From Thermoplasmata archaeon (GTDB lineage Archaea > Thermoplasmatota > Thermoplasmata > RBG-16-68-12 > JAFNFQ01): 64,000 nt of DNA. Both the position numbers and the translations under genes were made by a program. This document shows, piece after piece, positions 1 through 64,000 of this stretch (its first letter is position 1; every line of letters starts with the position of its first letter). The DNA is taken from the NCBI GenBank assembly GCA_041489255.1, contig JBGPQV010000002.1, positions 32,001 to 96,000 of the forward strand. The letters run 5' to 3'. The notes below the pieces were generated by a model. The model was given only the letters and a program-made list of their open reading frames with translations. It did no database searches and had not been told where the DNA came from.

Positions 1-1
1 A

Positions 2-874
2 CGTGTCCTGTTCCCGCTCATAGTAGGTGAAGTTACCGCGCACCTGACCGTGACCATTCGGCGCATCCCGAATCTGGATGTAATCGACGCCGACCCCGGT
101 CACCGTCAGCTTCCCAGTCATGTTGGTGACGGATGTGCCGACGGGCGTCGCATTCACGTAGGTGTGACCTATCGCGCTCGCGTAGAAGTTGATTAGGGGA
201 TAGCATGAGACGGTCGTCCCGCTGCCCTCACAGCCGCCGATCCTGCCTGAGGGTGACGAGTAGAGATATCCCACGGAAAGGTTCGTCGATGTCCAGTTCG
301 ACACGATGTCGTCGAGGAAATTGCCGCCGGAATCGTAGGCGGCAGCGTAGAATTTGTCCTTGTCCCCGCTCTGGTACGTCGCCGGTCCGACCCATGTTCC
401 CGCCCCGCCCTGTTCCGAGCGCACGATCACGCTGTCGACGTTGTCGACCGAGACCCGCAGCGGACCCGTGTCGTTCGTGGTCGTGAGGTTACCAGGGGTA
501 ATGTGATAATATGCGCGGACATGCGCGATGCCGTATCCGTTGGTGTATATCTTCGCGCTTGACCCATATGTGTGGTTGACCCGGATGACTTGGTTTCCCC
601 TCGCGAGGCCGCTCTCCGTAAACTGCCAGTAGACGGGAACGTCCTGAACCCAGCCGGACGATGCGTTGTAACCCGCAGCCCAGAAGGTGTCATTGTCTCC
701 AAAGGTGTAGTCTCGGCTTGCCACCCAAGAGCCAGCGCCGCCAGGCGCATCCACTACCATGACGTAATCGACAGTCGGATCCGCACGAACGCGCTCGGGG
801 AGCGCGACCAAGAATCCGACCGTCATTCCCAGCAACACGACCGCCAGCATAACCGACTCGACGCACTTGCGCAT
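2..874 (-). CDS. Secreted/surface protein, partial (runs off the left edge)
   Basis: Manual translation from ATG at 874: MRKCVESVMLAVVLLGMTVGFLVALPERVRA-DPTVDYVMVVDAPGGAGSW...; signal-peptide-like N-terminus, beta-rich body with N-x-S/T sequons. Not in the ORF track because it is open at the edge. Confidence 0.75.
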   Translation of the reverse strand, partial: MRKCVESVMLAVVLLGMTVGFLVALPERVRADPTVDYVMVVDAPGGAGSWVASRDYTFGDNDTFWAAGYNASSGWVQDVPVYWQFTESGLARGNQVIRVNHTYGSSAKIYTNGYGIAHVRAYYHITPGNLTTTNDTGPLRVSVDNVDSVIVRSEQGGAGTWVGPATYQSGDKDKFYAAAYDSGGNFLDDIVSNWTSTNLSVGYLYSSPSGRIGGCEGSGTTVSCYPLINFYASAIGHTYVNATPVGTSVTNMTGKLTVTGVGVDYIQIRDAPNGHGQVRGNFTYYEREQDT

Positions 875-1113
875 CTCTTCAACTCCCTGGACCCACCCAT
901 GGCGAGGTCATTGACAGTGCAGCAACGCGCGCACCTAAATAGTAATCTGAGCAGTTTCGATATGTCCGTTACCCCACATAAACGACCGGATGTGGCCCAT
1001 CGGGCAACCCGTCGAGTGCTTGCGTGATGGCGGCGGTAATCCTGGCGTGTCGTGATTCCCCGGCCATGGCTCCTCGAACGACTATGCTGCGACTCTCAAG
1101 ACGCGTCCTTTTC

Positions 1114-4100
1114 CTATCGCTTCGAGCCCTTTCGTCTCGTCTCGGGCTGATGATGATCGCCTTCAGCAGGCTTCTCTTGCGCTTTGAGGTCGTCCAATCT
1201 ACGCTTAGACTCCTTCTCGAAGCGGATCGCGATTTCCTCGAACTCCTTCCGTCTGGTTTCGAACATCTCGCGCGCCTGCTGCAGCTTCCCCGCGTCCTCC
1301 GCCAGCGCCGCCTCCTTTTCCTTCAGTAGTGCTTCCCGACTGTCGAGCTCGGAGCGCTGCTTCTGCATCGCAGCCGTCTCGGCGGCGAGCCTGGACAGCG
1401 CTGTGTTCGTCGCATCGAGCGTGCCCGCGAACGCCTTCGAACGCGCGCTCAGGTCCATCTGCTTTTCTTTTATTTCACTCACTGCCGTCTTGAGACGCAC
1501 AACGACGGCGTCTTCCGACCTGTCATGGATGTTCACGAGCATGTCCGTGGCGAATTTGATCTGCTCCTGTGAGATCGACCCGCGTGCGAGAAGGACCATG
1601 GCGAGGGAATTGCCCCAAAGCGTCTGCGCGCGATATTCCCGGACCCTAACAGGCTCATCAATCGCGTCCAGCACCCCTGCCTCGACGACCTCATCGTAGG
1701 TCACGTCGCAGCGCTGGTCGAGTGTGAATTCCCTTATCGGCTGCAGCCGGCCGTCCAGCACGAAGGCCTTGGCGGGCTTCCAGCGCTTGCGCCTGACTAG
1801 AACCACCGCCGCAAGCAGGAGCCCCAGGAGGAAGATGAACGGGATGCCCGAGACCACATAGATGTCCTTCCACCATGGCTGAATAAAGGAGACCCGCACA
1901 TGCTGCGATGCGGTCCACACACTGTCGGAGATGGTGACGGTGAATGCTGTCTCGCCTTGGCCAGCCGGGTAGGCAACCGTGAGGGTCGTTCCGTTGGCGG
2001 TGACGTACTGGGTGTCTGTCGCTGCGGTAATGCGGAAAATCGGCGTGTCGATATCGGAGATGTACGGGGTGAGGTTGAGCGTGAATGTCGCACCATCATC
2101 GATTCTGATGTCTGGAATCGGTGCCAAGATTGGCGGCTGATCCACGAAGCGGACCGTGACGAGGAACGTGCTTTCCACATAGAGGCCCGATGGATCCGTC
2201 GCCCGGACGCTCATCGTCTCCGAACCGAACCAGTACATCGGCGCCCAAAGGTCCACCGTCCCGTTCGGGTTGATACGGGAGCTCATCTGGACGCCGCCCA
2301 GGATCGAGTATGTCACAAGATCTCCGTCGATGTCGAAGAAGTGGATTGAGACATCCCCGCTGAAGACATTCGTTCCGACGGAGTTCTCGTAGAATGAGAC
2401 CGACGGGAACCCAACAACGAGGATCGGAGCGTGGTTCACATGGCGTACCGTGACGAGGAAAGGAGCCTCCGCCCAGCTCCCGTTGACGTCGGTGGCAACG
2501 ACGCGCGGAATCTCCTGTCCCCACCAGTGGGTTCTGGCCCACACGTCTATGGTCAAGTCCGCATTGACCCGCCAATATACATTGGTCTCTCCATAGATCG
2601 CATAGTCTAGCTCGCCCCCATCCCTGTCATAGAAATACGCGGATATGGGGCCGTTGAACACATCGAGTGCGACCGTGTCCTCGTCGAAAATGACGTTTGG
2701 CAATTCCAAGATCTGGATTGGCTGGTAATTCACGGGGATGACCGTGACCACGAACGGCCCCTCCGCGAAATCGCCGAAGGGGTCGGTCGCCCGCACAGTC
2801 AGTGTCTCCAATCCTGACCAGTTGGTCGCCCCCCAGACATCGACTGTCCCGTCCGGATTGATGCGGGAGAAGACATTGACGCCGCCCGACATAGTGATGG
2901 TCAACGGGTCTCCATCGGGATCATTGAAGAAGGCACTCGCGCTCCCGCCAAGGGCGTCGAACGCGATCGAGTTCTCGTCGAAGGACACCGGCGGGAATGA
3001 CGTCACGAGGGCAGGCGGGTGGTTCACGTCGCGGACCACAACTAGGAACGCGCCCTCTGCGAACCCACCGGTCGGGTCCATTGCCCTCAATCGCAGGATC
3101 TCCAGGCCGTGCCAGTGCAGGCTCGCCCAGAAATCGACCTTGCTGTCGGCATCCACCCTCGAGAATACGTTGACTGCGTCCAGGACCTGGAACGAGAGCA
3201 TGTCTCCGTCGGGGTCGTTGAAGAACGTCGTGGCCGGCGTGCTGAACCCATCGAAAGCGACCGTGTCTTCATCGAACGTGACCGTCGGGAGGGGAGCGAC
3301 GAGGACTGGCGGACTCTGATCGGATGAGATTATCCTGATCAAAGCCCACGCTGTGTCTGCGCCATCGGACGCCCAGAGCGTGACTGTGTACGTGCCGATG
3401 GTGGAGTATGTCACATCCAAGGACGGGAAAGCGCCAGGATTCACGACGACACTCGCAGGATCCGAATCCCATATCGAGAGCGCCGCGAGAGGCGTGTCCG
3501 GATCAGTCAGGTAGAATGTGAGATTGAGGCGGTAGGTGGAAGCGACATGGACGTAGAGGTCGGGGATTGGGGCGATTGAAGGCGGCGCAGGCCCTGCGAC
3601 GTAGTTGCCCACGCCCTGCACCGAGTCCCAGCCCGTGAGGCCGACATGGTCGACGGCCACGGCGCGCAACGTAACACCGTTTATCGGCGAACCCGGGATC
3701 CAGAGATATGAGCCGTCGATGATGGACTCCGAGCCGATGGCATGCCAGACGCCATCAAAGTATGTGAAGTCCACGCGCACGACATCAGGGACGGTGGTGT
3801 AGACGATTGTGAGCGTCCCGTTCCCAATCTGGTTGTCGACTACATTCCTGATCGTGATTGCGGGCGGAGTGTTGTCCACCTCGATCGGGGTGACGACCGT
3901 CATGTTCGTTGCGGTGAGGCTGTTCGTCACCGTGGCGAGTAGGATGCCGTTCGTGAAGCTCAATCCGGAGGTGTCCCAGTAATAGGTGCCGACGAGCGCA
4001 GAGGTGACGCCGATGAGCTTCCATAGCATCCCATCATTATACTCGAACCTGACCGAGACCGCGTCCGGGCTATTGCGGTAGTTGATCGGCGCGACGCCGG

Positions 4101-6762
4101 TCAAAACCCCCCCAGGGACTGGATTGCTGATTGTTATCCACGGGGGTGTGCCGAGGGTGACGTGAATCTCTGCCGTCCCATTGATTGCGTTGAACGACGC
4201 CTGCAAGGTGCCGTTCGCGGCCGGCGGATTCGCGGCGAAAAGGACGATTTGCCCCCACGAAACGTTGAGACTCCCCACGCCACCGAAGACAGCCCAAGTG
4301 AAATTGATGCCTGGGACGAGGTTGTCAAGAGCGTCGTATGCCTCAGCAGTGAATATCTGGGATGCGAAGGCCTGGACGGTGACATTGTCGGGAGCGATTG
4401 ACACTCGGCCCACCGGTCCGGGCGAGACCATCATGTCGTCGCTCAATCCCGTTGTGGTGCCTGAAAAGACTAAGATTCGAATTGTTTCCGCCTTGGTGTA
4501 TGACTCCCCCGTCAACGTTCCGGTGCCTCCTGCCACTATCGGGAGCGACGTTCCGCCCAGTATTCCGCTGCCAGGCGTCACTCCATCCTGGAGGACGGCG
4601 GCAAGCGAGACCAAACCGGTCCAAGAGACGATAGTCGCGTTCATCGGGTCCTTGGCGGTCACGGTGACTGAGAAAGCTGCTCCCGCCACAGTGGATTGGG
4701 GGACACCCACATAGAAGTGGTCAATCTTCTGCGTGTACGTGAGCCTCATCTCGCTCAGAGATGGTGAGACAAGGACATCTATCGTCGAAAGACTCGCACG
4801 GAACCGAATCTTGCCGGTGGCGATGCTGACCGACTGCATGTTGGAAGGAGGAGCGACGGGGGTCCAGCTCCCTCCGGAGTCGAGGGAATATTCATATGAG
4901 ATCGTCTGGCCATTCGGATTGTCCACGACGGTGAAGTTCCCCCATCCGGCGAAGCTTGCGGGTGCGAGGTCGGCTGTCTCGATCGTTCCCTGCAACGGGT
5001 AGAAGAACCAAGAGATGTTGACGTTCCCGATGGCCGGGACATGACCCGGTGTCCCGACAGAGAAGCTCAGACGGTATTGGACATACCGCGATCCACCCGA
5101 CATCGGCGAGGTGGCTGGTGTCGGATACGGCGAGGACCAACCGGACCATGTCGGGTCTACCGGTGTCGTGTCGCCGATTCGCGTCTGGACCGTGATTCTC
5201 GCATCGTCGGGCAGGGTGAAGCGCATGTAATCGACATCGACCGTCAGCGCCGATCCAGACATTCCGTCAGCTGCATAGAGCGCAACCCGCAATCCCATTG
5301 AATACGGAGATGCCGGGGTGTAGACGTCCCGCACCGTCCATGACACGCCGTTAGTACTGGTTGAAGCGGTGAACTTGTCTCCCGAGCGCTCAATCCGCAC
5401 CCACGCAGGGACTGGATTCCCGCTGCCGACGTTCACGCGGCCCGTCGTCACACCGTCATCCGTCGAGCGCGCGCGCCATGTCCGCACACCGCCAACATTG
5501 TCCTTCCCGATGCTGTACCAGTTGCGGCTGTCGACCAAGACCATGAGGCCTGCCTCCTGACCGTCCACCGTCGGATTGACATTGTACTTCATCGTTGCGG
5601 TGAAATCGCCTGCGAGGTCCTGCGACAGGATCTCGCCCGTGAATATTTCGTCGGCGAAGTCGACACCAATGCCCGACACCAAGTGCAAGCTCCCCGGCCT
5701 GGTCACCCCCACATCATAGGTGGCTGGCGGGTTCGTCCAGATCCATTTCGGATCCAGGGATGAGCCGTCAAACTCGTCTGAAAGGAGATCCTTGACCTGG
5801 GGATTCCAAGAAATGTTCTTCCAGAGGGCCGGGGATCCTGGGCCGCTTATCTTGGAGACATACTCACCTGCCACTCCGATCGCCCTGTACCAGATGTCGA
5901 GCTTCGGACGCAGATCGGGGTTGACTGCGTATTCAGATGAGTAGAATACTTTGTTGCAGTTTGGCCCGGGATTCGGCCCCTCGAGAATCAACCCGAGGTT
6001 GTTCAGCCGACCCCGATGCCAGAGGTCCACCATTTGGGTGACATTCCAAGACTTCCATCCAAGGGTATTGTCGACGACCTTGCTCTCCGCGGTGCGCAAG
6101 CCGAAATCGCCACCACCGGTCGTCCAAGGAACCCCTGTGAGGCGGTTGTCCCAGTTCGCTTGGTTCTCGTCCCAACGCGTCGTGACGTAATGTGCGTTGG
6201 AGGTCACGGGATTCCCTTCGCCTGAATTCTGATAGAGGCTCAGTATCGCCGAATCAATTACAATGCTCGCGGGGATTGCCGAAAGGTTGAACCGGAGGAT
6301 TGGGTGTGCCCCACCGTTCTCGATTATGGTCGTCGACGGGCCGTAGTTAACGGACCGGCTGTTCCAATCGAGGTATGTGTCCTCGCCTCCCAGACCCGGC
6401 TGGATCGTCAGCTGGGCGAGTGGTGCCGCGCTCGCGCTCAACGCCACATCCCCGGGCCATCGGGTTACCGTAACATTGTTCGTGCTTTCCGCTCCAGAAA
6501 AATCAGCTATTGTTGTGCTATTCCACCAGAAGGTCGGCTGGCGCTCGAGGGTCACATTCCCGTCGACGATTTCGGTGTTCGTGAAGGTGTAGTCAGACGG
6601 ATTGGTGAAGTTCCAGACGGCGTCCGACGTGCCGTCGGGGTTGTTCGTGATGAACGGATCCGCGGCGACCCTGCCCGGGTTCTGAGCGGTTATTGCCGCT
6701 GTTAGAGTAATCATGATGCTGACTGCCAGCGTTCCGGCGATGTCGCGATTCATCGGATGCAT
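1114..6762 (-). CDS. Giant surface adhesin-like protein: DNRLRE-like domain, ConA/LamG-like domain, Ig/cadherin-like repeats, C-terminal TM, cytoplasmic domain and coiled coil
   Basis: 1904-aa ORF; likely start 6762 or 6753 (GGAG upstream, then signal peptide). EDTYL..NYG..ILRFNLS..WDENQANW..RPKL resembles DNRLRE/CBM96; 4 tandem ~98-aa repeats; TM GIPFIFLLGLLLAAVVLV-RRKR. Confidence 0.85.
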   Translation of the reverse strand: MHPMNRDIAGTLAVSIMITLTAAITAQNPGRVAADPFITNNPDGTSDAVWNFTNPSDYTFTNTEIVDGNVTLERQPTFWWNSTTIADFSGAESTNNVTVTRWPGDVALSASAAPLAQLTIQPGLGGEDTYLDWNSRSVNYGPSTTIIENGGAHPILRFNLSAIPASIVIDSAILSLYQNSGEGNPVTSNAHYVTTRWDENQANWDNRLTGVPWTTGGGDFGLRTAESKVVDNTLGWKSWNVTQMVDLWHRGRLNNLGLILEGPNPGPNCNKVFYSSEYAVNPDLRPKLDIWYRAIGVAGEYVSKISGPGSPALWKNISWNPQVKDLLSDEFDGSSLDPKWIWTNPPATYDVGVTRPGSLHLVSGIGVDFADEIFTGEILSQDLAGDFTATMKYNVNPTVDGQEAGLMVLVDSRNWYSIGKDNVGGVRTWRARSTDDGVTTGRVNVGSGNPVPAWVRIERSGDKFTASTSTNGVSWTVRDVYTPASPYSMGLRVALYAADGMSGSALTVDVDYMRFTLPDDARITVQTRIGDTTPVDPTWSGWSSPYPTPATSPMSGGSRYVQYRLSFSVGTPGHVPAIGNVNISWFFYPLQGTIETADLAPASFAGWGNFTVVDNPNGQTISYEYSLDSGGSWTPVAPPSNMQSVSIATGKIRFRASLSTIDVLVSPSLSEMRLTYTQKIDHFYVGVPQSTVAGAAFSVTVTAKDPMNATIVSWTGLVSLAAVLQDGVTPGSGILGGTSLPIVAGGTGTLTGESYTKAETIRILVFSGTTTGLSDDMMVSPGPVGRVSIAPDNVTVQAFASQIFTAEAYDALDNLVPGINFTWAVFGGVGSLNVSWGQIVLFAANPPAANGTLQASFNAINGTAEIHVTLGTPPWITISNPVPGGVLTGVAPINYRNSPDAVSVRFEYNDGMLWKLIGVTSALVGTYYWDTSGLSFTNGILLATVTNSLTATNMTVVTPIEVDNTPPAITIRNVVDNQIGNGTLTIVYTTVPDVVRVDFTYFDGVWHAIGSESIIDGSYLWIPGSPINGVTLRAVAVDHVGLTGWDSVQGVGNYVAGPAPPSIAPIPDLYVHVASTYRLNLTFYLTDPDTPLAALSIWDSDPASVVVNPGAFPSLDVTYSTIGTYTVTLWASDGADTAWALIRIISSDQSPPVLVAPLPTVTFDEDTVAFDGFSTPATTFFNDPDGDMLSFQVLDAVNVFSRVDADSKVDFWASLHWHGLEILRLRAMDPTGGFAEGAFLVVVRDVNHPPALVTSFPPVSFDENSIAFDALGGSASAFFNDPDGDPLTITMSGGVNVFSRINPDGTVDVWGATNWSGLETLTVRATDPFGDFAEGPFVVTVIPVNYQPIQILELPNVIFDEDTVALDVFNGPISAYFYDRDGGELDYAIYGETNVYWRVNADLTIDVWARTHWWGQEIPRVVATDVNGSWAEAPFLVTVRHVNHAPILVVGFPSVSFYENSVGTNVFSGDVSIHFFDIDGDLVTYSILGGVQMSSRINPNGTVDLWAPMYWFGSETMSVRATDPSGLYVESTFLVTVRFVDQPPILAPIPDIRIDDGATFTLNLTPYISDIDTPIFRITAATDTQYVTANGTTLTVAYPAGQGETAFTVTISDSVWTASQHVRVSFIQPWWKDIYVVSGIPFIFLLGLLLAAVVLVRRKRWKPAKAFVLDGRLQPIREFTLDQRCDVTYDEVVEAGVLDAIDEPVRVREYRAQTLWGNSLAMVLLARGSISQEQIKFATDMLVNIHDRSEDAVVVRLKTAVSEIKEKQMDLSARSKAFAGTLDATNTALSRLAAETAAMQKQRSELDSREALLKEKEAALAEDAGKLQQAREMFETRRKEFEEIAIRFEKESKRRLDDLKAQEKPAEGDHHQPETRRKGSKR
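2135..3320 (-). repeat. Four tandem ~98-aa cadherin-like/Ig repeats within the adhesin
   Basis: Recurring pattern P.L...(L/F)P.V.F.E(D/N)......F.D.DG..L.......V..R(V/I)(N/D).D..(V/I)D.W....W.G.E.....A.D..G...E..F.V.V..V(N/D) seen four times in the translation. Confidence 0.85.
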
Positions 6763-6860
6763 CTCCTGCCCGTGCCCAGAGGATGTCTTCCCCAGACTGG
6801 GCGATTCTCCAGAAAGACTCCTTCTCATTCTATATAACAGGAATCAGGTGGTTATCCCGG

Positions 6861-7115
6861 TCAATTATCAGATGAGAGAATCAATTGCGGATGTAGGATT
6901 GCGTGATCTGATTGCAGCAGACAGAAAGCTGCGCGGGGTTTGCGAGCTGTCTCAGTGATTCGGAATCCTTCGGATATCTCGTTCGCGAGAAGGCTGAAGG
7001 CGTTCTCCACGTTCGCTCCGGTCTTCGCGCTGGTCTTCAGCCACGAGCATCCCATGGACGCGCTCAGTTGCTCGATGTCGGAGTCGGAGACCCTGATCCT
7101 CTCCGCCAGATTTCC
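6861..7115 (-). pseudogene. C-terminal remnant of a Ras/Rab-like small GTPase
   Basis: Frame reads GNLAERIRVSDSDIEQLSASMGCSWLKTSAKTGANVENAFSLLANEI. The G5 motif TSAK-G-NVE-AF matches the intact GTPase at 49029-49589; no G1-G3 and no intact NKxD. Confidence 0.7.
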
Positions 7116-7270
7116 CGCACGACTCGTGGAATGGCGATTAGAGGATCCCAGCCCGATGAGCGTGCGATTGACTCAGATCCCCGCATGAATCGCGGCGCCA
7201 AACGGAGGCTTCCGCGGTACCGGGGAGAAATCTATATATGACGTACACACTATCTACATACAGTGGTTAC

Positions 7271-7516
7271 ATGGACACCAAGACCGTGGCATTGGACAGG
7301 GAGGCCTACGAGCTCCTGAGCGCTCAAAAAGACAAGGACGAGAGCTTTAGCGACGTGGTGAAGCGCCTCGCTCGCAAGCGTCGACCCCTGTCCGACTTCA
7401 TCGGGATATGGGGCAAGATGCCCAAGGATGACCTCAAGAGGATCGAGGAGGCCGTCCGGAAAGGTCGAGAGCTCGACCGCGAGCGGGCCGCCGGACTCAT
7501 GAAACTTTGGGGATAG
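7271..7516 (+). CDS. vapB: Archaeal VapB-type antitoxin (DUF217-like)
   Basis: MDTKTVALDREAYELL...ESFSDVVKRL...LSDFIGIW; directly upstream of a PIN toxin; TATA-like tctatatat at ~7231-7239. Confidence 0.85.
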   Translation: MDTKTVALDREAYELLSAQKDKDESFSDVVKRLARKRRPLSDFIGIWGKMPKDDLKRIEEAVRKGRELDRERAAGLMKLWG

Positions 7517-7519
7517 TCC

Positions 7520-7906
7520 ATGCGATGTCTCGACACCTCGTTCCTGATAGATCTCCTCAAAGGCCTTCCCGCGGCGGCAGAGAAAGCGAGGGCAATGGAC
7601 GCGGTCGGAGAGAGGCTGAGCGTCCCGGCCCCGGTGCTGACCGAAGTGCTGCGAGGTGCCTACTTCAAGGGAGGGAAGGAGCTGCATGAGACCCTTGAAC
7701 TCATGGCGAGCTTGGATGTACTGGTGGTCGATGACGAGGTCGCCGCCGAGGCGGGTCGGATGGGCGCGGAACTCCTCAAAAGAGGGAACGACGTCGGCAC
7801 AATCGACCTGCTGATCGCGGCGACGGCGAAGCTGAACAGACGGATCCTCGTCACCAGAGACTCGTCATTCTATGGAATACCGGACGTAGCTGTGGAGACG
7901 TACTGA
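7520..7906 (+). CDS. vapC: VapC PIN-domain toxin
   Basis: CLDTSFLID...E...DLLIAATA...LVTRDSSF: PIN acidic residues present. Confidence 0.92.
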   Translation: MRCLDTSFLIDLLKGLPAAAEKARAMDAVGERLSVPAPVLTEVLRGAYFKGGKELHETLELMASLDVLVVDDEVAAEAGRMGAELLKRGNDVGTIDLLIAATAKLNRRILVTRDSSFYGIPDVAVETY

Positions 7907-8038
7907 GGGCTGGAGCCGCCTCGTGGCTTCGATTTCGCGAAGCACCGAAGTCGAGTATTTCGCATTTCTGCTGTTCCCCGCAACTTTGATTATGCACCGC
8001 GCCGTTGGCGGGATGAAGAAAATGGGGGCCGGGACTGA

Positions 8039-8608
8039 ATGCAGGTGAAGGGTCTATCATCCGAACTCGTCGAGCTTCGTTCGATCGAGGATGTGCAGCT
8101 GGCGGAAATCCACAAACACCACAACCGTGAGCTGAGGCTGGAGCTCTCCGACTTCATGGACCTGGAGTTCCCCTGGGTCCCTCTGAACCAGACTCAGATC
8201 AAGGCCAAGTTCGAGGAGATGCAGAAAGAGGAGCGCACGGCGCTTTTCGGCGTCTGGTCGAGGAACAACGAGTTCGTGGGACTCGGCTGCTTCGCCGCGA
8301 GCTGGGACCCGTGGTGCCCTTTCATCAACATCATCATCTGGCCGCAGTGCCGAAGGAAGGGATACGGCGCCGAGGCCGCCAGGCTCCTCCTCGAGGCCGC
8401 GTTCAACAACAGCATCGCGCACGTCATCGGATGCAGCACCCCGGAATGGAATCCCGTCGGGATTACGTTCGCGGAGTCCCTCGGCTTCAAGAGAGCCGGC
8501 GCGAGCAGGCGTTCTGGCTTCATCGACGGCAAGTTCTTCGACCGACTCTTCTTCGACATACTCCGCGACGAGTACCTGGCGGACCAGACAAAGAAGGCGG
8601 GTGACTGA
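8039..8608 (+). CDS. GNAT acetyltransferase (RimJ/RimL-like)
   Basis: LVELRSIE, RRKGYGAEA acetyl-CoA motif, N..GITFAESLGF, FDILRDEY. Confidence 0.88.
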   Translation: MQVKGLSSELVELRSIEDVQLAEIHKHHNRELRLELSDFMDLEFPWVPLNQTQIKAKFEEMQKEERTALFGVWSRNNEFVGLGCFAASWDPWCPFINIIIWPQCRRKGYGAEAARLLLEAAFNNSIAHVIGCSTPEWNPVGITFAESLGFKRAGASRRSGFIDGKFFDRLFFDILRDEYLADQTKKAGD

Positions 8609-9156
8609 TGGACAACCTCTCAGGAAGCCTCGTGAAGCTGAGGCCGCTACGCGACGAGGACTTCGAGTTCCTGGCGGGCCTGAGGAACGACTTGAGGACC
8701 CAGGGATGGAACCAGAGGCTGCCGCCCTGCTACACCCCGAAGATGGTCAAGGAGAGGGTCGAGAAGGACTACGACAAGCCGAATCGAGGAGTCTGGGGTA
8801 TCGAGACCAAAGATGGCAAGCTCGTCGGCTACATCAACTACGAGGAGACGCCGCCGAGGCTCGGAGCGACTATAGGTGTCATCACCTGTGTCGAGTCCTG
8901 GGGGAAGGGTCACGCGAGGGAGGCGATGGAGCTCATCCTGAGGTTCCTGTTCGAGGAGCGCGGGATCCATGTGGCCTCGCTCTGGACGCTCTCCGATAGA
9001 GTGCGCATGATCGGCCTCGCGCAGAAGCTGGGTTTCAAGGCCAGCGCGCGGCTTAGAGAGAGCGCGATTGTCGGCGGGAAGGTCTATGACACCATCGTCA
9101 TGGACATGATTAGAGAGGAGTACCTCTCGAAACACTCCAAGATGGCGGGTGCTTGA
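8608..9156 (+). CDS. GNAT acetyltransferase (RimJ/RimL-like)
   Basis: VKLRPL, WGKGHAREA, AQKLGF, MDMIREEY; TGATG coupling to the upstream gene. Confidence 0.9.
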   Translation: MDNLSGSLVKLRPLRDEDFEFLAGLRNDLRTQGWNQRLPPCYTPKMVKERVEKDYDKPNRGVWGIETKDGKLVGYINYEETPPRLGATIGVITCVESWGKGHAREAMELILRFLFEERGIHVASLWTLSDRVRMIGLAQKLGFKASARLRESAIVGGKVYDTIVMDMIREEYLSKHSKMAGA

Positions 9157-9356
9157 TGGACACGCTCTCAGGTGAACTGGCATGACTGAGAGCGGTGAAA
9201 GACGAGGACCTGGAGTACTTCGCCTCCCTGAAGAACGACATGCGGACGCAGGCGGCCGGACGCAAAGACCCGCCGCGTTTCACTGCGACATTCATGAAAG
9301 AGCGTCATGAGAAGGCGCTTGGAAGTCCCATGAAAGGGCTGTGGAGCAAATTATAA
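9156..9356 (+). pseudogene. Truncated third GNAT paralog with an internal stop
   Basis: MDTLSGELA*LRAVKDEDLEYFASLKNDMRTQ...PP.FT..FMKERHEK...KGLWSKL* aligns with the N-terminal third of the upstream GNAT; TGA at 9183-9185. Confidence 0.8.
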
Positions 9357-9386
9357 ACCGCCGACGACTTTCCATGAATAATCCTC

Positions 9387-10115
9387 ATGGATCCAATTTC
9401 GCATGTCGCATCGTTCTACCTGCTGGGGAGAAGGGTCGGCGCCAAGAGACTGTGGGTGGGAATGGTCACCACATTGCTTCCCGATATGCTGTTGATTCTG
9501 ACTTTCTTCGCCAATCTCCTTACGGGACAGAGAAGCGCGGCTGACAGCACTTCGATTCTGAACCTATACTTGCACTCCGTCTTCGCCTTGCTCATTCTGC
9601 TGCCTATCGCAGTCTTCTCGCTTAGATACTTCTACGTCTCCGTCGCGGGCTATTCGATGCATCTTCTTCTTGATTACCTCACTCACACGACTGTCAGGAT
9701 GCCGTTCTACCCGCTGACGGATTGGAAGGCGCCCACACTCCTCGTGTCCTACCTGGACCCAGCTTTCCTGTTGACAGTGAGTATGACCATCTTTGCGTTG
9801 ACCGTGAATCTCGAACGCAAGAGAGTCGGCAGTGTGGTCAGAGCCCTATTCCGCGGCTCCTTGTGGAAGAGAGTCAAGCCGCTCCTTTCTGTTTACACTC
9901 TGTTAGCGTACGCATTTCCTGCCGTGTATGTGAGCACGCTCGCGCCGATGGATCCCATGCTCTTTGTCCTGTGCTCTTTTCTGCTAGGCACTAACCTGCT
10001 CCTTATTGGATTCCTGTTCTGTGCTGAACTCTATGATGACAAGAACATACAGACTCCGATTCGCCGGATGGTGAGGTTCCTATTCGGCGAGTCAGACAAT
10101 AGAGACGATACCTAG
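9387..10115 (+). CDS. Membrane-bound metal-dependent hydrolase (YdjM-like)
   Basis: MDPISH, LPD, LHSVF, HLLLD motifs; several TM segments. Confidence 0.75.
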   Translation: MDPISHVASFYLLGRRVGAKRLWVGMVTTLLPDMLLILTFFANLLTGQRSAADSTSILNLYLHSVFALLILLPIAVFSLRYFYVSVAGYSMHLLLDYLTHTTVRMPFYPLTDWKAPTLLVSYLDPAFLLTVSMTIFALTVNLERKRVGSVVRALFRGSLWKRVKPLLSVYTLLAYAFPAVYVSTLAPMDPMLFVLCSFLLGTNLLLIGFLFCAELYDDKNIQTPIRRMVRFLFGESDNRDDT

Positions 10116-10146
10116 AACACTCAGCTTGACAGCGCTGTCGCCGTCC

Positions 10147-11592
10147 TCATCCTTCACCAATTTGCGCCCTCACGAGCCTCTCCACAATTCTGAGGAACTC
10201 CTCCTCGGTTCCTGGCGGTATTGTAGCCCCCGCCGCTGACATGTGTCCGCCCCCTTCCCCGCCAAGCATCTTTGCAGCCTGCCTCATCACCACAGAGAGA
10301 TCTAACCCCTTCGCCTCAAGCGCCTTCGAGGCTCTTGCCGAGACTTTGATTCCGTCCTCCGCCTGCGCGAACGCGATTATTGGCATCTCCTTATTGGCTG
10401 CGCCGGAGCTGAGAAGCATGCCCGCCGTGACGCCGACCACCGTGTCCTTGATCTTGTCCTCCCCATGGAAGTACTGTATCGAGCCCATCTGCGAGATTCC
10501 TATTCCGTCCACGAAGTCGAGGGAGCTAACGATCGTCTCGCGGTGATTCTGCAGGAGCCCAATGGCCTTCTTGTAGTACTCGTCCCTGTCGCCACGGCAC
10601 ACCATCAGCCCGACCTCCGCCTCGTCGTACCGCCCGCAGGCGTTCAGCAGAGTCCCGAACTCCTTCGCGTCCCGCAACGGGGTGCCCACCTCCTCGCGCA
10701 GGAGCGTGTACACCTCGCCGATGAGACGCTCTACCTCCTTGTGACCGCAGCCGCGCTGAAGCATGTGCGTCACGAGCTCGGTCACCACGCGCCTCTTCTC
10801 CCCGCCATCGAGGCTCGACCAAGACCGCCACTCCTCGTCGACCTTCAGGTCGATGCCTATCTCCAGGAGGAAAGCGATGCAGGCCTCCTCGTTGCCAGAG
10901 AGGCGGGGAATCGCAGGGTCTGTCGCATATTGGAGGAACTTGTGCAGCGGCCTCGTCTCCCGCCCGAAGAGCCTTAGGTCCGTGGAAGCTTTCAGGACTC
11001 CCGCCATTTCGCCGTCCTTGATGACCTCGCAGTTGAAACCCTTCAGGCGCCTGAACTGCGCCTCCTGCACGTCCGCCACCGCCCCGACGACTGCAATGGC
11101 GGCAAGATCGATGTTCTTTGAGTCTATCTCCCTGGAGACAGCGTACGTGACAGAGGCTCCGCTCGCGTCATCGGAACCCATCCCGAAGTCGTGGGGATTA
11201 AGCATGGGGACGTCGTCCTGCGGCTTCGCGAACGCAAAGAGGTCTCCCCGTGACTGCTTCGGAGGTTGAGGCCGGGATGGGATGTGGTGATCCGTGATCA
11301 CGACGTTGAGCCCTTTCATCGAACCCAGCTGGCCCGCTCCGAAATCGACGAACCACGCGAGCGGCGGGTTTGAATCCTTGATCAATTGTATCGCCGCATC
11401 GTCCATCTTCTTGAGGAACTCGACTCGGTGTTCGATACCGGCACGTGACAGGGTCTCGGCGGCTACGGCAGCCCCGCAGATTCCATCCGCATCGATGTGC
11501 GAATAGATGTGCACCTCGGGCGCACGCATGATCACGGCGGCGATTTCCTTTGCCCTTTCCAGCATCTCCCTCGACTTAACCGCCATCGGCAA
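10147..11592 (-). CDS. DHH-family RecJ/Cdc45-like phosphoesterase
   Basis: HIDADG, VDFG, ITDHH, GAVAD, C-terminal DHHA1 GGGH..AAG. Confidence 0.9.
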   Translation of the reverse strand: MPMAVKSREMLERAKEIAAVIMRAPEVHIYSHIDADGICGAAVAAETLSRAGIEHRVEFLKKMDDAAIQLIKDSNPPLAWFVDFGAGQLGSMKGLNVVITDHHIPSRPQPPKQSRGDLFAFAKPQDDVPMLNPHDFGMGSDDASGASVTYAVSREIDSKNIDLAAIAVVGAVADVQEAQFRRLKGFNCEVIKDGEMAGVLKASTDLRLFGRETRPLHKFLQYATDPAIPRLSGNEEACIAFLLEIGIDLKVDEEWRSWSSLDGGEKRRVVTELVTHMLQRGCGHKEVERLIGEVYTLLREEVGTPLRDAKEFGTLLNACGRYDEAEVGLMVCRGDRDEYYKKAIGLLQNHRETIVSSLDFVDGIGISQMGSIQYFHGEDKIKDTVVGVTAGMLLSSGAANKEMPIIAFAQAEDGIKVSARASKALEAKGLDLSVVMRQAAKMLGGEGGGHMSAAGATIPPGTEEEFLRIVERLVRAQIGEG

Positions 11593-11818
11593 TTAAGCTT
11601 TGCAGAGGACGAAGTCCGACTCATTGCTTAGCGGACCATTCAACGGTAGTCCGAGGCAGCAGACACGTCACGTTGAAATATCTGTAAAACCGCGCTCCGG
11701 AAAGTATCTCTACGGAAGCATCGCAGTTCCCTGTCCGAGACTCGAATGCAGGATTTTAACACGGCGTTGGAAAACAATGATATATATCGATGGACGATAC
11801 CTGCGATGAGAATGGGGT

Positions 11819-14800
11819 GTGTGCATGAGAGCGGCGCTTGTCTCGCTCAGACGGGCTAGATTCTGGGAGAGGTGGACAGCCTCATTCCTCATCATATTCT
11901 CGCTCGTGCTTCCCGTTGTTGCCGACCTTAGCTCTGGCGGTGAAGTTAAAGAAGACCTCGCAGAACCTCCGTCGAACCAGCGCATCCTGGATACCATGCG
12001 CTCGGCGAGCGACTACTTCACGGAGAATAGGGGGCAGGTCGAGGATGGCGTCCTCTTCTACCGGCAGGGCAATCCCTCGGTCGCCTTCAGGACCGATGGA
12101 GTGATGTTCGTCCTGTCTGAAGCGACGAAGGTTGATGAGCGCCTCGGGGGGCGGGTCAGGGTCGATTCATCGGCTTACATGATCCGCTTCGAAGGCGCCA
12201 ACCTCGCTTCCCCCAGCGGCGTCAACGAACTCTCGTTCCGCAGCAACTACTTCTTCGGGAATGACCCGGCAAGGTGGCAAACCGATGTGCCGAACTACAG
12301 GAGCGTGGTATATAGGGAACTCTGGGAGGGCATTGACCTCGTCTACCATGCGACTGCGGGTGGCGTGAAGTACGAGTTCTTGATCGGCGCACATGCTGAT
12401 GCGCATCTAATCAGGTTCTCTTACGATGGTGTGCAGGCGACTAGGGACTCGACCGATGGAATCACGGCGAGGACCGCCGTCGGCAGTACACGCGACTCGA
12501 AGCCTTACTCATATCAGGCGGACGGCCGCGAGGTGGCTTGCAGCTTCGCCGATCGGGGAGATGGCTCCTTTGGGTTCGATTGCCCGGGACGGGATTTGTC
12601 CCAGTCGCTCGTCATCGATCCGCTTGTATACTCCACCTTCATCGGCGGTCACGACGACGACTGGTATTGCACGATGGGGCAGGGCGACGAAGCGATGTCG
12701 ATAGCGGTGGACGCCGCGGGAAATGCCTTCGTCTATGGTGGAACCTGTTCGACGGATTTCCCGGTCACGGCAGGCGCCTTCAACACGACATTCTGGATTA
12801 GAGGGGCGCCCAGATTCGCACAGCCCGACTGCAGCCCACCATGCTACTGTCCGCAAGGTGAGTGGTGCGTCGACCCCCACCAGACCTTCGTCGCGAAGCT
12901 GAACCCTGAGGGCAGCGCACTCGTGTACGCGACGTATATGGGCGGGGACGGCTTGGACTATCCTGCATCAATCGCGATCGATTCGGCGGGCAACGCATAC
13001 CTGACAGGGACGACATTGTCCTCGGGGCTGCAACCGGGGACGAACGCATACCCCACGACCGCCGGCGCTTTCGACAGGACCTTGGACGCCTACACCCTGC
13101 GGACGGGTCAGTGTTGGTGCTGCTCGATCGTCTTCTGGGAGGGATTCCTCACCAAGCTCGGCCCTCAGGGCAACGCGTTAGTGTATTCGACCTTCATTGG
13201 CCGCGATCGATACGAATGGCCTTGGGCCGTGACGGTGGACTCCTCGGGCTTCGCATACGTGACCGGCGAGACGAACGGCACCAACTTCCCGACGACGTTC
13301 GGAGCCTACGACACGACCTACAACGGCCTAGACGCCGATGCCGACGCTTTCGTGACCAAGTTCAACCAAGCGGGCAGCGGGCTCGTCTACTCGTCGTTTC
13401 TCGGAGGGGACGGTTATGATGTCGGAACATCGATCAAGGTGGACCCGACCGGCAACGCGTACGTGGCGGGGTGGACCGATTCTGCGAACTTCCCAACGAC
13501 ACCCAGCGCGTACGACGCCACCGCGAACGGCTATGCGGACGCATTCGTCGTGAGGTTCGATGCCAACGGAGCGAAGCTCGATTACTCGACCCTCCTCGGC
13601 GGCAGCGATCGTGAATGGGAGATCTCGGTCGGGATCGACGCCGCCAGGAACGTCTACGTGAGTGGGACCACGAAATCCTTTGACTTCCCCACGACTCCTG
13701 GAGCATTCCGGACCGTCTACATCGGCAGGGAGGGCTTCGTCGCCAAGATGAATCCCACGATGTCTTCCCTCGTCTACTCCACGTTCATCGGCGGGAACAG
13801 CGACACGGACACGGTGACATCGATCGACCTGGACTCCCTCGGGAACGCATACGTCACTGGGCAGACGTACTCGGGCGATTTCACGACGACAAAGGACGCC
13901 TTCGATACGGTGTTCAGCGACCGCGAGGGGTTCATGACGAAGATAAATGCGACGGGGACAGGTCTGCTGTATTCCACCTTCCTAGGGGGCAGCAGCGATA
14001 TCGATAAGGGAACCTCAATCGTGGTCGACATCTCCGGAATCGCTTATGTGACGGGCGTAACCAATTCCTCAGACTTCCCCACCACGCCGGACGCCTTCGA
14101 CAGGACTTTGGACAACGAGACTGACGCTTTCGTGTTCAAGCTTATCCCATCAATCGTGACCGATCCGCCGGACCTCCTGATAACACCGAACGATGTCATC
14201 CTCACCCCGCCTGGCAGCGTGGTCGTGGGGACGCCTGTCGACATCAGAGCCGTCGTTCGGAACATCGGAGGTAGAAACGCAACGGCGGTGGGAGTCAGGT
14301 TCCATGACGGCCTGCCGCCATCCCCACAGATAGGGACCGACCAAATCATCCCGTTCATAATGTACTTCGACTCGGGTTCAGCGAGCGTAACGTGGACTTC
14401 AACTTCCGTCGGAACTCACTCTATCTGCGCCGTCGCCGATCCCAACAACATGATTGCCGAACTGCACGAGGACAACAATCAGGCGTGCGCGCAAATCGAG
14501 ATCCTTGCGGCAAATCCTGACCTCGCCGTCCAATCCGGAGACATCTCGTTCTCGATCCCGCCGCCATTCATCGAAGGCACGCAGGTCCGGATCGACGCAA
14601 TAGTCAGGAACATCGGGATTCTGCCATCTACCGCCACGGTCGCAAGGTTCCATGACGGCACACCGCCTGCGGGGCAAATCGGGGTCGACCAGCCCCTGGG
14701 ACCTCTTGCCGCGGGAGGCTCCGGGACCGTCTCGGTGCTCTGGGATGCGTCGGGCCGCGGCGTGCATACGCTCTGGGTCGTCGTCGATCCAAATGACGTC

Positions 14801-16669
14801 GTAGCGGAGCTGAGCGAAGGCAACAACCGAGCCAGCACGCAGGCGGGAGTCAGGAGCAAGCCCGACCTGAGGATCTCGATGGTGAATGTGGAGCCCGCGC
14901 CTCCCTTGATTGAGGGCGCACTCTCATGGGTGAACGTGACTGTTTCGAACTTCGGAGACACGGCATCCGGGACATTCGACCTCAACCTCTTCGATGATGG
15001 CGATGGCGACCAAATGCTAGACGTCGGAGAGGACGTCGGCGTCAAGTTGGTAGCCGACTTGATAGGGCACGCCCAGGTTTTTCCCTCCTTTACCTGGACT
15101 GCGATGCCGCCCGGAAGCCACAGCATGTGCGCGTACGCCGATCTGCCCGATGCGGTCGATGAATCGCAAGAGGACAACAACGTCGGATGCACAAGCATCC
15201 AGGTGAAAGCGAACATCAGACCAGAATATGTGCCAGTCCAGCCCCTGCCTCCAAGTCCCATCACCGTCGGACTCTCTCTTCCGGTACAGCTCTCAGTCAT
15301 AGTCGAGAACCGGGGCGACGCCCCCGCCGCAGACAACGCTATCCTTGCGTTCCACGATGGGGTTACCCCGCCATTCGCGACATTCGTCGTGCCTCCGCTC
15401 GAGCCCTCGACCGACTCGGTCAGGTTCACCGCCACCTGGGTTTCCCCGCCCACGCCAGGGATGTACAGGATCATCGCTGACGTCGACTTCGATGCGAATC
15501 TGACTGAATGGGACGAAGACAACAATACCTGCGAGTGGACGATCGATGTGGTTCGCGGTCCGATCACGTCACTCACGGTTGGGACGCCCAACTACACCCT
15601 TGCGGTTCCATATGTGACATCCTCAACGCCGCTGGAGTTCGCGGTGGCCGATCCGGGCGGGTCCGGCATAAGGTCAACGATGTACCGCATCGATGGCGGC
15701 GGATGGGACAACTATCCAACTGGCGGGCAGTTCACGATTGACACCGAAGGTGAGCATACAATCGAGTGGTACTCGGAGGACAATGCTGGAAACATCGAAA
15801 TCACGCGCAGCGCCATGCTCAGAGTAGACAACACGCCGCCGAGCTGCATACTCCGTGTCGGGATTCCGCAGTACCTGAGCGCTCCCACGTACGTCGACTC
15901 GACCACGCAATTCAATCTTAGTTGCACAGATAGCGGCATGCTTCCGGTTGGCTTGGACCGCATCGAGTACCGCATCGACGACGGTCAATGGAAGGCTTAC
16001 ACCATTGACTTCACCCTCCAGGGAATCGATGGCGTCAAGACCGTGGATTATAGGTCGTCCGACCTGCTCGCGAACACTCAGTCGACTGCGGGGATCTACT
16101 TCCTCGACGAGACCCCGCCTTCGACCTCGATTACCCCATCCTCGGAAGATGCGACCACAGATACTGTTTTCGCACTGGATGCCTTCGATGATGGCTGCGG
16201 AGTCGGATTCACCGAGTACAAAGTGGATGGCGGCAATTGGACCGTCTTCTCAGGCGGGTTCACCGTCCCCGAAGGAGAGCACAACTTCACCTTCCGTTCC
16301 GTCGACTGGCTGGGCAACCGAGAATCGGACAAGCTTCTGCATGTCCATGCGCGCCTGCTGACTGCGACCAAGGAAACGAACTTCAAGCCTTACGTCGCGG
16401 CCGCATTCGCCATCATATTGGCGGTGGTCGGATTGTGGTCGTCGAGACGCAGACCGTGGAATGGCGGGAAAAACAAGACCGCAATCGCGAAGGCATTCGT
16501 CGGGCTGTCATTGCCCTTCGTGTTGGGAGAAACTGCGACGGGCATAGCCTCCCAATTCACAGGGGAACTTGCGATACCGCCAATCATCGGCGTCGGAACG
16601 GCGGTCGATCTGGCCATACTCATCTTAGGATTGCTGACGGTCGTCGTCAGAATGGCCAAGAACAGGTAG
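11819..16669 (+). CDS. Surface protein with SBBP beta-propeller repeats, CARDB and Ig-like domains and a multi-TM C-terminal anchor
   Basis: FTENRGQ N-terminal domain; repeated LVYST(F/Y)(I/L)GG..D....IAVD..GNAYVTG.T.S.DFPTT.GA(F/Y)D; CARDB-like PDL...E..E.NN units; D.TPP Ig repeats. Confidence 0.9.
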   Translation: MCMRAALVSLRRARFWERWTASFLIIFSLVLPVVADLSSGGEVKEDLAEPPSNQRILDTMRSASDYFTENRGQVEDGVLFYRQGNPSVAFRTDGVMFVLSEATKVDERLGGRVRVDSSAYMIRFEGANLASPSGVNELSFRSNYFFGNDPARWQTDVPNYRSVVYRELWEGIDLVYHATAGGVKYEFLIGAHADAHLIRFSYDGVQATRDSTDGITARTAVGSTRDSKPYSYQADGREVACSFADRGDGSFGFDCPGRDLSQSLVIDPLVYSTFIGGHDDDWYCTMGQGDEAMSIAVDAAGNAFVYGGTCSTDFPVTAGAFNTTFWIRGAPRFAQPDCSPPCYCPQGEWCVDPHQTFVAKLNPEGSALVYATYMGGDGLDYPASIAIDSAGNAYLTGTTLSSGLQPGTNAYPTTAGAFDRTLDAYTLRTGQCWCCSIVFWEGFLTKLGPQGNALVYSTFIGRDRYEWPWAVTVDSSGFAYVTGETNGTNFPTTFGAYDTTYNGLDADADAFVTKFNQAGSGLVYSSFLGGDGYDVGTSIKVDPTGNAYVAGWTDSANFPTTPSAYDATANGYADAFVVRFDANGAKLDYSTLLGGSDREWEISVGIDAARNVYVSGTTKSFDFPTTPGAFRTVYIGREGFVAKMNPTMSSLVYSTFIGGNSDTDTVTSIDLDSLGNAYVTGQTYSGDFTTTKDAFDTVFSDREGFMTKINATGTGLLYSTFLGGSSDIDKGTSIVVDISGIAYVTGVTNSSDFPTTPDAFDRTLDNETDAFVFKLIPSIVTDPPDLLITPNDVILTPPGSVVVGTPVDIRAVVRNIGGRNATAVGVRFHDGLPPSPQIGTDQIIPFIMYFDSGSASVTWTSTSVGTHSICAVADPNNMIAELHEDNNQACAQIEILAANPDLAVQSGDISFSIPPPFIEGTQVRIDAIVRNIGILPSTATVARFHDGTPPAGQIGVDQPLGPLAAGGSGTVSVLWDASGRGVHTLWVVVDPNDVVAELSEGNNRASTQAGVRSKPDLRISMVNVEPAPPLIEGALSWVNVTVSNFGDTASGTFDLNLFDDGDGDQMLDVGEDVGVKLVADLIGHAQVFPSFTWTAMPPGSHSMCAYADLPDAVDESQEDNNVGCTSIQVKANIRPEYVPVQPLPPSPITVGLSLPVQLSVIVENRGDAPAADNAILAFHDGVTPPFATFVVPPLEPSTDSVRFTATWVSPPTPGMYRIIADVDFDANLTEWDEDNNTCEWTIDVVRGPITSLTVGTPNYTLAVPYVTSSTPLEFAVADPGGSGIRSTMYRIDGGGWDNYPTGGQFTIDTEGEHTIEWYSEDNAGNIEITRSAMLRVDNTPPSCILRVGIPQYLSAPTYVDSTTQFNLSCTDSGMLPVGLDRIEYRIDDGQWKAYTIDFTLQGIDGVKTVDYRSSDLLANTQSTAGIYFLDETPPSTSITPSSEDATTDTVFALDAFDDGCGVGFTEYKVDGGNWTVFSGGFTVPEGEHNFTFRSVDWLGNRESDKLLHVHARLLTATKETNFKPYVAAAFAIILAVVGLWSSRRRPWNGGKNKTAIAKAFVGLSLPFVLGETATGIASQFTGELAIPPIIGVGTAVDLAILILGLLTVVVRMAKNR

Positions 16670-16750
16670 AGTCTTGAGACGGTCGTCAATGCCTACGCAA
16701 CTTACTCATACTCGCGCGATGTTCACTTGGGATGACAGGAGAGGATCGGC

Positions 16751-19700
16751 TTGCGGACACTTGTCTACGCGATTGTGTGCTTCTTGATTGTGAGTGCAAT
16801 CCCGACCGCCATGGCGGCTGCGAAGCCTGTGGAATCCTTGCACGGAACGCAGCTGGGGCTCGTCGGGCTGGAATCTGGCCTTGCGCGATTCGCGCGGCTG
16901 AGCACGGCACCCCTAAGCGACTATGGCGGATATTCTGTCTATCAAGTCGGCGAGGAGGAAATCGCGCGGCTCGACTCGATCAACGCGCCATACTTCCTCC
17001 TTCCGGATCCGGACTATCTCGGTATCGAGTCTGTCGTCGGCTCGCTCCCCCGCATCGACACCGGCCAACTGCCGCCGTCACCGGGACTTGTCGTCATCCA
17101 GTTCCCAGCACCGCCGAAACAGGAATGGCGCCGCGCGCTCGAGGAGAATGGAATGATGACGCTGGCTTACATTCCTAATTATGCGTATCTTGTCGTTTCC
17201 TCTCGCGATCTTGGAGGAGCACTCACCGCTCTTCCCCTCGAACCTAGACTCTTCGCCTATGAGTCTTCGGCAAGAATCGACCCGCGGCTGATCTTGGACG
17301 AATCGCCACAACGCGTCCGTTTCGTGCTGTTGAAAGCCTCGGGCTTCGCCGATCCCATCGATGTGATGTCCCGCCACGGGCTCAGGCCACAGGTCTATTG
17401 GGAACGGGAATCGTTGGCTTTTGCCGAGACATGGGCCGATCGGGCAACCCTGGAAGCCATCACGCAGGAACCGTCCATGGTCTGGGTGGAGCCCGCGCCC
17501 ACGCCTAAGTTCTTCGACGAGATTTCCGACGAGATTCTCGGCGGCAACTTCACTCCTGGGATGCCCTGGGATGGCGATGGAGCCTACATCCATTCACTCG
17601 GCTACACGGGATCCGGAATCATCGTGGCGATAGCCGACACCGGCGTTGACACGGGCAACCTTACCACGATGCACCCCGACCTCAGAGGGCAGATCGCCGC
17701 CTTGATCGACTTCGGAGAGACAGATCCGAGCGACGGTGTCGCCGAGGACGGGTACGGCCATGGCACGCATGTGTCCGGCATCGTCGCGGGAACCGGAGCC
17801 TCCAACGGGCGCGATTTGGACGGCTACCTCTACGGAATGGGCATTGCCCCGAACGCCTCAATCGTCATGGAAAGAATCTCAGATGACCAAGGATATTGGA
17901 TGGCCCCGGCCGACCATGTAATTGCAGAGAACGCAGTCCGAAACGGAGCATCTGTCAGCTCTAATAGCTGGGGCAGCATGACATACGGAGTCTATGACTG
18001 GCAGGCGGCTGAGTACGATGCATTGACGAGAGACGCGGACTTGTTCACTCCGGGTGGACAACCACTCCTTCATGTATTCGCGGCAGCGAACTCGGGCCCG
18101 AGTCCGTACACGCTCGCGTCACCCGCCGTGGCGAAGAATGTGCTCACCGTCGCGGCGAGCGAGAACTACCGCCCAGCGTTCGGCAGCGAGGCCGACAACC
18201 CGGAGGATATCGCGGATTTCAGCAGCCGCGGCCCCGTCGCGGACGGCCGATTCAAGCCCGATATCGCAGCGCCGGGGACATATGTCGCGTCAGCCCTCTC
18301 CAGCTTCCTGGCGCAGGGCATGTGCGGTGGTCCTCTTGACTCGCTGCACGAAGCTTGCTCGGGGACGAGCATGGCCACGCCGCATGTGGCTGGCGGGGCT
18401 GCGATTTTCCAGCAATACTATCGAGGCTTATACGGCGTCCTCCCGAGTCCAGCAATGACCAAGGCGGCTTTGATCAACACCGCGCATGATATGACTGGCG
18501 CCGGCGCCTCCCTGCCGATCCCGAACACCGACGAGGGCTGGGGCAGGATGGACCTCGTATCCCTCCTGGGGTTGGGCAGGCCGGACGAGTATGCGGACGA
18601 CCAGACGAATTCTCTCCAGACCGGTCAAGACTCGGTTCACCAACTGACAGTGATGTCGTCCGCGGTACCGCTTCGGATCACCATGGCCTACACGGACGCC
18701 CCGGCGGCGGGGTTCTCGTCGCCGACTCTCGTCAATGACCTGGACCTTGTCGTCACCGACCCAACCGGCCGCACGTTTTGGGGAAACATGCTGGTGAATG
18801 GACGGTCGATAGACTCGATCACGGGAGGAGATAGACTCAACAACGTCGAGAGCGTCTACATCCAGAATCCGGAAGTCGGCCTCTACACCGTGAGGGTCTT
18901 GGCAATCAACGTGCCCGAGGATGGAGTGCCTTTGACTCCCGCAATCGACCAGGATTTCGCGCTCTTCGCCAGGGCGAGCCTGGAAGCTCCGCCTACGCCG
19001 TCGATTTCATTTAACCGCGACTTCTACACGGCGCCATCGAACGCGAATGTGTCGCTGGCGGGCGCAAGCCTGAACGCGGATCCTCTCGTCCGCGAATCGG
19101 TCAACGCCGTCGTGAGATCTGACACTGAGCCGCTCGGCGAGAGCCTCACGCTCACTGAGGTCGGACTCAACTCAAGCCTGTTCATCGGGACAATCGGGCT
19201 TCAGCTCGGCGCACCCGTGACAGACGGGGTTCTGCAGGTTCTTCACGGAGACCTGTTGAATGTGACGTACACCATGTATTACGACGTGGCATGGGTCGAT
19301 ACCGTCGCCCCAACGATTTCCAATATCGCCACGAACGTGAGGACTCGCACAGCGACCGTGACATTCACGACGAGCGAGGATACCAAGGGCCTCGTGGAAT
19401 ACGGCGATACGACTTCCCTCGGCAACATCTCGGAGTCGCTTTCCTTCGCGGTCTCGCACAGCGTCGACCTGGTCAATCTCAAGCCGAACACAACTTACTT
19501 CTTCGATGTCGTCGCGACGGACCTGGCAGGCAATCGGGCGCGAGATGACAATGGCGGCCTGCACCACGCTCTGACGACCGAGCCCCTGCCTCCGATCCTC
19601 CTTGTCGACGACGAACCGGACAACCTCGACGTCTCATTTTCCGACGCGTTAAGCGCCAACGGCTTCGCTTTTGAAGTGTCGCAGGGTCCCGCGCCTTTCA

Positions 19701-22687
19701 ATCTGATGAAGGACTATCGAATCGTAATCTGGACCACGGGGGCAGACGGCTTCGATACATTGACAGCAAGCGATGAGAGCGCGCTGGCGTCCTACCTGGA
19801 TGGCGGTGGCAGCCTATTCCTGTCGAGCGAAGGCTACCTCTGGAGAGGCGTCTCCTTATTCACCCAGAGGTATCTCCATGTGGCAAGTTCTTCGCCGCTC
19901 ATCAACCCGCTCACCTCGGTGCAGGGCGTTCCCGGGGACCCGATATCGGGAGATTTCCCCGACATGGCCCTCAGTTACCCGCAGTCCATAAGCGCACAGA
20001 GCCTTGATCCAGATCTGATCGCGACCGGGATATTCGAAGAACCCCTGGGCACGAATGTTGCGGTCAAGGCGGACGCGGGCACTTACCGCGTCGTTTTCTT
20101 CGCATTCCCGTACGAGGCCAGCTACCTTGCGGATTCCCTGGCAGGCACCCAGCTGATGTACCGCATCATCCAGTGGTTTGGATTTGGGATAGGGGTAGAC
20201 CTCGCTGTCGTGGGCGTCACGGCACCAGCCTTCGCTCCTCCCGGCGCAATCGTTCAGGTGAACGCCACAGTTGTGAATCACGGTGCGTCGGCGGAGGTGA
20301 ACGTATTGGTCAACTTCACGGTCGATGGAGCCCCGGTCGATTCTCAGATGATTCCGTCCATCGACGCTGGGAAGTCAACCGATGTGAGCTTCCAGTGGAC
20401 AGCATCGACGGAGACGACGCACAGCTTGACCGTCGAGGTGTCGCCCGCGCCTGGAGAGACCGTGTTGTCCAACAATGCGCGCTCGGTGACCGTCCTGGTG
20501 ACCTCGGCTCCTCCGATCAAGGTCGCGGTCATCGACTCCATGGGCACGCAGAATCCTTACTTCTGGGACTATCTTCAATTGAATTGGCCCTCCTTTGGTC
20601 CTGTCCCGATCACGGTGGACACAACCACTCTCGCGGGGTCAGGTTTCACCTATGCGGATATCGTCTCCACGAAAGCCAATGTCCTCGACATCTCGTGCGG
20701 CATGAGGGAATACACCACTCAAGAAATCGCCGCAATCGAGCAGTACCTCCAGGGTGACCGAGGCCTCGTCGGCACCTGCACCATCTCGTCGACGACACCT
20801 GGCAACGCGCCTTTGGCGCGACTCTGGGGCATTTCGGACAGTTTGCCGTTTACGTACTATTCGGTCGCACCGGTCACACCCATAAGTCCGTCGAATCCAC
20901 TGTTCAGGAACGTGACCGTCCCATACACTCCCGGTTTACCCATCGGCACCTCGCCGTCCAACGACCTTTCCTGGGACGCGGATGATCTGACGACTGGGAC
21001 ATATGCCGGGATATCGTTGCCTGTGCGCTCCTCGGCCGTGGTGACAAACGGCCTGAACGTCTACTTCTCGCCGTTCGTGGATGTGGGCGACGCGATCATC
21101 ACGACTGAAGACGACTATCAGATCATGTACAACGCATTGATGTGGGCGGGAAGCGGGGCTGGAATCGCAGTGAGTCACGCTGCACCCCCAAGCGCCGAGG
21201 TGAACACGCCTTTCGACGTCACTGCCAATCTATCTTCGAATTACGATATCGTGTCGGTGGAGGCGTGGTATCAGCCCCCGGGCAGTCCGAGTTACCAGTC
21301 GGTCCCGATGAGTCTCGTCATGGGCAGCCCCACGAACGGGACATGGTCTGTGACGATCCCCAGTCAGAGCGCGATTGGCCCGCTGCACCTGTACGTCGAG
21401 GCCACGAACACTGGGGGAAGGAACGCGACGACGCAGAAGACGACGGTGCGGATAGTTGACACGACAGCACCTGTCATTATCGATATAACCTCGGGAATCC
21501 CTGTGACTCACTCGCCATTCACGTTCGCCGCATCAGTCACTGACAACCTGGCGGTCGGCTCGGTCCATGTGGAATACTGGTACGGGACAGGCGGCCACAC
21601 GAATCTGACAATGATATTGGCGGGAGGACTATACCAATCCACGATCACTGTCCCAAACACGACGGCATCGCTGTCCTACAAACTGTCCGCGGTTGACTCG
21701 GGCGGTCTCTGGACGGTGACGAACGCCGTGACGCTGAGCGTCTCCGACCCATATCCGCCAACGGCAGTCGTCAACGACCCATTTGAAATTGAAGAGGACC
21801 GCCTCGCGAGGTTCGACAGCGCGGGCAGCTGGGACAACGTGGGCATAGTGAACTTTACTTGGGACTTCAGCGACGGAATAGTGCTCTACGGCGCCGTGGT
21901 CTTCAGGATCTTCGCTGACCCCGGGCGGTATGATGCCACGCTGACCGTTCGCGACGCGGCATCGCTGACCGGAGTGGCAAGCACGTTTGTCCTCGTAACC
22001 GACACAACACCACCAGTCGCAAGAATCTCCGTGCCAGCATCAGTCGATGAGGACACGGCGTTCATTGCCAACGGGTCGGGCTCATCAGACAACGTCGCGG
22101 TCGTGAACTTCACATGGAGCATCAACGGCATCCCTGTCGCTTGGGGGCCAATCGCGATCCTCACCGTCTGGAACCCCGGGCTCGTGGGTGTCACTTTAGA
22201 CGTGCGCGATCTCGCTGGCAACAACGCGACCGCCGCTTCAGCGGTGACAGTGCGCGACATCACCCCGCCACTCATCTTGATCGACGGGGGAACCACCACA
22301 CGCAAGATTAGCGCGGGAGACTCGCTGAGCTTCGACGCTTCCGGAACCACCGACAATGTCGGAGTGCACGCAATCTCGTGGGATTTCGGCGACGGAACGA
22401 ACGCGACCGGGTCCGCCGCGAACCACAGGTTCGAGAAGCCTGGAACGTACACATTGACCGTGAGGGCGTTCGATGCGGCGGGCAACGCCGCCTCGGTGAC
22501 CATCCGAGTCGACGTCGAAGACTCTGGCCTCTATGCCGTCGTCGGAATCGGCATCTTGATTGCGGCGGTGGCTCTCGGCGTGGCATACCTCGTTTGGGCA
22601 AGACTCCGCTCGCGTCGAGTCAAAGAGCCGACGAAAGAGAGCGAGAAAGAGGAGGAAATGCCCACGGAAAACCTGGGTAATCACTGA
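16751..22687 (+). CDS. Membrane-anchored S8 subtilisin-like serine protease with FN3, CARDB and PKD domains
   Basis: Triad IADTG / HGTHVSG / GTSMATP, oxyanion AAAN; WDFGDG PKD motif; signal peptide and C-terminal TM. Confidence 0.93.
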   Translation: MRTLVYAIVCFLIVSAIPTAMAAAKPVESLHGTQLGLVGLESGLARFARLSTAPLSDYGGYSVYQVGEEEIARLDSINAPYFLLPDPDYLGIESVVGSLPRIDTGQLPPSPGLVVIQFPAPPKQEWRRALEENGMMTLAYIPNYAYLVVSSRDLGGALTALPLEPRLFAYESSARIDPRLILDESPQRVRFVLLKASGFADPIDVMSRHGLRPQVYWERESLAFAETWADRATLEAITQEPSMVWVEPAPTPKFFDEISDEILGGNFTPGMPWDGDGAYIHSLGYTGSGIIVAIADTGVDTGNLTTMHPDLRGQIAALIDFGETDPSDGVAEDGYGHGTHVSGIVAGTGASNGRDLDGYLYGMGIAPNASIVMERISDDQGYWMAPADHVIAENAVRNGASVSSNSWGSMTYGVYDWQAAEYDALTRDADLFTPGGQPLLHVFAAANSGPSPYTLASPAVAKNVLTVAASENYRPAFGSEADNPEDIADFSSRGPVADGRFKPDIAAPGTYVASALSSFLAQGMCGGPLDSLHEACSGTSMATPHVAGGAAIFQQYYRGLYGVLPSPAMTKAALINTAHDMTGAGASLPIPNTDEGWGRMDLVSLLGLGRPDEYADDQTNSLQTGQDSVHQLTVMSSAVPLRITMAYTDAPAAGFSSPTLVNDLDLVVTDPTGRTFWGNMLVNGRSIDSITGGDRLNNVESVYIQNPEVGLYTVRVLAINVPEDGVPLTPAIDQDFALFARASLEAPPTPSISFNRDFYTAPSNANVSLAGASLNADPLVRESVNAVVRSDTEPLGESLTLTEVGLNSSLFIGTIGLQLGAPVTDGVLQVLHGDLLNVTYTMYYDVAWVDTVAPTISNIATNVRTRTATVTFTTSEDTKGLVEYGDTTSLGNISESLSFAVSHSVDLVNLKPNTTYFFDVVATDLAGNRARDDNGGLHHALTTEPLPPILLVDDEPDNLDVSFSDALSANGFAFEVSQGPAPFNLMKDYRIVIWTTGADGFDTLTASDESALASYLDGGGSLFLSSEGYLWRGVSLFTQRYLHVASSSPLINPLTSVQGVPGDPISGDFPDMALSYPQSISAQSLDPDLIATGIFEEPLGTNVAVKADAGTYRVVFFAFPYEASYLADSLAGTQLMYRIIQWFGFGIGVDLAVVGVTAPAFAPPGAIVQVNATVVNHGASAEVNVLVNFTVDGAPVDSQMIPSIDAGKSTDVSFQWTASTETTHSLTVEVSPAPGETVLSNNARSVTVLVTSAPPIKVAVIDSMGTQNPYFWDYLQLNWPSFGPVPITVDTTTLAGSGFTYADIVSTKANVLDISCGMREYTTQEIAAIEQYLQGDRGLVGTCTISSTTPGNAPLARLWGISDSLPFTYYSVAPVTPISPSNPLFRNVTVPYTPGLPIGTSPSNDLSWDADDLTTGTYAGISLPVRSSAVVTNGLNVYFSPFVDVGDAIITTEDDYQIMYNALMWAGSGAGIAVSHAAPPSAEVNTPFDVTANLSSNYDIVSVEAWYQPPGSPSYQSVPMSLVMGSPTNGTWSVTIPSQSAIGPLHLYVEATNTGGRNATTQKTTVRIVDTTAPVIIDITSGIPVTHSPFTFAASVTDNLAVGSVHVEYWYGTGGHTNLTMILAGGLYQSTITVPNTTASLSYKLSAVDSGGLWTVTNAVTLSVSDPYPPTAVVNDPFEIEEDRLARFDSAGSWDNVGIVNFTWDFSDGIVLYGAVVFRIFADPGRYDATLTVRDAASLTGVASTFVLVTDTTPPVARISVPASVDEDTAFIANGSGSSDNVAVVNFTWSINGIPVAWGPIAILTVWNPGLVGVTLDVRDLAGNNATAASAVTVRDITPPLILIDGGTTTRKISAGDSLSFDASGTTDNVGVHAISWDFGDGTNATGSAANHRFEKPGTYTLTVRAFDAAGNAASVTIRVDVEDSGLYAVVGIGILIAAVALGVAYLVWARLRSRRVKEPTKESEKEEEMPTENLGNH

Positions 22688-22699
22688 AGCCTCTTCCGA

Positions 22700-23326
22700 T
22701 TACGCCGCCAGTCTCGATCCGAAGTAGTACGCGACAATCCATGCTAGTGCATTCTTTGTGTATTCGGGGTAGAACCTGGGCCAGCTGAAGAGGAGCGTAC
22801 CGCACAGGTAGCCGACGAGAAGCATCGCGGCAACCGCGTTCGCGTTCCTGAATATCGCGATAGCCCTGTTCGGCTTCTTCCCCGCCTTCTGCCGGCGCGC
22901 GACAATAGCCGACGCGATGTAGCCGATGATGTAGCTCGCGAGGACCTCCAGAATCAGCGTGAACGCTTCGGGGATCCCGCGGCCCCGGTACCGCATGTAA
23001 GCAATCACTCCGAAGAAACCCAAGAGCAGGACGAATCTGATCGAGCCACGGGGGAGGAATAGTGGCTGCCTCGTCCCCTCCGTCGTCGCGGGCGCGATTG
23101 GCGGGCCCATGCCGCTGCGGACACCGAAATAGAACCCCACGACGAGCAGGGCGCTCTCCACGAGGATGTCCTCTATCGCCTCGCCCTTGAGAACCTGGTA
23201 CCAGAGAGTGCCGCACAGCATCAGCGCGATGACCGCGCGAACGCTGCCTGACGGCAGGCCGAGGGGCTGTGGGGGCTTCTGCTGTTGTGTCTGCTGTGTC
23301 TGCCTAGGAATCTCTCCGGCCGCCAT
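22700..23326 (-). CDS. Hypothetical membrane protein with an internal duplication
   Basis: QPLGLPSGSVRA / QPLFLPRGSIRF repeats; GFYFG and AYYFG helix ends. Confidence 0.75.
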   Translation of the reverse strand: MAAGEIPRQTQQTQQQKPPQPLGLPSGSVRAVIALMLCGTLWYQVLKGEAIEDILVESALLVVGFYFGVRSGMGPPIAPATTEGTRQPLFLPRGSIRFVLLLGFFGVIAYMRYRGRGIPEAFTLILEVLASYIIGYIASAIVARRQKAGKKPNRAIAIFRNANAVAAMLLVGYLCGTLLFSWPRFYPEYTKNALAWIVAYYFGSRLAA

Positions 23327-23419
23327 TGCACTCTGGCCCGGCGGCTGATGGGTGGGAACAGTATAGAACCTTTGGAAGGGACGCGACCGGAATCCAATGC
23401 GGCGGGTTTGCCCTTGGCC

Positions 23420-24238
23420 TCATCTGAGGAATCCGAGCACCGCACGATTGAACTTCTCCGGCTCATCGAGGAACGGGAAATGCCCGCTCTTGTCGAACAC
23501 GATGAGCTTAGACCCTTTGATCCTCCTGTGAAGGTCCCTTGCAAGTTTTGGCGGTGTCGCCTTATCGTGCTTCCCCGCCAGAATCAGGGTCCTTGCCGCC
23601 AGATTGCCCAGCTCCCCCCGCACATCCCAAGCCCTCATCTCGGAGAAGTTGAACGCCGCCCTATCGATGCTGAACTGGAGCGACGATTTCATTGCCTTGC
23701 CCATCGCCAGCCTGCCCCGCCGCGTGCGGATCTCAGGTCCGAGGAATACCGCGAGGAACCGCCTGAAGCTCTCTTCATTCCTATCACGGAGCGAGGCGGC
23801 GAGAGCTTCTCCGACACCGTGCGTTTTCATGATGTCAGGCAGCTTTGCACCTGATCCGATGAGCACGAGGTCGCTGACCCTCTCGGGGTAGCGAAGGGAG
23901 TATGTGAGCGCGCAGGCAGATCCCCCGGAGTGTCCGAGGAACACTGACTGGTCGATTTCGAGCCTCGTCTGCAACGAAAATAGGTCTGACACGACCCGCT
24001 CCAGACCGAGGTCGTCTTCCTGCATTGGCGGGGCCGACCGTCCGGTTCCCGGCGGATCGTGGTAAATCATCGTCAGGTTCCTCTCCAATGGCCTGAGGAA
24101 AGACCTGATCGGCTCGCTGTTCAGGCCCCAGGGATATGGAGAGACGAAGCATGGCGGGCCCTGACCGCGAATGTAGTAGGCGATAATAGTCCCTCTAGTC
24201 TCGAATGCATATTGACCGGGGTCGAGTCGACCGTCCAT
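23420..24238 (-). CDS. Alpha/beta hydrolase (proline iminopeptidase-like)
   Basis: D.PGTGRS, GHSGG nucleophile elbow, GKHD, SGHFPF.DEPEKF. Confidence 0.88.
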   Translation of the reverse strand: MDGRLDPGQYAFETRGTIIAYYIRGQGPPCFVSPYPWGLNSEPIRSFLRPLERNLTMIYHDPPGTGRSAPPMQEDDLGLERVVSDLFSLQTRLEIDQSVFLGHSGGSACALTYSLRYPERVSDLVLIGSGAKLPDIMKTHGVGEALAASLRDRNEESFRRFLAVFLGPEIRTRRGRLAMGKAMKSSLQFSIDRAAFNFSEMRAWDVRGELGNLAARTLILAGKHDKATPPKLARDLHRRIKGSKLIVFDKSGHFPFLDEPEKFNRAVLGFLR

Positions 24239-24332
24239 CTAGCACCTTCGCTTGTCTCGCCAGCTGCGAATGCGCACGAGGATGAAAAGGTTATTTCAGG
24301 CTGTTGCTTCTCTCCCCGGAGGAGGCGTCCGG

Positions 24333-24740
24333 TTGGATGACAAAGAACTGAAGGCAACATTGGGCAGGTACAAGAGAATCGCCGTCGTGGGCATGTCTAA
24401 GGACCCAGAAAAGGACGCCCAAAGAATCCCCCTGTATCTGAAGAATGTGGGCTACGAAATCATTCCGGTGAATCCCAGCGCCACGGAAATCGCCGGCATG
24501 AAAGCTTACAAGAGCCTTTCAGAGATCCCTTTTGACTTCGACATCGTGCAGATATTCAGGCCTTCGGAGGCCGTGCCGCCGATCGTGGACGAGGCGCTGA
24601 AGACCAAGGCGAAGGTCATCTGGATGCAGCTTGGCATCAGCAACGCGGAGGCGGCTGAGAAGGCGAGCATGGCGGGCAAGATCGTTATCCAAGATCGCTG
24701 CATGATGGTGGAGCATAGGCGATTGATCAAAGCTGATTGA
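24333..24740 (+). CDS. CoA-binding domain protein (YccU-like)
   Basis: IAVVGMS, IIPVNP, IFRPSE, IWMQLGI, QDRC; TTG start after GGAGGAGG. Confidence 0.9.
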   Translation: MDDKELKATLGRYKRIAVVGMSKDPEKDAQRIPLYLKNVGYEIIPVNPSATEIAGMKAYKSLSEIPFDFDIVQIFRPSEAVPPIVDEALKTKAKVIWMQLGISNAEAAEKASMAGKIVIQDRCMMVEHRRLIKAD

Positions 24741-24821
24741 TTCGGATCCGGCGATGCCGTAGCCTCTCTTGCGGCTAACAGCGTCCGCCAAGACCTTGAC
24801 ATCCCGCCGCAGTCGAACCGC

Positions 24822-26480
24822 GTGGACCCGCTCACTCTGCTTCTTGCCACCTTGCTATTCACACTTCTGGGCGCAATGATTGGGGTCGGGACCGGACTCG
24901 TTCCGGGGATGCACGTCAACAACGTGGCCCTTCTGATCTTCATGGGTCAGTCTGCCCTCTCTTCAGCTGTTCTTCTCCTGTTCGGCTGGGCTTCCCCGTC
25001 CTGCAGCGATATCATGCTGCTTCTTTCCACCTTGATTCGCGCGATCGCCGTCAGTCATACGTTCGTGAGCTTCGTCCCGTCGGTCTTCCTTGGAGCCCCC
25101 GACGAAGATACTGCCCTGTCGGTCCTCCCCGGTCACAGAATGCTCCTCCGGGGCAGAGGATATGAGGCGGTTCTCTTGACCGCCCGCGGTTGCCTCTGGG
25201 GCTTCGTCGCATCACTCGCACTCATCCTGCCGCTGCGGCTGCTCATGGGCTCGCCGGTCAACGCTTACGATAAGCTGAGGCCTGTGATGGCGGGAGTGCT
25301 CACCCTCGTCGTCACCTTGCTCATCTACAGCGAAAGCGAGCGGCGCAAGGCGACCGGTCGGATGATGATCAAAGCACATGAGGTCGGCGGGGTCCAGCTT
25401 CTCGCTGAGTCTGACGGAGAGCACAAGGTGGAGCCTTGGCCCGAGTTCGCGGCGGGAGACGATGTGACAATCGAGGGCAAGGTGGCGAGTTTCTGGAATG
25501 GCGGGATGCTGCTGGTAAGGGGCAGGGAGAAGGTCGTCGTCGAGACCGAGGACGATTGGGAGAAGGACGACGTCTGGGTCAGCGTCCAAGGCATCGCCCT
25601 GCCGGTCACGAGGACCGCCACCGCAAACGAGCAGCGGTCCTGGGCCGTGCTCCTCTTCCTCCTCTCCGGGGCACTCGGCTGGGTGCTCCTCTGCTCGCCG
25701 GGGATCCAGGCGGCAAACTGGTTCCCGATCCCGTTCCTGTCGAGCACGAACCAGTCCATGATGCTCTTCCCCCTCTTCTCCGGGTTGTTCGGCCTGTCCA
25801 CCATGGTCATGAGCGGTGCATCGAGGGAGACGATTCCGGATCAGCAGCTCGAGTTATCGGCGAAGATGGAACCCTGGCGACACGGGAGGGCCGTCGCCTG
25901 CGGAACGATAGCCGGTTCTGCCGTTTCGTGGTTCCCCGGGGTGAGCGGAGCCTCCGCCACCGTGATCGCGAGGTACCTCGCTGGCGGGGAGCCGGATGGT
26001 CGCGAGAAGCGAGACAACGACAGGGAGTTCCTCGTTTCCATCGGAGCCGCCAACGCCTCATCGACCGTTTTCACGTTGGTCGCTCTCTTCGTGATATTCA
26101 AAGGGCGGAGCGGGGCAACCGCCACAATCGGCTCGCTACTGGCGGGAGGACTCTCGCCCTGGGAACCGATTTCCTCAGTGCCGCTCGCGATGTCTCTGCT
26201 GCTTGTCGCGTGCCTTCTTTCCGCGGTGTTCGGGTATGTGACGGCAAAGGCGGTCGCCCGTCTGTTCGCGAGGAAATGCGGCAAGGTGAGATACGGAAAG
26301 CTAGTGAGGGCGGTCGTGGTCTTCCTCCTCCTGATGATCCTGATGCTCACTGGCGTGCTCGGCTTGTTCGTCGCGGGAGCCGCCACCGCAATAGGGGTGC
26401 TGCCGCCAATCATCGGCGTGAGGCGAGTGCACCTGATGGGCTCGTTGATCCTGCCCGCCATCCTGCTGCTCGCATTCTGA
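24822..26480 (+). CDS. TctA/DUF112 tripartite tricarboxylate transporter family membrane protein
   Basis: GTGLVPGMHVN, HTFVSFVPSVFLGAP, SVLPGH..L..GRG, PLFSGLFG, GVRRVHLMG. Confidence 0.88.
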   Translation: MDPLTLLLATLLFTLLGAMIGVGTGLVPGMHVNNVALLIFMGQSALSSAVLLLFGWASPSCSDIMLLLSTLIRAIAVSHTFVSFVPSVFLGAPDEDTALSVLPGHRMLLRGRGYEAVLLTARGCLWGFVASLALILPLRLLMGSPVNAYDKLRPVMAGVLTLVVTLLIYSESERRKATGRMMIKAHEVGGVQLLAESDGEHKVEPWPEFAAGDDVTIEGKVASFWNGGMLLVRGREKVVVETEDDWEKDDVWVSVQGIALPVTRTATANEQRSWAVLLFLLSGALGWVLLCSPGIQAANWFPIPFLSSTNQSMMLFPLFSGLFGLSTMVMSGASRETIPDQQLELSAKMEPWRHGRAVACGTIAGSAVSWFPGVSGASATVIARYLAGGEPDGREKRDNDREFLVSIGAANASSTVFTLVALFVIFKGRSGATATIGSLLAGGLSPWEPISSVPLAMSLLLVACLLSAVFGYVTAKAVARLFARKCGKVRYGKLVRAVVVFLLLMILMLTGVLGLFVAGAATAIGVLPPIIGVRRVHLMGSLILPAILLLAF

Positions 26481-26543
26481 CGGTCAAGCTACATCCAGGC
26501 GGAACCTAGAAATCCATCACCGCCGCATCTGCACTGGGATGCC

Positions 26544-26942
26544 ATGGTCAATCAGTTCTCTCGATGCCTTCTGGCCATGGCATTCTTCGCCTCAGTGTCG
26601 GCCCCGCTGGGCTGGCAGGTCATCTCGTATGCGCTGTTCGCGACGGGCATTGCCGCAATAGTCCTCACCGACTTCGCGATCGAGGGTCGTTGGAAGACAG
26701 GTGCCGGGATGTGCATCGCCCTTCCTGGAGTCGGACTGCTCGGCGGGCCGAACCCCGCCCTGCTAATGATAATTCCAGTTGCGGCTGCAGCGGTATTCCT
26801 TGCTGAACATCTCACTCGCATGAAAACACCCGGAGAAGGTGAACCGCGAGAATCCTCAAAGAGACGCGACGATCCTCTGGCTAACCTTTGCGTCTCACTG
26901 CCCTCGGCAGTCGCGCTGTTAGCATTCGTCGCGCTGTGCTAG
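26544..26942 (+). CDS. Hypothetical small membrane protein
   Basis: 132-aa hydrophobic ORF filling the gap between two genes; no motif recognised. Confidence 0.5.
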   Translation: MVNQFSRCLLAMAFFASVSAPLGWQVISYALFATGIAAIVLTDFAIEGRWKTGAGMCIALPGVGLLGGPNPALLMIIPVAAAAVFLAEHLTRMKTPGEGEPRESSKRRDDPLANLCVSLPSAVALLAFVALC

Positions 26943-27493
26943 TGATCGTCCCCTTCCTCTCGCGTGCCATAGGGCGTGGAGTAGTTGAAGGTCTCCCTGA
27001 TGCGCGCGATGCCGTCTATCTCCTTGATGTAGTCTGCCACCGTCTCGGGCACGAGCGCCTGCCAGTCCGCTCCATCGTATATCCTGTGCCGGACCTCGGT
27101 CCCGGAGTACATGCCTCTCTTCTCCAGAGGCAACTCGTAGACCTTGAACCCCTTTTCCCTGAACAGCCTGACGACGAGAGGGCTGTTGGTGTAGACCACG
27201 TCGAACTTGGGGACCAGGGAGAGCACGTGACCCACCCAGACCGAGTGCACGTGCGTATCAGGGATAGGGACGATGTGATAGTCGTGTATGCCCGCGGCGT
27301 CGAGGGTCCTCTTGATCATCTCGTACCTCTCGCCTGCCGTGAACGGGTTCTCGTTGGTGTGGCTGTACTGCGCGCTGCCTATGCCGATGATGATCTCCGA
27401 GTGCTTCTTCAGTATGCGCTTCACCATGACGAGGTGGCCGTTGTGGAACGGCTGGAACCTGCCGATGAAAAGCGCCCTAGGCGTCGTCATCAT
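26939..27493 (-). CDS. nadM: Nicotinamide-nucleotide adenylyltransferase
   Basis: FIGRFQPFHNGH, GIGSAQYSH..ENPFTAGER, SGTEVR. Confidence 0.95.
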   Translation of the reverse strand: MMTTPRALFIGRFQPFHNGHLVMVKRILKKHSEIIIGIGSAQYSHTNENPFTAGERYEMIKRTLDAAGIHDYHIVPIPDTHVHSVWVGHVLSLVPKFDVVYTNSPLVVRLFREKGFKVYELPLEKRGMYSGTEVRHRIYDGADWQALVPETVADYIKEIDGIARIRETFNYSTPYGTREEGDDH

Positions 27494-27653
27494 AATCCTC
27501 CTCGCCGATGAAATCGTCTATGATCTCGCAGTCGACCGTGAGCCACTTCCTGCAGTGCTCGCACGTGCCATCATCCATCAATGGCCTGAGAGTCACGTTG
27601 AACTCATAGCACGGGAAGGTTTCGAAGTCAACTCCCCCCGCCTCGTCTAGCAA
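27477..27653 (-). CDS. Small acidic Cys-rich protein (58 aa)
   Basis: Manual translation from TTG: MLDEAGGVDFETFPCYEFNVTLRPLMDDGTCEHCRKWLTVDCEIIDDFIGEEDYDDDA*; fills the lonB-nadM gap on the same strand. Confidence 0.7.
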   Translation of the reverse strand: MLDEAGGVDFETFPCYEFNVTLRPLMDDGTCEHCRKWLTVDCEIIDDFIGEEDYDDDA

Positions 27654-27663
27654 GGCTGCTCAC

Positions 27664-29652
27664 CTAATGCGGGACCGCCCTGTCCACCGGGGGGGCCTCG
27701 ATCAGCCCGCCCGCCTTCGGAACGAGCGCAGACAGCTTCTTCAGTAGGCTCTCCTTCTTCGGCCCTACCACCAGCGCGTTCTGCAGGACCTCGTTGAGCG
27801 TCTCCACGGGGACTATCTCGATCTTGCCGACGTACTTGTCGTCAATAAGCACATCCCTCAGGTTCGCCTTGGGTATGATGACCTTCTTGATGCCCATCTC
27901 GGCGGCGGCCTCTATCTTGGCGGTGACCCCCCCAACAGGGAGCACTTGGCCCCTGACGCTCAGGCTTCCGGTCATCGCCGTGCTCTGGTCGACCTCGACA
28001 CCTTCCATTGCGGAGATGACCGCGGTTGCCACCGAGATGCTCGCGGAGTCTCCTTCCGTGCCCTCGCGGCTGCCTACGAACTGAACATGGATGTCATGGT
28101 TGCTGATGTCCTCACCAGTGTACTTCTTGATGAGGGCCGAGACGTTCTCTACCGCCTCCTTGGCGATCTCGCCGAGCCTGCCCGTCGCGACTATCTTGCC
28201 GCCGTGTCGCGTCTGAGCCGGCGTCACTTCTGCGGCAATCTGCAGGACTACACCGGAGAACTCTGCCATGCTGCTGTCCCCCGCTAGGACGGCGAGGCCG
28301 TTGACCACGCCGACTATCGCGCCCTCGGTCACGAACGTCTTGTATTCCTTGCCCTTCTCTATCATCCTGTCCGCGACCTGCTGCTCGAGGGAGCGTGCTA
28401 TCTTCTTCCCCGACATCACGTGCTCCGCGGTGACCAGCGGCGCGCTCTCTTCCTGGGCAATGTCGCCCGCCACGCGGATCAGGCCGCCGAGCTCCCTGAG
28501 CCTGAGAGTCAGCTGGCCCCTGCGGCCGGCGCGGCGCTGCGCCTCCCTCAGGATCTCCATGACCCCGGTCATGTCGAAGTGCGGGATCTTCTTGTCCTTG
28601 GTGACCTCCTGCGCCACGAACCTGACCAGCTTCATGCGGTTGGGGTCCGTGTCCTGCATCGTGGCCTTCATGTAAATCTCGTAACCATAGCCGCGTATCC
28701 TCGACCTCAGCGCGGGGTGCATCCCCTGCAAGGCGTCGAGGTTGCCCGCCGCCACGAGGATGAAATCGCAGGGAACCGCCTCCGTCTTGACCATCGCGCC
28801 TGACGACCTCTCGCTCTGGCCGACGATCGAGAACTCCTTCTCCTGCATGGCGGTCAGGAGGCTCTGCTGGCTCTCAATCCGCAGAATGTTGATCTCGTCG
28901 ACGAACAGCACGCCCTTGTGCGCCTTGTGTATCGCGCCCGCCTCCACCCTATCGTGGGCGGGGGTCTCCAGGCCGCCTGACTGGAACGGGTCGTGCTTGA
29001 CGTCCCCCAACAGGGCGCCGGCATGGCTGCCGGTGGCGTCGATGAACGGCGGCATGTCGTCGAAGTTGTGGCTGACCAGGAGCTTAGGGACGTTGATGCT
29101 CTCCTCCCGCCGCCCGCTGTACTTGGTCATCGCGTAGATGACCACCGCCAGGATGAAACCGAAGAACATGATCATGGGATTGAACTTGGGTGGCGAGTAG
29201 CTCCAGTCGAAGGAGAAGAGTATGGAAAGGGCGACGATGAAGAACATGATCGTCATGATCATCGAGGCCCTCTGCTCCTTGCGCTGCATCGCCTCGGCTT
29301 TCTGGGCGTTGACTATCTCCCGACCCTTGCTCGCAGGGACGACACGGATCTTGGGCTCGTTAGAGTCCTCCGGGTTGTGATAGACGAGGATGTCCTGCAG
29401 CTCATCCTTGGGCACGAGCTCTGTCATCGAGCGCGCGAGCATCGATTTGCCCGTGCCCGGCTCGCCTATGAGCATGACGTGCCGCTTCTGCTCGGCGGCC
29501 TTGCGGATGACCATCACGGCCGGCTCCTGACCTATGACCTGGTCGACGAGCCTCTCGGGTATCTTGACCTCGGCCGTGCTCTTGAACTCAAGTTTCCGTA
29601 TCCATTCCTCGACTGGCGGCAGTGGAACGGCCTCTGATGGTTGGTCAATCAT
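27664..29652 (-). CDS. lonB: Archaeal membrane-bound Lon protease
   Basis: [15 protein letters not shown], two TM helices inside the AAA+ domain, GDSAS catalytic Ser, [11 protein letters not shown]. Confidence 0.97.
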
Positions 29653-29855
29653 CTAGGGTCTCTTCCGTGAATTGTCCCTTGTACCCGAAACTATGCAGCG
29701 GACTAGTATTAAACTTTGCATGCGATGTTGCTGAAGCAAGAATCTCTGGCTTCGCAGAATCCACCGAATCGCCGTCTCCCCGACCCGGAAACACGGATTA
29801 TGCCTAAAGGCAAGTATTAAGAACGACGCCCGGAATCTGGACTCAGGGGATTGAC

Positions 29856-30239
29856 ACGAAAGAATTCAAGGTTTTTGTTCAGAACAAGCCAGGAGAGTTG
29901 GCTCGGGTCACGGAAGCTCTCGCGGCCGGACCGGTCAACATCAGGGCGATCGCCAGCGAAGTGAGCAACGAGCGCCCCTTCTTCCGGATAGTCACGAACG
30001 ATGTCGCGACGACGGAAAGGGCACTGAAGAACGCTGGCCTCGAATTCAAGCTCTGCGATGTCATCAACATCGAGCTGCTCGACAGACCAGGGGAGCTCGC
30101 GAAGATCGCGAAGAGACTTGCGAGGGCGGGAGTCAACGTCGAGTCAGTCTACATCCTCGCCACCAAGGACGGAAAGACGGAAATCGCCTTCAATGTGAGC
30201 GACGCAAAGAAGGCCATGGAGATCCTCAAGCTAACCTGA
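29856..30239 (+). CDS. Tandem ACT-domain protein
   Basis: KEFKVFVQNKPGELARV...LLDRPGELAKIAKRLARAGVNVESVY; start uncertain (ACG at 29856 vs TTG at 29898). Confidence 0.85.
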   Translation, partial: TKEFKVFVQNKPGELARVTEALAAGPVNIRAIASEVSNERPFFRIVTNDVATTERALKNAGLEFKLCDVINIELLDRPGELAKIAKRLARAGVNVESVYILATKDGKTEIAFNVSDAKKAMEILKLT

Positions 30240-30312
30240 GGACGCAGGTTGCGTCCCCCGCATATTCATCCGCCGGTTACATTCAATAGCGTCCTCCGAG
30301 CTAGAGATTGAT

Positions 30313-30831
30313 ATGGAAGGACGCTCTATGCCCTCGCAGAACGAAGCAGTCGCCGGTGAAGACCTCATGAAGCATCACAAAGTCGAGAGCGAGGAGGAAC
30401 TCGAGCCCGCGCCGGATTTTCTGATGAAGGTGAAGCGGACGATCAGGTTCGACGTCTCAGGGCTGCCGGTCCCCCAAGGGTCCATGAGGGCTTTCGTCGT
30501 CAAGGGAAGACCAATCATCACCTCGACATCGAAGGGGCTCGGCAGCTGGCGGCAGCTGGTCGCCGGCGAGGCGCAGAGGCGCGTCTCTGCACCGATCGAC
30601 GGCCCCGTGGCGATGACCCTCAGCTTCCGCCTCCCGCGGCCGAAGTCCGCGCCGAAGAAGAAGTGGATCTACCCGGCGAAGAGGCCGGATCTGGACAAGC
30701 TCGTCAGGGCCGTTCTGGACGCCGTCACCCATGTCATCATAACGGATGATTCGCAGGTTGTCTCTCTTACCGCCACCAAGGATTATGGTCCGCCGGGAGT
30801 CCTCGTCCAGGTCGATGAGATCGAGGTCTAG
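30313..30831 (+). CDS. rusA: RusA-family Holliday junction resolvase
   Basis: GLPVPQGS, F.LPRPKS, KRPDLDKLVRAVLDAVT...DDSQVV; true start may be further downstream. Confidence 0.88.
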   Translation: MEGRSMPSQNEAVAGEDLMKHHKVESEEELEPAPDFLMKVKRTIRFDVSGLPVPQGSMRAFVVKGRPIITSTSKGLGSWRQLVAGEAQRRVSAPIDGPVAMTLSFRLPRPKSAPKKKWIYPAKRPDLDKLVRAVLDAVTHVIITDDSQVVSLTATKDYGPPGVLVQVDEIEV

Positions 30832-30900
30832 TGCTGCCACGCTTCATCCAGCCTTCTGGAAAAGTTCATATCATCGGCACTACTACTTCGGCTAACCGAC

Positions 30901-31221
30901 ATGTTCTGCCCGAAGTGCCAATCCCTGATGTTCCCGAGGAACGGCAAGATGGTCTGCGGCAACGCGGCCTGCGGGTTCAATCGTGACATAAACGACGGGG
31001 ACAACAACGTCACGAAGGTCACCAACCCATCGAAGATAAAGCCGATGGAGACTCTCGTGCTGGAGCAGATAACGAGCACACTGCCGAAGACCAGCGCGGA
31101 CTGTCCAAAGTGCGGCCACGGCGAGGCCTTCTGGGTAATGAGGCAGACACGCGCGGCTGACGAGCCGACGACCAGGATCTACCGTTGCGCCAAGTGCAGC
31201 CACACGTGGCGGGAATACTGA
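30901..31221 (+). CDS. tfs: Transcription factor S (TFS/RpoM family)
   Basis: MFCPKC...CPKCGH...QTRAADEP.TRIYRCAKCSHTWREY. Confidence 0.95.
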   Translation: MFCPKCQSLMFPRNGKMVCGNAACGFNRDINDGDNNVTKVTNPSKIKPMETLVLEQITSTLPKTSADCPKCGHGEAFWVMRQTRAADEPTTRIYRCAKCSHTWREY

Positions 31222-31317
31222 GCCCTCCATCAGGCCGTAGCAGCCAGAGCGTGTGAGGTCCACAAATAGGTTTATAATCGGACTGGTGATTTGGTGCCGA
31301 CCGCAAGGGGGAGCCTG

Positions 31318-32055
31318 ATGTTTGAGGCCAAAGTTAAGGCCGAAGTATTGAAAGAGCTCGTGGATGTCCTCTCGACCCTAGTCGACGAGACGAAGATCAA
31401 CGCCAACAAGGAAGGCATATCAGTCAGGGCAGTCGACCCTGCGCACGTGGCGATGGTCGATCTGAGCCTGGAGCGCGCGGCGTTCGAGAGCTATAATGCC
31501 GACGATCAGGAGCTCGGCCTAGACCTGGACAAGGTCAAGGAAGTGCTTAGGCTCGCGAGGACGGGCGATGTCATCGACCTGAAGTACGACGAGGACAAGA
31601 ACAAGCTCATCCTGCACGTCGGCAACATCACGAGGCGCATGGCCCTCGTGGATACCGCGGGCATGTCGGACACCAAGGTGCCCAACCTCAACCTTCCCGC
31701 CAAGCTGACCATCAGGGTCGAGGAGCTGCGCCAGGGCATAAGGGCCTCCGAGAACGTCTCCGACCACATCGCGCTCACCGTGTCGCCGGAGGGATTCGCG
31801 ATGCAGGGCGAGGGGGACACGGATTCTGTCGACCTGAAGCTCGGCAAGGACCTACTGGACGAGCTGGATAGCAAGGAGCAGGTCCGCTCGATGTTCCCGC
31901 TGGACTACTTCGCCAACATGATAAAGGCGATAACCACGGCCCCGAGCGTGACCATGTACCTGGGCAACGACTACCCTGTCAAGATCGAGTTCCAGATCGG
32001 CGGCGGCAAGGGCAAGGTCAAGTACCTGCTCGCGCCGAGGATAGAGAGCGACTGA
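31318..32055 (+). CDS. pcn: DNA polymerase sliding clamp PCNA
   Basis: AVDPAHVAMV, YLGNDYPV, YLLAPRIE; TATA tttataa at 31271. Confidence 0.97.
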   Translation: MFEAKVKAEVLKELVDVLSTLVDETKINANKEGISVRAVDPAHVAMVDLSLERAAFESYNADDQELGLDLDKVKEVLRLARTGDVIDLKYDEDKNKLILHVGNITRRMALVDTAGMSDTKVPNLNLPAKLTIRVEELRQGIRASENVSDHIALTVSPEGFAMQGEGDTDSVDLKLGKDLLDELDSKEQVRSMFPLDYFANMIKAITTAPSVTMYLGNDYPVKIEFQIGGGKGKVKYLLAPRIESD

Positions 32056-32058
32056 TCT

Positions 32059-32730
32059 CTACCTGGACCCCATCACTAGGATGTATGCCTGATCAGCGGA
32101 AGCCTTGATCGAGTCCGTCGCGTTCTCGATCCCGACCAAGAGGTCGTTCAGGACCACGACGGCCTTGGCGTCCACGACCTCCTTGAGCATCATCTTCTTG
32201 ACGCCGAAGTAGAGGTCGTCGACGATATGCTCGTACCTGTCCGCCTCTGCCCGCGCCCTCATCGCTTCTTCCCTATTCTTTCCCAGAGCATCGATGGTAA
32301 CCTTCAAGAACCTGCAGCAGTCCACCGAGTTCTTCGTCATCTCCTTCAGGGCGCCCCAGAGGACTTCAGGGACCTCCTCGCCCGTCTCCACGATGAGCTC
32401 GAGGTTCCTCGCCGCAACCTTGTACCAGTCCGCGATGTCGTCTATGCGCCTGACCAAGCGCATCAGGTCCTCCCTCTCCTTCGGATCCATGTCGCCCCGC
32501 GACAGCTCCTCGAAAATCGAGACCTCGATGTTGTCCGCCGCCTTCTCGTCGAACTCCACCCGCTTGAGCGCCTCCGGAATCTCGTCCTTGCGGCCGCTGA
32601 GCATGAAGCCCAGCGCCCTGTCGAGGTCCACCGCCGTGTCCAGCACCTTCCCGACGTGCTGCCTCGCCTTCACGATGACGCTCGATTCCTTCCTTCTCTC
32701 CAGCCAGTCCAGCAATGGTCGCTCACTCAA
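32059..32730 (-). CDS. DUF47/PhoU-like phosphate transport regulator
   Basis: EKAAD..E, REDLMRL...IDDIAD, EH.VDDLY, IENATD. Confidence 0.85.
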   Translation of the reverse strand: MSERPLLDWLERRKESSVIVKARQHVGKVLDTAVDLDRALGFMLSGRKDEIPEALKRVEFDEKAADNIEVSIFEELSRGDMDPKEREDLMRLVRRIDDIADWYKVAARNLELIVETGEEVPEVLWGALKEMTKNSVDCCRFLKVTIDALGKNREEAMRARAEADRYEHIVDDLYFGVKKMMLKEVVDAKAVVVLNDLLVGIENATDSIKASADQAYILVMGSR

Positions 32731-33820
32731 GTTTCAATGCCTCCTGCAGTCCTGCGTAAGGTCGCGGGTAGACTCTGACATGCTCCAGGTCGAACAGGAC
32801 AATCACATCCTCTCCTGTATTAAATCTTGCTTCATCAGCCATAGCGTCCACGATCATCGCGTCGCCGGTCCTCACCGCTACCTCGTACCTCACGTATGCC
32901 CCGGCGAAGTGAACATCCTGCACCTTGCCGGTCAGCATCGGGGCCGCAGCCACCTTCGCGAGTGTGAGGTGCTCGGGACGGATCGAGACGACGACCGCCT
33001 GCCCCCGCCTGAGGCCGTCGCCCCGCACCCTGAGAAACTGCTCGTTCCTCAGCTCGATCACTGCCCAGGAGTCTATCGTCCTGTCGACGACGCCCTCGAG
33101 GAAGTTGCTCTCGCCCAGGAAGTTCGCTGTGAAGAGCTGCTTGGGGTTGTGGTACAGCTCAGATGGCGGGCCGTCCTCCACGACCTTCCCTTTCCTCATG
33201 ATCACTATCCTGTCCGCAACGGACATGGCCTCCTCCTGGTCGTGGGTCACGTGGATGGCGGTCAGACCAAGGTTCTTCACCAGCTTCCTCAGCGTGTAGC
33301 GCAGTTCCATGCGGACCCTCGCATCGAGCGCGGACAAAGGCTCGTCGAGGATGAGGAGCCCCGCCCTGGTTGCGAGAGCCCTGGCGAGCCCGACCTTCTG
33401 CTGCGCGCCGCCGCTGAGCTCGGAGGGGAATTTGTCGGATTCGTTAAGCATCTCGACAAGTTCGAGGGTCTCGTGACTTATCTTCTTCTGTTGCGTCTCG
33501 TCGAGTCCTTTCACTCTGGGCGAATATGCAGCGTTGTCCCATACGGTCAGGTGGGGGAAGAGGACTATGTTCTGAAAAACGTAACCGACGCGACGTTCCT
33601 CCGGAGGAATCCCGTTGACGCGCCTTCCGTCTATATAGACATCGCCCTCGGTCGGTTCCCAGATGCCGCTCACCATCTTCGCGAGGGTGGTCTTGCCGCA
33701 GCCGCTCGGCCCTAGTATGGCCAGGTACTCGCCGTCCTTGATCGTAAGGCTGACATCCTCTGCGGCGGTGACCTTGCCGAACCTCATCGAGACCTTGCGC
33801 AGCTCGACGGTGGGCATCAT
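32723..33820 (-). CDS. ABC transporter ATP-binding protein (with TOBE domain)
   Basis: GPSGCGKTT, LSGGAQQK, LILDEPLSALD, HVTHDQEEA. Confidence 0.95.
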   Translation of the reverse strand: MMPTVELRKVSMRFGKVTAAEDVSLTIKDGEYLAILGPSGCGKTTLAKMVSGIWEPTEGDVYIDGRRVNGIPPEERRVGYVFQNIVLFPHLTVWDNAAYSPRVKGLDETQQKKISHETLELVEMLNESDKFPSELSGGAQQKVGLARALATRAGLLILDEPLSALDARVRMELRYTLRKLVKNLGLTAIHVTHDQEEAMSVADRIVIMRKGKVVEDGPPSELYHNPKQLFTANFLGESNFLEGVVDRTIDSWAVIELRNEQFLRVRGDGLRRGQAVVVSIRPEHLTLAKVAAAPMLTGKVQDVHFAGAYVRYEVAVRTGDAMIVDAMADEARFNTGEDVIVLFDLEHVRVYPRPYAGLQEALKLE

Positions 33821-34920
33821 TCCACCTCCAGTTCCTTGGCGAGACCACCTGGCGGTATCGGGAAGACCATGAAATTGCGCGGCTCAACCGCCAATCGGAC
33901 CTTGCTCCCTTCCTTGATTTGTTCCCCCTCTTCCGCCCTGAGCCGCACCTTGACGGGCAGCGTGGTCTCTGCGCTCGTCATCTCGAGCCCTATGAACTTG
34001 CCGAGGAAAAGCCGCCGGGTAACCTCTGCCTCGAATGTGTTGACCGCGTCCTCCCCATCTTTGAGCACCCTCACGTTCTCCGACTTCACCGCCAAGCACG
34101 CGTCCTGGCCCGGGTGCAGCTTGGAAGGCCTCGCCTCCCAATGTCGGGTCTTCGAGTGCAGCAAGGTTCTCTCCGGTGTCACTTCGTCAACCTCGCCAAG
34201 GAAGAAATCAGCCTCACCCAGAAACTGCGCCACGAATGGTCCAGAAGGATCATCATAGACTTGGCGGGAGAGCCCGAGTTGTTCGATCTTGCCGTGGCGG
34301 AGAATCGCAACGCGGTCAGCGACGAGCAGCGCCTCTTCTTGGTCATGGGTCACGTGCAGCGCCGTGATGCCCAAGTCCTTGCACAGCTTCCTTATGCTGA
34401 GACGCAGCGCTATCCTGAGACGAGCGTCCAATGCCCTCAGAGGCTCGTCGAGGAGAAGCACGTTAGTGCCGGCAGCGAGCGCCCTGGCGAGCGCGGTCCT
34501 TTGCTGCATCCCGCCACTCAGTTCCCTCGGAAACGCATCGCGCCTGTCGAGGAGGTTGACGAGCAGGAGCATCTCCCGGGCGAGCCTGTCAGTGTCAGTG
34601 GGCGGCAAGCCCTTCACTTCCGGGCTAAACCTGACGTTTTCCCACATGGAAAGGTGAGGGAACAACGAATAGGTTTGGGACATGTAGGTCAGTCCTCTCT
34701 CTTCCGGCGGCAGTTTCGTCACGTCCCTTCCTCCGATCAGGACATCGCCTTCGTCCGGCTGCGTCAGGCCAGCGATCATCCGCAGCAGGGTTGTTTTCCC
34801 GGCACCGGTGGGGCCGAGTATCGCCATGTATTCGCCGTTCTTGATTTCGAGGTCGATATGGTCTATCGCAATCCGCCCGTCGAAACGCTTCGCGATGCCG
34901 CGCAAGAGGATGTCAGGCAT
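33817..34920 (-). CDS. ABC transporter ATP-binding protein (with TOBE domain)
   Basis: GPTGAGKTT, LSGGMQQR, LLLDEP, HVTHDQEEA. Confidence 0.95.
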   Translation of the reverse strand: MPDILLRGIAKRFDGRIAIDHIDLEIKNGEYMAILGPTGAGKTTLLRMIAGLTQPDEGDVLIGGRDVTKLPPEERGLTYMSQTYSLFPHLSMWENVRFSPEVKGLPPTDTDRLAREMLLLVNLLDRRDAFPRELSGGMQQRTALARALAAGTNVLLLDEPLRALDARLRIALRLSIRKLCKDLGITALHVTHDQEEALLVADRVAILRHGKIEQLGLSRQVYDDPSGPFVAQFLGEADFFLGEVDEVTPERTLLHSKTRHWEARPSKLHPGQDACLAVKSENVRVLKDGEDAVNTFEAEVTRRLFLGKFIGLEMTSAETTLPVKVRLRAEEGEQIKEGSKVRLAVEPRNFMVFPIPPGGLAKELEVE

Positions 34921-36646
34921 TCTTCCGCCTCCTGTGCGTGACGAACCTCATCAAGAGAATCGCCACGAAGGTGACGATGCTCAGCACGGCTATCAGCAGT
35001 CCTGCGGTGTACAGGTCCTTAGGTTGGTTCGTCGAGGGATCCTGCTTTGTGTAGTTCACAATCAGCACCGGAGCTGTCTGGACATTGCCGGAAACGGAAA
35101 TTGTAGCACCGGTCTCGCCTATGCTGCGCGTGAAGGCCATGATCGCTCCCGCCAGAATCGAGGGCTTGATTAGAGGGAAGACTATCTTCCTGAAAGCTTG
35201 GAACGGCCTCGCACCCAAGGACCTCGCGGTGTCCTCGTAGCCGCGGTCCAGCCCCTCCATCCCGCCGACGACGTTCCTCACGACGAACGGGAATGTGAAC
35301 GCGACATGAGCGAGGGTGACGAGGAGTATGTCGAAACCGCGAATCCCCATGTTTCTGTAGAAGAATCCGAGAGAGAGTCCGAGGGCGGCGCTGGGAACTA
35401 TGTAGGGGATATTGACCAGTATGTCGAGGACGCCGCCAAGCCGTTTGACTTTGCCCCTCGTTATGAGGACCGCCATCGGAATCCCCAGCAGCAGGTCGAC
35501 GGCAGTCGCCGCCGCGGCGATGCCGAACGAGAGCAATAGCCCATTCGTGAACGTCCCCCAATCCACTCCTTGGGTCGGCGAGGATGTTGCCATGTAGGCG
35601 GCGATGAAGAATGAGGGTACGAGCACCATTATCGCGAGGAAGAAGAAAGTCGCTCCGTCCCTTATTCGAGGAGCTGCGCCTTTGCTGAGCCTTGCTTCCG
35701 TGCTCGGCCAGACCTTCTTCCATGGTATGTGGAACTTGAGTGTGAGCACCTTAACGAGGATCAAGAGGAGCAGCGAGAAGAGGATCATGAGAACGCTCAC
35801 GAATGTCAGGGCCGGCAGCAGAGCGGATCCACCAGCATCGTATGAGCCCTTCCAGACGCCGATGAGCGCTGTACCATTGAGGCCGGAATTCTCGTTCAGA
35901 ACCCCACCGGAAATCAGTGTGAGCGCCGCCATCACCCCGCCGGTCTCGGAGAGGGCCTTCGCCAGACACAGGACGGCACCGGTGGCCAGCCCGGAGCGGA
36001 ACATCGGCAGGGTTATGGTCCGTGCTGCGGTGAGCTTGCTCGCCCCGCTTATCCGCGCGGCTGTCTCATACTCCAGGTCAATCTCGTCCAGTATTGCGGC
36101 GAGTGACCGGACCATGTAGGGGAAGGTCGTCGTGAGATGAAGGAGGACAAGTATCCAGAATGGCGAGCTTGTCCCTCCGAACAGAGACCACGCCCCCACG
36201 GGCCTGTTGACAAGGTTCGGGATCACGCCCCAGAAAAGGACGACTGAGATGCCGAGTCCCGCGGTGGGGACAGCGAGCGGTGAATCGATTATCGTGTTGA
36301 GAAGCGCCTTCCCTCTGAACTTCCGCCGCACGATGAACCAAGCGAGGGGCAGTCCGAATATCAGGTCCAGGAAGGTCACGAAGAAGGCAACGCCGAACGA
36401 GAGACCGATCGCGTTCCAGATTATATCCATCTTGGCGGGGTCGGTGAGGACCACCGTCTGTATGTCGTTCCAGCCCGTGAAAAGGTAGGAGAGGACGAAG
36501 AGGGTCGGGAGCAGCACCAGGAAAATGAAGAAGCCCACTACCAGCCCGTAACCTGTGCCTCTCACTCCTCTTCTTGAGAAAACGTCGAGAAGAGACCGCC
36601 GCCAGTCCGTCCCCCCTAGCCCCATCCGGGCTTTGGCCTCGTTCAC
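34913..36646 (-). CDS. ABC transporter permease with two fused BPD_transp_1 domains (CysT/ModB/FbpB-like)
   Basis: Two EAA loops: YETAARISGAS and YEDTARSLGA; two ETG motifs. Confidence 0.92.
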   Translation of the reverse strand: MNEAKARMGLGGTDWRRSLLDVFSRRGVRGTGYGLVVGFFIFLVLLPTLFVLSYLFTGWNDIQTVVLTDPAKMDIIWNAIGLSFGVAFFVTFLDLIFGLPLAWFIVRRKFRGKALLNTIIDSPLAVPTAGLGISVVLFWGVIPNLVNRPVGAWSLFGGTSSPFWILVLLHLTTTFPYMVRSLAAILDEIDLEYETAARISGASKLTAARTITLPMFRSGLATGAVLCLAKALSETGGVMAALTLISGGVLNENSGLNGTALIGVWKGSYDAGGSALLPALTFVSVLMILFSLLLLILVKVLTLKFHIPWKKVWPSTEARLSKGAAPRIRDGATFFFLAIMVLVPSFFIAAYMATSSPTQGVDWGTFTNGLLLSFGIAAAATAVDLLLGIPMAVLITRGKVKRLGGVLDILVNIPYIVPSAALGLSLGFFYRNMGIRGFDILLVTLAHVAFTFPFVVRNVVGGMEGLDRGYEDTARSLGARPFQAFRKIVFPLIKPSILAGAIMAFTRSIGETGATISVSGNVQTAPVLIVNYTKQDPSTNQPKDLYTAGLLIAVLSIVTFVAILLMRFVTHRRRKNA

Positions 36647-36712
36647 TCGGGTGCTAGTAGAGATTGGCCGTTCATATGCATTTCCAACGCAATCTATGTA
36701 GACTACGGAGGC

Positions 36713-38053
36713 CTATTCGCCCACGTCCAACCCGCCGGCCTTCATCTGCTTCATGAGATGCCTGCGCATCTTCCTGTCGCTGGCGAACCCCTTCACCGCC
36801 TTTCGCGCCATGTTGTACTGCTTGAGGAGCTCCTTGACCTGGCGCGGAGACGTGCCGCTCCCCCGCGCGATGCGCATGACGTGAGAGGACTTGATTTCGC
36901 GCGGGTTGTCCATCTCAGCGTCCGTCATGCTATCCATGATGATCCTGAAGACGCGCAGCCTCTCCTGAGTCGCGTCGAGCTCCTCGTCTGACATCTTCCC
37001 GGGCATCCCGGGGAGCATGCTGAATATCTTCCTCAGCGAGCCCATCTTCGTGAGCATCTCCATCTGGTCGTACATCTCCCTCAGAGTGAACTTGCCCGAG
37101 AGGATCTTCTTGGCGGTCTCCTCCGCCTTCTCCTGGTCCATGGCCTCCTGCGCCTTCTCCAAGAGGGACTGCAGGTCGCCCATGCCGAGCATGCGGGAGA
37201 TGAACCTTGGCGGGTCGAACTTCTCGAAATCGTCTATCTTCTCTCCGACTCCGACGAAGACTATTGGAGCTAGAGTCTCCGCCACGGCGCTGAGCGCCCC
37301 GCCGCCCTTCGCGGAGCCATCGAGTTTGGTGAGGACGACCGACGTGACCCCGACGGCTTCGTGGAACGCCTTCGCCTGGGGCCCCGCCTGCTGTCCTGTG
37401 GTGGCGTCCATGACGAGGATGATCTCTTCGGGCTTGATGATGCCTGCCAGGTCCTTGATCTCCTCGATAAGTTCCGTCTCGAGCGAGTGACGGCCTGATG
37501 AGTCGAAGATGACCACATCGATGCTCTCGAACTGCTTCACGCCCTGTTTCGCGACCTTCCTCGCATCCTTCTCCTGCGGGTCGCCGAGGACCGGCACGCT
37601 GATGCTGTCGCCGAGCTGCCTCAACTGGTCATAGGCCGCGGGGCGGTGAGTGTCGCAGGCGACGAGGGCGACCGACAGACCGCGTTTCTGGAAGAACCTG
37701 GCGAGCTTGGCGATCGTCGTCGTCTTGCCCTGGCCATAGAGACCTACGAACAGGATTCGCTGGCGGGCGAGCGGAAAATCCTTTGGCTTTCCAAGAACCT
37801 TGACGAGTTCCTCGTAAATTATGCGGATGACGTGTTCCCTCGGGCTCATCCCTGCAGGCGGCTTCTCCTCCAGCGCTCGCCTCTGCACCCCCTTGGTGAT
37901 CTTCAGGGTGAGGTTCACGTTGACGTCTGCCTGCAAAAGCGCCCTCTGGATGTCCCTGACCACCTCCTTGATGAGGCTCTCGTCGATGTGCGAGGCGCCC
38001 GCTATGCGTCTTAGGACGTTGCGCAGGGAGCTGCCCAGAGATTCCAGGACCAC
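36713..38053 (-). CDS. srp54: Signal recognition particle 54 kDa protein
   Basis: LLQADVNV, GLYGQGKTT, DSSGRH, TKLDGSAKGGGALS, Met-rich M domain; likely GTG start at 38053. Confidence 0.97.
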   Translation of the reverse strand: MVLESLGSSLRNVLRRIAGASHIDESLIKEVVRDIQRALLQADVNVNLTLKITKGVQRRALEEKPPAGMSPREHVIRIIYEELVKVLGKPKDFPLARQRILFVGLYGQGKTTTIAKLARFFQKRGLSVALVACDTHRPAAYDQLRQLGDSISVPVLGDPQEKDARKVAKQGVKQFESIDVVIFDSSGRHSLETELIEEIKDLAGIIKPEEIILVMDATTGQQAGPQAKAFHEAVGVTSVVLTKLDGSAKGGGALSAVAETLAPIVFVGVGEKIDDFEKFDPPRFISRMLGMGDLQSLLEKAQEAMDQEKAEETAKKILSGKFTLREMYDQMEMLTKMGSLRKIFSMLPGMPGKMSDEELDATQERLRVFRIIMDSMTDAEMDNPREIKSSHVMRIARGSGTSPRQVKELLKQYNMARKAVKGFASDRKMRRHLMKQMKAGGLDVGE

Positions 38054-38205
38054 GCGAATGCCAACGACCGCATCATATTTCAAGGTGCGGAATGAACTCC
38101 CTGAGGGAGGTGCCCGCGAGGCAAATTGTCAAGTAGGCGGTGGACTCTGAGATGCCGGAAGCTGGCCGCGAGGCGGCTGGGTCCGGAGATGAAGCAGGTG
38201 GAGAC

Positions 38206-38931
38206 ATGGCAAACCGTGGCGGGAAGACGGATCACTCGCGATCATTACACCTGATCGTCATACTGGCGGTCTTCCTGTTTCTCGCCGTAGGCATCGCGCC
38301 TCCGGCCGCCGCCACCGAGGCGTCCATTGCGCCCGGCGGAATCCATGTCGAGAAGAAAGACGCCACGTCCGGCAGCACCCTGAGATGGGAATGGCATGCC
38401 TCATCCGACGTCGTCTTCTCGATTAGCCGCTCTTTGGACGCCGCAACTATTCTCTATTCATCGGAAGGGACCGCCAACTCCTCCACGCTTTCCATATCGG
38501 CAGACGACACATACCTGCTGCTGTGGGAAAACCAAGGAAACGACACGGTGATTCTCGACTTCACGATACAGGTCGACGCTGGGTCAGGCCCGGTATTGAT
38601 CCTGATATTGGTCGTGGTCGTCATCATCGGCACGTTGGCACTCATCTTCTTCCTCGTCACGAAGAGAGATAGGGCCAGGCGCGCCAAGGGCCCGGAGCCG
38701 CCAAAGACCACCGCCGTTCAGCCAGAGGGCGGTTGGCCACACGGCCAGCCGGCAAGCCCTGCTGTTTCGCCCTGCCAGAAGCGGCCCTCTACCTATCCGA
38801 TACCCCTTATCAGCCCCATCTTTGCAGGCGGCACATACTCGTCCGGCGGGAGCGTCAACTGCCCTCATTGCGGTGCAATGATTCCAGCGAATTCCAAGTT
38901 CTGCGTTTATTGCTTCGGCATGATGCCGTGA
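38206..38931 (+). CDS. Membrane protein with an exported domain and a C-terminal zinc ribbon
   Basis: Signal peptide, small beta domain, TM, Pro-rich linker, CPHCG...FCVYC. Confidence 0.75.
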   Translation: MANRGGKTDHSRSLHLIVILAVFLFLAVGIAPPAAATEASIAPGGIHVEKKDATSGSTLRWEWHASSDVVFSISRSLDAATILYSSEGTANSSTLSISADDTYLLLWENQGNDTVILDFTIQVDAGSGPVLILILVVVVIIGTLALIFFLVTKRDRARRAKGPEPPKTTAVQPEGGWPHGQPASPAVSPCQKRPSTYPIPLISPIFAGGTYSSGGSVNCPHCGAMIPANSKFCVYCFGMMP

Positions 38932-39099
38932 TCTTGATCGCGTCGGTAACAGGGAGAGATGTGGCTCTCGAAAGATGGAGGGCAATAAAAAGAGGGAGGG
39001 CTAGGTTTGTCAGAAGGGATGGGATGCACTCTAACGTACTAGCCCGATATTCCCCCAGAAACAATTTATTCCAGACTATATAAGTCTTTTGTCAAGGTT

Positions 39100-40161
39100 G
39101 GCTTCGTCCAATAATTAACAACCTCCTTGGTTGATGCCGTTCCTGATGCGGAACCTGATGAGGAGACGGATGTTGTACGCTATCACCTTCAGCGCTGTCT
39201 CCCGCCTCTGGTTCCACCACTTCCTGCTCCTCAGGTAAGCGCCAAGCTTCCTCTTGAATGAAGAGTTGACAGCCTCTCCGTTTGACCTCTTGTGGTACCT
39301 CTTGTCGAATGACTCGGGGCGCTTCTTCTTGTGGAGGACCATCCGGCGCCATCCGGGATGACCTTTCGACAGCGTGGTGGCGTTTTCCTTGGGCATGAAG
39401 AAGGGCGTTCCTCCCCTGTCCTCCACGTACTGGGCGTTGTCCCTGGAGGCGTACGCCTTGTCTCCGCACACGTCTCCAAGCTCGCCCTCGATCCTCTCAA
39501 GCATGGGGATCAGCTGAGGGGAGTCTCCCCTCAGGGCGGATGTCAGCTCCCAGGAGTAGATTGGCTTGTCAGGCTGCCTGCACTCGCTCGCCAGGTGCAG
39601 CTTCCTGAACTCCTTCTTCCTGACCTTCTTGTGGAGGCGGAAGAGGTAGTACTCGCTTCTCCTCCTCTCCTCGACGCCTGAGCTGTCTGTTGCTACGTGT
39701 TTCTTTGGCGGTCGACCCCTTTTTTGAACTGGGAGGTGACCTTGTCGTTCAACTCCCTCAGCCAGGACTCGCTGATCCTCTGATGGGCCCTGTGTACGTT
39801 CGACTTCTTCGGGGCCCTCTTCAGGTCGAGATGACTGAGGAGTTCAGGCCTTGCATTCAGGTGGGAGGCCGTGTCCCTGTACTCAAGGCCTAGGTAGTTC
39901 ATGAGTATCAGGACGACAGCTGCCGCCCTCCAATGGAACTCCTCTGGTCTGCCTCTTCCTCTCTTCTTTGGACGACCCCTATTTTCCCGCCTCGTCCACC
40001 CGGGCGGCTTCTTGGCCTTCCACACGATGTCTATGGCGATCCCGATGAAGAGGTTCTCCTCATCACTGGACGCCCTCTCGTAGACCTGCCTGTTCGTAAG
40101 AACCAATTCCCATCCCGACTCCCCTATGGAGGTGCATCAAATCAAATTATTGGACGAAGCC
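39100..40161 (-). mobile_element. Complete IS5-family (IS903-like) insertion sequence, 1062 bp
   Basis: Perfect 17-bp TIRs GGCTTCGTCCAATAATT (39100-39116) / AATTATTGGACGAAGCC (40145-40161); 9-bp TSD GTCAAGGTT at 39091-39099 and 40162-40170. Confidence 0.95.
39115..40106 (-). CDS. DDE transposase in two frames joined by a -1 shift at A6G4
   Basis: OrfA 40106-39693 (HTH-like); the -1 frame continues KHVATDSSG...KLHL...GDKAY...YHKRSNGEAVNSSFKR to the stop at 39115. Confidence 0.88.
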
Positions 40162-40373
40162 GTCAAGGTTCTACGCTACAATCTTGAGAGATTCGGGGAC
40201 ATCGCGGACGAGAACAATGAGCCAGGCGACTGGTTTTTCAGGGTCTGTCGATGGCGCTCACCACAGATGTCAGGGAGGCCCTCTTTAGTCCGGCGATTCT
40301 CTCTTTCCTGCTTGGTCTCGACCGGCAGGGCTCCGCCTGCAAGTGTCGATGCTCCAACGCCCTAGCTCATCGC

Positions 40374-41558
40374 TCAGATGATGCCGACCTGCTTGCCGCC
40401 ATTCACGAACGCGTCGAGCGCCTTGTCCAGGTCCTCGCGCTTCAAGCCGGCGTTCACCATGGTCCTGATCCGGGCCTTGTCCCTCGCGACCATGGGGAAC
40501 ACGATCGGGAGCGCGAACACGCCCGCCTCCCATAGCTTCTCGCTGAGGGCCTTCGCCTTGTGGCTCTCGCCGCACATCACGGGGGTGATCGGCGTGACGC
40601 TGTTGCCGATGTCGAAGCCCGCCGATCTCAGCTGCTTCTTCCAGTACTTCGTGTTGCTCCACAGCTTCTTCACGTGGCGGGGCTCCGTCTCGAGGACATC
40701 TATCGCTGCGATGCACGCCGCCGTGGTGGCTGGCGGATGCGAGCCGCTCAGCAGCCATGATCTGCTCTTGTTGAGTGCGAAGCTCCTCAGGTCGTTGCTT
40801 CCGGAGACATAGCCGCCAACGACGCCGAACGCCTTGGAGAAAGTGCCCATCTCGACTGTGATCTTGCCCTCGATGTGGAAGTGGCTGCCGCAGCCGCGTC
40901 CGCCCTCACCGAGCACGCCTTCGCCGTGCGCATCATCGATGTAGGTCATCGCACCGACCTCGTTGGTCAGCTTCACAATTTGATCGGCTGGGGCGACATC
41001 GCCATCCATGCTGAAAACGCCATCGCTTATGACGAGGATGCGGCGGTACTTCTTGTCCGCCTCCTTGAGGACCCGCTCCAGGTCGGCCATGTCACAGTGC
41101 TTGTAGATGCCCCTCTCGGCCTTTGTCAGCCTGACGCCATCAATGATGCTGCCGTGGTTGAGCTCGTCGGAGATTATGATGTCGCCCTCTCCCGCCAGCT
41201 GTGGGATAAGGCCCTGATTCGCGGCGAAGCCGCTCATGTAGTACAGCGCTGCCTCGGTCTTCTTGAACTTCGCGATGCGCTTCTCGAGCTCGATGTGCAG
41301 GTCCATGTTCCCCGCAATCGGCCTCACCGAGCCGCTTCCGGCGCCGTGCGTCTTGACCGCTTCCTTCGCCGCCCTCTTGATCTTGGGGTGGTTGCTGAGA
41401 TTCAGGTAGTTGTTCGAGCACAGCATGATGACCTCTTTGCCGTCCACAATCGAGTGTGGCGCCGACGGCCCCTGCAGCGTCCTCAACTTCCAGTCAAATC
41501 CCTTCTGCACCAAATCGTCGTATTCAACCTTCAGGAATCCTGTTGCGTCTCTCTGCAT
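40374..41558 (-). CDS. kbl: Glycine C-acetyltransferase (2-amino-3-ketobutyrate CoA ligase)
   Basis: CSNNYLNL, DELNHGSIIDG, DGVFSMDG, DDAHG, GTFSKAFG; adjacent to tdh. Confidence 0.9.
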   Translation of the reverse strand: MQRDATGFLKVEYDDLVQKGFDWKLRTLQGPSAPHSIVDGKEVIMLCSNNYLNLSNHPKIKRAAKEAVKTHGAGSGSVRPIAGNMDLHIELEKRIAKFKKTEAALYYMSGFAANQGLIPQLAGEGDIIISDELNHGSIIDGVRLTKAERGIYKHCDMADLERVLKEADKKYRRILVISDGVFSMDGDVAPADQIVKLTNEVGAMTYIDDAHGEGVLGEGGRGCGSHFHIEGKITVEMGTFSKAFGVVGGYVSGSNDLRSFALNKSRSWLLSGSHPPATTAACIAAIDVLETEPRHVKKLWSNTKYWKKQLRSAGFDIGNSVTPITPVMCGESHKAKALSEKLWEAGVFALPIVFPMVARDKARIRTMVNAGLKREDLDKALDAFVNGGKQVGII

Positions 41559-41570
41559 TCTCTCTCCTCC

Positions 41571-42614
41571 TCATTCCATCGGGAACGCGACCTTGCCGCA
41601 GTTCCCAGACCTCATGACTTCCATCGCCTCGACGTAGTCGTCGAGCTTGAAGCTGTGCGTTAGAATCGGCTTGAGGTTGAGCCCGCTCTTGAGCAGGCCG
41701 CCCATGCGCTGCCACGTCTGGAACATGCGCCGTCCATGGATGCCGAACACCCTCAGACCCTTGGTCACCAATTCGTTGATGTCGAAGGTCAGAGGACCCG
41801 GGTAGATGCCCAGGATGTGCACGCCGCCGGACGGCATCGTGGCCTTGAACGCCTGGATCAGCGCGTCGTGGTTGCCGCTGAACTCGAGGCTCTCCTGCAC
41901 TCCCTCGCCGCCCGTGTCGTCAAGAATTAGCTCAACCGGGTCCTCCCCGGACTTCAAGACCATATCCGCCCCAAGCTTGCGCGCGAGATCCATCCTGTAC
42001 TGGTTCTTCCTGCCGACGGCGTAGACCTTTGAGGCGCCTATGTGCTTGCATATCGCCACCGCCATCAAGCCAATCGGACCGAGGCCGAAAACCGCTACCT
42101 TTTTTCCGACGACATCGCCGCTGTCAACTGTGTAGACAGCGTTGCCCAGCGGGTCTTGGATCGTCGCGTACTCAAGGGGCAGATCCGCATCATTCTTGAG
42201 CACATTCTTTGCGGGAATCGTCATGTACTCGGCGAACGCGCCCGGTCGGTCGATTCCAAGGATGCTGACTGTCCTGCAGACGTGAGCGTTGCCGCTCCTG
42301 CACTGATAGCAGTATCCGCAGGCTATGTGGCCTTCTGCGGAGACATAGTCGCCCTTCTTGAACTCGGTCACGGTGGAGCCGACTGCTTCGACCTCGCCTG
42401 CGAACTCGTGACCTTGAATCAAGGGCGTCTTGATCCTCTTCTGCGACCACGCGTCCCAGTCATATATGTGGACGTCGGTGCCGCAGATCGACGATATTCG
42501 CGTCCTCATCAGAATCTCGTCAGGAAGGGGCTTCGGGATCGGCACCTTCTTGACGACCGTGCTCTTCGGCGCAGACTTCTCTTTGACGGCTGCCTTCATC
42601 ATCTTATCGGCCAT
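41571..42614 (-). CDS. tdh: L-threonine 3-dehydrogenase (Zn-dependent)
   Basis: ICGTDVHIYDWDAW, GHEF, EGHIACGYCYQC...HVC, DPLGNAV, GIHGRRMFQTW. Confidence 0.93.
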   Translation of the reverse strand: MADKMMKAAVKEKSAPKSTVVKKVPIPKPLPDEILMRTRISSICGTDVHIYDWDAWSQKRIKTPLIQGHEFAGEVEAVGSTVTEFKKGDYVSAEGHIACGYCYQCRSGNAHVCRTVSILGIDRPGAFAEYMTIPAKNVLKNDADLPLEYATIQDPLGNAVYTVDSGDVVGKKVAVFGLGPIGLMAVAICKHIGASKVYAVGRKNQYRMDLARKLGADMVLKSGEDPVELILDDTGGEGVQESLEFSGNHDALIQAFKATMPSGGVHILGIYPGPLTFDINELVTKGLRVFGIHGRRMFQTWQRMGGLLKSGLNLKPILTHSFKLDDYVEAMEVMRSGNCGKVAFPME

Positions 42615-42660
42615 GCCAGTCCTCCTCGGAGTGGTGAAAGGAGGGAAACTCAAGTTCTAC

Positions 42661-43794
42661 TTAAACCTGTAGGGGATGCATCCTCATCGTTCTATAGCCG
42701 ACTATTACCCGTAGATACTCTTTCTTGGCGAACTCCGAGTCGAGCTTCGCATCGCCCGTGTCCACGCGGAGGGTCGGCGTCACCTGAAGCTTCGATGGCG
42801 TCGCGAATACAATGATGTTGGAAATCCCGATCCTTCGCACCACCTTCGGGCTCAGCTGCAGGTTGCCCCGCCCCAGGATGAAGCCCTGAGCACCGATCGG
42901 GCTCACGGCGAGATAGGCGGGTTCATGCTTGTCGAGAAGCCCGAGCAGGCTCCGCTCGTCGAGATCCTTTCCTACCTGCTTGCCATCGACGACCGCGTCT
43001 ATTCCCAAGAGCGTCTTGTCGATCTTGAGGCTCTTGCTGATTCTGGAAATCGTCGAACCTGGGCCCAGAATGAAAAGCGCCTTAGGCTCCTTCTCGATCA
43101 GTTCAGAGAGGTACTCCCCCATCTCGTCTTTGATCGCCTCATCAGCAACTTCCGCGACCATCATCTTGCCCGCCTGAACGAGGTTCGGCTCCTGCAATGT
43201 CGTGGCGGTGCCGAAGAGGCGGACGACCCATTTGCCTTTCCGATACTTCTCCTCGTCGAGGTCGAGAATCTCCGCTTCTCCCGGTCCGATGCGACCGTTG
43301 ATGAAACCCTGGAGCAGGAAAGCGACATTCTCCGGCCGCGTGCAGAAGACACCGGAGTGCATCTTCACTCCTGCCGGGATGCCTACCACAGGGACGTTCT
43401 TACCGACCACCTTCACGATGTCTCTTGCGGTTCCGTCCCCGCCGCAGAAGAGAATCACATCCACTCCCCTCTCTGCAAATGCCTTCGCGGCGGCCTCCGT
43501 GTCTTTCGCCGATGTGTGCTTTGGCGGGCGGTGAACAATCTCGATGCCGCTCTGAGTAACTCCCGCTCGGAGCAACTCCGATTCCCCCATGACTCCCGAG
43601 CATGTGAGGAATTGCACATCCTTCACCGAGCTGCCGAGCTGCGAGACGAGCTTGGTCAGAGCTTCCTTCGCGCGGTCAGGAGAAACCGACTTGGCTCCCC
43701 GACGCCGCGCTTCCTCCTCGACGTTGTCTGAACCCTTCAGCCCGACTCTCCCGCCAATCCCGGCTATCGGGTTCACCAGGAAACCTATGCGCAT
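42661..43794 (-). CDS. ATP-NAD kinase family protein
   Basis: VNPIAGIGG..GLKGSD, GGDGTARD, GVKMHS, LGRGNLQ. Confidence 0.88.
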   Translation of the reverse strand: MRIGFLVNPIAGIGGRVGLKGSDNVEEEARRRGAKSVSPDRAKEALTKLVSQLGSSVKDVQFLTCSGVMGESELLRAGVTQSGIEIVHRPPKHTSAKDTEAAAKAFAERGVDVILFCGGDGTARDIVKVVGKNVPVVGIPAGVKMHSGVFCTRPENVAFLLQGFINGRIGPGEAEILDLDEEKYRKGKWVVRLFGTATTLQEPNLVQAGKMMVAEVADEAIKDEMGEYLSELIEKEPKALFILGPGSTISRISKSLKIDKTLLGIDAVVDGKQVGKDLDERSLLGLLDKHEPAYLAVSPIGAQGFILGRGNLQLSPKVVRRIGISNIIVFATPSKLQVTPTLRVDTGDAKLDSEFAKKEYLRVIVGYRTMRMHPLQV

Positions 43795-43851
43795 CAAGCC
43801 GACTATGTGTGAGCGGTATTTCAAAATGCCCATCGAGGGGCGATGTGATCG

Positions 43852-45285
43852 TCAATGCTCGATGCCCGCCAGCTTCCTCGCTAGCTCCTTCTTGCTCTCG
43901 AGCTCGGAAAGTTGTCTGATCGTCATCTGAGCGGCCGCGGGAGAACCGCCGCCGTGCAGGCATAATGCCCCGAGCCGCCCGGGCCCGGCCACCATGCTCT
44001 CAACGAGCTTTGCCACACGGAGCTTCTTTTCTGCAGTCACTCCGTGAGTCCCCCGGTAGTACTTCTCAACGAGCGGACCGATCTTCGGACTCTTCAGGTC
44101 GAGCTCTGAAGGCATCGCGGAGATCATCCCGCCACCGATATCCTCGGCGAGCCTCTGCACCTCATATGGAAGGCGGGTGACGCTGGTCTTCGTGACGTTC
44201 GCGAGAAGCTGATCGGGGAACCATGCGCCCGATGGAGATGCCTTTCCCTCGTACGCTGCGCCGATTGCCTGCGCATATAATGCCTCAGAGAGATAGGTCA
44301 TCTCGGTCAGCCGGTCCTGCATCTGCCTCGACAAACCGTTATATTCCGCGAGGAGTGCGGCGGCTCCGGTGAGCACATCACCGCATCCCGCCAAGCATCC
44401 GCCGAGCACCATGCGGTGCAGCAGGACGAACCTCGAGACGACCTCTGCGGCGTAGTCGTTCTCGCCGCACATGAAGACGCGCTCCTTTGGGACGAACACA
44501 TCGTTGAAGATGACGAGCGCCTCTGAGGATCCGAAGCGGACATTGCCCTTGTCGAAGCTGTCCTTGAGCTTCGCCTCCCCGCCAGGCTGGGCGTTGACCA
44601 CCTGGACCACGCCCTCCGAGTTGAGCGGCACCGCAAAGGCGACAGCGTGGTCTCTCTCGTCCTCGGAGAAACCGGTTCCCGGCTGCACGATGATCTCGTG
44701 TGAGCCCACAGCACCGCCGATCATCGACTTGGCACCGCGGACGACGATTCCCTTCCTGTCCTCCTCGACTACGCGCAGGTAGACGTCCTTGTCGGGCTGC
44801 TGCCTCGGTTTCAGCGCGCGGTTCCCTTTCGGGTCTGTCAGCGCGCCCGCGCACGCGAGGTCCTTGCCCTGCACCATCGAAGCGTACTTCGCCAGTCTCT
44901 TATGATAGTCAGTCCCGAGACGGGAGTCCATCTCAAAGGTGGTGTGCCAGAGGGCGTTCAACGCATCCCAGCCGCAGCACCTGCTTCCAGTACACACCCC
45001 GGTCTTCTGGCAGACGAGGCGGGCAACCCGCACGCGGTTGACCAGATCCTCGCGCGATCGGTGTATCGAGCAATAGACGTTGAACCTCCCGCTACCCTCA
45101 CCCCTCGTGAGCATCTCCGCGTTCCTCTGGTCTCTGGAGAGATCGTAGATCTGGCCGATGCCCTCGAGCGCGAGGCGGGTGAAACCGTTCTTCGTCACAT
45201 CGGGGATGCGCTTGCCGAGCATGTACGCCTCGGTCTTCATCTTCCCAATGCTCTCGATGTATTGCTCCTTTGACTTCAGCGTCAT
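43852..45285 (-). CDS. abfD: 4-hydroxybutyryl-CoA dehydratase / 4-hydroxyphenylacetate 3-hydroxylase family protein
   Basis: CTGSRCCGWDA, TDPKGNR, RGAK, HRMVLGGC, LHGGGSP; Cys/His cluster ligands as in AbfD. Confidence 0.75.
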   Translation of the reverse strand: MTLKSKEQYIESIGKMKTEAYMLGKRIPDVTKNGFTRLALEGIGQIYDLSRDQRNAEMLTRGEGSGRFNVYCSIHRSREDLVNRVRVARLVCQKTGVCTGSRCCGWDALNALWHTTFEMDSRLGTDYHKRLAKYASMVQGKDLACAGALTDPKGNRALKPRQQPDKDVYLRVVEEDRKGIVVRGAKSMIGGAVGSHEIIVQPGTGFSEDERDHAVAFAVPLNSEGVVQVVNAQPGGEAKLKDSFDKGNVRFGSSEALVIFNDVFVPKERVFMCGENDYAAEVVSRFVLLHRMVLGGCLAGCGDVLTGAAALLAEYNGLSRQMQDRLTEMTYLSEALYAQAIGAAYEGKASPSGAWFPDQLLANVTKTSVTRLPYEVQRLAEDIGGGMISAMPSELDLKSPKIGPLVEKYYRGTHGVTAEKKLRVAKLVESMVAGPGRLGALCLHGGGSPAAAQMTIRQLSELESKKELARKLAGIEH

Positions 45286-45294
45286 GCCTGCACC

Positions 45295-46431
45295 TCAGAG
45301 TAGGTCGTTCGAGATGACCAGCCGCTGTATTTCCGACGTCCCCTCATAAATCTCTGTTATTTTCGCGTCCCTATAGTACCGCTCAAGAGGCAGATCGGTC
45401 ATGTATCCATAGCCGCCGTGGATCTGCAGCGCCTTGCGAGCTGCTTCCACCGCGGTCGACGCCGCGAACAGTTTCGCCATCGCAGCCTCCTTCGTGTGCC
45501 GCTTTCCGATGTCCGTGATCCGCGCGGCCTTATGGGTCAGAAGTCTGGCGGCTTCGATGTCTGTGGCCATGTCCGCGATCATCCATCTGAGGGCTTGCTG
45601 GTCCGCGATCGGCCTGCCGAACTGCACCCTGGTCTTCGAGTACTGTATCGCAGCGTCGAGCGATGCCTGGGCGATGCCGCAAGCCTGGGCGGCGATGCTG
45701 ATACGACCGCAATCGAGCGCCTCCATCGCAATCTTGAACCCGTCCCCTGCCCGGCCGAGCATGCTCTCGGCAGGAACGCGCACGTCGTCGAAGATGACCT
45801 CGGACGCGAGCGAGGACCTGATGCCCATCTTGTCGAAGATCTTGCCAATCTTCACACCAGGCATGTCCCGCTCGACCACGAAGCACGATATCCCCCGGTG
45901 AGCCATCGACCTATCAGTCATGGCGAAAACGAGATACGTGCTCGCGAGCGGCGCGTTCATGATGAAGTATTTGCGGCCCTTGATGATGTAGTGGTCTCCC
46001 TTCAACGTCGCCTTGGATTCCATGGAGGCAACGTCGCTTCCCGCCACGGGCTCGGTTAGACAGAAGGAACCGAACTGTTTGCCCTGGGCCAGAGGCCTGA
46101 GGTAATGCATCTTCTGCTGTTCGTTCCCGAACCAGAGGAGAGGCTGGCTCACGAGCGAGGTATGCACCGCCAGGGTCACGCCAAAAGCCGCGGAGCCTTT
46201 CGATATCTCCTCGACCGCGAGCACATAGCTGACGACGTCGTGCCCGCCGCCGCCGTGCTTGCGGGGAATCGGGATGCCTGTGAGGCCTGCCTTGGCAAGC
46301 TCCCGCCACGCGTCCATGGGGAACTTGTTCGTCTTGTCCCACTTGTCCGCCTCGGACAGGACGTGCTCCTCGACGAACCTCCTCGCTTTCCTCTTGACCT
46401 GCTCCTGGTTCTTGCTTGGCGAGAAATCCAT
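45295..46431 (-). CDS. Acyl-CoA dehydrogenase
   Basis: FCLTEP.AGSD, KMGIRSS, GRISIAAQ, RVQFG, QIHGGYGY, IYEGTSEIQR. Confidence 0.95.
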   Translation of the reverse strand: MDFSPSKNQEQVKRKARRFVEEHVLSEADKWDKTNKFPMDAWRELAKAGLTGIPIPRKHGGGGHDVVSYVLAVEEISKGSAAFGVTLAVHTSLVSQPLLWFGNEQQKMHYLRPLAQGKQFGSFCLTEPVAGSDVASMESKATLKGDHYIIKGRKYFIMNAPLASTYLVFAMTDRSMAHRGISCFVVERDMPGVKIGKIFDKMGIRSSLASEVIFDDVRVPAESMLGRAGDGFKIAMEALDCGRISIAAQACGIAQASLDAAIQYSKTRVQFGRPIADQQALRWMIADMATDIEAARLLTHKAARITDIGKRHTKEAAMAKLFAASTAVEAARKALQIHGGYGYMTDLPLERYYRDAKITEIYEGTSEIQRLVISNDLL

Positions 46432-46598
46432 TGTGATCGCCTGTCTCTCTCCGGACCGACCGGTAAGAACGTTGGCGGTGTATAGTCGTTGTGGGCGAGG
46501 CCATGTGTCCGGGTCGAATTCCACTCAGTAAGCCACTCTGTGCTACCCGCGGTGATAATCATGGCCGATAGGCACGACAAGTCCCTTGATGCTAGCTG

Positions 46599-46904
46599 AT
46601 GCGAATACTATCTGATACGTTACTCAGAAAACAAGGCGAGCTTGATGAGGACTGCAGGAGGATACTCCTCCTCGCCATGAAGTCCCCCAAGACGCCGCCG
46701 CAGATCAGCAAATTGACCGACATCCCGATAACGAGATGCTGGGAGAAGGTCCGCTACCTGGAATCACTCGGCTTGATCAGGCCCGTCCTCGCGTTCGTGA
46801 ACAACAAGGGAAAGGCAGTAAGGTACTACGAGACCTCCATCCACGCGGAACGCCTCGAGGAGAGGGGATTGGAGAATCTCGTGACCTCTCCCTACATGTT
46901 CTGA
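46599..46904 (+). CDS. Small winged helix-turn-helix protein
   Basis: RRILL...PKTPPQISKLTDIPITRCWEKVRYLESLGLI...KGKAVRYY. Confidence 0.8.
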   Translation: MRILSDTLLRKQGELDEDCRRILLLAMKSPKTPPQISKLTDIPITRCWEKVRYLESLGLIRPVLAFVNNKGKAVRYYETSIHAERLEERGLENLVTSPYMF

Positions 46905-47032
46905 ACCGCCCCGCGAACGCGCCTAGATCGGTTTGTCAAGCCCCTCGACCCACCGTCCCAAGTTATAAATAGGCTGACAAGCATGCTCAAATTGTCCGAC
47001 AAAGGTCGGACGTACGCATAAAGGGATGGGAC

Positions 47033-47932
47033 ATGGGCCTACGCCGAAAGTCCGGCAGGGCTCCTCGGGACCAAGCGACGAAAAGCTTGGTCAACCAAGG
47101 AGTCTACAGGATAGATGTCCAAGACCATGAGCTTGGCTTCTTTCACCGTCACAAAGCGGCTTTCTCTTTCTGGTCTGGCGTTCGATACATCCTGATCCTT
47201 TCAGTGCTGCTGTGGTGGCTCCCGACCGTCGGCCAGATGATCGCGGGTTACGTTGGCGGGAGGAGGACCGGTGCTCCATGGAAAGGCGTCATCGCGGCGG
47301 TCATCCCCATGGCGGTGATCTTCGGTGCGGCGTACGCGGTCGAGCATGGCTACATCGGGCTTGGGGCTGACTTCTTCGGTGCACTGCCTGCCTCGATCGT
47401 GCAGTCCGTCTCAAGCAGGGTCCCAGCACTCACTCCATATGTCGACTTCGTGGTGCAGTACATCGCCTCGTTCGTCATCGCGATGCGCACGACATTGTCC
47501 ATGGGCTCGAACGGGTACATGGTTACAATCGTGTTCGCGTACATCGGCGGCGTCATGGCCGAGCAGGCTCGGCACGAGGTCGCGGCGTCAGGGGGACGCT
47601 CGGGCGCCAGTGTCTCAATCACTCAACCGATATTCCATCACGCTCAGGAGGATGGCGAGATGATCAGATCCAGACGAAAAGAACCAGTGGAATTGGCGAC
47701 GATGAAGAAGATACCAGCATCGAATGTGGCTGCGGCACACGCTGCACCGGTTGCCAAGGCAGACGAAGAGCTGAGCAAGGAGAAGGTCTCAACCAGCTCC
47801 AAGGATGCCGAGAAGAAGCACACGAAGAGGCAGGTCGAACCAGCGAAGACCAGGAGCGAGCAGCAGGAAGTCAGGTTGCAGCACTACGTTGACCAGGCGC
47901 TGAGCAGGTACCAGGAAAAGCACCATCACTGA
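47033..47932 (+). CDS. Hypothetical membrane protein
   Basis: LLWWLP..GQMIAGYVGGRR.G, several TM helices, charged tail; TATA ttataaat at ~46963. Confidence 0.75.
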   Translation: MGLRRKSGRAPRDQATKSLVNQGVYRIDVQDHELGFFHRHKAAFSFWSGVRYILILSVLLWWLPTVGQMIAGYVGGRRTGAPWKGVIAAVIPMAVIFGAAYAVEHGYIGLGADFFGALPASIVQSVSSRVPALTPYVDFVVQYIASFVIAMRTTLSMGSNGYMVTIVFAYIGGVMAEQARHEVAASGGRSGASVSITQPIFHHAQEDGEMIRSRRKEPVELATMKKIPASNVAAAHAAPVAKADEELSKEKVSTSSKDAEKKHTKRQVEPAKTRSEQQEVRLQHYVDQALSRYQEKHHH

Positions 47933-49036
47933 GTGGAGGCTCGACGAGCGGAGTCGGCAGTGCCCCCGCTCCAAATAAGGTGCCGCCATGTGCCTACCGA
48001 ATGTTTTTCTAGACGGCCTTGGCATTCCACGGGCGTGAACAAGCCCGCGGTTTCCCTCCCTGGCTACCATTCAATCCTCCGTGGGCGGCGACTTCCGGGA
48101 TTCCTGCGCTGCGCAGAGACCGGACTGCGAATCGACCTCTCCGCAGACGAACCGACGCTATGGCGGTGTCATCGCGAGGGGATGAAGAGGCTCGATGCCG
48201 GACTGCGCGGCGACGGCCCTGTGTCGTTGCTGCAGTTGAAGGCCGAGCTCGCGCGGAGACTTCTGAAGCCGTGCAGGCTCTGCGAAAGGCGGTGCAAGGT
48301 GGATAGACTGGCGGGGAAGACCGGCTACTGCGGTGTCGACAAGCCGAGGATATCGAATCGCTTCGTGCACATGGGCGAGGAGCCCGACCTGATCCCCTCA
48401 TACACGATATTCTTCTCGGGCTGCACTTTCGAGTGCCTCTTCTGCCAGAACTGGGACATTAGTCAGCGCGAGACGGGGACGACTCTTCAGGCGGGCGCCG
48501 TGGCACGAGACATCGACGAGCACTTCGGCGATGTGAAGAACATCAACTGGGTGGGCGGCGAACCGACGCCAAACCTGCCGTTCATCCTCGATGTTTTGAC
48601 GATGGCCAAGGAGCCGACCCCGCAGATATGGAACAGCAACATGTACATGACTGAAGAGGCCATGGCTCTTCTTCACGGAGTCGCCGATGTCTACCTGGCC
48701 GATTTCAAATGGGGGCCGGGCGATTGCTCGAAGAAATATTCCAGAATCCACTATTACTGGGAAATCGTGACACGCAATCATGTGCTCGCGAACGAGCACG
48801 CGGAGATCGTGCTGCGCCATCTGGTCATGCCGGGCCACGTAGACTGCTGCTCCCGCCCCGTCCTGGAATGGATCGCCGGCAACCTCGATACGAGCAAGGT
48901 GATCGTGAATGTCATGGACCAGTACCGTCCTGAATACAAAGCGCCAGGAATCCCTGGCATCGATCAGAGGATATCGGAATCGGAGTTTCTTGAAGCTTAC
49001 AAGCTCGCGAGGAATCTCGGGCTTGAGGTCACTTGA
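47933..49036 (+). CDS. pflX: Radical SAM protein, PflX-like
   Basis: CRLCERRC, HMGEE, GCTFECLFCQNWDISQ, GGEPTP, LRHLVMPGH, NVMDQYRP; start uncertain. Confidence 0.88.
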   Translation: MEARRAESAVPPLQIRCRHVPTECFSRRPWHSTGVNKPAVSLPGYHSILRGRRLPGFLRCAETGLRIDLSADEPTLWRCHREGMKRLDAGLRGDGPVSLLQLKAELARRLLKPCRLCERRCKVDRLAGKTGYCGVDKPRISNRFVHMGEEPDLIPSYTIFFSGCTFECLFCQNWDISQRETGTTLQAGAVARDIDEHFGDVKNINWVGGEPTPNLPFILDVLTMAKEPTPQIWNSNMYMTEEAMALLHGVADVYLADFKWGPGDCSKKYSRIHYYWEIVTRNHVLANEHAEIVLRHLVMPGHVDCCSRPVLEWIAGNLDTSKVIVNVMDQYRPEYKAPGIPGIDQRISESEFLEAYKLARNLGLEVT

Positions 49037-49589
49037 CGGTCGCTTTCTTGCCGGAGGTCTTCTCAAAGAGAGCCTTGGACAGAGCCTGGAATGCCTCCTC
49101 GACGTTCTCGCCTTTCTTGGCGGAGGTGAAGAAATACGGGGCGTCGAACGCCTCCGTCGCCTGTTTGACCTCCTCCTCGCCGAATGCCGCCTTGTTCTTC
49201 AGGTCCATCTTGTTTATGGCGAACACCACGGGTATCTCGCCGACAGTCCTGAAAACCGACTCCACCCATCCATCCAGGTCCCCGAGAGTCTCCTCGCGCG
49301 TCACATCGCAGACGGCCAGTATCCCCTGGGCCCCGTGAAAGTATGCCTCGCGGAGCAGCTCCCTGAACCCTTTCGAGCCCATTATGTCCCAAATGGTCAT
49401 GTCCATGGACACTGGAGATTCGCCCTCCATGGACATCTCGAACTCTTTCTTGGAGACCTTCGCACCGAGGGTCGTGATATACCTGTCATCGAACTCATCC
49501 AGAACGTATCTGCGGATCAGCGATGTCTTGCCGACCGCATGCTCTCCAACCAAGCATATCTTCGACTTCATCAGTTGCGTTTCGGTCAA
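49029..49589 (-). CDS. Ras-superfamily (Rab-like) small GTPase
   Basis: G1 GEHAVGKTS, G2 YITTLG, G3 WDIMG, G4 NKMD, G5 TSAK. Confidence 0.93.
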   Translation of the reverse strand: MTETQLMKSKICLVGEHAVGKTSLIRRYVLDEFDDRYITTLGAKVSKKEFEMSMEGESPVSMDMTIWDIMGSKGFRELLREAYFHGAQGILAVCDVTREETLGDLDGWVESVFRTVGEIPVVFAINKMDLKNKAAFGEEEVKQATEAFDAPYFFTSAKKGENVEEAFQALSKALFEKTSGKKATVK

Positions 49590-49798
49590 TTCGTCGGCCT
49601 CCGTGCTTCAAGCGAGACAAGGGCGGTCATTTCGGTTTCATTCATGCCGCGTCCACTCCCTGCATCGGATTCGGTACTCGAATGACCTCCGAGTACTTAG
49701 CAATTTTGCAGTGGTTCTCTTCCGTGAATCGCGACGCGGCCAATCACCGACCGGACTGGTCGGCCAATCGTTATATAACGCCCCTCGAATGCAACCGC

Positions 49799-50725
49799 GT
49801 GGATGGCTTCGCGGCTTTCCGCGTCCTCACCGGTCTGGCTTTCCTCGGCTTCGCCTCATGCCGAGACTTGAAAACGCGCCGCGTTCCCGATGAGGTCTGG
49901 ATCGTGATGGGCGTCTTGGCCCTGGTTTTGCTCGAGGTCGAACTCGTCCAAGGGGGAGCCTCCTGGGAACATCAGCTACTCCTTGTCCCGACTGCGATTA
50001 TCTTCTTCGGCGTCTTCTTCGGGGAGGAGATGTGGACCGAGGAAGGATTCAGATTGAGACCCATCAGACTCATCGTCTACGCAGTTGCAGGCCTGCTCTT
50101 GGCGTTCCTCGCGTATCATTTCTGGAGCACGAGCGGCAGCGATTCCAATGCGTTCTGGGGCCACCTGAGCATGCCCATAATGCTCGTCCTCGCTCACGTG
50201 TTTTACCAGTTCGGGTTGCTTCGCGGCGGGGCGGATGCAAAGGCGTTCATGTCGATTGCCATCCTCGTGCCAATCTATCCGAGCATTGGACCCGGACTAC
50301 CGCTCGTTAGTCTCTCCCCGACCATCCAGCATGCCGTCGATCTGATGTTTCCTTTCGCGCTCGTCGCCCTCCTTGACGCTGCGCTCCTGCTTGTGTTCCT
50401 ACCGCTGTTCTTCCTGGTATTCAATGCATTACGTGGAGACGCCAAGGGAATCCAAGCACTTTTCGGCTACCGAGTCGGCATCGACAAAGTGCCCAAGTTC
50501 GTCTGGCTGATGGACAGGGTGGAGAACGGCAAGCATCTCAGGATCCTTCTGCCTCGGAAGAGGGAGGACCGGAATGAACAGATCGCGAGGCTACGAGAGA
50601 AAGGCTTCGACCGCGTGTGGGTGACGCCGCAGATTCCATTCCTCGTGCCCATGACCTTCGGGTTTGCCGCGGCCTTCCTTGTGGGCAACTTCAGCTTAGG
50701 CCTGACGCTGCTGTTCGGGCGGTGA
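49799..50725 (+). CDS. A24 prepilin/preflagellin peptidase (FlaK/PibD-like)
   Basis: DLKTRRVPD, GGADAKA, VWVTPQIPFLVP; GTG start after TATA ttatataa at 49771. Confidence 0.88.
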   Translation: MDGFAAFRVLTGLAFLGFASCRDLKTRRVPDEVWIVMGVLALVLLEVELVQGGASWEHQLLLVPTAIIFFGVFFGEEMWTEEGFRLRPIRLIVYAVAGLLLAFLAYHFWSTSGSDSNAFWGHLSMPIMLVLAHVFYQFGLLRGGADAKAFMSIAILVPIYPSIGPGLPLVSLSPTIQHAVDLMFPFALVALLDAALLLVFLPLFFLVFNALRGDAKGIQALFGYRVGIDKVPKFVWLMDRVENGKHLRILLPRKREDRNEQIARLREKGFDRVWVTPQIPFLVPMTFGFAAAFLVGNFSLGLTLLFGR

Positions 50726-50740
50726 ATGAGCGGGATTCCG

Positions 50741-50760
50741 GAAAAAGAAGCCTTTTATAG
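50741..50760 (+). promoter_or_regulatory. Archaeal BRE/TATA promoter of the 5S-like RNA
   Basis: Purine-rich gaaaaagaag followed by TTTTATAG, about 25-30 nt upstream of the RNA start. Confidence 0.6.
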
Positions 50761-50785
50761 GGCCGATGTTCTACTTCCCGACAGC

Positions 50786-50976
50786 AGTGGTACGACGGTC
50801 AAAGCGGCGGTGATACACCCGGTCTCTTTCCGAACCCGGAAGTTAAGCCCGTCCACGTTCTCCGCTGTACTGTGGTGCGCGAGCACACGGGAAGCCTATC
50901 CCCGTAAGGGGCCTCCGGCAAGCGACCTAGGTACGCTAGCCGCCTACCCTTGTGGTAGGTGACGAAACGTACCGCT
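50786..50976 (+). rRNA. rrf: 5S rRNA (or 5S-derived RNA) with an atypical, expanded 3' part
   Basis: 50788-50895 carries 5S hallmarks: ACACCCGG..CCGAAC.CGGAAGTTAAGC, loop E TGTA/GGAA, GCGA tetraloop. After 50895 the sequence is non-canonical; 50968-50976 can pair with 50786-50794. Confidence 0.8.
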
Positions 50977-53900
50977 TTAACGGCCGTTTGTCGGTGGAAC
51001 GCTGTCGGCCACTGCCTCGCGCTTCTTTCTCTTTCTGCTGAGGAACCTCTGGCCCGCGAAGATGAACATGGGTATCGCGATCGGGATGATCACGTCCTGG
51101 AATTCAGGGATGATCACGGTTGCCGACGCCTTGCTCTCCGACAATTTATACCCACTCTGCGAGGTGTAGTTCAGGAACACCCAGTTCACCAGTATCGAGT
51201 TCTGTGCAGGGTTCTTGATCTGCACCGTGATCGTGAAGCTGTGCGCGCCCGGACCCACGTTCGCGAAAATCCAACGGTACGTCTGGCCGCTCCACGAAGA
51301 AGGAGCGACGCTCGCTCCGAGATACGTCACGTCGGTCGGCAGCGTGTCGTTGATCCACACCCTCAGGGCGTTGGCGCTGCCCGTGTTGTTGAAGTAGATT
51401 GTGTAGGTGACGATCGCACCAGGGACCGTCACAGATGGCGATGCAGTTTTCTCAACCTTGATTGTCGGCCTCCGGCACGTGAAGTTCGCCCACGAAACGC
51501 TGCGCTCCATCCATCTGCCAAGCTGATCCGTGTAGTTGCCGAAGACCGTGTTCACTTGGAGGGTGCTATCCTGGGCATTTCCGTTCACCTGAGCGATAAT
51601 CGTGAACGACCTTGGAGCTCCAGCAGGAACATTGGCGAATCTCCATCTGTAGGTGTTCCCGCTCCAGGAAAATGGAGGGACGCTGCTGGAGTAGAAGGTG
51701 ACTCCGGCAGGGAGTGTGTCGTTGATCCACACCGCTCTCGACACTGCATCGCCCGTGTTGTTGTAATAGACGGTGTATTGGACGTAGTCGCCCGGACCAG
51801 CGATCAGCACATTCAGCGTTTTCACGACCCTGATGATTGGGCGATATCTGTCGTTGGGCCCACCTCTGGTCGGAATGCTGGACACATACCAATCTGAATT
51901 CGCATCCGTGTCGACTGGTTTGCCGTCGCTCGCCGCTTTGAATCGGGCCCAAGTCTGCGTCGTGCTGATCGAGGGATATGTAGTCGCATCGACAATCGTG
52001 TTGGCTGAATCCCTGAGGATAATGTTGCCGTTGGAACCCGGGAGGTCGCCTGAGGGAATATTGACCGAGAGATACTCGGCGCCGCTCAACCACGATCCGA
52101 TAATCTCCGTCGTGAATGTGTAGATTGTGATGTACTTGTTCCCTTTGATGATCTGCAGTCTCCACCCACTGAGAGCGACCGGAGAGGATGTGGGGTTCGC
52201 GAGTTCCACCCACGCGGCTCCTTTTTGAGGATATATCTCGTTGATGACAACGTTGTCGCCAGCAGGGGATCGCACGCCGTATCTCCCTCCCCTCGTGAGG
52301 AGAGGTGAGACTGAGTCGGTGTCGCGCAACCAGTCGGTCATGTAGACGATGACCCTGAAACCTGGCACGAGGCCGAACACGGTGGCATTCGCCGCCATCT
52401 CCAACCTGCCAGAGTCGATGGCAGCCGCGACATTTCCCATCCATTCGAACGGCACATTCGCGTTCGGGCGGTACCTGAAAAGGCTCGCATTGTTGAGCTG
52501 CCCCTGGCGCCCATTCGCCACGAGCGCATAGTCGACACCATAGACCTGGCCTTCGATCTCCGTATAGAGACCTGTCGCAGTGCTGTTGTCCGCGTCGACG
52601 TACGCAAATGCCGTGTCCATGCCGGTGGGGACGTTGTAGGAGAAAGGCCCCACGTATCGCGACACAATCCTCCCTGCGTAGGGAGCTGGGAAATAGCTAG
52701 GGATCGTCGCGTTGAGCCAGAAGTCCGAGCCTGCGGGATAATCGAGAACGCCGTCCGCATCAACATCGCCATTCGATTGACTGTCAGGGGTTCCGTCGTT
52801 GTTGAAGTCATCCGGAAGAGAATCTATTGAGTCGGGCACCGTGTCCCCATCTGCATCCGTGAATTGCGCTGGAATCGGCCTTTCTCTGAGATTGGGTAGG
52901 TCCTCACCACCAAGCATCCGACCCTGAACCTTCATGTAGAAAGCGAAATCGGCAGTGACATTCAGCCCGACCTCCGCGATGTCGACGTTCGTGTTGATCG
53001 ATTCCAGGCCTCCGGAGGAGCGCACATCCCATAGTCCGTCCCTTTGAACCTTCGCCGCGTCCCAATCCCCAAACACCCCATCGATGGTCACCTTGGGCGC
53101 TTGGCGGTAGTAGGTCCCCGAGATAATCGAGTCCTTGAGATCCACGAGTGAATTTGTGGATATGGCAGAAACCTTGAGCGTCAGCGAGCTCGCATCCGGG
53201 GCAGCTGAGAGGTGCGCAACCACGAAGAGCGAGACGCTCTCCCCCTCTCTAATCGTCAGGTCGACTCCGAGACTGCCGATTCCAGAGATGAACGAGGATG
53301 TGTTGAGCAGCGTGTCAGCAGGCTCGTACGTCCCATCGTTGTCGTCAAGATGAAGGCTCAGCACCACGGACTGGTCGGGCATCGAACCCTGCTTGGTGAC
53401 GTTGACGGCATGGATTGTGCTCGAACCTGCCTCGGCCCGCAGGCGCACATAGAGGAAAGCTTGATCGTCAACCGTCATGATGTCGCTCACGAGAGTCCTC
53501 TGGGTCACTGCGAGCGTGGAATATGCCACACATGCGACGTCATCCGCGATGTCGATCACTCCGGTCGTGTTCGCGGTTAGAACGATGATGTGGGCCTCGC
53601 TTGGTTCGGCCAACGGCATCATGAACTCGAGCATGCTTCCTGAAGTCGCTGCCGCGATCGCATTTCTGTGCGAGAACGCAGAGAGATTGTTCTGACCCCC
53701 GCCAAGCCCCGAAGTCCATTCCGAGACTCTCGAACCCGCCATCTTTCCATCATAGCCGCTGATCAGAACGTCCATATCGGCACCTATGCCGCCTATCGAA
53801 TATCCTGTGGACGGTCGCCCGTCCGCGTCCACCATGATTATGATATAATCAATGAGGTCCGGTGCGGCGGGAGCACTCGGTGTGTCGAACATGACTCCGT

Positions 53901-55674
53901 CGACCTCGACATATACGGCGAGCTGCCCATCTTGCGAGGAGACCTTTGTTGATACGATATCCAGGTCAGAGCGGTAGGAGACATTGGCTCCCCTTGTGTC
54001 CCCGACCGCGTCGTCATGCGTCGGGATTCCTGCCCAGTCTGAGAAGCTGCCATCGACTCTCAGGATCGTCGTCTGAGGCCCGCTTGGGATGAGAGTTGCT
54101 ATCAACGGCGCGAGGAGGAGAATCGCGATTACGGCAGCGACTACGCCTGCGGACCTGAACCAGCCTCGTTCCGCACGGTAGATCGGCTGGAACCTTCCGC
54201 GCCTTCCGTTGGTGAAGCCGTTCCCATTCACTAGGCCGTTCACATGACCTATGCCGTTGACGAGGCCGTACACTCTCCCCAAGCCGTTGACCAGGCCGTT
54301 GGTCCTCCCGATGCCGTTCACAAGACCGTTCGTCCTTCCGAGACCGTTGACCAAGCCGTTCGTCCGGCCAATGCCGTTAACCAAGCCATTGGTTCGGCCT
54401 AGCCCGTTGACAAGGCCGTTGGTTCTCCCGATCCCGTTGACCAGCCCGTTGACGCGCCCTTCCCTCGGCGTCCCTTTTGCGCGGGGAACGCCGACCGTCC
54501 TCAGACCTTCGAGAGCTTTCCGCTCGCCCTCCATCTTCATGCGGCGGACGTCTTTGGCGCGCGCCCTCGATGTGTCAGCCTCCTCGTTCCTGCCAAGCCT
54601 CTGCAAGAGCTCCGCCCTCGTCTCCCACGCGACATCGAGCCTCGAATCCGATCGAAGGAGGCGCTCGTAGTAGCTGAGCGCTTTCTGGATTGCCGATATC
54701 TCCGTGGCAGGTTTCTCCGGCGGCGCCATCGCCGACCATCGTGGCGGTATCAAGGACGAGTCGGCCAGGGTCTCGGCCAGGTTCAGGACCTGCAGTCTGT
54801 ACTCCTCATCCCTGGCGGGATTGATCTTCGCTGCCCTCTCGAGGCATTGCACCGCCTCCTTGGGCCGCCCGAGCTCACGGAGAACGTGCGACTTCAGTAC
54901 CCAAGCCCTTTCGAGCTTCGGGTCAACTTCCAGCAGTTCTTCGTAGTGTCTCAACTCCTCGCCGAGCTGGTCCGCTCTTGTCGGAGTCTTCTCGGCGACC
55001 CTCTGCCAGCGGGCGAGGAAGTCTTGGGAAACGCCTTTGCTTTCCTTGATCTCTGGGGCCGGGATTTCCCCAAGAACGGTTTCCTCGGCGGATGAATAAC
55101 CGCATATGCCGCACCTCTCTGCCCCGGGAGCGAGGAAGGCGCCACAATGGGGGCAGACCTTGACCTCCTCCTTCTCAACCTGTGTGACGACTTCCCTGGG
55201 GAGCTCCTCCTCCACCGCCTCAGCCTCTTCGATCACCTGATGGCATGTGGAACAACTCTCGGCATCCTTGGACAGGAATGCGCCGCAATTGGAGCAGATA
55301 TAGAGCGCCGGCTGCTCGGAGACTCCCTTGGCGGGCTCCGCCGCTGGAGCAGGCGCCCCGTCTTCCTCCTCTTCGAACTCCGTGCCGCATTGAGGACAGA
55401 TCTCCGAGTCTGCACTGGCGAATGCGCCGCAGACAGGGCAAATGAACAGCTCCGCCTTATTGGAATACCATCGGTCGCCTATGGAGATCGACTCGGAGGC
55501 CTTCGCCCTCACCGCGGTTGCCTCCTCCAGGGAGAGCACGCATGATTCCGCGATCGCCTCCGGAGTGGCATCCGCAAGGTCATCGATCCGCGGGTACCTT
55601 GCGCGGACTCTCGCCGCCTTCTCGCGGTCGAGGTCGCAGGTCGTCAGTAGCCACTCTTCGTACAGCTCATCCAT
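50977..55674 (-). CDS. 1565-aa membrane-spanning protein: zinc ribbons, TPR, NG-repeat, TM, extracellular sugar-binding-like/LTD/DUF11 domains, PEF-CTERM
   Basis: Three CxxCGAF...CxxC pairs; TPR-like helices; TM GVVAAVIAILLLAPLIATLI; two (I/V)DG.F.DW domains; VVINEI..WVELANP (lamin-tail-like); two DUF11-like units; IPEF-TM-RKRKKR. Confidence 0.88.
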   Translation of the reverse strand: MDELYEEWLLTTCDLDREKAARVRARYPRIDDLADATPEAIAESCVLSLEEATAVRAKASESISIGDRWYSNKAELFICPVCGAFASADSEICPQCGTEFEEEEDGAPAPAAEPAKGVSEQPALYICSNCGAFLSKDAESCSTCHQVIEEAEAVEEELPREVVTQVEKEEVKVCPHCGAFLAPGAERCGICGYSSAEETVLGEIPAPEIKESKGVSQDFLARWQRVAEKTPTRADQLGEELRHYEELLEVDPKLERAWVLKSHVLRELGRPKEAVQCLERAAKINPARDEEYRLQVLNLAETLADSSLIPPRWSAMAPPEKPATEISAIQKALSYYERLLRSDSRLDVAWETRAELLQRLGRNEEADTSRARAKDVRRMKMEGERKALEGLRTVGVPRAKGTPREGRVNGLVNGIGRTNGLVNGLGRTNGLVNGIGRTNGLVNGLGRTNGLVNGIGRTNGLVNGLGRVYGLVNGIGHVNGLVNGNGFTNGRRGRFQPIYRAERGWFRSAGVVAAVIAILLLAPLIATLIPSGPQTTILRVDGSFSDWAGIPTHDDAVGDTRGANVSYRSDLDIVSTKVSSQDGQLAVYVEVDGVMFDTPSAPAAPDLIDYIIIMVDADGRPSTGYSIGGIGADMDVLISGYDGKMAGSRVSEWTSGLGGGQNNLSAFSHRNAIAAATSGSMLEFMMPLAEPSEAHIIVLTANTTGVIDIADDVACVAYSTLAVTQRTLVSDIMTVDDQAFLYVRLRAEAGSSTIHAVNVTKQGSMPDQSVVLSLHLDDNDGTYEPADTLLNTSSFISGIGSLGVDLTIREGESVSLFVVAHLSAAPDASSLTLKVSAISTNSLVDLKDSIISGTYYRQAPKVTIDGVFGDWDAAKVQRDGLWDVRSSGGLESINTNVDIAEVGLNVTADFAFYMKVQGRMLGGEDLPNLRERPIPAQFTDADGDTVPDSIDSLPDDFNNDGTPDSQSNGDVDADGVLDYPAGSDFWLNATIPSYFPAPYAGRIVSRYVGPFSYNVPTGMDTAFAYVDADNSTATGLYTEIEGQVYGVDYALVANGRQGQLNNASLFRYRPNANVPFEWMGNVAAAIDSGRLEMAANATVFGLVPGFRVIVYMTDWLRDTDSVSPLLTRGGRYGVRSPAGDNVVINEIYPQKGAAWVELANPTSSPVALSGWRLQIIKGNKYITIYTFTTEIIGSWLSGAEYLSVNIPSGDLPGSNGNIILRDSANTIVDATTYPSISTTQTWARFKAASDGKPVDTDANSDWYVSSIPTRGGPNDRYRPIIRVVKTLNVLIAGPGDYVQYTVYYNNTGDAVSRAVWINDTLPAGVTFYSSSVPPFSWSGNTYRWRFANVPAGAPRSFTIIAQVNGNAQDSTLQVNTVFGNYTDQLGRWMERSVSWANFTCRRPTIKVEKTASPSVTVPGAIVTYTIYFNNTGSANALRVWINDTLPTDVTYLGASVAPSSWSGQTYRWIFANVGPGAHSFTITVQIKNPAQNSILVNWVFLNYTSQSGYKLSESKASATVIIPEFQDVIIPIAIPMFIFAGQRFLSRKRKKREAVADSVPPTNGR
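54206..54460 (-). repeat. In-frame 30-bp (10-aa) tandem repeat GR(T/V)NGLVNG(I/L), about 8 copies
   Basis: Visible in both translation and DNA; copies differ mostly at synonymous positions. Confidence 0.95.
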
Positions 55675-55709
55675 CTGAGGATACGATTATCGCCGGTATT
55701 CAAGCCATG

Positions 55710-55743
55710 TGTGGAAGCGCATAGGGCAAATGTGGAAGCGCAT
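55710..55743. repeat. 13-bp direct repeat TGTGGAAGCGCAT x2, period 21 bp; putative operator
   Basis: Copies at 55710-55722 and 55731-55743 in the intergenic region upstream of the 1565-aa gene. Confidence 0.7.
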
Positions 55744-55768
55744 TTTACCTTGCTAGAACATTATATTG

Positions 55769-56461
55769 TCAATTTACAAGGGTACCGTAGGGATCCAGGG
55801 GGATTGACAACACCCCTTTTCCCCTCCCTTTCCCAATCCTGAGCTGGAGCTCCGTTTCCGTCCGTCTGAGGACCTGCGGCGACTGCCTTTCGTCCTCGAG
55901 GCGCGTCAAAATCCGCTCGACATATGCCCTCGCCCTCAGATGCTGCTTTTCCTGCTTGTCCTTGAGCACATTGGTCGGATACAATCTCGTGAACCTTCCA
56001 TCTATCGCGACCGTGACGAGACCGAGCTTCTCTAGTTCTGACGCGACCTTGCTGGCGGTCTGCCTGCTCGCGTTCATCGCCCCAGACAACTCGACCTTGG
56101 AGATGCCTGGCGACTCTACGATACTCCTCAGGGCATCACGCCTTTTCGAGGTACGAAGGGTGATGAAAAGATCCGCATCCGCCGGGTCAACGAAGTCCTT
56201 GGGGTAGTAGACCTTTTCGTCATGGCGGTGAACCACATATCCTCCGGAGACGAGACTCCGCAGATGCCAGACGACCGAGCTGGACGACATCTTTAGGTCG
56301 CTCGCAATCTTGCCGCCTGTCGTGAAGGGTCTTAGACTGAGATATTCCAGAATCCGGCGCCTGTGAGCGTTGAGGAGCGGTGACGTGGCGGGAGCGGGAG
56401 ACTCCGCTTTCTCTTTCCCGTCAAGGGCGTCTTGCAGCGCCTTGCCAATCCCTTTGAGCAT
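55769..56461 (-). CDS. Double winged-HTH transcriptional regulator
   Basis: RRRILEYL...IASDLKMSSSSVVWHLRSL and SPGISKVELSGAMNASRQTASKVASELEKLGLV. Confidence 0.85.
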   Translation of the reverse strand: MLKGIGKALQDALDGKEKAESPAPATSPLLNAHRRRILEYLSLRPFTTGGKIASDLKMSSSSVVWHLRSLVSGGYVVHRHDEKVYYPKDFVDPADADLFITLRTSKRRDALRSIVESPGISKVELSGAMNASRQTASKVASELEKLGLVTVAIDGRFTRLYPTNVLKDKQEKQHLRARAYVERILTRLEDERQSPQVLRRTETELQLRIGKGRGKGVLSIPLDPYGTLVN

Positions 56462-56462
56462 C

Positions 56463-57332
56463 CTATCCCTCTGAGTACTCCGCCAGAATGCTTTCTATAA
56501 GGTGCTCAGCCTTCAGCGTCTTGAAATCCTCGTCGCTGAGACCCTCGAGAGCCTTTTGCACGCTCTCTTGGATCCCCTTGGGGAGAGGTTTCTTCTGCTG
56601 CAGCACATCTCTAATCTGCGACGGTATCTTCGTCGTCAACTCGCGCTTGTAGGCGTTCGAGTCGACTATCAGCCCGAGGCCTTTCATGATCTTGTAAGGA
56701 TGCGAGAGTTCGCTGTGCTTCGTCGAACGGGCCTTGATGATCTTCAGCAATCGTATCACACTTCCCTCTGCCGCCTTGTACTTGAGGTGTATGACACAAT
56801 CCGCGAGGTACATCGGTATGATGGTCTCAGGGCCGGTCAGCTCGCCCGGGCCGTGCTCCTCGAGCGTGCACAGGACTGTTCCGACCCTGCGGGTCTCCTT
56901 CAACATGAAACCTATGAGGTCCCTCTGCTCATACTGGTCCTTGGTCGACCAGAGCACAGGAGTGAGAGGGTCGACGGCAATCCTCGTGTTGGCGCCTTTC
57001 CAGTCCGCCACGAATGCGGGAAGCTCCTTGCGGATGAAGTTGCTGAACTCCCGCCCGGACGCGTCGATGAACACGAGCAGCCCGTCCTCGAGATAGTCCA
57101 GGATGTCCGACCAGCCCATCTCGATGGCCTCGCGGATTATCTGCTCCTTGTTCTCGTCGAGGGAGACGAAGATGCCCTCCTGCCCTTCCTGGAGCCCGCG
57201 CCTGATGAACTGAGTCGCGCAGGTGGTCTTTCCGGCCCCGGACGAACCGATGACGACCGTCGTGCTGTTCTCGTTGAAGCCGCCGTCCAAGAGAGGATTG
57301 AGGCCGAAAATCCCACTCTTAATCTTGCGCAC
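56463..57332 (-). CDS. KaiC/RAD55-like ATPase (single domain)
   Basis: KSGIFGL..LLDGGF, GSSGAGKTT, FVSLDE, YLADCVIHL, IIKAR.TKH. Confidence 0.9.
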   Translation of the reverse strand: MRKIKSGIFGLNPLLDGGFNENSTTVVIGSSGAGKTTCATQFIRRGLQEGQEGIFVSLDENKEQIIREAIEMGWSDILDYLEDGLLVFIDASGREFSNFIRKELPAFVADWKGANTRIAVDPLTPVLWSTKDQYEQRDLIGFMLKETRRVGTVLCTLEEHGPGELTGPETIIPMYLADCVIHLKYKAAEGSVIRLLKIIKARSTKHSELSHPYKIMKGLGLIVDSNAYKRELTTKIPSQIRDVLQQKKPLPKGIQESVQKALEGLSDEDFKTLKAEHLIESILAEYSEG

Positions 57333-57463
57333 GGCTGAATTATCCGGCCCTCGCTATATATCACTTTTCCCGCGGGAATCTCGTTCGCGACCAAGTCGAG
57401 TCGCGGCAAGATCCAGCAGAAGTTGGATGGAATGTGGCGGGGAAGAGAGGAAATCGCTCGCCA

Positions 57464-57808
57464 TCAGCTCTTGGACGCCGCTCCACGTCTGACGTATTCC
57501 CGGAGGCGCTCGATATCCTTCTCGCCGAGACCAACTCCGAGGATGCCGTCCAACTTGAAAACGGGCCGACCCGATTCGAAGACCGCCAACGTCGGGACGA
57601 CGTCGATGGAGTAGATGTCCCACAGGGAATCGTCCATGTCATCGAGGAGCACCGCAGTGATCGACCATGGGAATTCATCCTGGTGTCGCTCCATTATCGG
57701 CCTGAACGCGCGGCAGAAAGGGCACCAGCTCGCGTCGAACATTACTATCACCGGATCCCTTGCGCGAAGAACCTCCATCTCGAATCTGTCTGGCGTGATC
57801 GTCCTCAT
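57464..57808 (-). CDS. Thioredoxin family protein
   Basis: F.ASWCPFC, IDVVPTL.VF..G. Confidence 0.88.
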   Translation of the reverse strand: MRTITPDRFEMEVLRARDPVIVMFDASWCPFCRAFRPIMERHQDEFPWSITAVLLDDMDDSLWDIYSIDVVPTLAVFESGRPVFKLDGILGVGLGEKDIERLREYVRRGAASKS

Positions 57809-57926
57809 CGTCGTCGAATGCGGTCATCACGCAACATGGTCATTAACCTGCTTCGACGCAGTATCACGCAAGGCTTTAGTGCATGTCGCGCATTCCCCGC
57901 CGCTCCTCAATTTTAGAAGGGATGGT

Positions 57927-60900
57927 ATGGCCAACTGGGTTTGCAGCAGCGACATCGAGGCGTACTTCGCCAGTCTCCAGAAGGAGGCGGACCGCTGCTA
58001 CGAAGTCGGAAGGCTCGCGAGGGCGAAGGGGTTCGACCCGGAGCTGGACATAGAGACGCCTCAGACGAAGGACCTCGCGTCCCGCGTGGAGAGGCTCCTC
58101 AAGGATTATGGCGTCGATGACGTCGCCGACATCATCCGGGAGCACAGCAAGAAGCATGACAGGGAGACGGTATCCATCATGGTCGCCAAGGATGTCGCGA
58201 GGCGCGGCAACGGCTCCAAGGAGAAGGCCGTCGAGAGGGCCGTCCGCGTCGGGCTGGCGATACTCACGGAAGGCATCCTTGTCGCCCCGCTCGAGGGTCT
58301 CGCCGATGTCAAGATCAAGAAGAACAGGGACGGGACATCATATGTCGACCTCCTCTACGCAGGTCCGATACGCTCCGCGGGAGGCACTGCCCAAGCGCTT
58401 AGCGTCCTCATAGCGGACGTCGTAAGAAGAGAACTGGGCATAGGAAGATATCAGCCGACGCAACAGGAGGTGGACCGCCTCAAGGAAGAGATACCGCTCT
58501 ACAAGCAGGTTCAGCACCTCCAGTACAATCCGACGGCAGAGGAGATCGAGCTCATGGCGAGCAACTGCCCCGTGAGTATCAACGGCGAAGCGACGGAGGA
58601 GATGGAGATCTCCGGGCACAGGGATCTGCCGCGCGTGGAGACGAACCGCCTGCGCGGCGGGATGTGTCTCGTCATCTCCGACGGCTTGTGCCTCAAGGCT
58701 CCGAAGATCCAGAAGCATGTGAAACGGCTGAAGATAGACGGCTGGGAGTTCATCGACAATTACATCAAGGGGAAGACCGAGGAGACTTCGGACCGCCAGG
58801 ACGAGGATATCGTCGTGGAGGCCAGCGACAAGTTCATTCAGAATATTCTGGCGGGGAGACCGGTGCTCTGTCACCCGAGCCGCGCCGGCGGCTTCAGGCT
58901 GAGGTACGGAAGGACGAGAGCGACCGGATTGGCGGCTGTCGCAATCCATCCCGCCGCAATGGCGGTGCTCGACAACTTCATCGCCGTCGGGACTCAGATA
59001 AAGACGGAGCGACCCGGGAAAGCCGCTGCCGCGACGCCCTGCGACACCATCGAGCCGCCAATCGTCCTGCTCAAGGACGAGAGTCTCGTGACGCTCAGCT
59101 CGCTTGACGAGGTGGAGGAGGCGCGGGAATCCATCAAGACCATCGTCGACCTCGGCGAGATACTCATACCCTTCGGCGAGTTCCTGGAGAATAACCACGT
59201 CCTCATGCCAGGTGCGTTCGGACTCGATTGGTATCACGAGGAGATGGTGCATGCCGCGGTCAAGCCGCCCGATGACTTGGGCGAACTGCCATTCCAGGAT
59301 GCCTTGAACTTGAGCAGGAAGCACAAATTTCCGCTGCATCCGCGGTACAACCTGTTCTGGCATGACCTGACCGCGAACGAGATTCTTTCGTTGCGCGACT
59401 TCGTCGAGAAGAATGGTCATGTTGATGGCGAGGTGCTCAGGCTTCCGAACGACCAGAGATTCAAAGACATGCTCTGCGTGCTCGGCGCACTCCATCGACT
59501 GAATGACGGGAATATCGTCATTGACACCTACGGGCCTCCGCTCGTCCTCTGCCTCGGGCTCGAGGATCGCGGCGGGAAGCTCGAGAGGGTGCGAGACTCG
59601 CAGGCGAATGATAGCCTCGCCCTGGTCTCCGCGTTGGCGGGAATCGAGGTGAGGGCCAGAGGCCCCACGAGGATCGGCGCACGCATGGGCAGACCGGAGA
59701 AGGCGGCGCCGCGCAAGATGAAACCCGCCCCGCACGCCCTCTTCCCGATCGGCAGGGAGGGAGGGCAGCAGAGGCTCTTGAGGGAGGCCTTGGCAAACGA
59801 TGTCGTCGAGCTGGAGGTCGGGCTGAGGATCTGCAGGACGTGCGGCAAGAGGTGGTTCCTCCCGAAGTGCCCGTGCGGCGGCCACACTGTGCTCAGGGAC
59901 GCGAGATCCCCTCAGAAGATACCGCTCAGGGAGGTCTACGAAGAGGCCGCTGCGAGGACGGGGCTGAGAGGGAAGAACATGGACGTGAAATGCGTCCAGG
60001 GCATGATCTCAAAGACCAAGACTCCGGAACCGCTCGAGAAAGGTCTCCTTCGCGCCAAACACGAGGTCTTCGTGTTCAAGGACGGCACAACCAGGTTCGA
60101 CATGACGAACCTGCCCCTCACTCACTTCAGGCTCTCGGACGCCGACATGACGCCAGAGGCGGCGAAGAAGCTGGGATACGAGAGGGACATCCAGGGCCAG
60201 CCAATCGTGGACGAGGGACAGCTCGTCGAACTGCGCGTCCACGACATAATCGTCTCTCGCGACTGCGGGGAGTATCTCGTGCGAGTCTCCCATTTCATCG
60301 ACGATCTGCTCGAGAAGCTCTACGGTCTCCCTACGTTCTATGACGCCGCTGGGCCGGAGGACCTCGTGGGGCAGATGGCAGTCGGCCTCGCGCCGCACAC
60401 GTCTGGAGGCGTCCTCGCACGGATCATAGGCTTCACTCCCGCCAAGGCCTGCCTGGCGCATCCCTATTTCCACGCCGCGAAGCGGAGGAACTGCGACGGC
60501 GACGAGGACTCCGTGATCCTCCTGCTCGACTGCCTGATCAATTTCAGCAGGGCGTTCCTTCCTGAGAAAAGGGGGGGTTTGATGGACGCGCCTCTGGTCC
60601 TCTCGACTCACATCGACCCGAACGAGATTGACAAGGAAGCTCACAACATCGACTTGAGGTCGCGATACCCGTTGGAATTCTTCCAGGCCACGATGAAGCA
60701 CGCGGAGCCGAGGAAACTCGAGACAATGATGGACATCGCGGGCAAGAGGATCGGCAGCGTGCTGCAATACGAAGGCTTCAGCTTCACTCATGACGTCACG
60801 AGCATCGCCGATGCCCCTCTCACCTCTGCCTATGGCGAGGGCGGCATGGTGGAGAAACTCGAGGCGCAACTCAACCTCGCGTCGAAGATCAGGGCGGTGG

Positions 60901-61262
60901 ATGTGCCCGATGTCGTCACGAGGATCGTCGTCCACCACTTCCTCCCTGACCTGATAGGCAACCTCAAGGCTTTCTCCAGCCAGCAGGTTCGGTGCACCAA
61001 GTGCAACGCGAAGTTTAGGAGGATGCCGCTTAAGGGGCAATGTACCGTCCTCACAAACAAGGGACACGAGTGCGGCGGGAATCTCATGCTCACCGTGCAC
61101 AAGAGCTCCGTCAAGAAATATCTCGAGGTCTCGAAGCGCATCGCGGAGCAGTATGGCGTCTCGAATTACCTGCGGCAGCGCCTCGACTTGGCCGAGGAGG
61201 CTATCGCCTCGCTGTTCACCAACGAGAAGGTCAAGGGCCTCAAGATCGACGATTTCCTGTGA
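57927..61262 (+). CDS. polC: DNA polymerase D large subunit (DP2)
   Basis: AILTEGILVAPLEG, GPIRSAGGTAQA, GGFRLRYGR, HAAKRRNCDGDED, DLIGNL; no intein evident. Confidence 0.98.
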   Translation: MANWVCSSDIEAYFASLQKEADRCYEVGRLARAKGFDPELDIETPQTKDLASRVERLLKDYGVDDVADIIREHSKKHDRETVSIMVAKDVARRGNGSKEKAVERAVRVGLAILTEGILVAPLEGLADVKIKKNRDGTSYVDLLYAGPIRSAGGTAQALSVLIADVVRRELGIGRYQPTQQEVDRLKEEIPLYKQVQHLQYNPTAEEIELMASNCPVSINGEATEEMEISGHRDLPRVETNRLRGGMCLVISDGLCLKAPKIQKHVKRLKIDGWEFIDNYIKGKTEETSDRQDEDIVVEASDKFIQNILAGRPVLCHPSRAGGFRLRYGRTRATGLAAVAIHPAAMAVLDNFIAVGTQIKTERPGKAAAATPCDTIEPPIVLLKDESLVTLSSLDEVEEARESIKTIVDLGEILIPFGEFLENNHVLMPGAFGLDWYHEEMVHAAVKPPDDLGELPFQDALNLSRKHKFPLHPRYNLFWHDLTANEILSLRDFVEKNGHVDGEVLRLPNDQRFKDMLCVLGALHRLNDGNIVIDTYGPPLVLCLGLEDRGGKLERVRDSQANDSLALVSALAGIEVRARGPTRIGARMGRPEKAAPRKMKPAPHALFPIGREGGQQRLLREALANDVVELEVGLRICRTCGKRWFLPKCPCGGHTVLRDARSPQKIPLREVYEEAAARTGLRGKNMDVKCVQGMISKTKTPEPLEKGLLRAKHEVFVFKDGTTRFDMTNLPLTHFRLSDADMTPEAAKKLGYERDIQGQPIVDEGQLVELRVHDIIVSRDCGEYLVRVSHFIDDLLEKLYGLPTFYDAAGPEDLVGQMAVGLAPHTSGGVLARIIGFTPAKACLAHPYFHAAKRRNCDGDEDSVILLLDCLINFSRAFLPEKRGGLMDAPLVLSTHIDPNEIDKEAHNIDLRSRYPLEFFQATMKHAEPRKLETMMDIAGKRIGSVLQYEGFSFTHDVTSIADAPLTSAYGEGGMVEKLEAQLNLASKIRAVDVPDVVTRIVVHHFLPDLIGNLKAFSSQQVRCTKCNAKFRRMPLKGQCTVLTNKGHECGGNLMLTVHKSSVKKYLEVSKRIAEQYGVSNYLRQRLDLAEEAIASLFTNEKVKGLKIDDFL

Positions 61263-61360
61263 TGGCACGAGGGTGGAAAGGGCTCCGGGTAGAGGCCGTG
61301 GCAATGTGACGTGCTACCACATGTCCCGAAGGGTTATTGTCCATCGCCTCGATTCATGGA

Positions 61361-62503
61361 ATGATGTTCGCGTCTAGAGCCGGCCACGTCGAGGTATCTG
61401 GCATACGGAAGATGTTCGAGTCCGCACCGCCGGGCGCAATAAACCTCGGGCTGGGAGAGCCGGACCTGCAGCCCCCGCCGAAGGTCATCGAGGCGCTCAA
61501 GAAGGCCATCGACAGCGGCATGAACAAATACGGGCCGACGGGGGGGATACCTGAACTTCGACAGGCGGTCGCGGAGCGACTGGCCAGGTTCGCCGACGTC
61601 AAGCCTGACACAGTGCTGATAACCACAGGCGCGACAGAGGCGCTGTGCGTGACGATGCAGACCCTCATAGACAACGGGGATGAGGTCCTCATACCGGATC
61701 CCGGTTTCGTCCTCTTCGGACCGCAGGTCAGGCTCGCTGGCGGGGTCCCTGTCACCTACTCGCTTGCCGAAGATAACGGATTCATTCCAGGAATCGATGA
61801 GTTGAGGTCGCTCGTGACGCACAGGACCAAGGCGATCATCGTCAACAGCCCGGCGAACCCGACAGGTGCCGTGTTCGACAGGAAGACCGTCCAGGCCATC
61901 GCCGACTTCGCGAAGGAGGAGGGCCTCATAGTCATCAGCGACGAGGTGTACGACGCGATCGTGTACGAGGGCGCACACGAGTCGTTCCTTGGCAAGTACG
62001 AGAACACGGTTTACGTGAATTCGTTTTCCAAGGTTTTCGCGATGACCGGGTGGAGGCTCGGGTACTTGACCGCCCCGCCGGAGATGATCAAGCAGATGGC
62101 CAAGATCCACTATTACATGGTCGCGTGCCCGCCAACGCCGACGCAGTACGCGGTCCTCGCGGGCCTGAGGGAGCCGGAGGACTACGTGCCGAAGATGGTC
62201 AAGGAGTTCGGCATCAGGCGGGAGATCATGGTCAAGGAACTCGGCAAGATGCCGGGCTTCCACTGCCTCAAGCCGAAGGGCGCGTTCTACGCCTTCCCCA
62301 CATACGACTATGACATGGCCTCTGAGGAGATGGCCATGAGCATTCTCAAAGGAGGCGTGATCTGTACGCCAGGCAGGGCGTTCGGCGAGCAGGGGGAGAG
62401 GCACATACGTTTCTCCTATGCGAACTCGCAGGACAACATCAAGAAGGCGATGGAGCGGATAAGGCAGCACCTGGAGAAGGAGTTTGGGGGAAAGGTAAAG
62501 TAA
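61361..62503 (+). CDS. PLP-dependent aminotransferase, class I/II
   Basis: NLGLGEPD, NSPANPTG, ISDEVY, NSFSKVFAMTGWRLG, GAFY. Confidence 0.93.
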   Translation: MMFASRAGHVEVSGIRKMFESAPPGAINLGLGEPDLQPPPKVIEALKKAIDSGMNKYGPTGGIPELRQAVAERLARFADVKPDTVLITTGATEALCVTMQTLIDNGDEVLIPDPGFVLFGPQVRLAGGVPVTYSLAEDNGFIPGIDELRSLVTHRTKAIIVNSPANPTGAVFDRKTVQAIADFAKEEGLIVISDEVYDAIVYEGAHESFLGKYENTVYVNSFSKVFAMTGWRLGYLTAPPEMIKQMAKIHYYMVACPPTPTQYAVLAGLREPEDYVPKMVKEFGIRREIMVKELGKMPGFHCLKPKGAFYAFPTYDYDMASEEMAMSILKGGVICTPGRAFGEQGERHIRFSYANSQDNIKKAMERIRQHLEKEFGGKVK

Positions 62504-62525
62504 AGCGACCTTCTTCTACCGCACG

Positions 62526-64000
62526 ATGCGGAGGTCGACCGCCGCTGCACTGATTGCGATACTACTCATTGCAGTGTTCACCAGACTGATGCCCCTGACC
62601 AATTTCGTGTACTGGGGCTCTGACATAGGCGAGTATCACTCATTGACGGACCGGCTCATAGGCACGGGTCACCTCGGAACTGATTATTCTGGGTGGGGCA
62701 AGACCTATCCATACTTCCCAGGGTTCTACTTTGTTGTCGGTGGCGGGAGCATGATGGGCGTAGACAGCAACGCCGCCCTCAACCTGATACCGACGATTCT
62801 CAATGCGGTGGCGGTACTGTTAGTCTTCCTCGTGGCGGTAAGACTGTTCCGCGACGACCGCATTGGCCTGATGGCGGCGGGGGTTCTCGCCGTGGCCTTC
62901 CCTTACATCTACACGAACTCGCACCCGATTCCGTCTGCGATCGGCACGGTCCTGTTTCTCGCGTCGATGGCGCTGCTAGTCGGGTCGCAAAGTGAGATGA
63001 AGAAGCTCGCGGCGCTCCTGCCGCTCGCCGCCGCGATCGTCGTCACGCACCACCTGTCGACTTACTTCCTGATCATCGCCGTCCTCACGGCCCTCGTCCT
63101 GAGGAGCCTCCTCGCCAGCAACTTCAGATGGAGGAGCGTAGCGATCGAGGCGGTGTTCCTGGTTGCCTTGCTCGCCCTCGCACTTCCATTCTGGTTAGTC
63201 TACGCAACGCCGTTCCGGGAGAACCTCCTCGGTGACCTCGGGACGGTACCCTGGTGGGGGCCTTTCGCTGCTCTCGGCATCGCAGCCCTCGGCTGGCTGG
63301 TTGTTGTCCGCCTGAGGAGGAAATCGGAGTGGAGGTTCTCGCCGAGATATCCGACACTCCGGAGGAACGCGGTTATGTTCGTCCTTGCGATCGCGTTCGC
63401 GTTCGCGCTGATGAGCTTGTTCACCGTGGTCAATGTCCTCGGCACAACCATCAAGATCAACCTTCAGGATGTCCTCTACATCAGCCCGTTCCTCCTGCTG
63501 ATGGCGTTGGCCGCTCCAGGAAGGCGGCCACTGGACTTTGCGCGGGATGGGCACAAGCCGACCGCCTGGCTTGCGGCATTCACACTCTCGCTGTTCGCCG
63601 GGTCAATCGTTGGCGAGCAGGTACTCATCCCATACCGCCACGTCGACTTCATGATGATTCCCGTGGCAATCATGGTAGGGTCGGGAATCGTCCTGCTCCA
63701 CGACCTCGCTTTCGCTGGGAGGAAAGGCGGTGCCGTTGTCGTGGTGATTGCGGTTGTTCTCATCACGAGCAACATGGCGGTTGCATATCCTCCGCAGGAT
63801 ATCATGGCGGGCTACAACGAGGGCACGGACTCGAAATCGCTCGTCGCGATGAATTGGCTCCCTGGCCATGTCGATGGTCTTCTTGCGACCGACCACAAGG
63901 CCTCAATGCTCTCCTTCGGATATGGCGGGACGAACGCCACATGGGACACCGCGAGAGAAACCATCTTTGCCACGAGCTTCACCAACGCCAAGTCCGAGAT
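62526..64000 (+). CDS. Multi-pass membrane protein, probable GT-C-fold glycosyltransferase-like (partial)
   Basis: Manual translation: MRRSTAAALIAILLIAVFTRLMP...WGSDIGEY...YPYFPGF...THHLS; many TM helices; open to the right edge. Confidence 0.7.
   Translation, partial: MRRSTAAALIAILLIAVFTRLMPLTNFVYWGSDIGEYHSLTDRLIGTGHLGTDYSGWGKTYPYFPGFYFVVGGGSMMGVDSNAALNLIPTILNAVAVLLVFLVAVRLFRDDRIGLMAAGVLAVAFPYIYTNSHPIPSAIGTVLFLASMALLVGSQSEMKKLAALLPLAAAIVVTHHLSTYFLIIAVLTALVLRSLLASNFRWRSVAIEAVFLVALLALALPFWLVYATPFRENLLGDLGTVPWWGPFAALGIAALGWLVVVRLRRKSEWRFSPRYPTLRRNAVMFVLAIAFAFALMSLFTVVNVLGTTIKINLQDVLYISPFLLLMALAAPGRRPLDFARDGHKPTAWLAAFTLSLFAGSIVGEQVLIPYRHVDFMMIPVAIMVGSGIVLLHDLAFAGRKGGAVVVVIAVVLITSNMAVAYPPQDIMAGYNEGTDSKSLVAMNWLPGHVDGLLATDHKASMLSFGYGGTNATWDTARETIFATSFTNAKSE

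What the first reader, a model, noticed from the sequence alone, without database searches (positions are those of the whole stretch)
50786..50976. 5S rRNA gene whose 3' end is replaced or expanded by ~80 nt of structured RNA
Seen: own TATA promoter and a 5S-like sequence up to GGGAAGC (50895). The expected complement of CGTTCTCC (GGAGAACG) does not follow. Instead: CCCC-GTAA-GGGG hairpin (50900-50911) inside GCCTA/TAGGT, a CGCCTACC/GGTAGGTG hairpin (50941-50961), then CGTACCGCT (50968-50976), which can pair with the 5' end AGTGGTACG or with an internal GGTACG (50930-50935), i.e. two alternative folds. Established: Halococcus morrhuae 5S has a ~108-nt insertion in this part of the molecule, but there the core helices are kept. 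Inference: an expanded ~190-nt 5S, a 5S-derived ncRNA/decoy with a new 3' domain, an intron- or ribozyme-like insert, or a gene disrupted by integration. It ends exactly at the stop codon of the convergent giant gene.
Basis: partly seen in the sequence, partly recalled or inferred. Interest (0 to 1): 0.85.

Follow-up and report, generated by a model that had tools for sequence, protein, structure and literature searches.

The report
Expanded 5S rRNA of Thermoplasmatota archaea
This is the organism's only 5S ribosomal RNA gene, nearly doubled in length by a conserved, structured 100-base insert that many uncultured Thermoplasmatota archaea share, a feature so far described only in a few salt-loving archaea.

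Summary
The RNA runs from about 50784 to about 51020 (~237 nt). All canonical 5S helices are kept. The missing 3' strands of helix V (50996-51001) and helix I (51002-51015) lie 100 nt further downstream. Between them and loop E sits a 100-nt expansion segment (50896-50995) made of a short hairpin and a long unbranched arm.

- **Covariation:** it supports the whole fold. 44 of 71 pairs show compensatory changes in 63 sequences (shuffles 31.6±2.2).
- **Copy number:** this is the only 5S gene in a 96%-complete genome.
- **Distribution:** the same insert, at the same site, occurs in 61 of 151 sampled genomes of the class (12 of 29 families) and in 18 of 125 genomes of other classes of the phylum.
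- **Expression:** contigs from four metatranscriptome studies cover core and insert contiguously. None shows a spliced form or reaches into the flanks.
it shows no covariation.

Site, size and shape match the Halococcus-type 5S expansion, known only from Halobacteriales. Sequence homology to it could not be tested. Five full-text searches found no description for Thermoplasmatota.

The parts
50753..50759 (+). TATA-like promoter element about 25-30 nt upstream of the RNA start
   Evidence: Read directly from the sequence. A TATA-like A/T hexamer lies at -24 to -38 in 59 of 62 related genes with enough upstream flank. Its function is inferred from the standard archaeal promoter layout.
50784..51020 (+). 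Whole expanded 5S rRNA gene, about 237 nt (covariance-model match 50784-51016)
   Evidence: Model R1 matches 50784-51016 at 239.8 bits. The MFE is -106.9 kcal/mol with z = -3.72, and 0 of 200 shuffles fold as well. RNA contigs cover 50793-51009. The exact ends are inferred from helix I.
50784..50798 (+). Helix I, 5' strand (one bulged A at 50792)
   Evidence: It pairs with 51002-51015. In A2, 9 of 14 pairs show compensatory changes and 92.5% of cells are paired. RNAalifold predicted it independently.
50806..50853 (+). Helix II, loop B, helix III and loop C (canonical beta domain)
   Evidence: Rfam alignment. Helices 2 and 3 are 99.5% paired.
50856..50861 (+). Helix V proximal part, 5' strand
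   Evidence: It pairs with 50996-51001. 93.9% of cells are paired, and the U-A to C-G double change is seen in 2 sequences.
50864..50895 (+). Helix V distal pairs, loop E, helix IV and loop D (canonical gamma domain)
   Evidence: Rfam alignment. Helices 5 and 6 are 96.0% and 99.6% paired, with 5 of 10 pairs compensatory.
50896..50995 (+). Expansion segment (ES), 100 nt, inserted in the 3' strand of helix V next to loop E
   Evidence: Pairwise alignment to insert-free 5S genes of the same class places the extra sequence within 50893-50998; in 5 of 11 comparisons it is one 98-nt gap inside 50894-50994, in most others several pieces, and in 2 only part of it is listed as large gaps. It folds alone at -44.7 kcal/mol, z = -2.98. 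Its length is 95-115 nt in 63 sequences. No Rfam family matches it.
50900..50911 (+). ES short arm: 4-bp hairpin with a GUAA loop
   Evidence: 5 of 5 pairs of this hairpin show compensatory changes in A2, and 96.5% of cells are paired.
50915..50927 (+). ES long arm, basal helix, 5' strand
   Evidence: It pairs with 50982-50994. All 13 pairs (helices 8-10 of A2) show compensatory changes, and 73-89% of cells are paired. It appears in the single-sequence MFE folds of 9 of the 11 representatives folded; the family-f7 and family-f5 representatives gave other local folds there.
50928..50929 (+). Conserved 2-nt side (UA) of the asymmetric internal loop
   Evidence: The A at 50929 is kept in 62 of 63 sequences.
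50930..50935 (+). ES inner helix, 5' strand
   Evidence: It pairs with 50968-50973. 98.7% of cells are paired and 5 of 6 pairs are compensatory.
50939..50963 (+). ES apical hairpin, flanked by the A-rich internal loop 50936-50938 / 50964-50967
   Evidence: 3 of 5 modelled pairs are compensatory. The loop A residues at 50938, 50965 and 50966 are kept in 58, 61 and 56 of 63 sequences.
50968..50973 (+). ES inner helix, 3' strand.
50974..50981 (+). Conserved 8-nt side of the asymmetric internal loop. It contains the TTA that serves as the stop codon of the minus-strand ORF.
   Evidence: G50974 is kept in 62 of 63 sequences and A50980 in 63 of 63. The ORF ends there in 12 of 37 related loci.
50982..50994 (+). 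ES long arm, basal helix, 3' strand
50996..51001 (+). Helix V proximal part, 3' strand
51002..51015 (+). Helix I, 3' strand
51021..51040 (+). Pyrimidine/T-rich tract, the likely transcription stop
   Evidence: Sequence. A T-run of 3 or more lies within 35 nt downstream in 37 of 62 relatives. The terminator role is inferred.
50977..55674 (-). Convergent 1565-aa ORF. Its last ~13 codons are antisense to the 3' part of the 5S gene. It is not part of the RNA.
   Evidence: ORF list. The C-terminus is a hydrophobic stretch, then a basic tail, then a tail encoded inside the 5S gene.

Best explanation
This is the genome's single, functional 5S rRNA gene, transcribed from its own archaeal promoter as an RNA of about 237 nt. 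The canonical 5S core is intact: helices I-V and loops A-E.

A 100-nt expansion segment (50896-50995) is inserted in the 3' strand of helix V, directly after loop E. It turns helix V into a four-way junction. From that junction project a short hairpin and a long unbranched arm. The arm has a basal 13-bp helix, an asymmetric loop, a 6-bp helix, an A-rich loop and an apical hairpin.

The segment stays in the RNA. By analogy with the Halococcus ribosome it should project from the central protuberance into the solvent. Its invariant loop adenines suggest that it docks on a protein or on 23S rRNA.

Shown here: the fold, its conservation, the single copy, and its presence in RNA libraries. Inferred: incorporation into ribosomes, the position in the particle, and any binding partner.
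For: **Fold**
- RNAalifold found the outer helix I unaided.
- On the MAFFT alignment of 36 sequences, the full hand-drawn structure is paired in 93.5% of cells, against 86.8±0.3 in shuffles (0 of 500 as high) and 28-46% when partners are slid. 30 pairs show double changes, against 22.1±1.8.
- On 63 sequences from 12 families plus unplaced MAGs, 93.5% of cells are paired against 82.2±0.3, and 44 of 71 pairs are compensatory against 31.6±2.2 (slid 14-22). 27 of the 29 pairs inside the insert have double changes.
- Single-sequence MFE folds of all 11 representatives folded give helix I, and the inner 6-bp helix in 10; 9 give the insert's basal helix.

**Single copy**
- One RF00001 hit and one R1 hit in the 96.5%-complete genome.

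**Conservation**
- All 39 5S loci read from the order carry the insert; 37 are complete and 2 are cut by contig ends.
- 58 full-length plus 3 truncated matches in 151 genomes of the class.
- 18 of 125 genomes of other classes. The 12 of these that I inspected all have the insert at the same site.

**Insertion site**
- Insert-free 5S genes of the same class are 75-85% identical to the core. Against them the extra sequence always falls within 50893-50998, as one 98-nt gap in 5 of 11 comparisons and in pieces or only partly listed in the rest.

**RNA**
- Contigs from 4 metatranscriptome runs of 4 studies cover 50793-50983, 50831-51009, 50793-51006 and 50842-51001.
- There is no depth outside 50784-51021 and there are no joints.
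Against: - The RNA runs are assembled contigs, not reads. They cannot give transcript ends or abundance, and they cannot exclude that some molecules are processed.
- The A2 alignment is fitted to the model, so its pair counts lean towards the structure.
- No ribosome-association data exist, and every carrier is an uncultured MAG.
- In one family (f2) the second pair of proximal helix V is a G·A mismatch; across A2, 11 of 63 sequences lack a standard pair there.
- Three RNA contigs start at 50793, 9 nt inside the predicted helix I. This is unexplained.
- uL18 shows no size difference between carriers and non-carriers, so no partner protein has been identified.
Confidence: 0.85

Rival explanations
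1. The 100-nt segment is an intervening sequence that is removed after transcription. Either it is an intron that is spliced and ligated, or it is an IVS cut out without ligation, leaving a two-piece 5S held together by helices I and V.
For: Archaeal rRNA genes can carry introns, and bacterial rRNAs can carry excised IVSs (established knowledge). Contigs cannot exclude partial processing. The insert folds as an independent domain.
Against: - No bulge-helix-bulge can be drawn. The first bases of the insert are followed by their own hairpin. The 3' exon bases 50996-51001 pair with exon bases 50856-50861, not with the insert.
- No Rfam intron or ribozyme family matches.
- RNA contigs of 4 studies bridge both junctions and no joint is reported.
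- Loop nucleotides are invariant across families and classes, which would not be expected of discarded spacer.
Confidence: 0.07
2. The RNA switches between two folds. The 5' end (50786-50794) pairs either with 50968-50976 or with the true 3' end, giving a regulatory or assembly checkpoint.
For: The alternative pairing is possible in 83.8% of cells across 63 sequences, against 19-61% when partners are slid.
Against: - The value equals column-shuffled controls (84.0±0.6; 337 of 500 as high).
- Only 5 cells show a double change, against 7.6 expected.
- The partner 50968-50973 is already used in a helix that is 98.7% paired, with 5 of 6 pairs compensatory.
- The competing true helix I has 14 bp.
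Confidence: 0.03
3. It is a 5S-derived pseudogene, decoy or other non-ribosomal RNA, and the working 5S gene is elsewhere or unassembled.
For: The genome is a 41-contig MAG that is 96.5% complete, and rRNA genes are often missed in MAGs. Stepanov and Fox note that some expanded 5S genes resemble pseudogenes (passages read).
Against: - Only one 5S gene was found in the genome with two models.
- 55 of the 58 carrier genomes with a full-length match, among them one-contig assemblies (G077, G168), have a single match.
- All core helices and loop motifs are kept, with covariation.
- The sequence is found in RNA libraries of several habitats.
Confidence: 0.03
4. It is an assembly chimera, or a recent integration of foreign DNA at 50895.
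For: None beyond the abrupt loss of the Rfam alignment near 50895-50910.
Against: - The same junctions are present in independent assemblies: 58 full-length and 3 truncated matches in the class sample, and 18 more in the phylum sample.
- RNA contigs of four studies also carry them.
- No repeats or mobile-element features were seen at the borders.
Confidence: 0.01

Closest known systems
Halococcus-type expanded 5S rRNA of Halobacteriales (Luehrsen 1981, recalled; Tirumalai 2020, PMC7530397; Stepanov and Fox 2021, PMC7812874; passages read)
   Same: - It is the only 5S type in the cell.
- The insert is about 100 nt (108 nt there, 95-115 nt here) and lies directly next to loop E, between loop E and the three-helix junction. 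There the site is 104.1/105, which corresponds to H. marismortui C108/G109.
- The core helices are kept and the site becomes a four-way junction.
- The shape is an 'asymmetric V': a short hairpin plus a long unbranched arm of stems and internal loops.
- The predicted stability is similar: -44.8 kcal/mol there (paper) and -44.7 kcal/mol here.
   Different: - The phylum differs: Thermoplasmatota, not Halobacteriales.
- The spread is far wider: 12 of 29 sampled families of the class, plus families in other classes, against four genera.
- The carriers are non-halophile MAGs from soil, peat, freshwater and sediment.
- The paper calls the distal stem-loop the most conserved part. Here the internal loops and the 6-bp inner helix are the most conserved.
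- Sequence homology could not be tested, because no Halococcus sequence was reachable.
Canonical archaeal 5S rRNA (Rfam RF00001)
   Same: It passes the gathering score. Helices I-V, loop C and the loop E motifs are present and covary. It is a stand-alone gene with its own promoter, as is known for Thermoplasma.
   Different: It is about 237 nt instead of about 120-135 nt. The Rfam model cannot span the insert, so it places a false 3' end at 50910.
Bacterial 5S expansion segments (Thermoanaerobacterales and others; PMC7812874)
   Same: They are independently folding modules added to an undisturbed 5S core.
   Different: The bacterial ones are mostly 13-46 nt and sit at other sites, for example the helix III bulge. 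They often coexist with normal copies and are scattered among strains.
Archaeal bulge-helix-bulge introns in rRNA and tRNA genes
   Same: Both are an intervening stretch inside a stable RNA gene of an archaeon.
   Different: There is no BHB at the borders, the internal structure and loop sequence are conserved, and RNA contigs retain the insert.

Membership tests
5S rRNA (RF00001) | Scores above the curated Rfam gathering threshold | tested here: met
   64 bits against 38. The same holds in the whole-genome search.
5S rRNA (RF00001) | Three-domain fold: helix I closing the molecule, helices II/III, and helices V/IV with loop E | tested here: met
   All of these helices are 92-99.6% paired with compensatory changes, once the true 3' strands at 50996-51015 are used.
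5S rRNA (RF00001) | It is the 5S species of the cell (no alternative copy) | tested here: met
   One hit in the own genome with RF00001 and with R1. The genome is 96.5% complete, so a missed copy is not excluded.
5S rRNA (RF00001) | Part of the large ribosomal subunit | not testable with these tools
   There is only indirect support: presence in metatranscriptome contigs.
Halococcus-type 5S expansion segment | Insertion immediately 3' of loop E, in the 3' strand of helix V, before the loop A junction | tested here: met
   The insert lies between 50895 (the end of the loop E / distal helix V strand) and 50996 (proximal helix V). The site in Halococcus is taken from PMC7530397 and PMC7812874.
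Halococcus-type 5S expansion segment | About 108 nt, folded as a short hairpin plus a long unbranched multi-stem arm | tested here: met
   100 nt here and 95-115 nt in 63 relatives. The description of the haloarchaeal shape was read; the figure and supplements were not seen.
Halococcus-type 5S expansion segment | Sequence or profile homology of the insert to the haloarchaeal inserts | not testable with these tools
   No Halococcus, Halalkalicoccus, Halomarina or Halodesulfurarchaeum sequence could be fetched. The plasmid search gave only core hits in other haloarchaea. The metagenome pattern scan gave no 5S in the 80 loci held.
Halococcus-type 5S expansion segment | Occurs in Halobacteriales | tested here: not met
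   The record titles of carrier contigs name Thermoplasmata, Thermoplasmatota, Methanobacteriota or Euryarchaeota MAGs.
Archaeal BHB intron | Bulge-helix-bulge motif across the two borders (two 3-nt bulges separated by a 4-bp helix) | tested here: not met
   I inspected the covariation-supported structure. The start of the insert is single-stranded and then forms its own hairpin. The 3' exon start pairs with the 5' exon. No dedicated BHB program was run.
Archaeal BHB intron | A spliced (joined) product exists in RNA | tested here: inconclusive
   No joint was found in 4 RNA runs, but these are contigs, which drop rare forms.

The most novel reading that the evidence does not exclude
The Thermoplasmatota insert and the haloarchaeal (Halococcus-type) insert may be the same element. 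In that reading, a single ancient 5S rRNA expansion domain arose once, spread vertically through much of Thermoplasmatota with repeated losses, and reached a few haloarchaeal genera by transfer of the 5S gene or of the segment. It would be kept because its invariant A-rich loops dock a so far unidentified ribosomal protein, factor or 23S element at the central protuberance. The 45-year-old Halococcus oddity would then be the visible tip of a widespread archaeal ribosome variant.
Probability: 0.3. Interest if true: 0.9.

Novelty: new variant of a known kind. Interest (0 to 1): 0.8.

Why it matters
Large expansion segments in prokaryotic 5S rRNA were thought to be rare curiosities. In archaea they are reported only from four haloarchaeal genera (PMC7812874). 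The Halococcus case was described as the only post-LUCA insertion that almost doubles an rRNA (PMC7530397).

Here the same kind of insertion, at the same site, is a conserved and covarying feature of whole families and orders of uncultured Thermoplasmatota from ordinary soils, peat and sediments.

- **Permissive site:** the finding shows that the central protuberance tolerates, or uses, an extra RNA domain of about 100 nt, and that this tolerance is not tied to high salt.
- **Comparative data:** it gives a large set for working out what the domain does.
- **Annotation error:** it exposes a systematic error. Rfam-based pipelines cut these genes at about 120 nt with a false 3' end, so searches for 'oversized annotated 5S' miss them.
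- **Testability:** it makes the origin of the Halococcus insert testable.

Tried and rejected
- **Rfam on the insert alone.** The only hit was a 12-nt CRISPR-repeat match at E = 0.93, which is chance. ARAGORN found no tRNA or tmRNA in the window.
- **K-turn, sarcin-ricin and UAA/GAN readings of the two conserved internal loops.** I compared them by eye with recalled consensus motifs. None fits, so no motif name is claimed.
- **uL18 as a co-evolving partner.** Open frames of about 165-215 aa occur in carriers and non-carriers alike. There is no extension specific to carriers.
- **Comparison with Halococcus.**
  - blastn of the RNA against PLSDB plasmids gave only 5S-core hits (query positions 13-101) in Halomicrobium, Halorussus, Halarchaeum and Halorubrum replicons. 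None was a known carrier genus.
80 loci were held, and R1 found no 5S in them. The pattern was too unspecific.
- **Genome-contig scan.** It served only to read record titles and to add a few sequences.
- **Long R1 matches of 210-233 nt at about 72 bits in family f52, and in G298 and G229.** On inspection these are ordinary 5S genes with downstream sequence absorbed. L223 and L224 are bacterial-type 5S. They are not counted as carriers.
- **Transcript ends.** The runs are kept as contigs, so depth and ends could not be used to rank expression or to define ends.
- **Phylogeny.** I did not build a tree to count gains and losses.
- **Supplements.** Supplementary files of papers were not opened. 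Table S1 and File S1 of PMC7812874 list all 89 expanded 5S rRNAs and could in principle hold a non-haloarchaeal archaeon. The main text says the archaeal cases are all Halobacteriales.
Full report
**What is in the sequence**

The region holds a stand-alone 5S-like gene. It lies downstream of an A/T-rich TATA-like element at 50753-50759.

Rfam's 5S model matches 50791-50910 at 64 bits, against a cut-off of 38. Its terminal helix is full of non-standard pairs there. The model was forced to close the molecule on the first hairpin that follows loop E.

The core reads normally up to 50895. The expected partner of the helix V 5' strand does not follow. Stable hairpins come next.

One hundred bases further on, 50996-51001 pairs with 50856-50861, which restores proximal helix V. 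Directly after that, 51002-51015 pairs with 50784-50798, giving a 14-bp helix I with one bulged A.

The gene therefore spans about 50784-51020. It contains every canonical 5S element plus a 100-nt insert at 50896-50995.

**Evidence for the fold**

- RNAalifold, run on a MAFFT alignment of 36 distinct sequences from seven families of the same order, predicted the outer helix I by itself, with compensatory changes.
- My full structure, counted on that structure-blind alignment, is paired in 93.5% of cells. Column shuffles give 86.8±0.3 (0 of 500 as high), and slid partners give 28-46%. Thirty pairs show double changes, against 22.1±1.8 in shuffles and 9-13 when slid.
- I built a covariance model of the whole RNA (R1) and used it to align 63 distinct sequences from 12 families plus unplaced MAGs.
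- On that alignment 93.5% of cells are paired against 82.2±0.3. Forty-four of 71 pairs are compensatory, against 31.6±2.2 in shuffles and 14-22 when slid.
- Inside the insert, 27 of 29 modelled pairs show double changes. This alignment is fitted to the model and so leans towards the structure. The MAFFT result does not have that bias.
- Single-sequence MFE folds of 11 representatives all give the closing helix I, and 10 give the inner 6-bp helix. Nine give the insert's basal helix; the family-f7 and family-f5 representatives folded that part differently.
- The whole window RNA folds at -106.9 kcal/mol, z = -3.72. The insert alone folds at -44.7 kcal/mol, z = -2.98.

**Anatomy of the insert**

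The parts follow in this order:

- four unpaired bases;
- a short hairpin (50900-50911);
- a long arm whose basal helix is 50915-50927 with 50982-50994;
- a very asymmetric internal loop (2 nt at 50928-50929 against 8 nt at 50974-50981);
- a 6-bp helix (50930-50935 with 50968-50973);
- an A-rich internal loop (50936-50938 against 50964-50967);
- a variable apical hairpin (50939-50963).

With the two halves of helix V this makes a four-way junction.

The helices vary by compensation. Several loop residues are nearly invariant in the 63 sequences:

| Residue | Kept in |
|---|---|
| A50929 | 62 of 63 |
| G50974 | 62 of 63 |
| A50980 | 63 of 63 |
| A50965 | 61 of 63 |
| A50938 | 58 of 63 |

Insert length is 95-115 nt. 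Mean column identity is 0.69 in the insert and 0.90 in the core. No Rfam family matches the insert.

**Copy number and distribution**

The own genome has 41 contigs and is 96.5% complete. It holds one 5S gene by RF00001 and one by R1.

*Same order.* Thirty-nine of 41 relatives have a 5S hit. I read 39 loci, and all carry the insert. Thirty-seven are complete and two are cut by contig ends.

*Class sample of 151 genomes.* 143 have a match.

- Fifty-eight matches are 229-248 nt long, and three more are truncated at contig ends.
- These come from 12 families: six of the own order in this sample (a seventh, f5, was read), plus f10 (15 of 15), f14 (9 of 10), f21 (15 of 17), f28 (2 of 2), f13 and f22.
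- The other 82 matched genomes, from 17 families, have much weaker best E-values. Where listed, their matches are about 120-136 nt.
- I read 12 of these. They are ordinary 5S genes, 75-85% identical to the window's core. Against such genes, the extra sequence of the window lies within 50893-50998. It is one 98-nt gap in 5 of 11 comparisons; in most others it is split into pieces, and in two only part of it shows as large gaps.
- No family in this sample is mixed.
- The non-carriers include the families with many closed genomes and two or three 5S copies.

*Phylum sample of 151 genomes.* Eighteen of 125 genomes from other classes also have full-length matches: f42 (8 of 9), f63 (2), f45 (2), and one each in f58, f60, f44, f40, f53 and f62. 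I read 12 of them, and all have a homologous-looking insert at the same site. Families f45, f40, f53 and f63 are mixed. One genome (G207) has only a two-hairpin insert of about 30 nt at that site.

*Names.* Record titles of carrier contigs name Thermoplasmata, Thermoplasmatota, Methanobacteriota or Euryarchaeota MAGs.

**Expression**

Twenty public runs from 11 studies hold part of the sequence, and 15 of them are on record as RNA. I laid four metatranscriptome runs from four studies (soil, peat, river, sediment) on 50700-51100.

| Run | Contig coverage | Differences |
|---|---|---|
| X1 | 50793-50983 | 0 |
| X3 | 50831-51009 | 5 (depth 58.8) |
| X7 | 50793-51006 | 6 |
| X9 | 50842-50939 and 50910-51001 | 0-6 |

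The 5' junction at 50895/50896 is bridged in all four studies. The 3' junction at 50995/50996 is covered in X3, X7 and X9, though by fewer than the 31 flanking letters the tool asks of a bridging record. No depth falls before 50784 or after 51021, and no joint (spliced form) is reported.

These are assembled contigs. They show that core and insert are contiguous in RNA libraries and that the flanks are silent. They do not give ends, strand or abundance, and they do not exclude a minority of processed molecules.

**Rival readings**

- *BHB intron.* It does not fit. The start of the insert does not pair with the 3' exon, which is paired with the 5' exon. No splice joint was seen.
- *Discarded IVS.* It is hard to square with loop residues that are invariant across classes.
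- *Pseudogene or decoy.* It is contradicted by the single copy, the intact covarying core and the RNA evidence.
- *Assembly chimera.* It is excluded by the dozens of independent assemblies that carry the same junctions and by the RNA contigs.
Its partner strand is already used in a helix that is 98.7% paired. I treat it as incidental complementarity.

**Flanks**

A TATA-like element lies at -24 to -38 in 59 of 62 relatives. A T-run follows within 35 nt in 37 of 62.

The convergent 1565-aa ORF (50977-55674, minus strand) ends inside the 5S gene. Its stop codon is the TTA of the conserved 8-nt loop. In 12 of 37 related loci the neighbouring ORF likewise runs 40 nt into the gene and ends there. 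In most others it stops within a few bases of the 5S 3' end.

**Comparison with what is known**

Stepanov and Fox 2021 (PMC7812874; abstract and passages read) surveyed prokaryotic 5S expansions. In archaea they found them only in Halobacteriales: Halococcus, Halalkalicoccus, Halomarina and Halodesulfurarchaeum. The paper has no occurrence of 'Thermoplasma' or 'Methanomassiliicocc'.

Their haloarchaeal segment is 108 nt. It sits between core positions 104.1 and 105, next to loop E, and is shaped as an asymmetric V with a short hairpin and a long unbranched arm.

Tirumalai 2020 (PMC7530397; passages read) shows a four-way junction at that site (H. marismortui C108/G109), with the insert projecting flexibly from the subunit. 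The site, size and architecture found here are the same.

Whether the sequences are homologous could not be tested, because no haloarchaeal carrier sequence was reachable.

Five full-text searches returned no paper describing an expanded 5S rRNA in Thermoplasmatota. I also read passages in three further papers that the searches listed, with the same result. The library does not hold most subscription journals, and supplements were not seen.

The survey's method explains the gap. It collected annotated 5S genes longer than 129 nt and looked closely only at Halobacteria. Rfam-based annotation cuts these genes at about 120 nt.

**Verdict**

This is a real, expressed, sole-copy 5S rRNA gene with a conserved 100-nt expansion segment in helix V. 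It represents a large set of uncultured Thermoplasmatota lineages.

It is a new variant of a known kind (the Halococcus-type expansion), is much more widespread, and occurs outside halophiles. The function of the segment is unknown. The conserved loops argue for a specific contact. uL18 size does not differ between carriers and non-carriers.

Noticed in passing
window 50977-55674 (-), overlap 50977-51020: The convergent 1565-aa ORF ends in a hydrophobic stretch plus a basic tail. It then reads about 13 more codons, antisense to the 3' part of the 5S gene, and stops at the TTA of a conserved RNA loop. In 12 of 37 related loci the neighbouring ORF does the same, ending 40 nt inside the gene. So this short C-terminal tail is conserved only because the rRNA is conserved.
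   Followed up: partly
L225 (G207, family f53): This 159-nt 5S gene carries only two small hairpins of about 30 nt at the same insertion site. Another genome of the same family (G249, L215) has the full ~95-nt segment. It may be a reduced or an early form of the expansion.
   Followed up: partly
L190, L191 (G069, family f12): The genome has two 5S-like genes whose sequence after helix IV departs from the family's normal 3' part. Neither looks like the expansion described here. They may be a different insert, or damaged copies.
   Followed up: no
window 50793: RNA contigs of three studies (X1, X3, X7) begin at 50793, 9 nt inside the predicted helix I. In X3 an Illumina adapter sequence abuts that position. 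This could be a fragment-end bias, strain variation upstream, or a real 5' end. Contigs cannot decide.
   Followed up: no
window 50786-50794 with 50968-50976: The 5' strand of helix I stays complementary to the 3' strand of the insert's inner helix in 83.8% of cells across 63 sequences, without covariation. One possible reason is that the insert's inner 5' strand resembles the 5' end of the 5S. This might hint at how the segment arose.
   Followed up: partly
L223 (G298) and L224 (G229): Two Thermoplasmatota genome bins also contain bacterial-type 5S genes on separate contigs or places. This is probably bin contamination.
   Followed up: no
G113:C19:3-126 and the second match in G167: Two carrier genomes have a second, weaker R1 match. 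G113 has 6% contamination, and its second match sits at a contig end, covers model positions 16-219 and is 124 nt long. I did not inspect either. It could be an insert-free second copy or contamination.
   Followed up: no
families f45, f40, f53, f63 (other classes of the phylum): Carriers and non-carriers occur within the same family. For example, f45 has 2 genomes with the long form and 10 with matches of about 134 nt. This points to recent losses, gains or 5S gene replacement.
   Followed up: no

Follow-up and report, generated by a model that had tools for sequence, protein, structure and literature searches.

The window, by which we mean the whole 64,000-nucleotide stretch of DNA analysed, carries on its minus strand an open reading frame (P0001; 50977..55674) that begins with ATG and encodes 1565 amino acids followed by a stop codon; homologues whose alignment begins at residue 1 (MDESYLEWL...) corroborate this start. 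Immediately upstream, in the same orientation, are genes for a winged-helix (wHTH) protein and a KaiC-like ATPase, and a 5S rRNA gene converges on the 3' end. The features of the locus are as follows, residue numbers being those of P0001.

56463..57332, minus: 289-aa single-domain KaiC-like ATPase (PF06745, 128.9 bits against a cut-off of 26.6)
55769..56461, minus: 230-aa protein with two winged-helix (ArsR/MarR-type) domains (Pfam HTH_24, MarR)
55465..55674, minus: helical (HhH)2-like head, residues 1-70 (pLDDT 81-93)
55090..55452, minus: three four-Cys zinc ribbons, residues 75-195 (Pfam Zn_ribbon_3, three times, and DZR)
54499..55032, minus: TPR-type helical domain, residues 215-392 (Pfam TPR families at 235-373; pLDDT 91-98)
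54163..54462, minus: Asn-Gly (NG) decapeptide repeats, residues about 405-504
54082..54162, minus: predicted signal-anchor transmembrane helix TM1, residues 505-531 (Kyte-Doolittle peak 2.96; model helix 503-528)
53524..54072, minus: first DG.F.DW domain, a CBM9-like β-sandwich in the predicted model, residues 535-717
53095..53523, minus: β-sandwich like the N-terminal carbohydrate-binding module of GH33 sialidase (VIA), residues 718-860
52270..53094, minus: second DG.F.DW domain with an inserted Asp-rich DxDxDG stretch, residues 861-1135
51976..52269, minus: lamin tail domain (LTD), residues 1136-1233 (PF00932, 42.1 bits against a cut-off of 34.3)
51130..51831, minus: two DUF11/TIGR01451 repeats, residues 1282-1515 (PF01345, TIGR01451)
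51019..51117, minus: sorting-type tail, residues 1520-1552 (P1523 and E1524 invariant)
50977..51018, minus: residues 1553-1565 and the stop codon, antisense to the 5S rRNA 3' end (36 nt overlap, 50977-51012)
50788..51012, plus: convergent 5S rRNA gene (Rfam, 64 bits over 50791-50910; consensus fold)

A 19-residue Kyte-Doolittle scan of P0001 revealed only two hydrophobic stretches, at residues about 505-531 and 1528-1541, and no N-terminal hydrophobic segment ahead of the first of these, which bears out the original prediction that the protein lacks an N-terminal signal peptide. TM1 is preceded on its N-terminal side by the basic sequence RRGRFQPIYRAERG. N-glycosylation sequons number none in residues 1-504 versus 17 in residues 535-1520, while 15 cysteines fall on the N-terminal (cytoplasmic) side versus two in the ectodomain. 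Hydropathy, charge and the partition of sequons and cysteines thus support a predicted topology in which the N-terminus is inside, a single TM helix is followed by some 1000 residues outside, and an IPEF-TM-basic tail closes the chain; the N-in, ectodomain-out, C-in arrangement with two anchors had been proposed beforehand and agrees with all four measures. There is strong support both for TM1 as an N-in signal anchor and for the PE[FLMY]-TM-basic tail as the element that brings the chain back to the membrane.

P0001 is a real, conserved membrane protein of uncultured Thermoplasmata archaea. A homologue search returned 340 matches, and most of the 120 listed are full-length at 33-45% identity. 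Among those 120, 84 combine at least three NG words with a terminal hydrophobic segment and PE[FYWL], and 13 more carry another residue in the tail motif, the variants seen among homologues being PEF, PEL, PEM, PEY, SEY and GEY. Across Thermoplasmata MAGs, each full-length homologue is encoded by one gene; the architecture is therefore conserved as a unit, and the division into two separate genes that would have spoken against the original prediction was not encountered. With residues 400-860 as the query, 623 cluster representatives were recovered at E<=1e-3 and 381 at E<=1e-10, and a PE-type tail is present in 79 of 134 new cluster representatives. For annotation purposes, several hundred sequence clusters that at present carry only accessory-domain labels (lamin tail, DUF11, TPR, HhH) are thereby united in one family. 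We found no published description of the architecture in the literature on PEF-CTERM/archaeosortases, lamin tail-DUF11 proteins or archaeal KaiC, although Makarova et al. 2017 may cover related ones.

The cytoplasmic part, a putative protein-binding head, is modular. By VIA alignment, residues 1-70 resemble the HhH domain of DisA (3c1y_A; Z 9.7, rmsd 2.0, 65 aa) and the AR domains of NusA (Z 8.9-9.1), and relatives carry PF14520/PF12826. The HhH-like start that had been predicted is a confidently modelled fold; however, the nearly invariant Pro13-Gly14 hairpin of the relatives is replaced by Cys-Asp in P0001 (22-sequence alignment). The three "double" zinc ribbons of the original prediction exist as three single four-Cys ribbons (12 Cys), detected by Zn_ribbon_3 as three stretches at residues 77-194 (Pfam, E 1.4e-13). 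Ten of the 12 ribbon cysteines are invariant in the same alignment, the second pair of the third ribbon not being among them, and the acidic linkers between ribbons are predicted to be disordered (pLDDT under 50). The TPR domain and the NG repeat were both found where expected, residues 215-392 matching TPR structures at Z about 10 (VIA). The NG region, for which no fixed structure is predicted (pLDDT about 30), terminates in the nearly invariant juxtamembrane NGLVNGNGFTNGRRGR and is the best-conserved part of P0001, at 55-62% identity versus 27-51% elsewhere (head 27%, the lowest; TPR 41%; the tail as a whole 33%).

Since the head, a RecA-superfamily ATPase and a wHTH protein could all bind DNA, the locus might be read as a DNA-related membrane tether serving uptake, segregation or anchoring near replication genes. 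The (HhH)2-like fold shared with DisA and NusA and the ATPase superfamily (RecA/KaiC) are compatible with this, as is the divergent PolD DP2 gene that adjoins the receptor locus in 32 of 43 cases, but we consider it very improbable. The hairpin Pro-Gly is lost in P0001 and the head is its least conserved part; the AR-type (HhH)2 domains of NusA serve to bind proteins; paralogues swap the head for TPR or KaiC domains. Moreover, the ATPase is far closer to KaiC chains (E 1.2e-39) than to RecA (E 6e-4), and eight loci retain the ATPase and wHTH genes in the absence of PolD.

The outer part is, on strong support, a string of CBM9-like, sialidase-CBM-like, second CBM9-like, LTD and two DUF11 domains. 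The ectodomain model has an overall pLDDT of 82.3, falling under 50 at residues about 926-938, near the D-rich stretch; Foldseek, run on the entire model, returned nothing beyond multi-domain matches of low TM score, and per-domain VIA alignments were used instead. The first DG.F.DW domain matches Sas6 (7uwu_A; Z 10.5, 168 aa), 2ivf_C (Z 10.3) and, at the level of fold only, CBM9 (1i82_A; Z 10.1, rmsd 3.7, 154 aa). Residues 718-860 match 6myv_C at Z 14.3 (rmsd 2.4, 137 aa), the next unrelated class, integrin calf domains, reaching only Z about 8. For the second DG.F.DW domain, glucodextranase (1ulv_A/1ug9) was matched at Z 10.1-10.3 over model residues 195-601. Sequence-level searches gave no Pfam match over residues 535-1135, no usable match for the same residues in the ESM Atlas, and no PDB profile match at E<=1 for the ectodomain. 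The two DG.F.DW domains that had been noticed in the sequence are borne out, with invariant starts in orthologues at D541/F544/W547 and at D865, G866, F868, D870 and W871. The lamin-tail-like module and the two DUF11-like modules likewise exceed their Pfam cut-offs, the latter with 77 bits versus 24.6 for PF01345 (two stretches) and 70.1 bits versus 24 for TIGR01451 (E 1.1e-19). The supposed DxDGD calcium-binding repeats correspond to a D-rich DxDxDG stretch at residues about 940-985, for which calcium is a motif-level guess with no Pfam match. The CBM-like and adhesin-like modules may bind a glycan or a surface; the CBM-like Z scores of 10-14 denote likeness of shape, not of ligand.

Such a large, glycoprotein-type ectodomain, composed solely of β-sandwich, LTD and DUF11 modules, is typical of adhesins and coats, and no enzymatic or ligand-gated domain is recognisable in P0001. 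Together with the FG-GAP repeats of paralogues and the position of the locus in a conserved core-genome neighbourhood near PolD and 5S rRNA, this is consistent with a purely structural envelope or adhesion protein (coat, stalk or cell-cell contact) whose expression or assembly, rather than any outside-in signal, involves regulation by the KaiC-like and wHTH proteins. We regard this explanation as unlikely, as a conserved 500-residue cytoplasmic head (TPR 41%, NG 55-62% identity) would be superfluous for a passive anchor, signal peptides are normal in coat proteins, and one paralogue (C28) places the ATPase physically on the receptor, its KaiC domain (Pfam, 98 bits) being fused to the head and its own MarR and KaiC genes lying upstream. 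A second paralogue (C24) has a KaiC-like N-terminus, recognised by eye only.

The KaiC-like ATPase has a 65-residue C-terminal extension and reaches no NCBIfam equivalog cut-off; its Walker A motif, GSSGAGKTT, is nearly invariant across 29 KaiC-like sequences, the second residue alone varying. In the 43 loci where the head was matched and at least 1800 nt of upstream sequence was available, a KaiC gene lies upstream of the receptor in 42 (39 of them at >=55% identity), a wHTH gene in 40, and both in 40. Synteny extends, in most of these loci (32 and 29 of 43), to the functionally unrelated flanking genes for PolD DP2, 5S rRNA and an A24 peptidase, and the conservation of gene order is therefore partly simple relatedness. 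Eight of the 40 loci with both partners have no PolD flank, and KaiC identity across loci is 62-73% where that of PolD DP2 is about 54-69%. Only two of 12 paralogue-type loci have KaiC upstream. These conserved partners strengthen the receptor-like role within the original reading of a scaffold or receptor, which is in this respect partly supported.

The C-terminal tail displays the layout of a sorting signal: IPEF at residues 1522-1525, a helix at 1528-1541 and the basic QRFLSRKRKKR (basic stretch 1543-1552, RKRKKR at 1547-1552), with P1523 and E1524 invariant in 31 orthologues. While the IPEF-TM-basic arrangement of the predicted PEF-CTERM tail is thus present, the TIGR03024 cut-off of 23 is missed, the isolated tail scoring 6.5 bits (E 10) and a six-frame scan 12.4 bits over model positions 1-13 only; none of 14 control genomes passed the cut-off in that scan either. 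Genome-wide, the scan gave four matches, three of which are tails of this protein class (22.2, 13.6 and 12.4 bits), the best belonging to a paralogue (C20). The NG-TM-CBM-like core is common to six of the genome's six ORFs ending in a PE[FY]-TM-basic tail, their heads being TPR, zinc ribbon with HhH, KaiC with TPR, or none, and all six lack a signal peptide, so that this absence is the rule for PE[FY] tails in this genome and not an oddity. Because the six share a homologous core, the pairing of N-terminal anchor and tail could reflect common descent, not functional coupling. A PEL-hydrophobic-basic end is also found in two other ORFs, C16 (416 aa) and C17 (468 aa), neither of which shows homology to the core.

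According to a passage in PMC5244752, ArtC recognises PEF-CTERM. The genome encodes an ArtC-like archaeosortase (L001:1252-2442) whose best match, TIGR03762 at 62.9 bits, lies below the cut-off of 100, whereas TIGR04178 is exceeded (47.7 bits versus 23). Across 14 sequences its Cys233, Arg279 and His304 do not vary, and in this order the enzyme bears a C-terminal Cys/His-rich extension. Across 151 genomes of the class, 56 have both an ArtC-like gene and a receptor of this type, five ArtC-like only, 18 the receptor only (three of these with weak ArtC matches) and 72 neither, a co-occurrence that is confounded by phylogeny. The FemAB-like gene adjoining the ArtC-like gene was considered as a component of the system and rejected, since it is found in only 11 of the 151 genomes and is adjacent in no other, the nearest being about 11 kb off on the same contig (G091). 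The genome also encodes ArtA (128 bits), with no PGF-CTERM (TIGR04126) match above 11.4 bits, and has another tail family of 25 ORFs, of IPPL type, which pairs more naturally with ArtA.

We infer that the ArtC-like archaeosortase of this genome handles the tail as a divergent PEF-type signal. A doubtful, though not negligible, alternative is that the C-terminal segment is an ordinary uncleaved stop-transfer anchor, with PE[FLMY] kept for reasons of membrane interface or packing and the ArtC-like enzyme serving other substrates. It would account for the missed TIGR03024 and ArtC equivalog cut-offs, the 18 of 74 receptor-bearing genomes lacking a strong ArtC-like match and the variation of the motif among homologues, and a protein anchored at its N-terminus needs no sorting to remain on the cell. 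It fits less well with the tripartite layout being retained beside unrelated preceding domains (DUF11, FG-GAP, unknown), with the invariance of P1523 and E1524 in a tail that is only 33% identical, with the search of the genome, in which no other candidate ArtC substrates were found, and with the families in the class sample, which show both features or neither.

The last 13 residues (1553-1565) overlap the 5S rRNA gene; they are read-on into its antisense strand and no protein motif, and probably not functional protein. In that 5S gene some 115 nt are inserted ahead of the 3' strand of helix I, and the insertion is conserved (consensus fold) and expressed (metatranscriptome contigs). No tRNA was found in 50000-52000 by ARAGORN, and none of the metatranscriptome contigs covers 51032-51400, a result that is silent on expression of the receptor gene. 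A C-terminal VAD[SG]VPxxxxR-COOH, present in 25 of the 120 listed homologues, was considered as a conserved cytoplasmic peptide, perhaps a TPR ligand, and rejected: it is the antisense of the conserved 5S rRNA 3' end, and of 54 tail-bearing ORFs without this ending, 22 encode the same peptide immediately downstream of their stop codon, 15 of them in frame (after TAG in most, also after TAA or TGA) and seven in frame +1 or +2.

On balance, we lean towards P0001 being a bitopic, two-anchor surface glycoprotein that acts as the sensor, adhesin or anchor of a KaiC-wHTH-receptor module. As the companion of a KaiC-type ATPase and a DNA-binding regulator, the protein probably serves as sensor in an unstudied archaeal signalling module. 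The flexible NG repeat would hold the head under the membrane, where the (HhH)2/zinc-ribbon/TPR head may recruit or regulate the KaiC-like ATPase, which in turn may control the wHTH regulator. Processing of the tail would swap the C-terminal helix for another anchor, as in ArtA substrates, and the N-terminal helix would still tie the protein to its cytoplasmic head. A bolder extension, which is speculative and on present evidence rather unlikely, is an integrin-like outside-in (or inside-out) signalling system of Thermoplasmata, in which a dedicated class of N-in receptors, secured beneath the membrane by the NG repeat, would have the PEF helix exchanged by the ArtC-like enzyme for a second anchor, and swappable heads (HhH/zinc ribbon/TPR, or a fused KaiC) would drive a KaiC switch and wHTH regulator. 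If true, the archaeal KaiC network would gain its first defined receptor input, and sortases their first class of substrates lacking signal peptides.

Comparison with known systems places these features in context. In the ArtA/PGF-CTERM system, the S-layer glycoprotein of Haloferax volcanii is cleaved at the motif and its C-terminal helix is replaced by a lipid anchor. ArtA substrates are the model for archaeosortase action; their motif and sortase subfamily differ from those of P0001, they have signal peptides whereas P0001 does not, and the present genome has ArtA but no PGF-CTERM match. Closer are the PEF-CTERM proteins (TIGR03024), predicted substrates of archaeosortase C, which share the tripartite Pro-Glu-Phe, hydrophobic helix and basic cluster; like them, P0001 is a large surface protein with an ArtC-like archaeosortase encoded in the same genome. 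In contrast to them, it misses the HMM cut-off (12.4 versus 23; best paralogue 22.2), the sortase scores below that of ArtC, and a 500-residue cytoplasmic head with an N-in signal anchor replaces the signal peptide in all six tail-bearing proteins. An archaeosortase-type tail on proteins that already possess an N-terminal anchor and cytoplasmic domain widens the range of this tail. Integrins and bacterial adhesin stalks (integrin alpha calf, MSCRAMM, Bap-type) present the same string of β-sandwiches on a single-pass anchor with a cytoplasmic part, and P0001 paralogues have FG-GAP repeats; however, the likeness goes no further than the fold (Z about 8), with no sequence relation, and P0001 has the opposite orientation (N-in), a second, C-terminal anchor and no known beta-subunit. 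Finally, KaiC ATPases have been proposed as archaeal signalling hubs (PMC5847659, citing Makarova et al. 2017), and the proposal of Makarova, Galperin and Koonin 2017, as cited there, has the same single-domain KaiC encoded with, or fused to, putative inputs and a wHTH output; the 2017 paper may itself list such an architecture, the putative input here being a giant two-anchor surface glycoprotein. Archaeal KaiC-like ATPases are many, and their inputs are largely unknown; the receptor-ATPase-DNA-binding module is a concrete and widely conserved candidate.

Hydropathy analysis of P0001, the proposed surface receptor, with a 19-residue scan revealed two hydrophobic segments only: TM1 at residues 505-531 (peak 2.96), with a basic stretch on its N-terminal side, and the C-terminal segment 1528-1541. 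N-X-S/T sequons number 0 within residues 1-504 versus 17 within 535-1520, while cysteines number 15 versus 2. Hydropathy, charge, sequons and cysteines thus agree with the two-anchor topology predicted originally. They fit a protein whose signal anchor leaves the N-terminus inside the cell; some 1000 residues of glycoprotein-type ectodomain would be exported, and a stop-transfer helix near the C-terminus would place a basic cluster in the cytoplasm. The features of this ORF and of its convergent neighbour are as follows.

50977..55674, minus strand: P0001 ORF, ATG start, 1565 residues
P0001 77-194: zinc ribbon, three stretches (Pfam)
P0001 235-373: TPR repeats (Pfam)
P0001 1136-1233: lamin tail domain (Pfam, 42.1 bits against a cut-off of 34.3)
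P0001: DUF11, two repeats (Pfam, 77 bits)
50788-51012, plus strand: 5S rRNA gene, about 225 nt (Rfam, 64 bits over 50791-50910, helix I mispaired)

NCBIfam TIGR01451 is also matched in P0001. The TPR, lamin-tail and two DUF11 modules of the original prediction are all recovered by Pfam, and its observation is confirmed as a whole. Three zinc ribbons are indeed present, but each is a single four-Cys ribbon rather than a double one; the head (1-70) resembles an (HhH)2 domain, although P0001 has lost a Pro-Gly pair that almost all relatives keep. Calcium binding by the Asp-rich stretch is no more than a motif-level guess.

Structure prediction of ectodomain residues 535-1135, using 30 orthologues, gave a mean pLDDT of 82.3. 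A sequence search of solved structures with the ectodomain returned zero matches. For residues 718-860 the closest fold is the carbohydrate-binding module at the N-terminus of GH33 sialidases (6myv_C: Z 14.3, rmsd 2.4, 137 residues); integrin calf domains, the second-best class, trail clearly (Z about 8). The first DG.F.DW domain (535-717) is similar to Sas6 (Z 10.5, 168 residues), the ethylbenzene dehydrogenase gamma subunit (Z 10.3) and CBM9 (1i82_A: Z 10.1, rmsd 3.7, 154 residues), and the third domain aligns with glucodextranase C-terminal domains (Z 10.3). The cytoplasmic part has a mean pLDDT of 66.4: its helical head is confident and resembles the (HhH)2 domains of DisA (Z 9.7) and NusA (Z 8.9-9.1) at rmsd 2.0-2.5, the three ribbons are of moderate confidence with disordered acidic linkers between them, and the TPR domain is confident (pLDDT 91-98). 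The Asn-Gly repeat that precedes the TM helix has no fixed structure in the model (pLDDT about 30).

A word-indexed search returned 340 homologues. Among the 120 of these listed, named as Thermoplasmata or Methanomassiliicoccales MAG proteins, most are full-length at 33-45% identity and fall into two size groups (1440-1620 and 2200-2400 residues). Of the 120 listed, 84 combine three or more NG words with PE[FYWL] and a hydrophobic segment at the end, and a further 13 have the same layout with PEM, SEY or GEY. The homologues are not split in two genes, and the single-gene architecture is conserved. The Asn-Gly region is the best-conserved part (55-62% identity to distant orthologues), closing with a nearly invariant NGLVNGNGFTNGRRGR immediately ahead of TM1; conservation drops to its lowest, 27%, in the head and to 27-29% in the first two ectodomains.

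All reading frames of the window's genome, which is 96.5% complete, were scanned for PE[FY]-hydrophobic-basic ends. Six ORFs were found; all six run from an Asn-Gly stretch into a TM helix, with homology to P0001 residues about 350/470-930, and all lack a signal peptide. Two more ORFs, both without this core, come in when the motif is relaxed to PE[FLMYIWV]. The six differ by exchange of both ends: the head may be TPR alone, KaiC plus TPR, zinc ribbon plus HhH or next to nothing, and the distal ectodomain DUF11/LTD, FG-GAP repeats or unknown; the head of paralogue C24 is KaiC-like by eye only, with no Pfam KaiC match at the threshold used. Since the six have one core in common, common descent may account in part for the strict association of N-anchor with tail. 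HMMER analysis of residues 400-860 against 1.84 billion representatives retrieved 623 (E<=1e-3), 381 (E<=1e-10) and 91 (E<=1e-30) matches, starting at widely differing distances from the N-terminus; by our rule, 79 of 134 newly found representatives bear a PE-type tail, many of the others being fragments. Three other giant ORFs of the window (1114-6828, minus; 11819-16669, plus; 16751-22687, plus; 1904, 1616 and 1978 residues) lie outside the PE[FY]-tailed set.

The tail of P0001 had been proposed as a PEF-CTERM signal. The cut-off of TIGR03024 is 23 bits; the isolated tail scores 6.5 bits and a six-frame scan gives it 12.4, so membership is not upheld. Genome-wide, that scan gave only four matches, and tails of this class account for three of them (22.2, 13.6 and 12.4 bits). 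PEF-CTERM is recognised by ArtC, as stated in PMC5244752, and the genome encodes two archaeosortases, ArtA (128 bits against a cut-off of 75) and an ArtC-like protein. The latter matches TIGR03762 best (62.9 bits, under the cut-off of 100) and the family signature TIGR04178 at 47.7 bits against 23; its Cys233, Arg279 and His304 are invariant in an alignment of 14 sequences. Across 151 genomes of the class, 56 have both a strong ArtC-like and a P0001-like match, 5 the sortase alone, 18 the P0001-like match alone and 72 neither, a co-occurrence that may be taken as supportive only, because related genomes are not independent; whole families carry both or neither. We rate a tail that is never processed as less likely than not.

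The ArtC-like gene (contig C13, locus L001:1252-2442) encodes a C-terminal Cys/His-rich extension in this order (residues about 343-387; CxxC...CxCG..H..C...CPxC), which is absent from more distant relatives and, alone, also matches other large ORFs of related genomes. The genome has three FemAB-family paralogues (C13:20920-21921 and C1:305922-307918), one of which adjoins the ArtC-like gene and a UDP-glucose dehydrogenase; this adjacency is not kept in relatives. A second, larger tail family comprises 25 ORFs (...TGQLSIPPLxGxGTAxDLxILxxG...R; e.g. C7:77251-81747, C16:35667-40196 and C10:27591-30632), many of them large proteins with signal-peptide-like N-termini. As PGF-CTERM has zero matches in this genome though ArtA is present, the IPPL-type tail may be an undescribed ArtA-type sorting signal.

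Immediately upstream of P0001, on the same strand, lie genes for a 289-residue KaiC-like ATPase (56463-57332, minus; PF06745, 128.9 bits) and a protein of 230 residues that bears two winged-helix domains. Among 43 related loci with a matched head and 1800 nt or more of sequence upstream, 42 have the KaiC-like gene there (39 at >=55% identity) and 40 have the winged-helix gene, always together with the KaiC-like one; L051, L058 and L059 lack one or both. Part of this conservation is plain synteny, since the unrelated flanks PolD DP2 (32/43) and A24 peptidase (29/43) are kept too. Both partners are kept without PolD in eight long-subfamily loci; KaiC is upstream in only 2 of 12 paralogue-type loci. 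In paralogue C28 the head is itself fused to a KaiC domain, and MarR and KaiC genes of its own lie upstream. We consider a purely structural role for P0001 unlikely. The KaiC-like ATPase (62-73% identity across genomes; mean column identity 78%) is better conserved than PolD DP2 in the same genomes (mostly 58-66%, range about 54-69%), which points to a core cellular role. Its Walker A is nearly invariant, with one variable position, and it carries a family-specific 65-residue C-terminal extension.

The peptide that ends P0001 (residues 1555-1565, VADSVPPTNGR) also forms the very C-terminus of 25 of the 120 listed homologues. As a protein motif this peptide was rejected: it arises where the ORF runs antisense into the 3' end of the convergent 5S rRNA gene, an overlap of 36 nt (50977-51012, minus strand). 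Where the ORF's own stop is missing, the frame stays open as far as a conserved TAA/TAG on the antisense strand of the rRNA, producing a false conserved C-terminal peptide; 22 of 54 tail-bearing ORFs without it encode it right past the stop, in any of three frames. In loci L009-L054 the receptor ORF stops either within the 3' end of the 5S gene or precisely at that end. This 5S gene, the only match in the window's genome, appears expanded. In a consensus fold of 21 sequences, its 5' end pairs with a strand ~115 nt past the Rfam match; the canonical helices are retained, with a hairpin and a long arm between, and 23 of 63 pairs have compensatory changes. The ~115 nt insertion follows the loop E/helix V region, ahead of the 3' strand of helix I, and related loci keep it in 34 distinct sequences. 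In four studies, metatranscriptome contigs run across the core-insert junction (e.g. 50793-50983, zero differences; 50831-51009); none starts before 50793 or extends past about 51009, and they fix neither the 5S ends nor the strand. Expanded archaeal 5S rRNAs named in the survey PMC7812874 include those of the haloarchaea Halococcus, Halalkalicoccus, Halodesulfurarchaeum and Halomarina, and the word stem 'Thermoplasmat' is absent from that paper.

The original interpretation is partly supported, in its topology and conserved single gene but not in PEF-CTERM membership. We lean towards P0001 being a surface sensor or adhesin with two anchors, coupled to KaiC and ending in a divergent PEF-type tail. 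A role as signalling hubs in archaea has been proposed for KaiC-family ATPases (PMC5847659, which cites Makarova et al. 2017). A description of the P0001 family was not found in the literature searched; as far as these searches show, the family is undescribed and is assembled from known parts.
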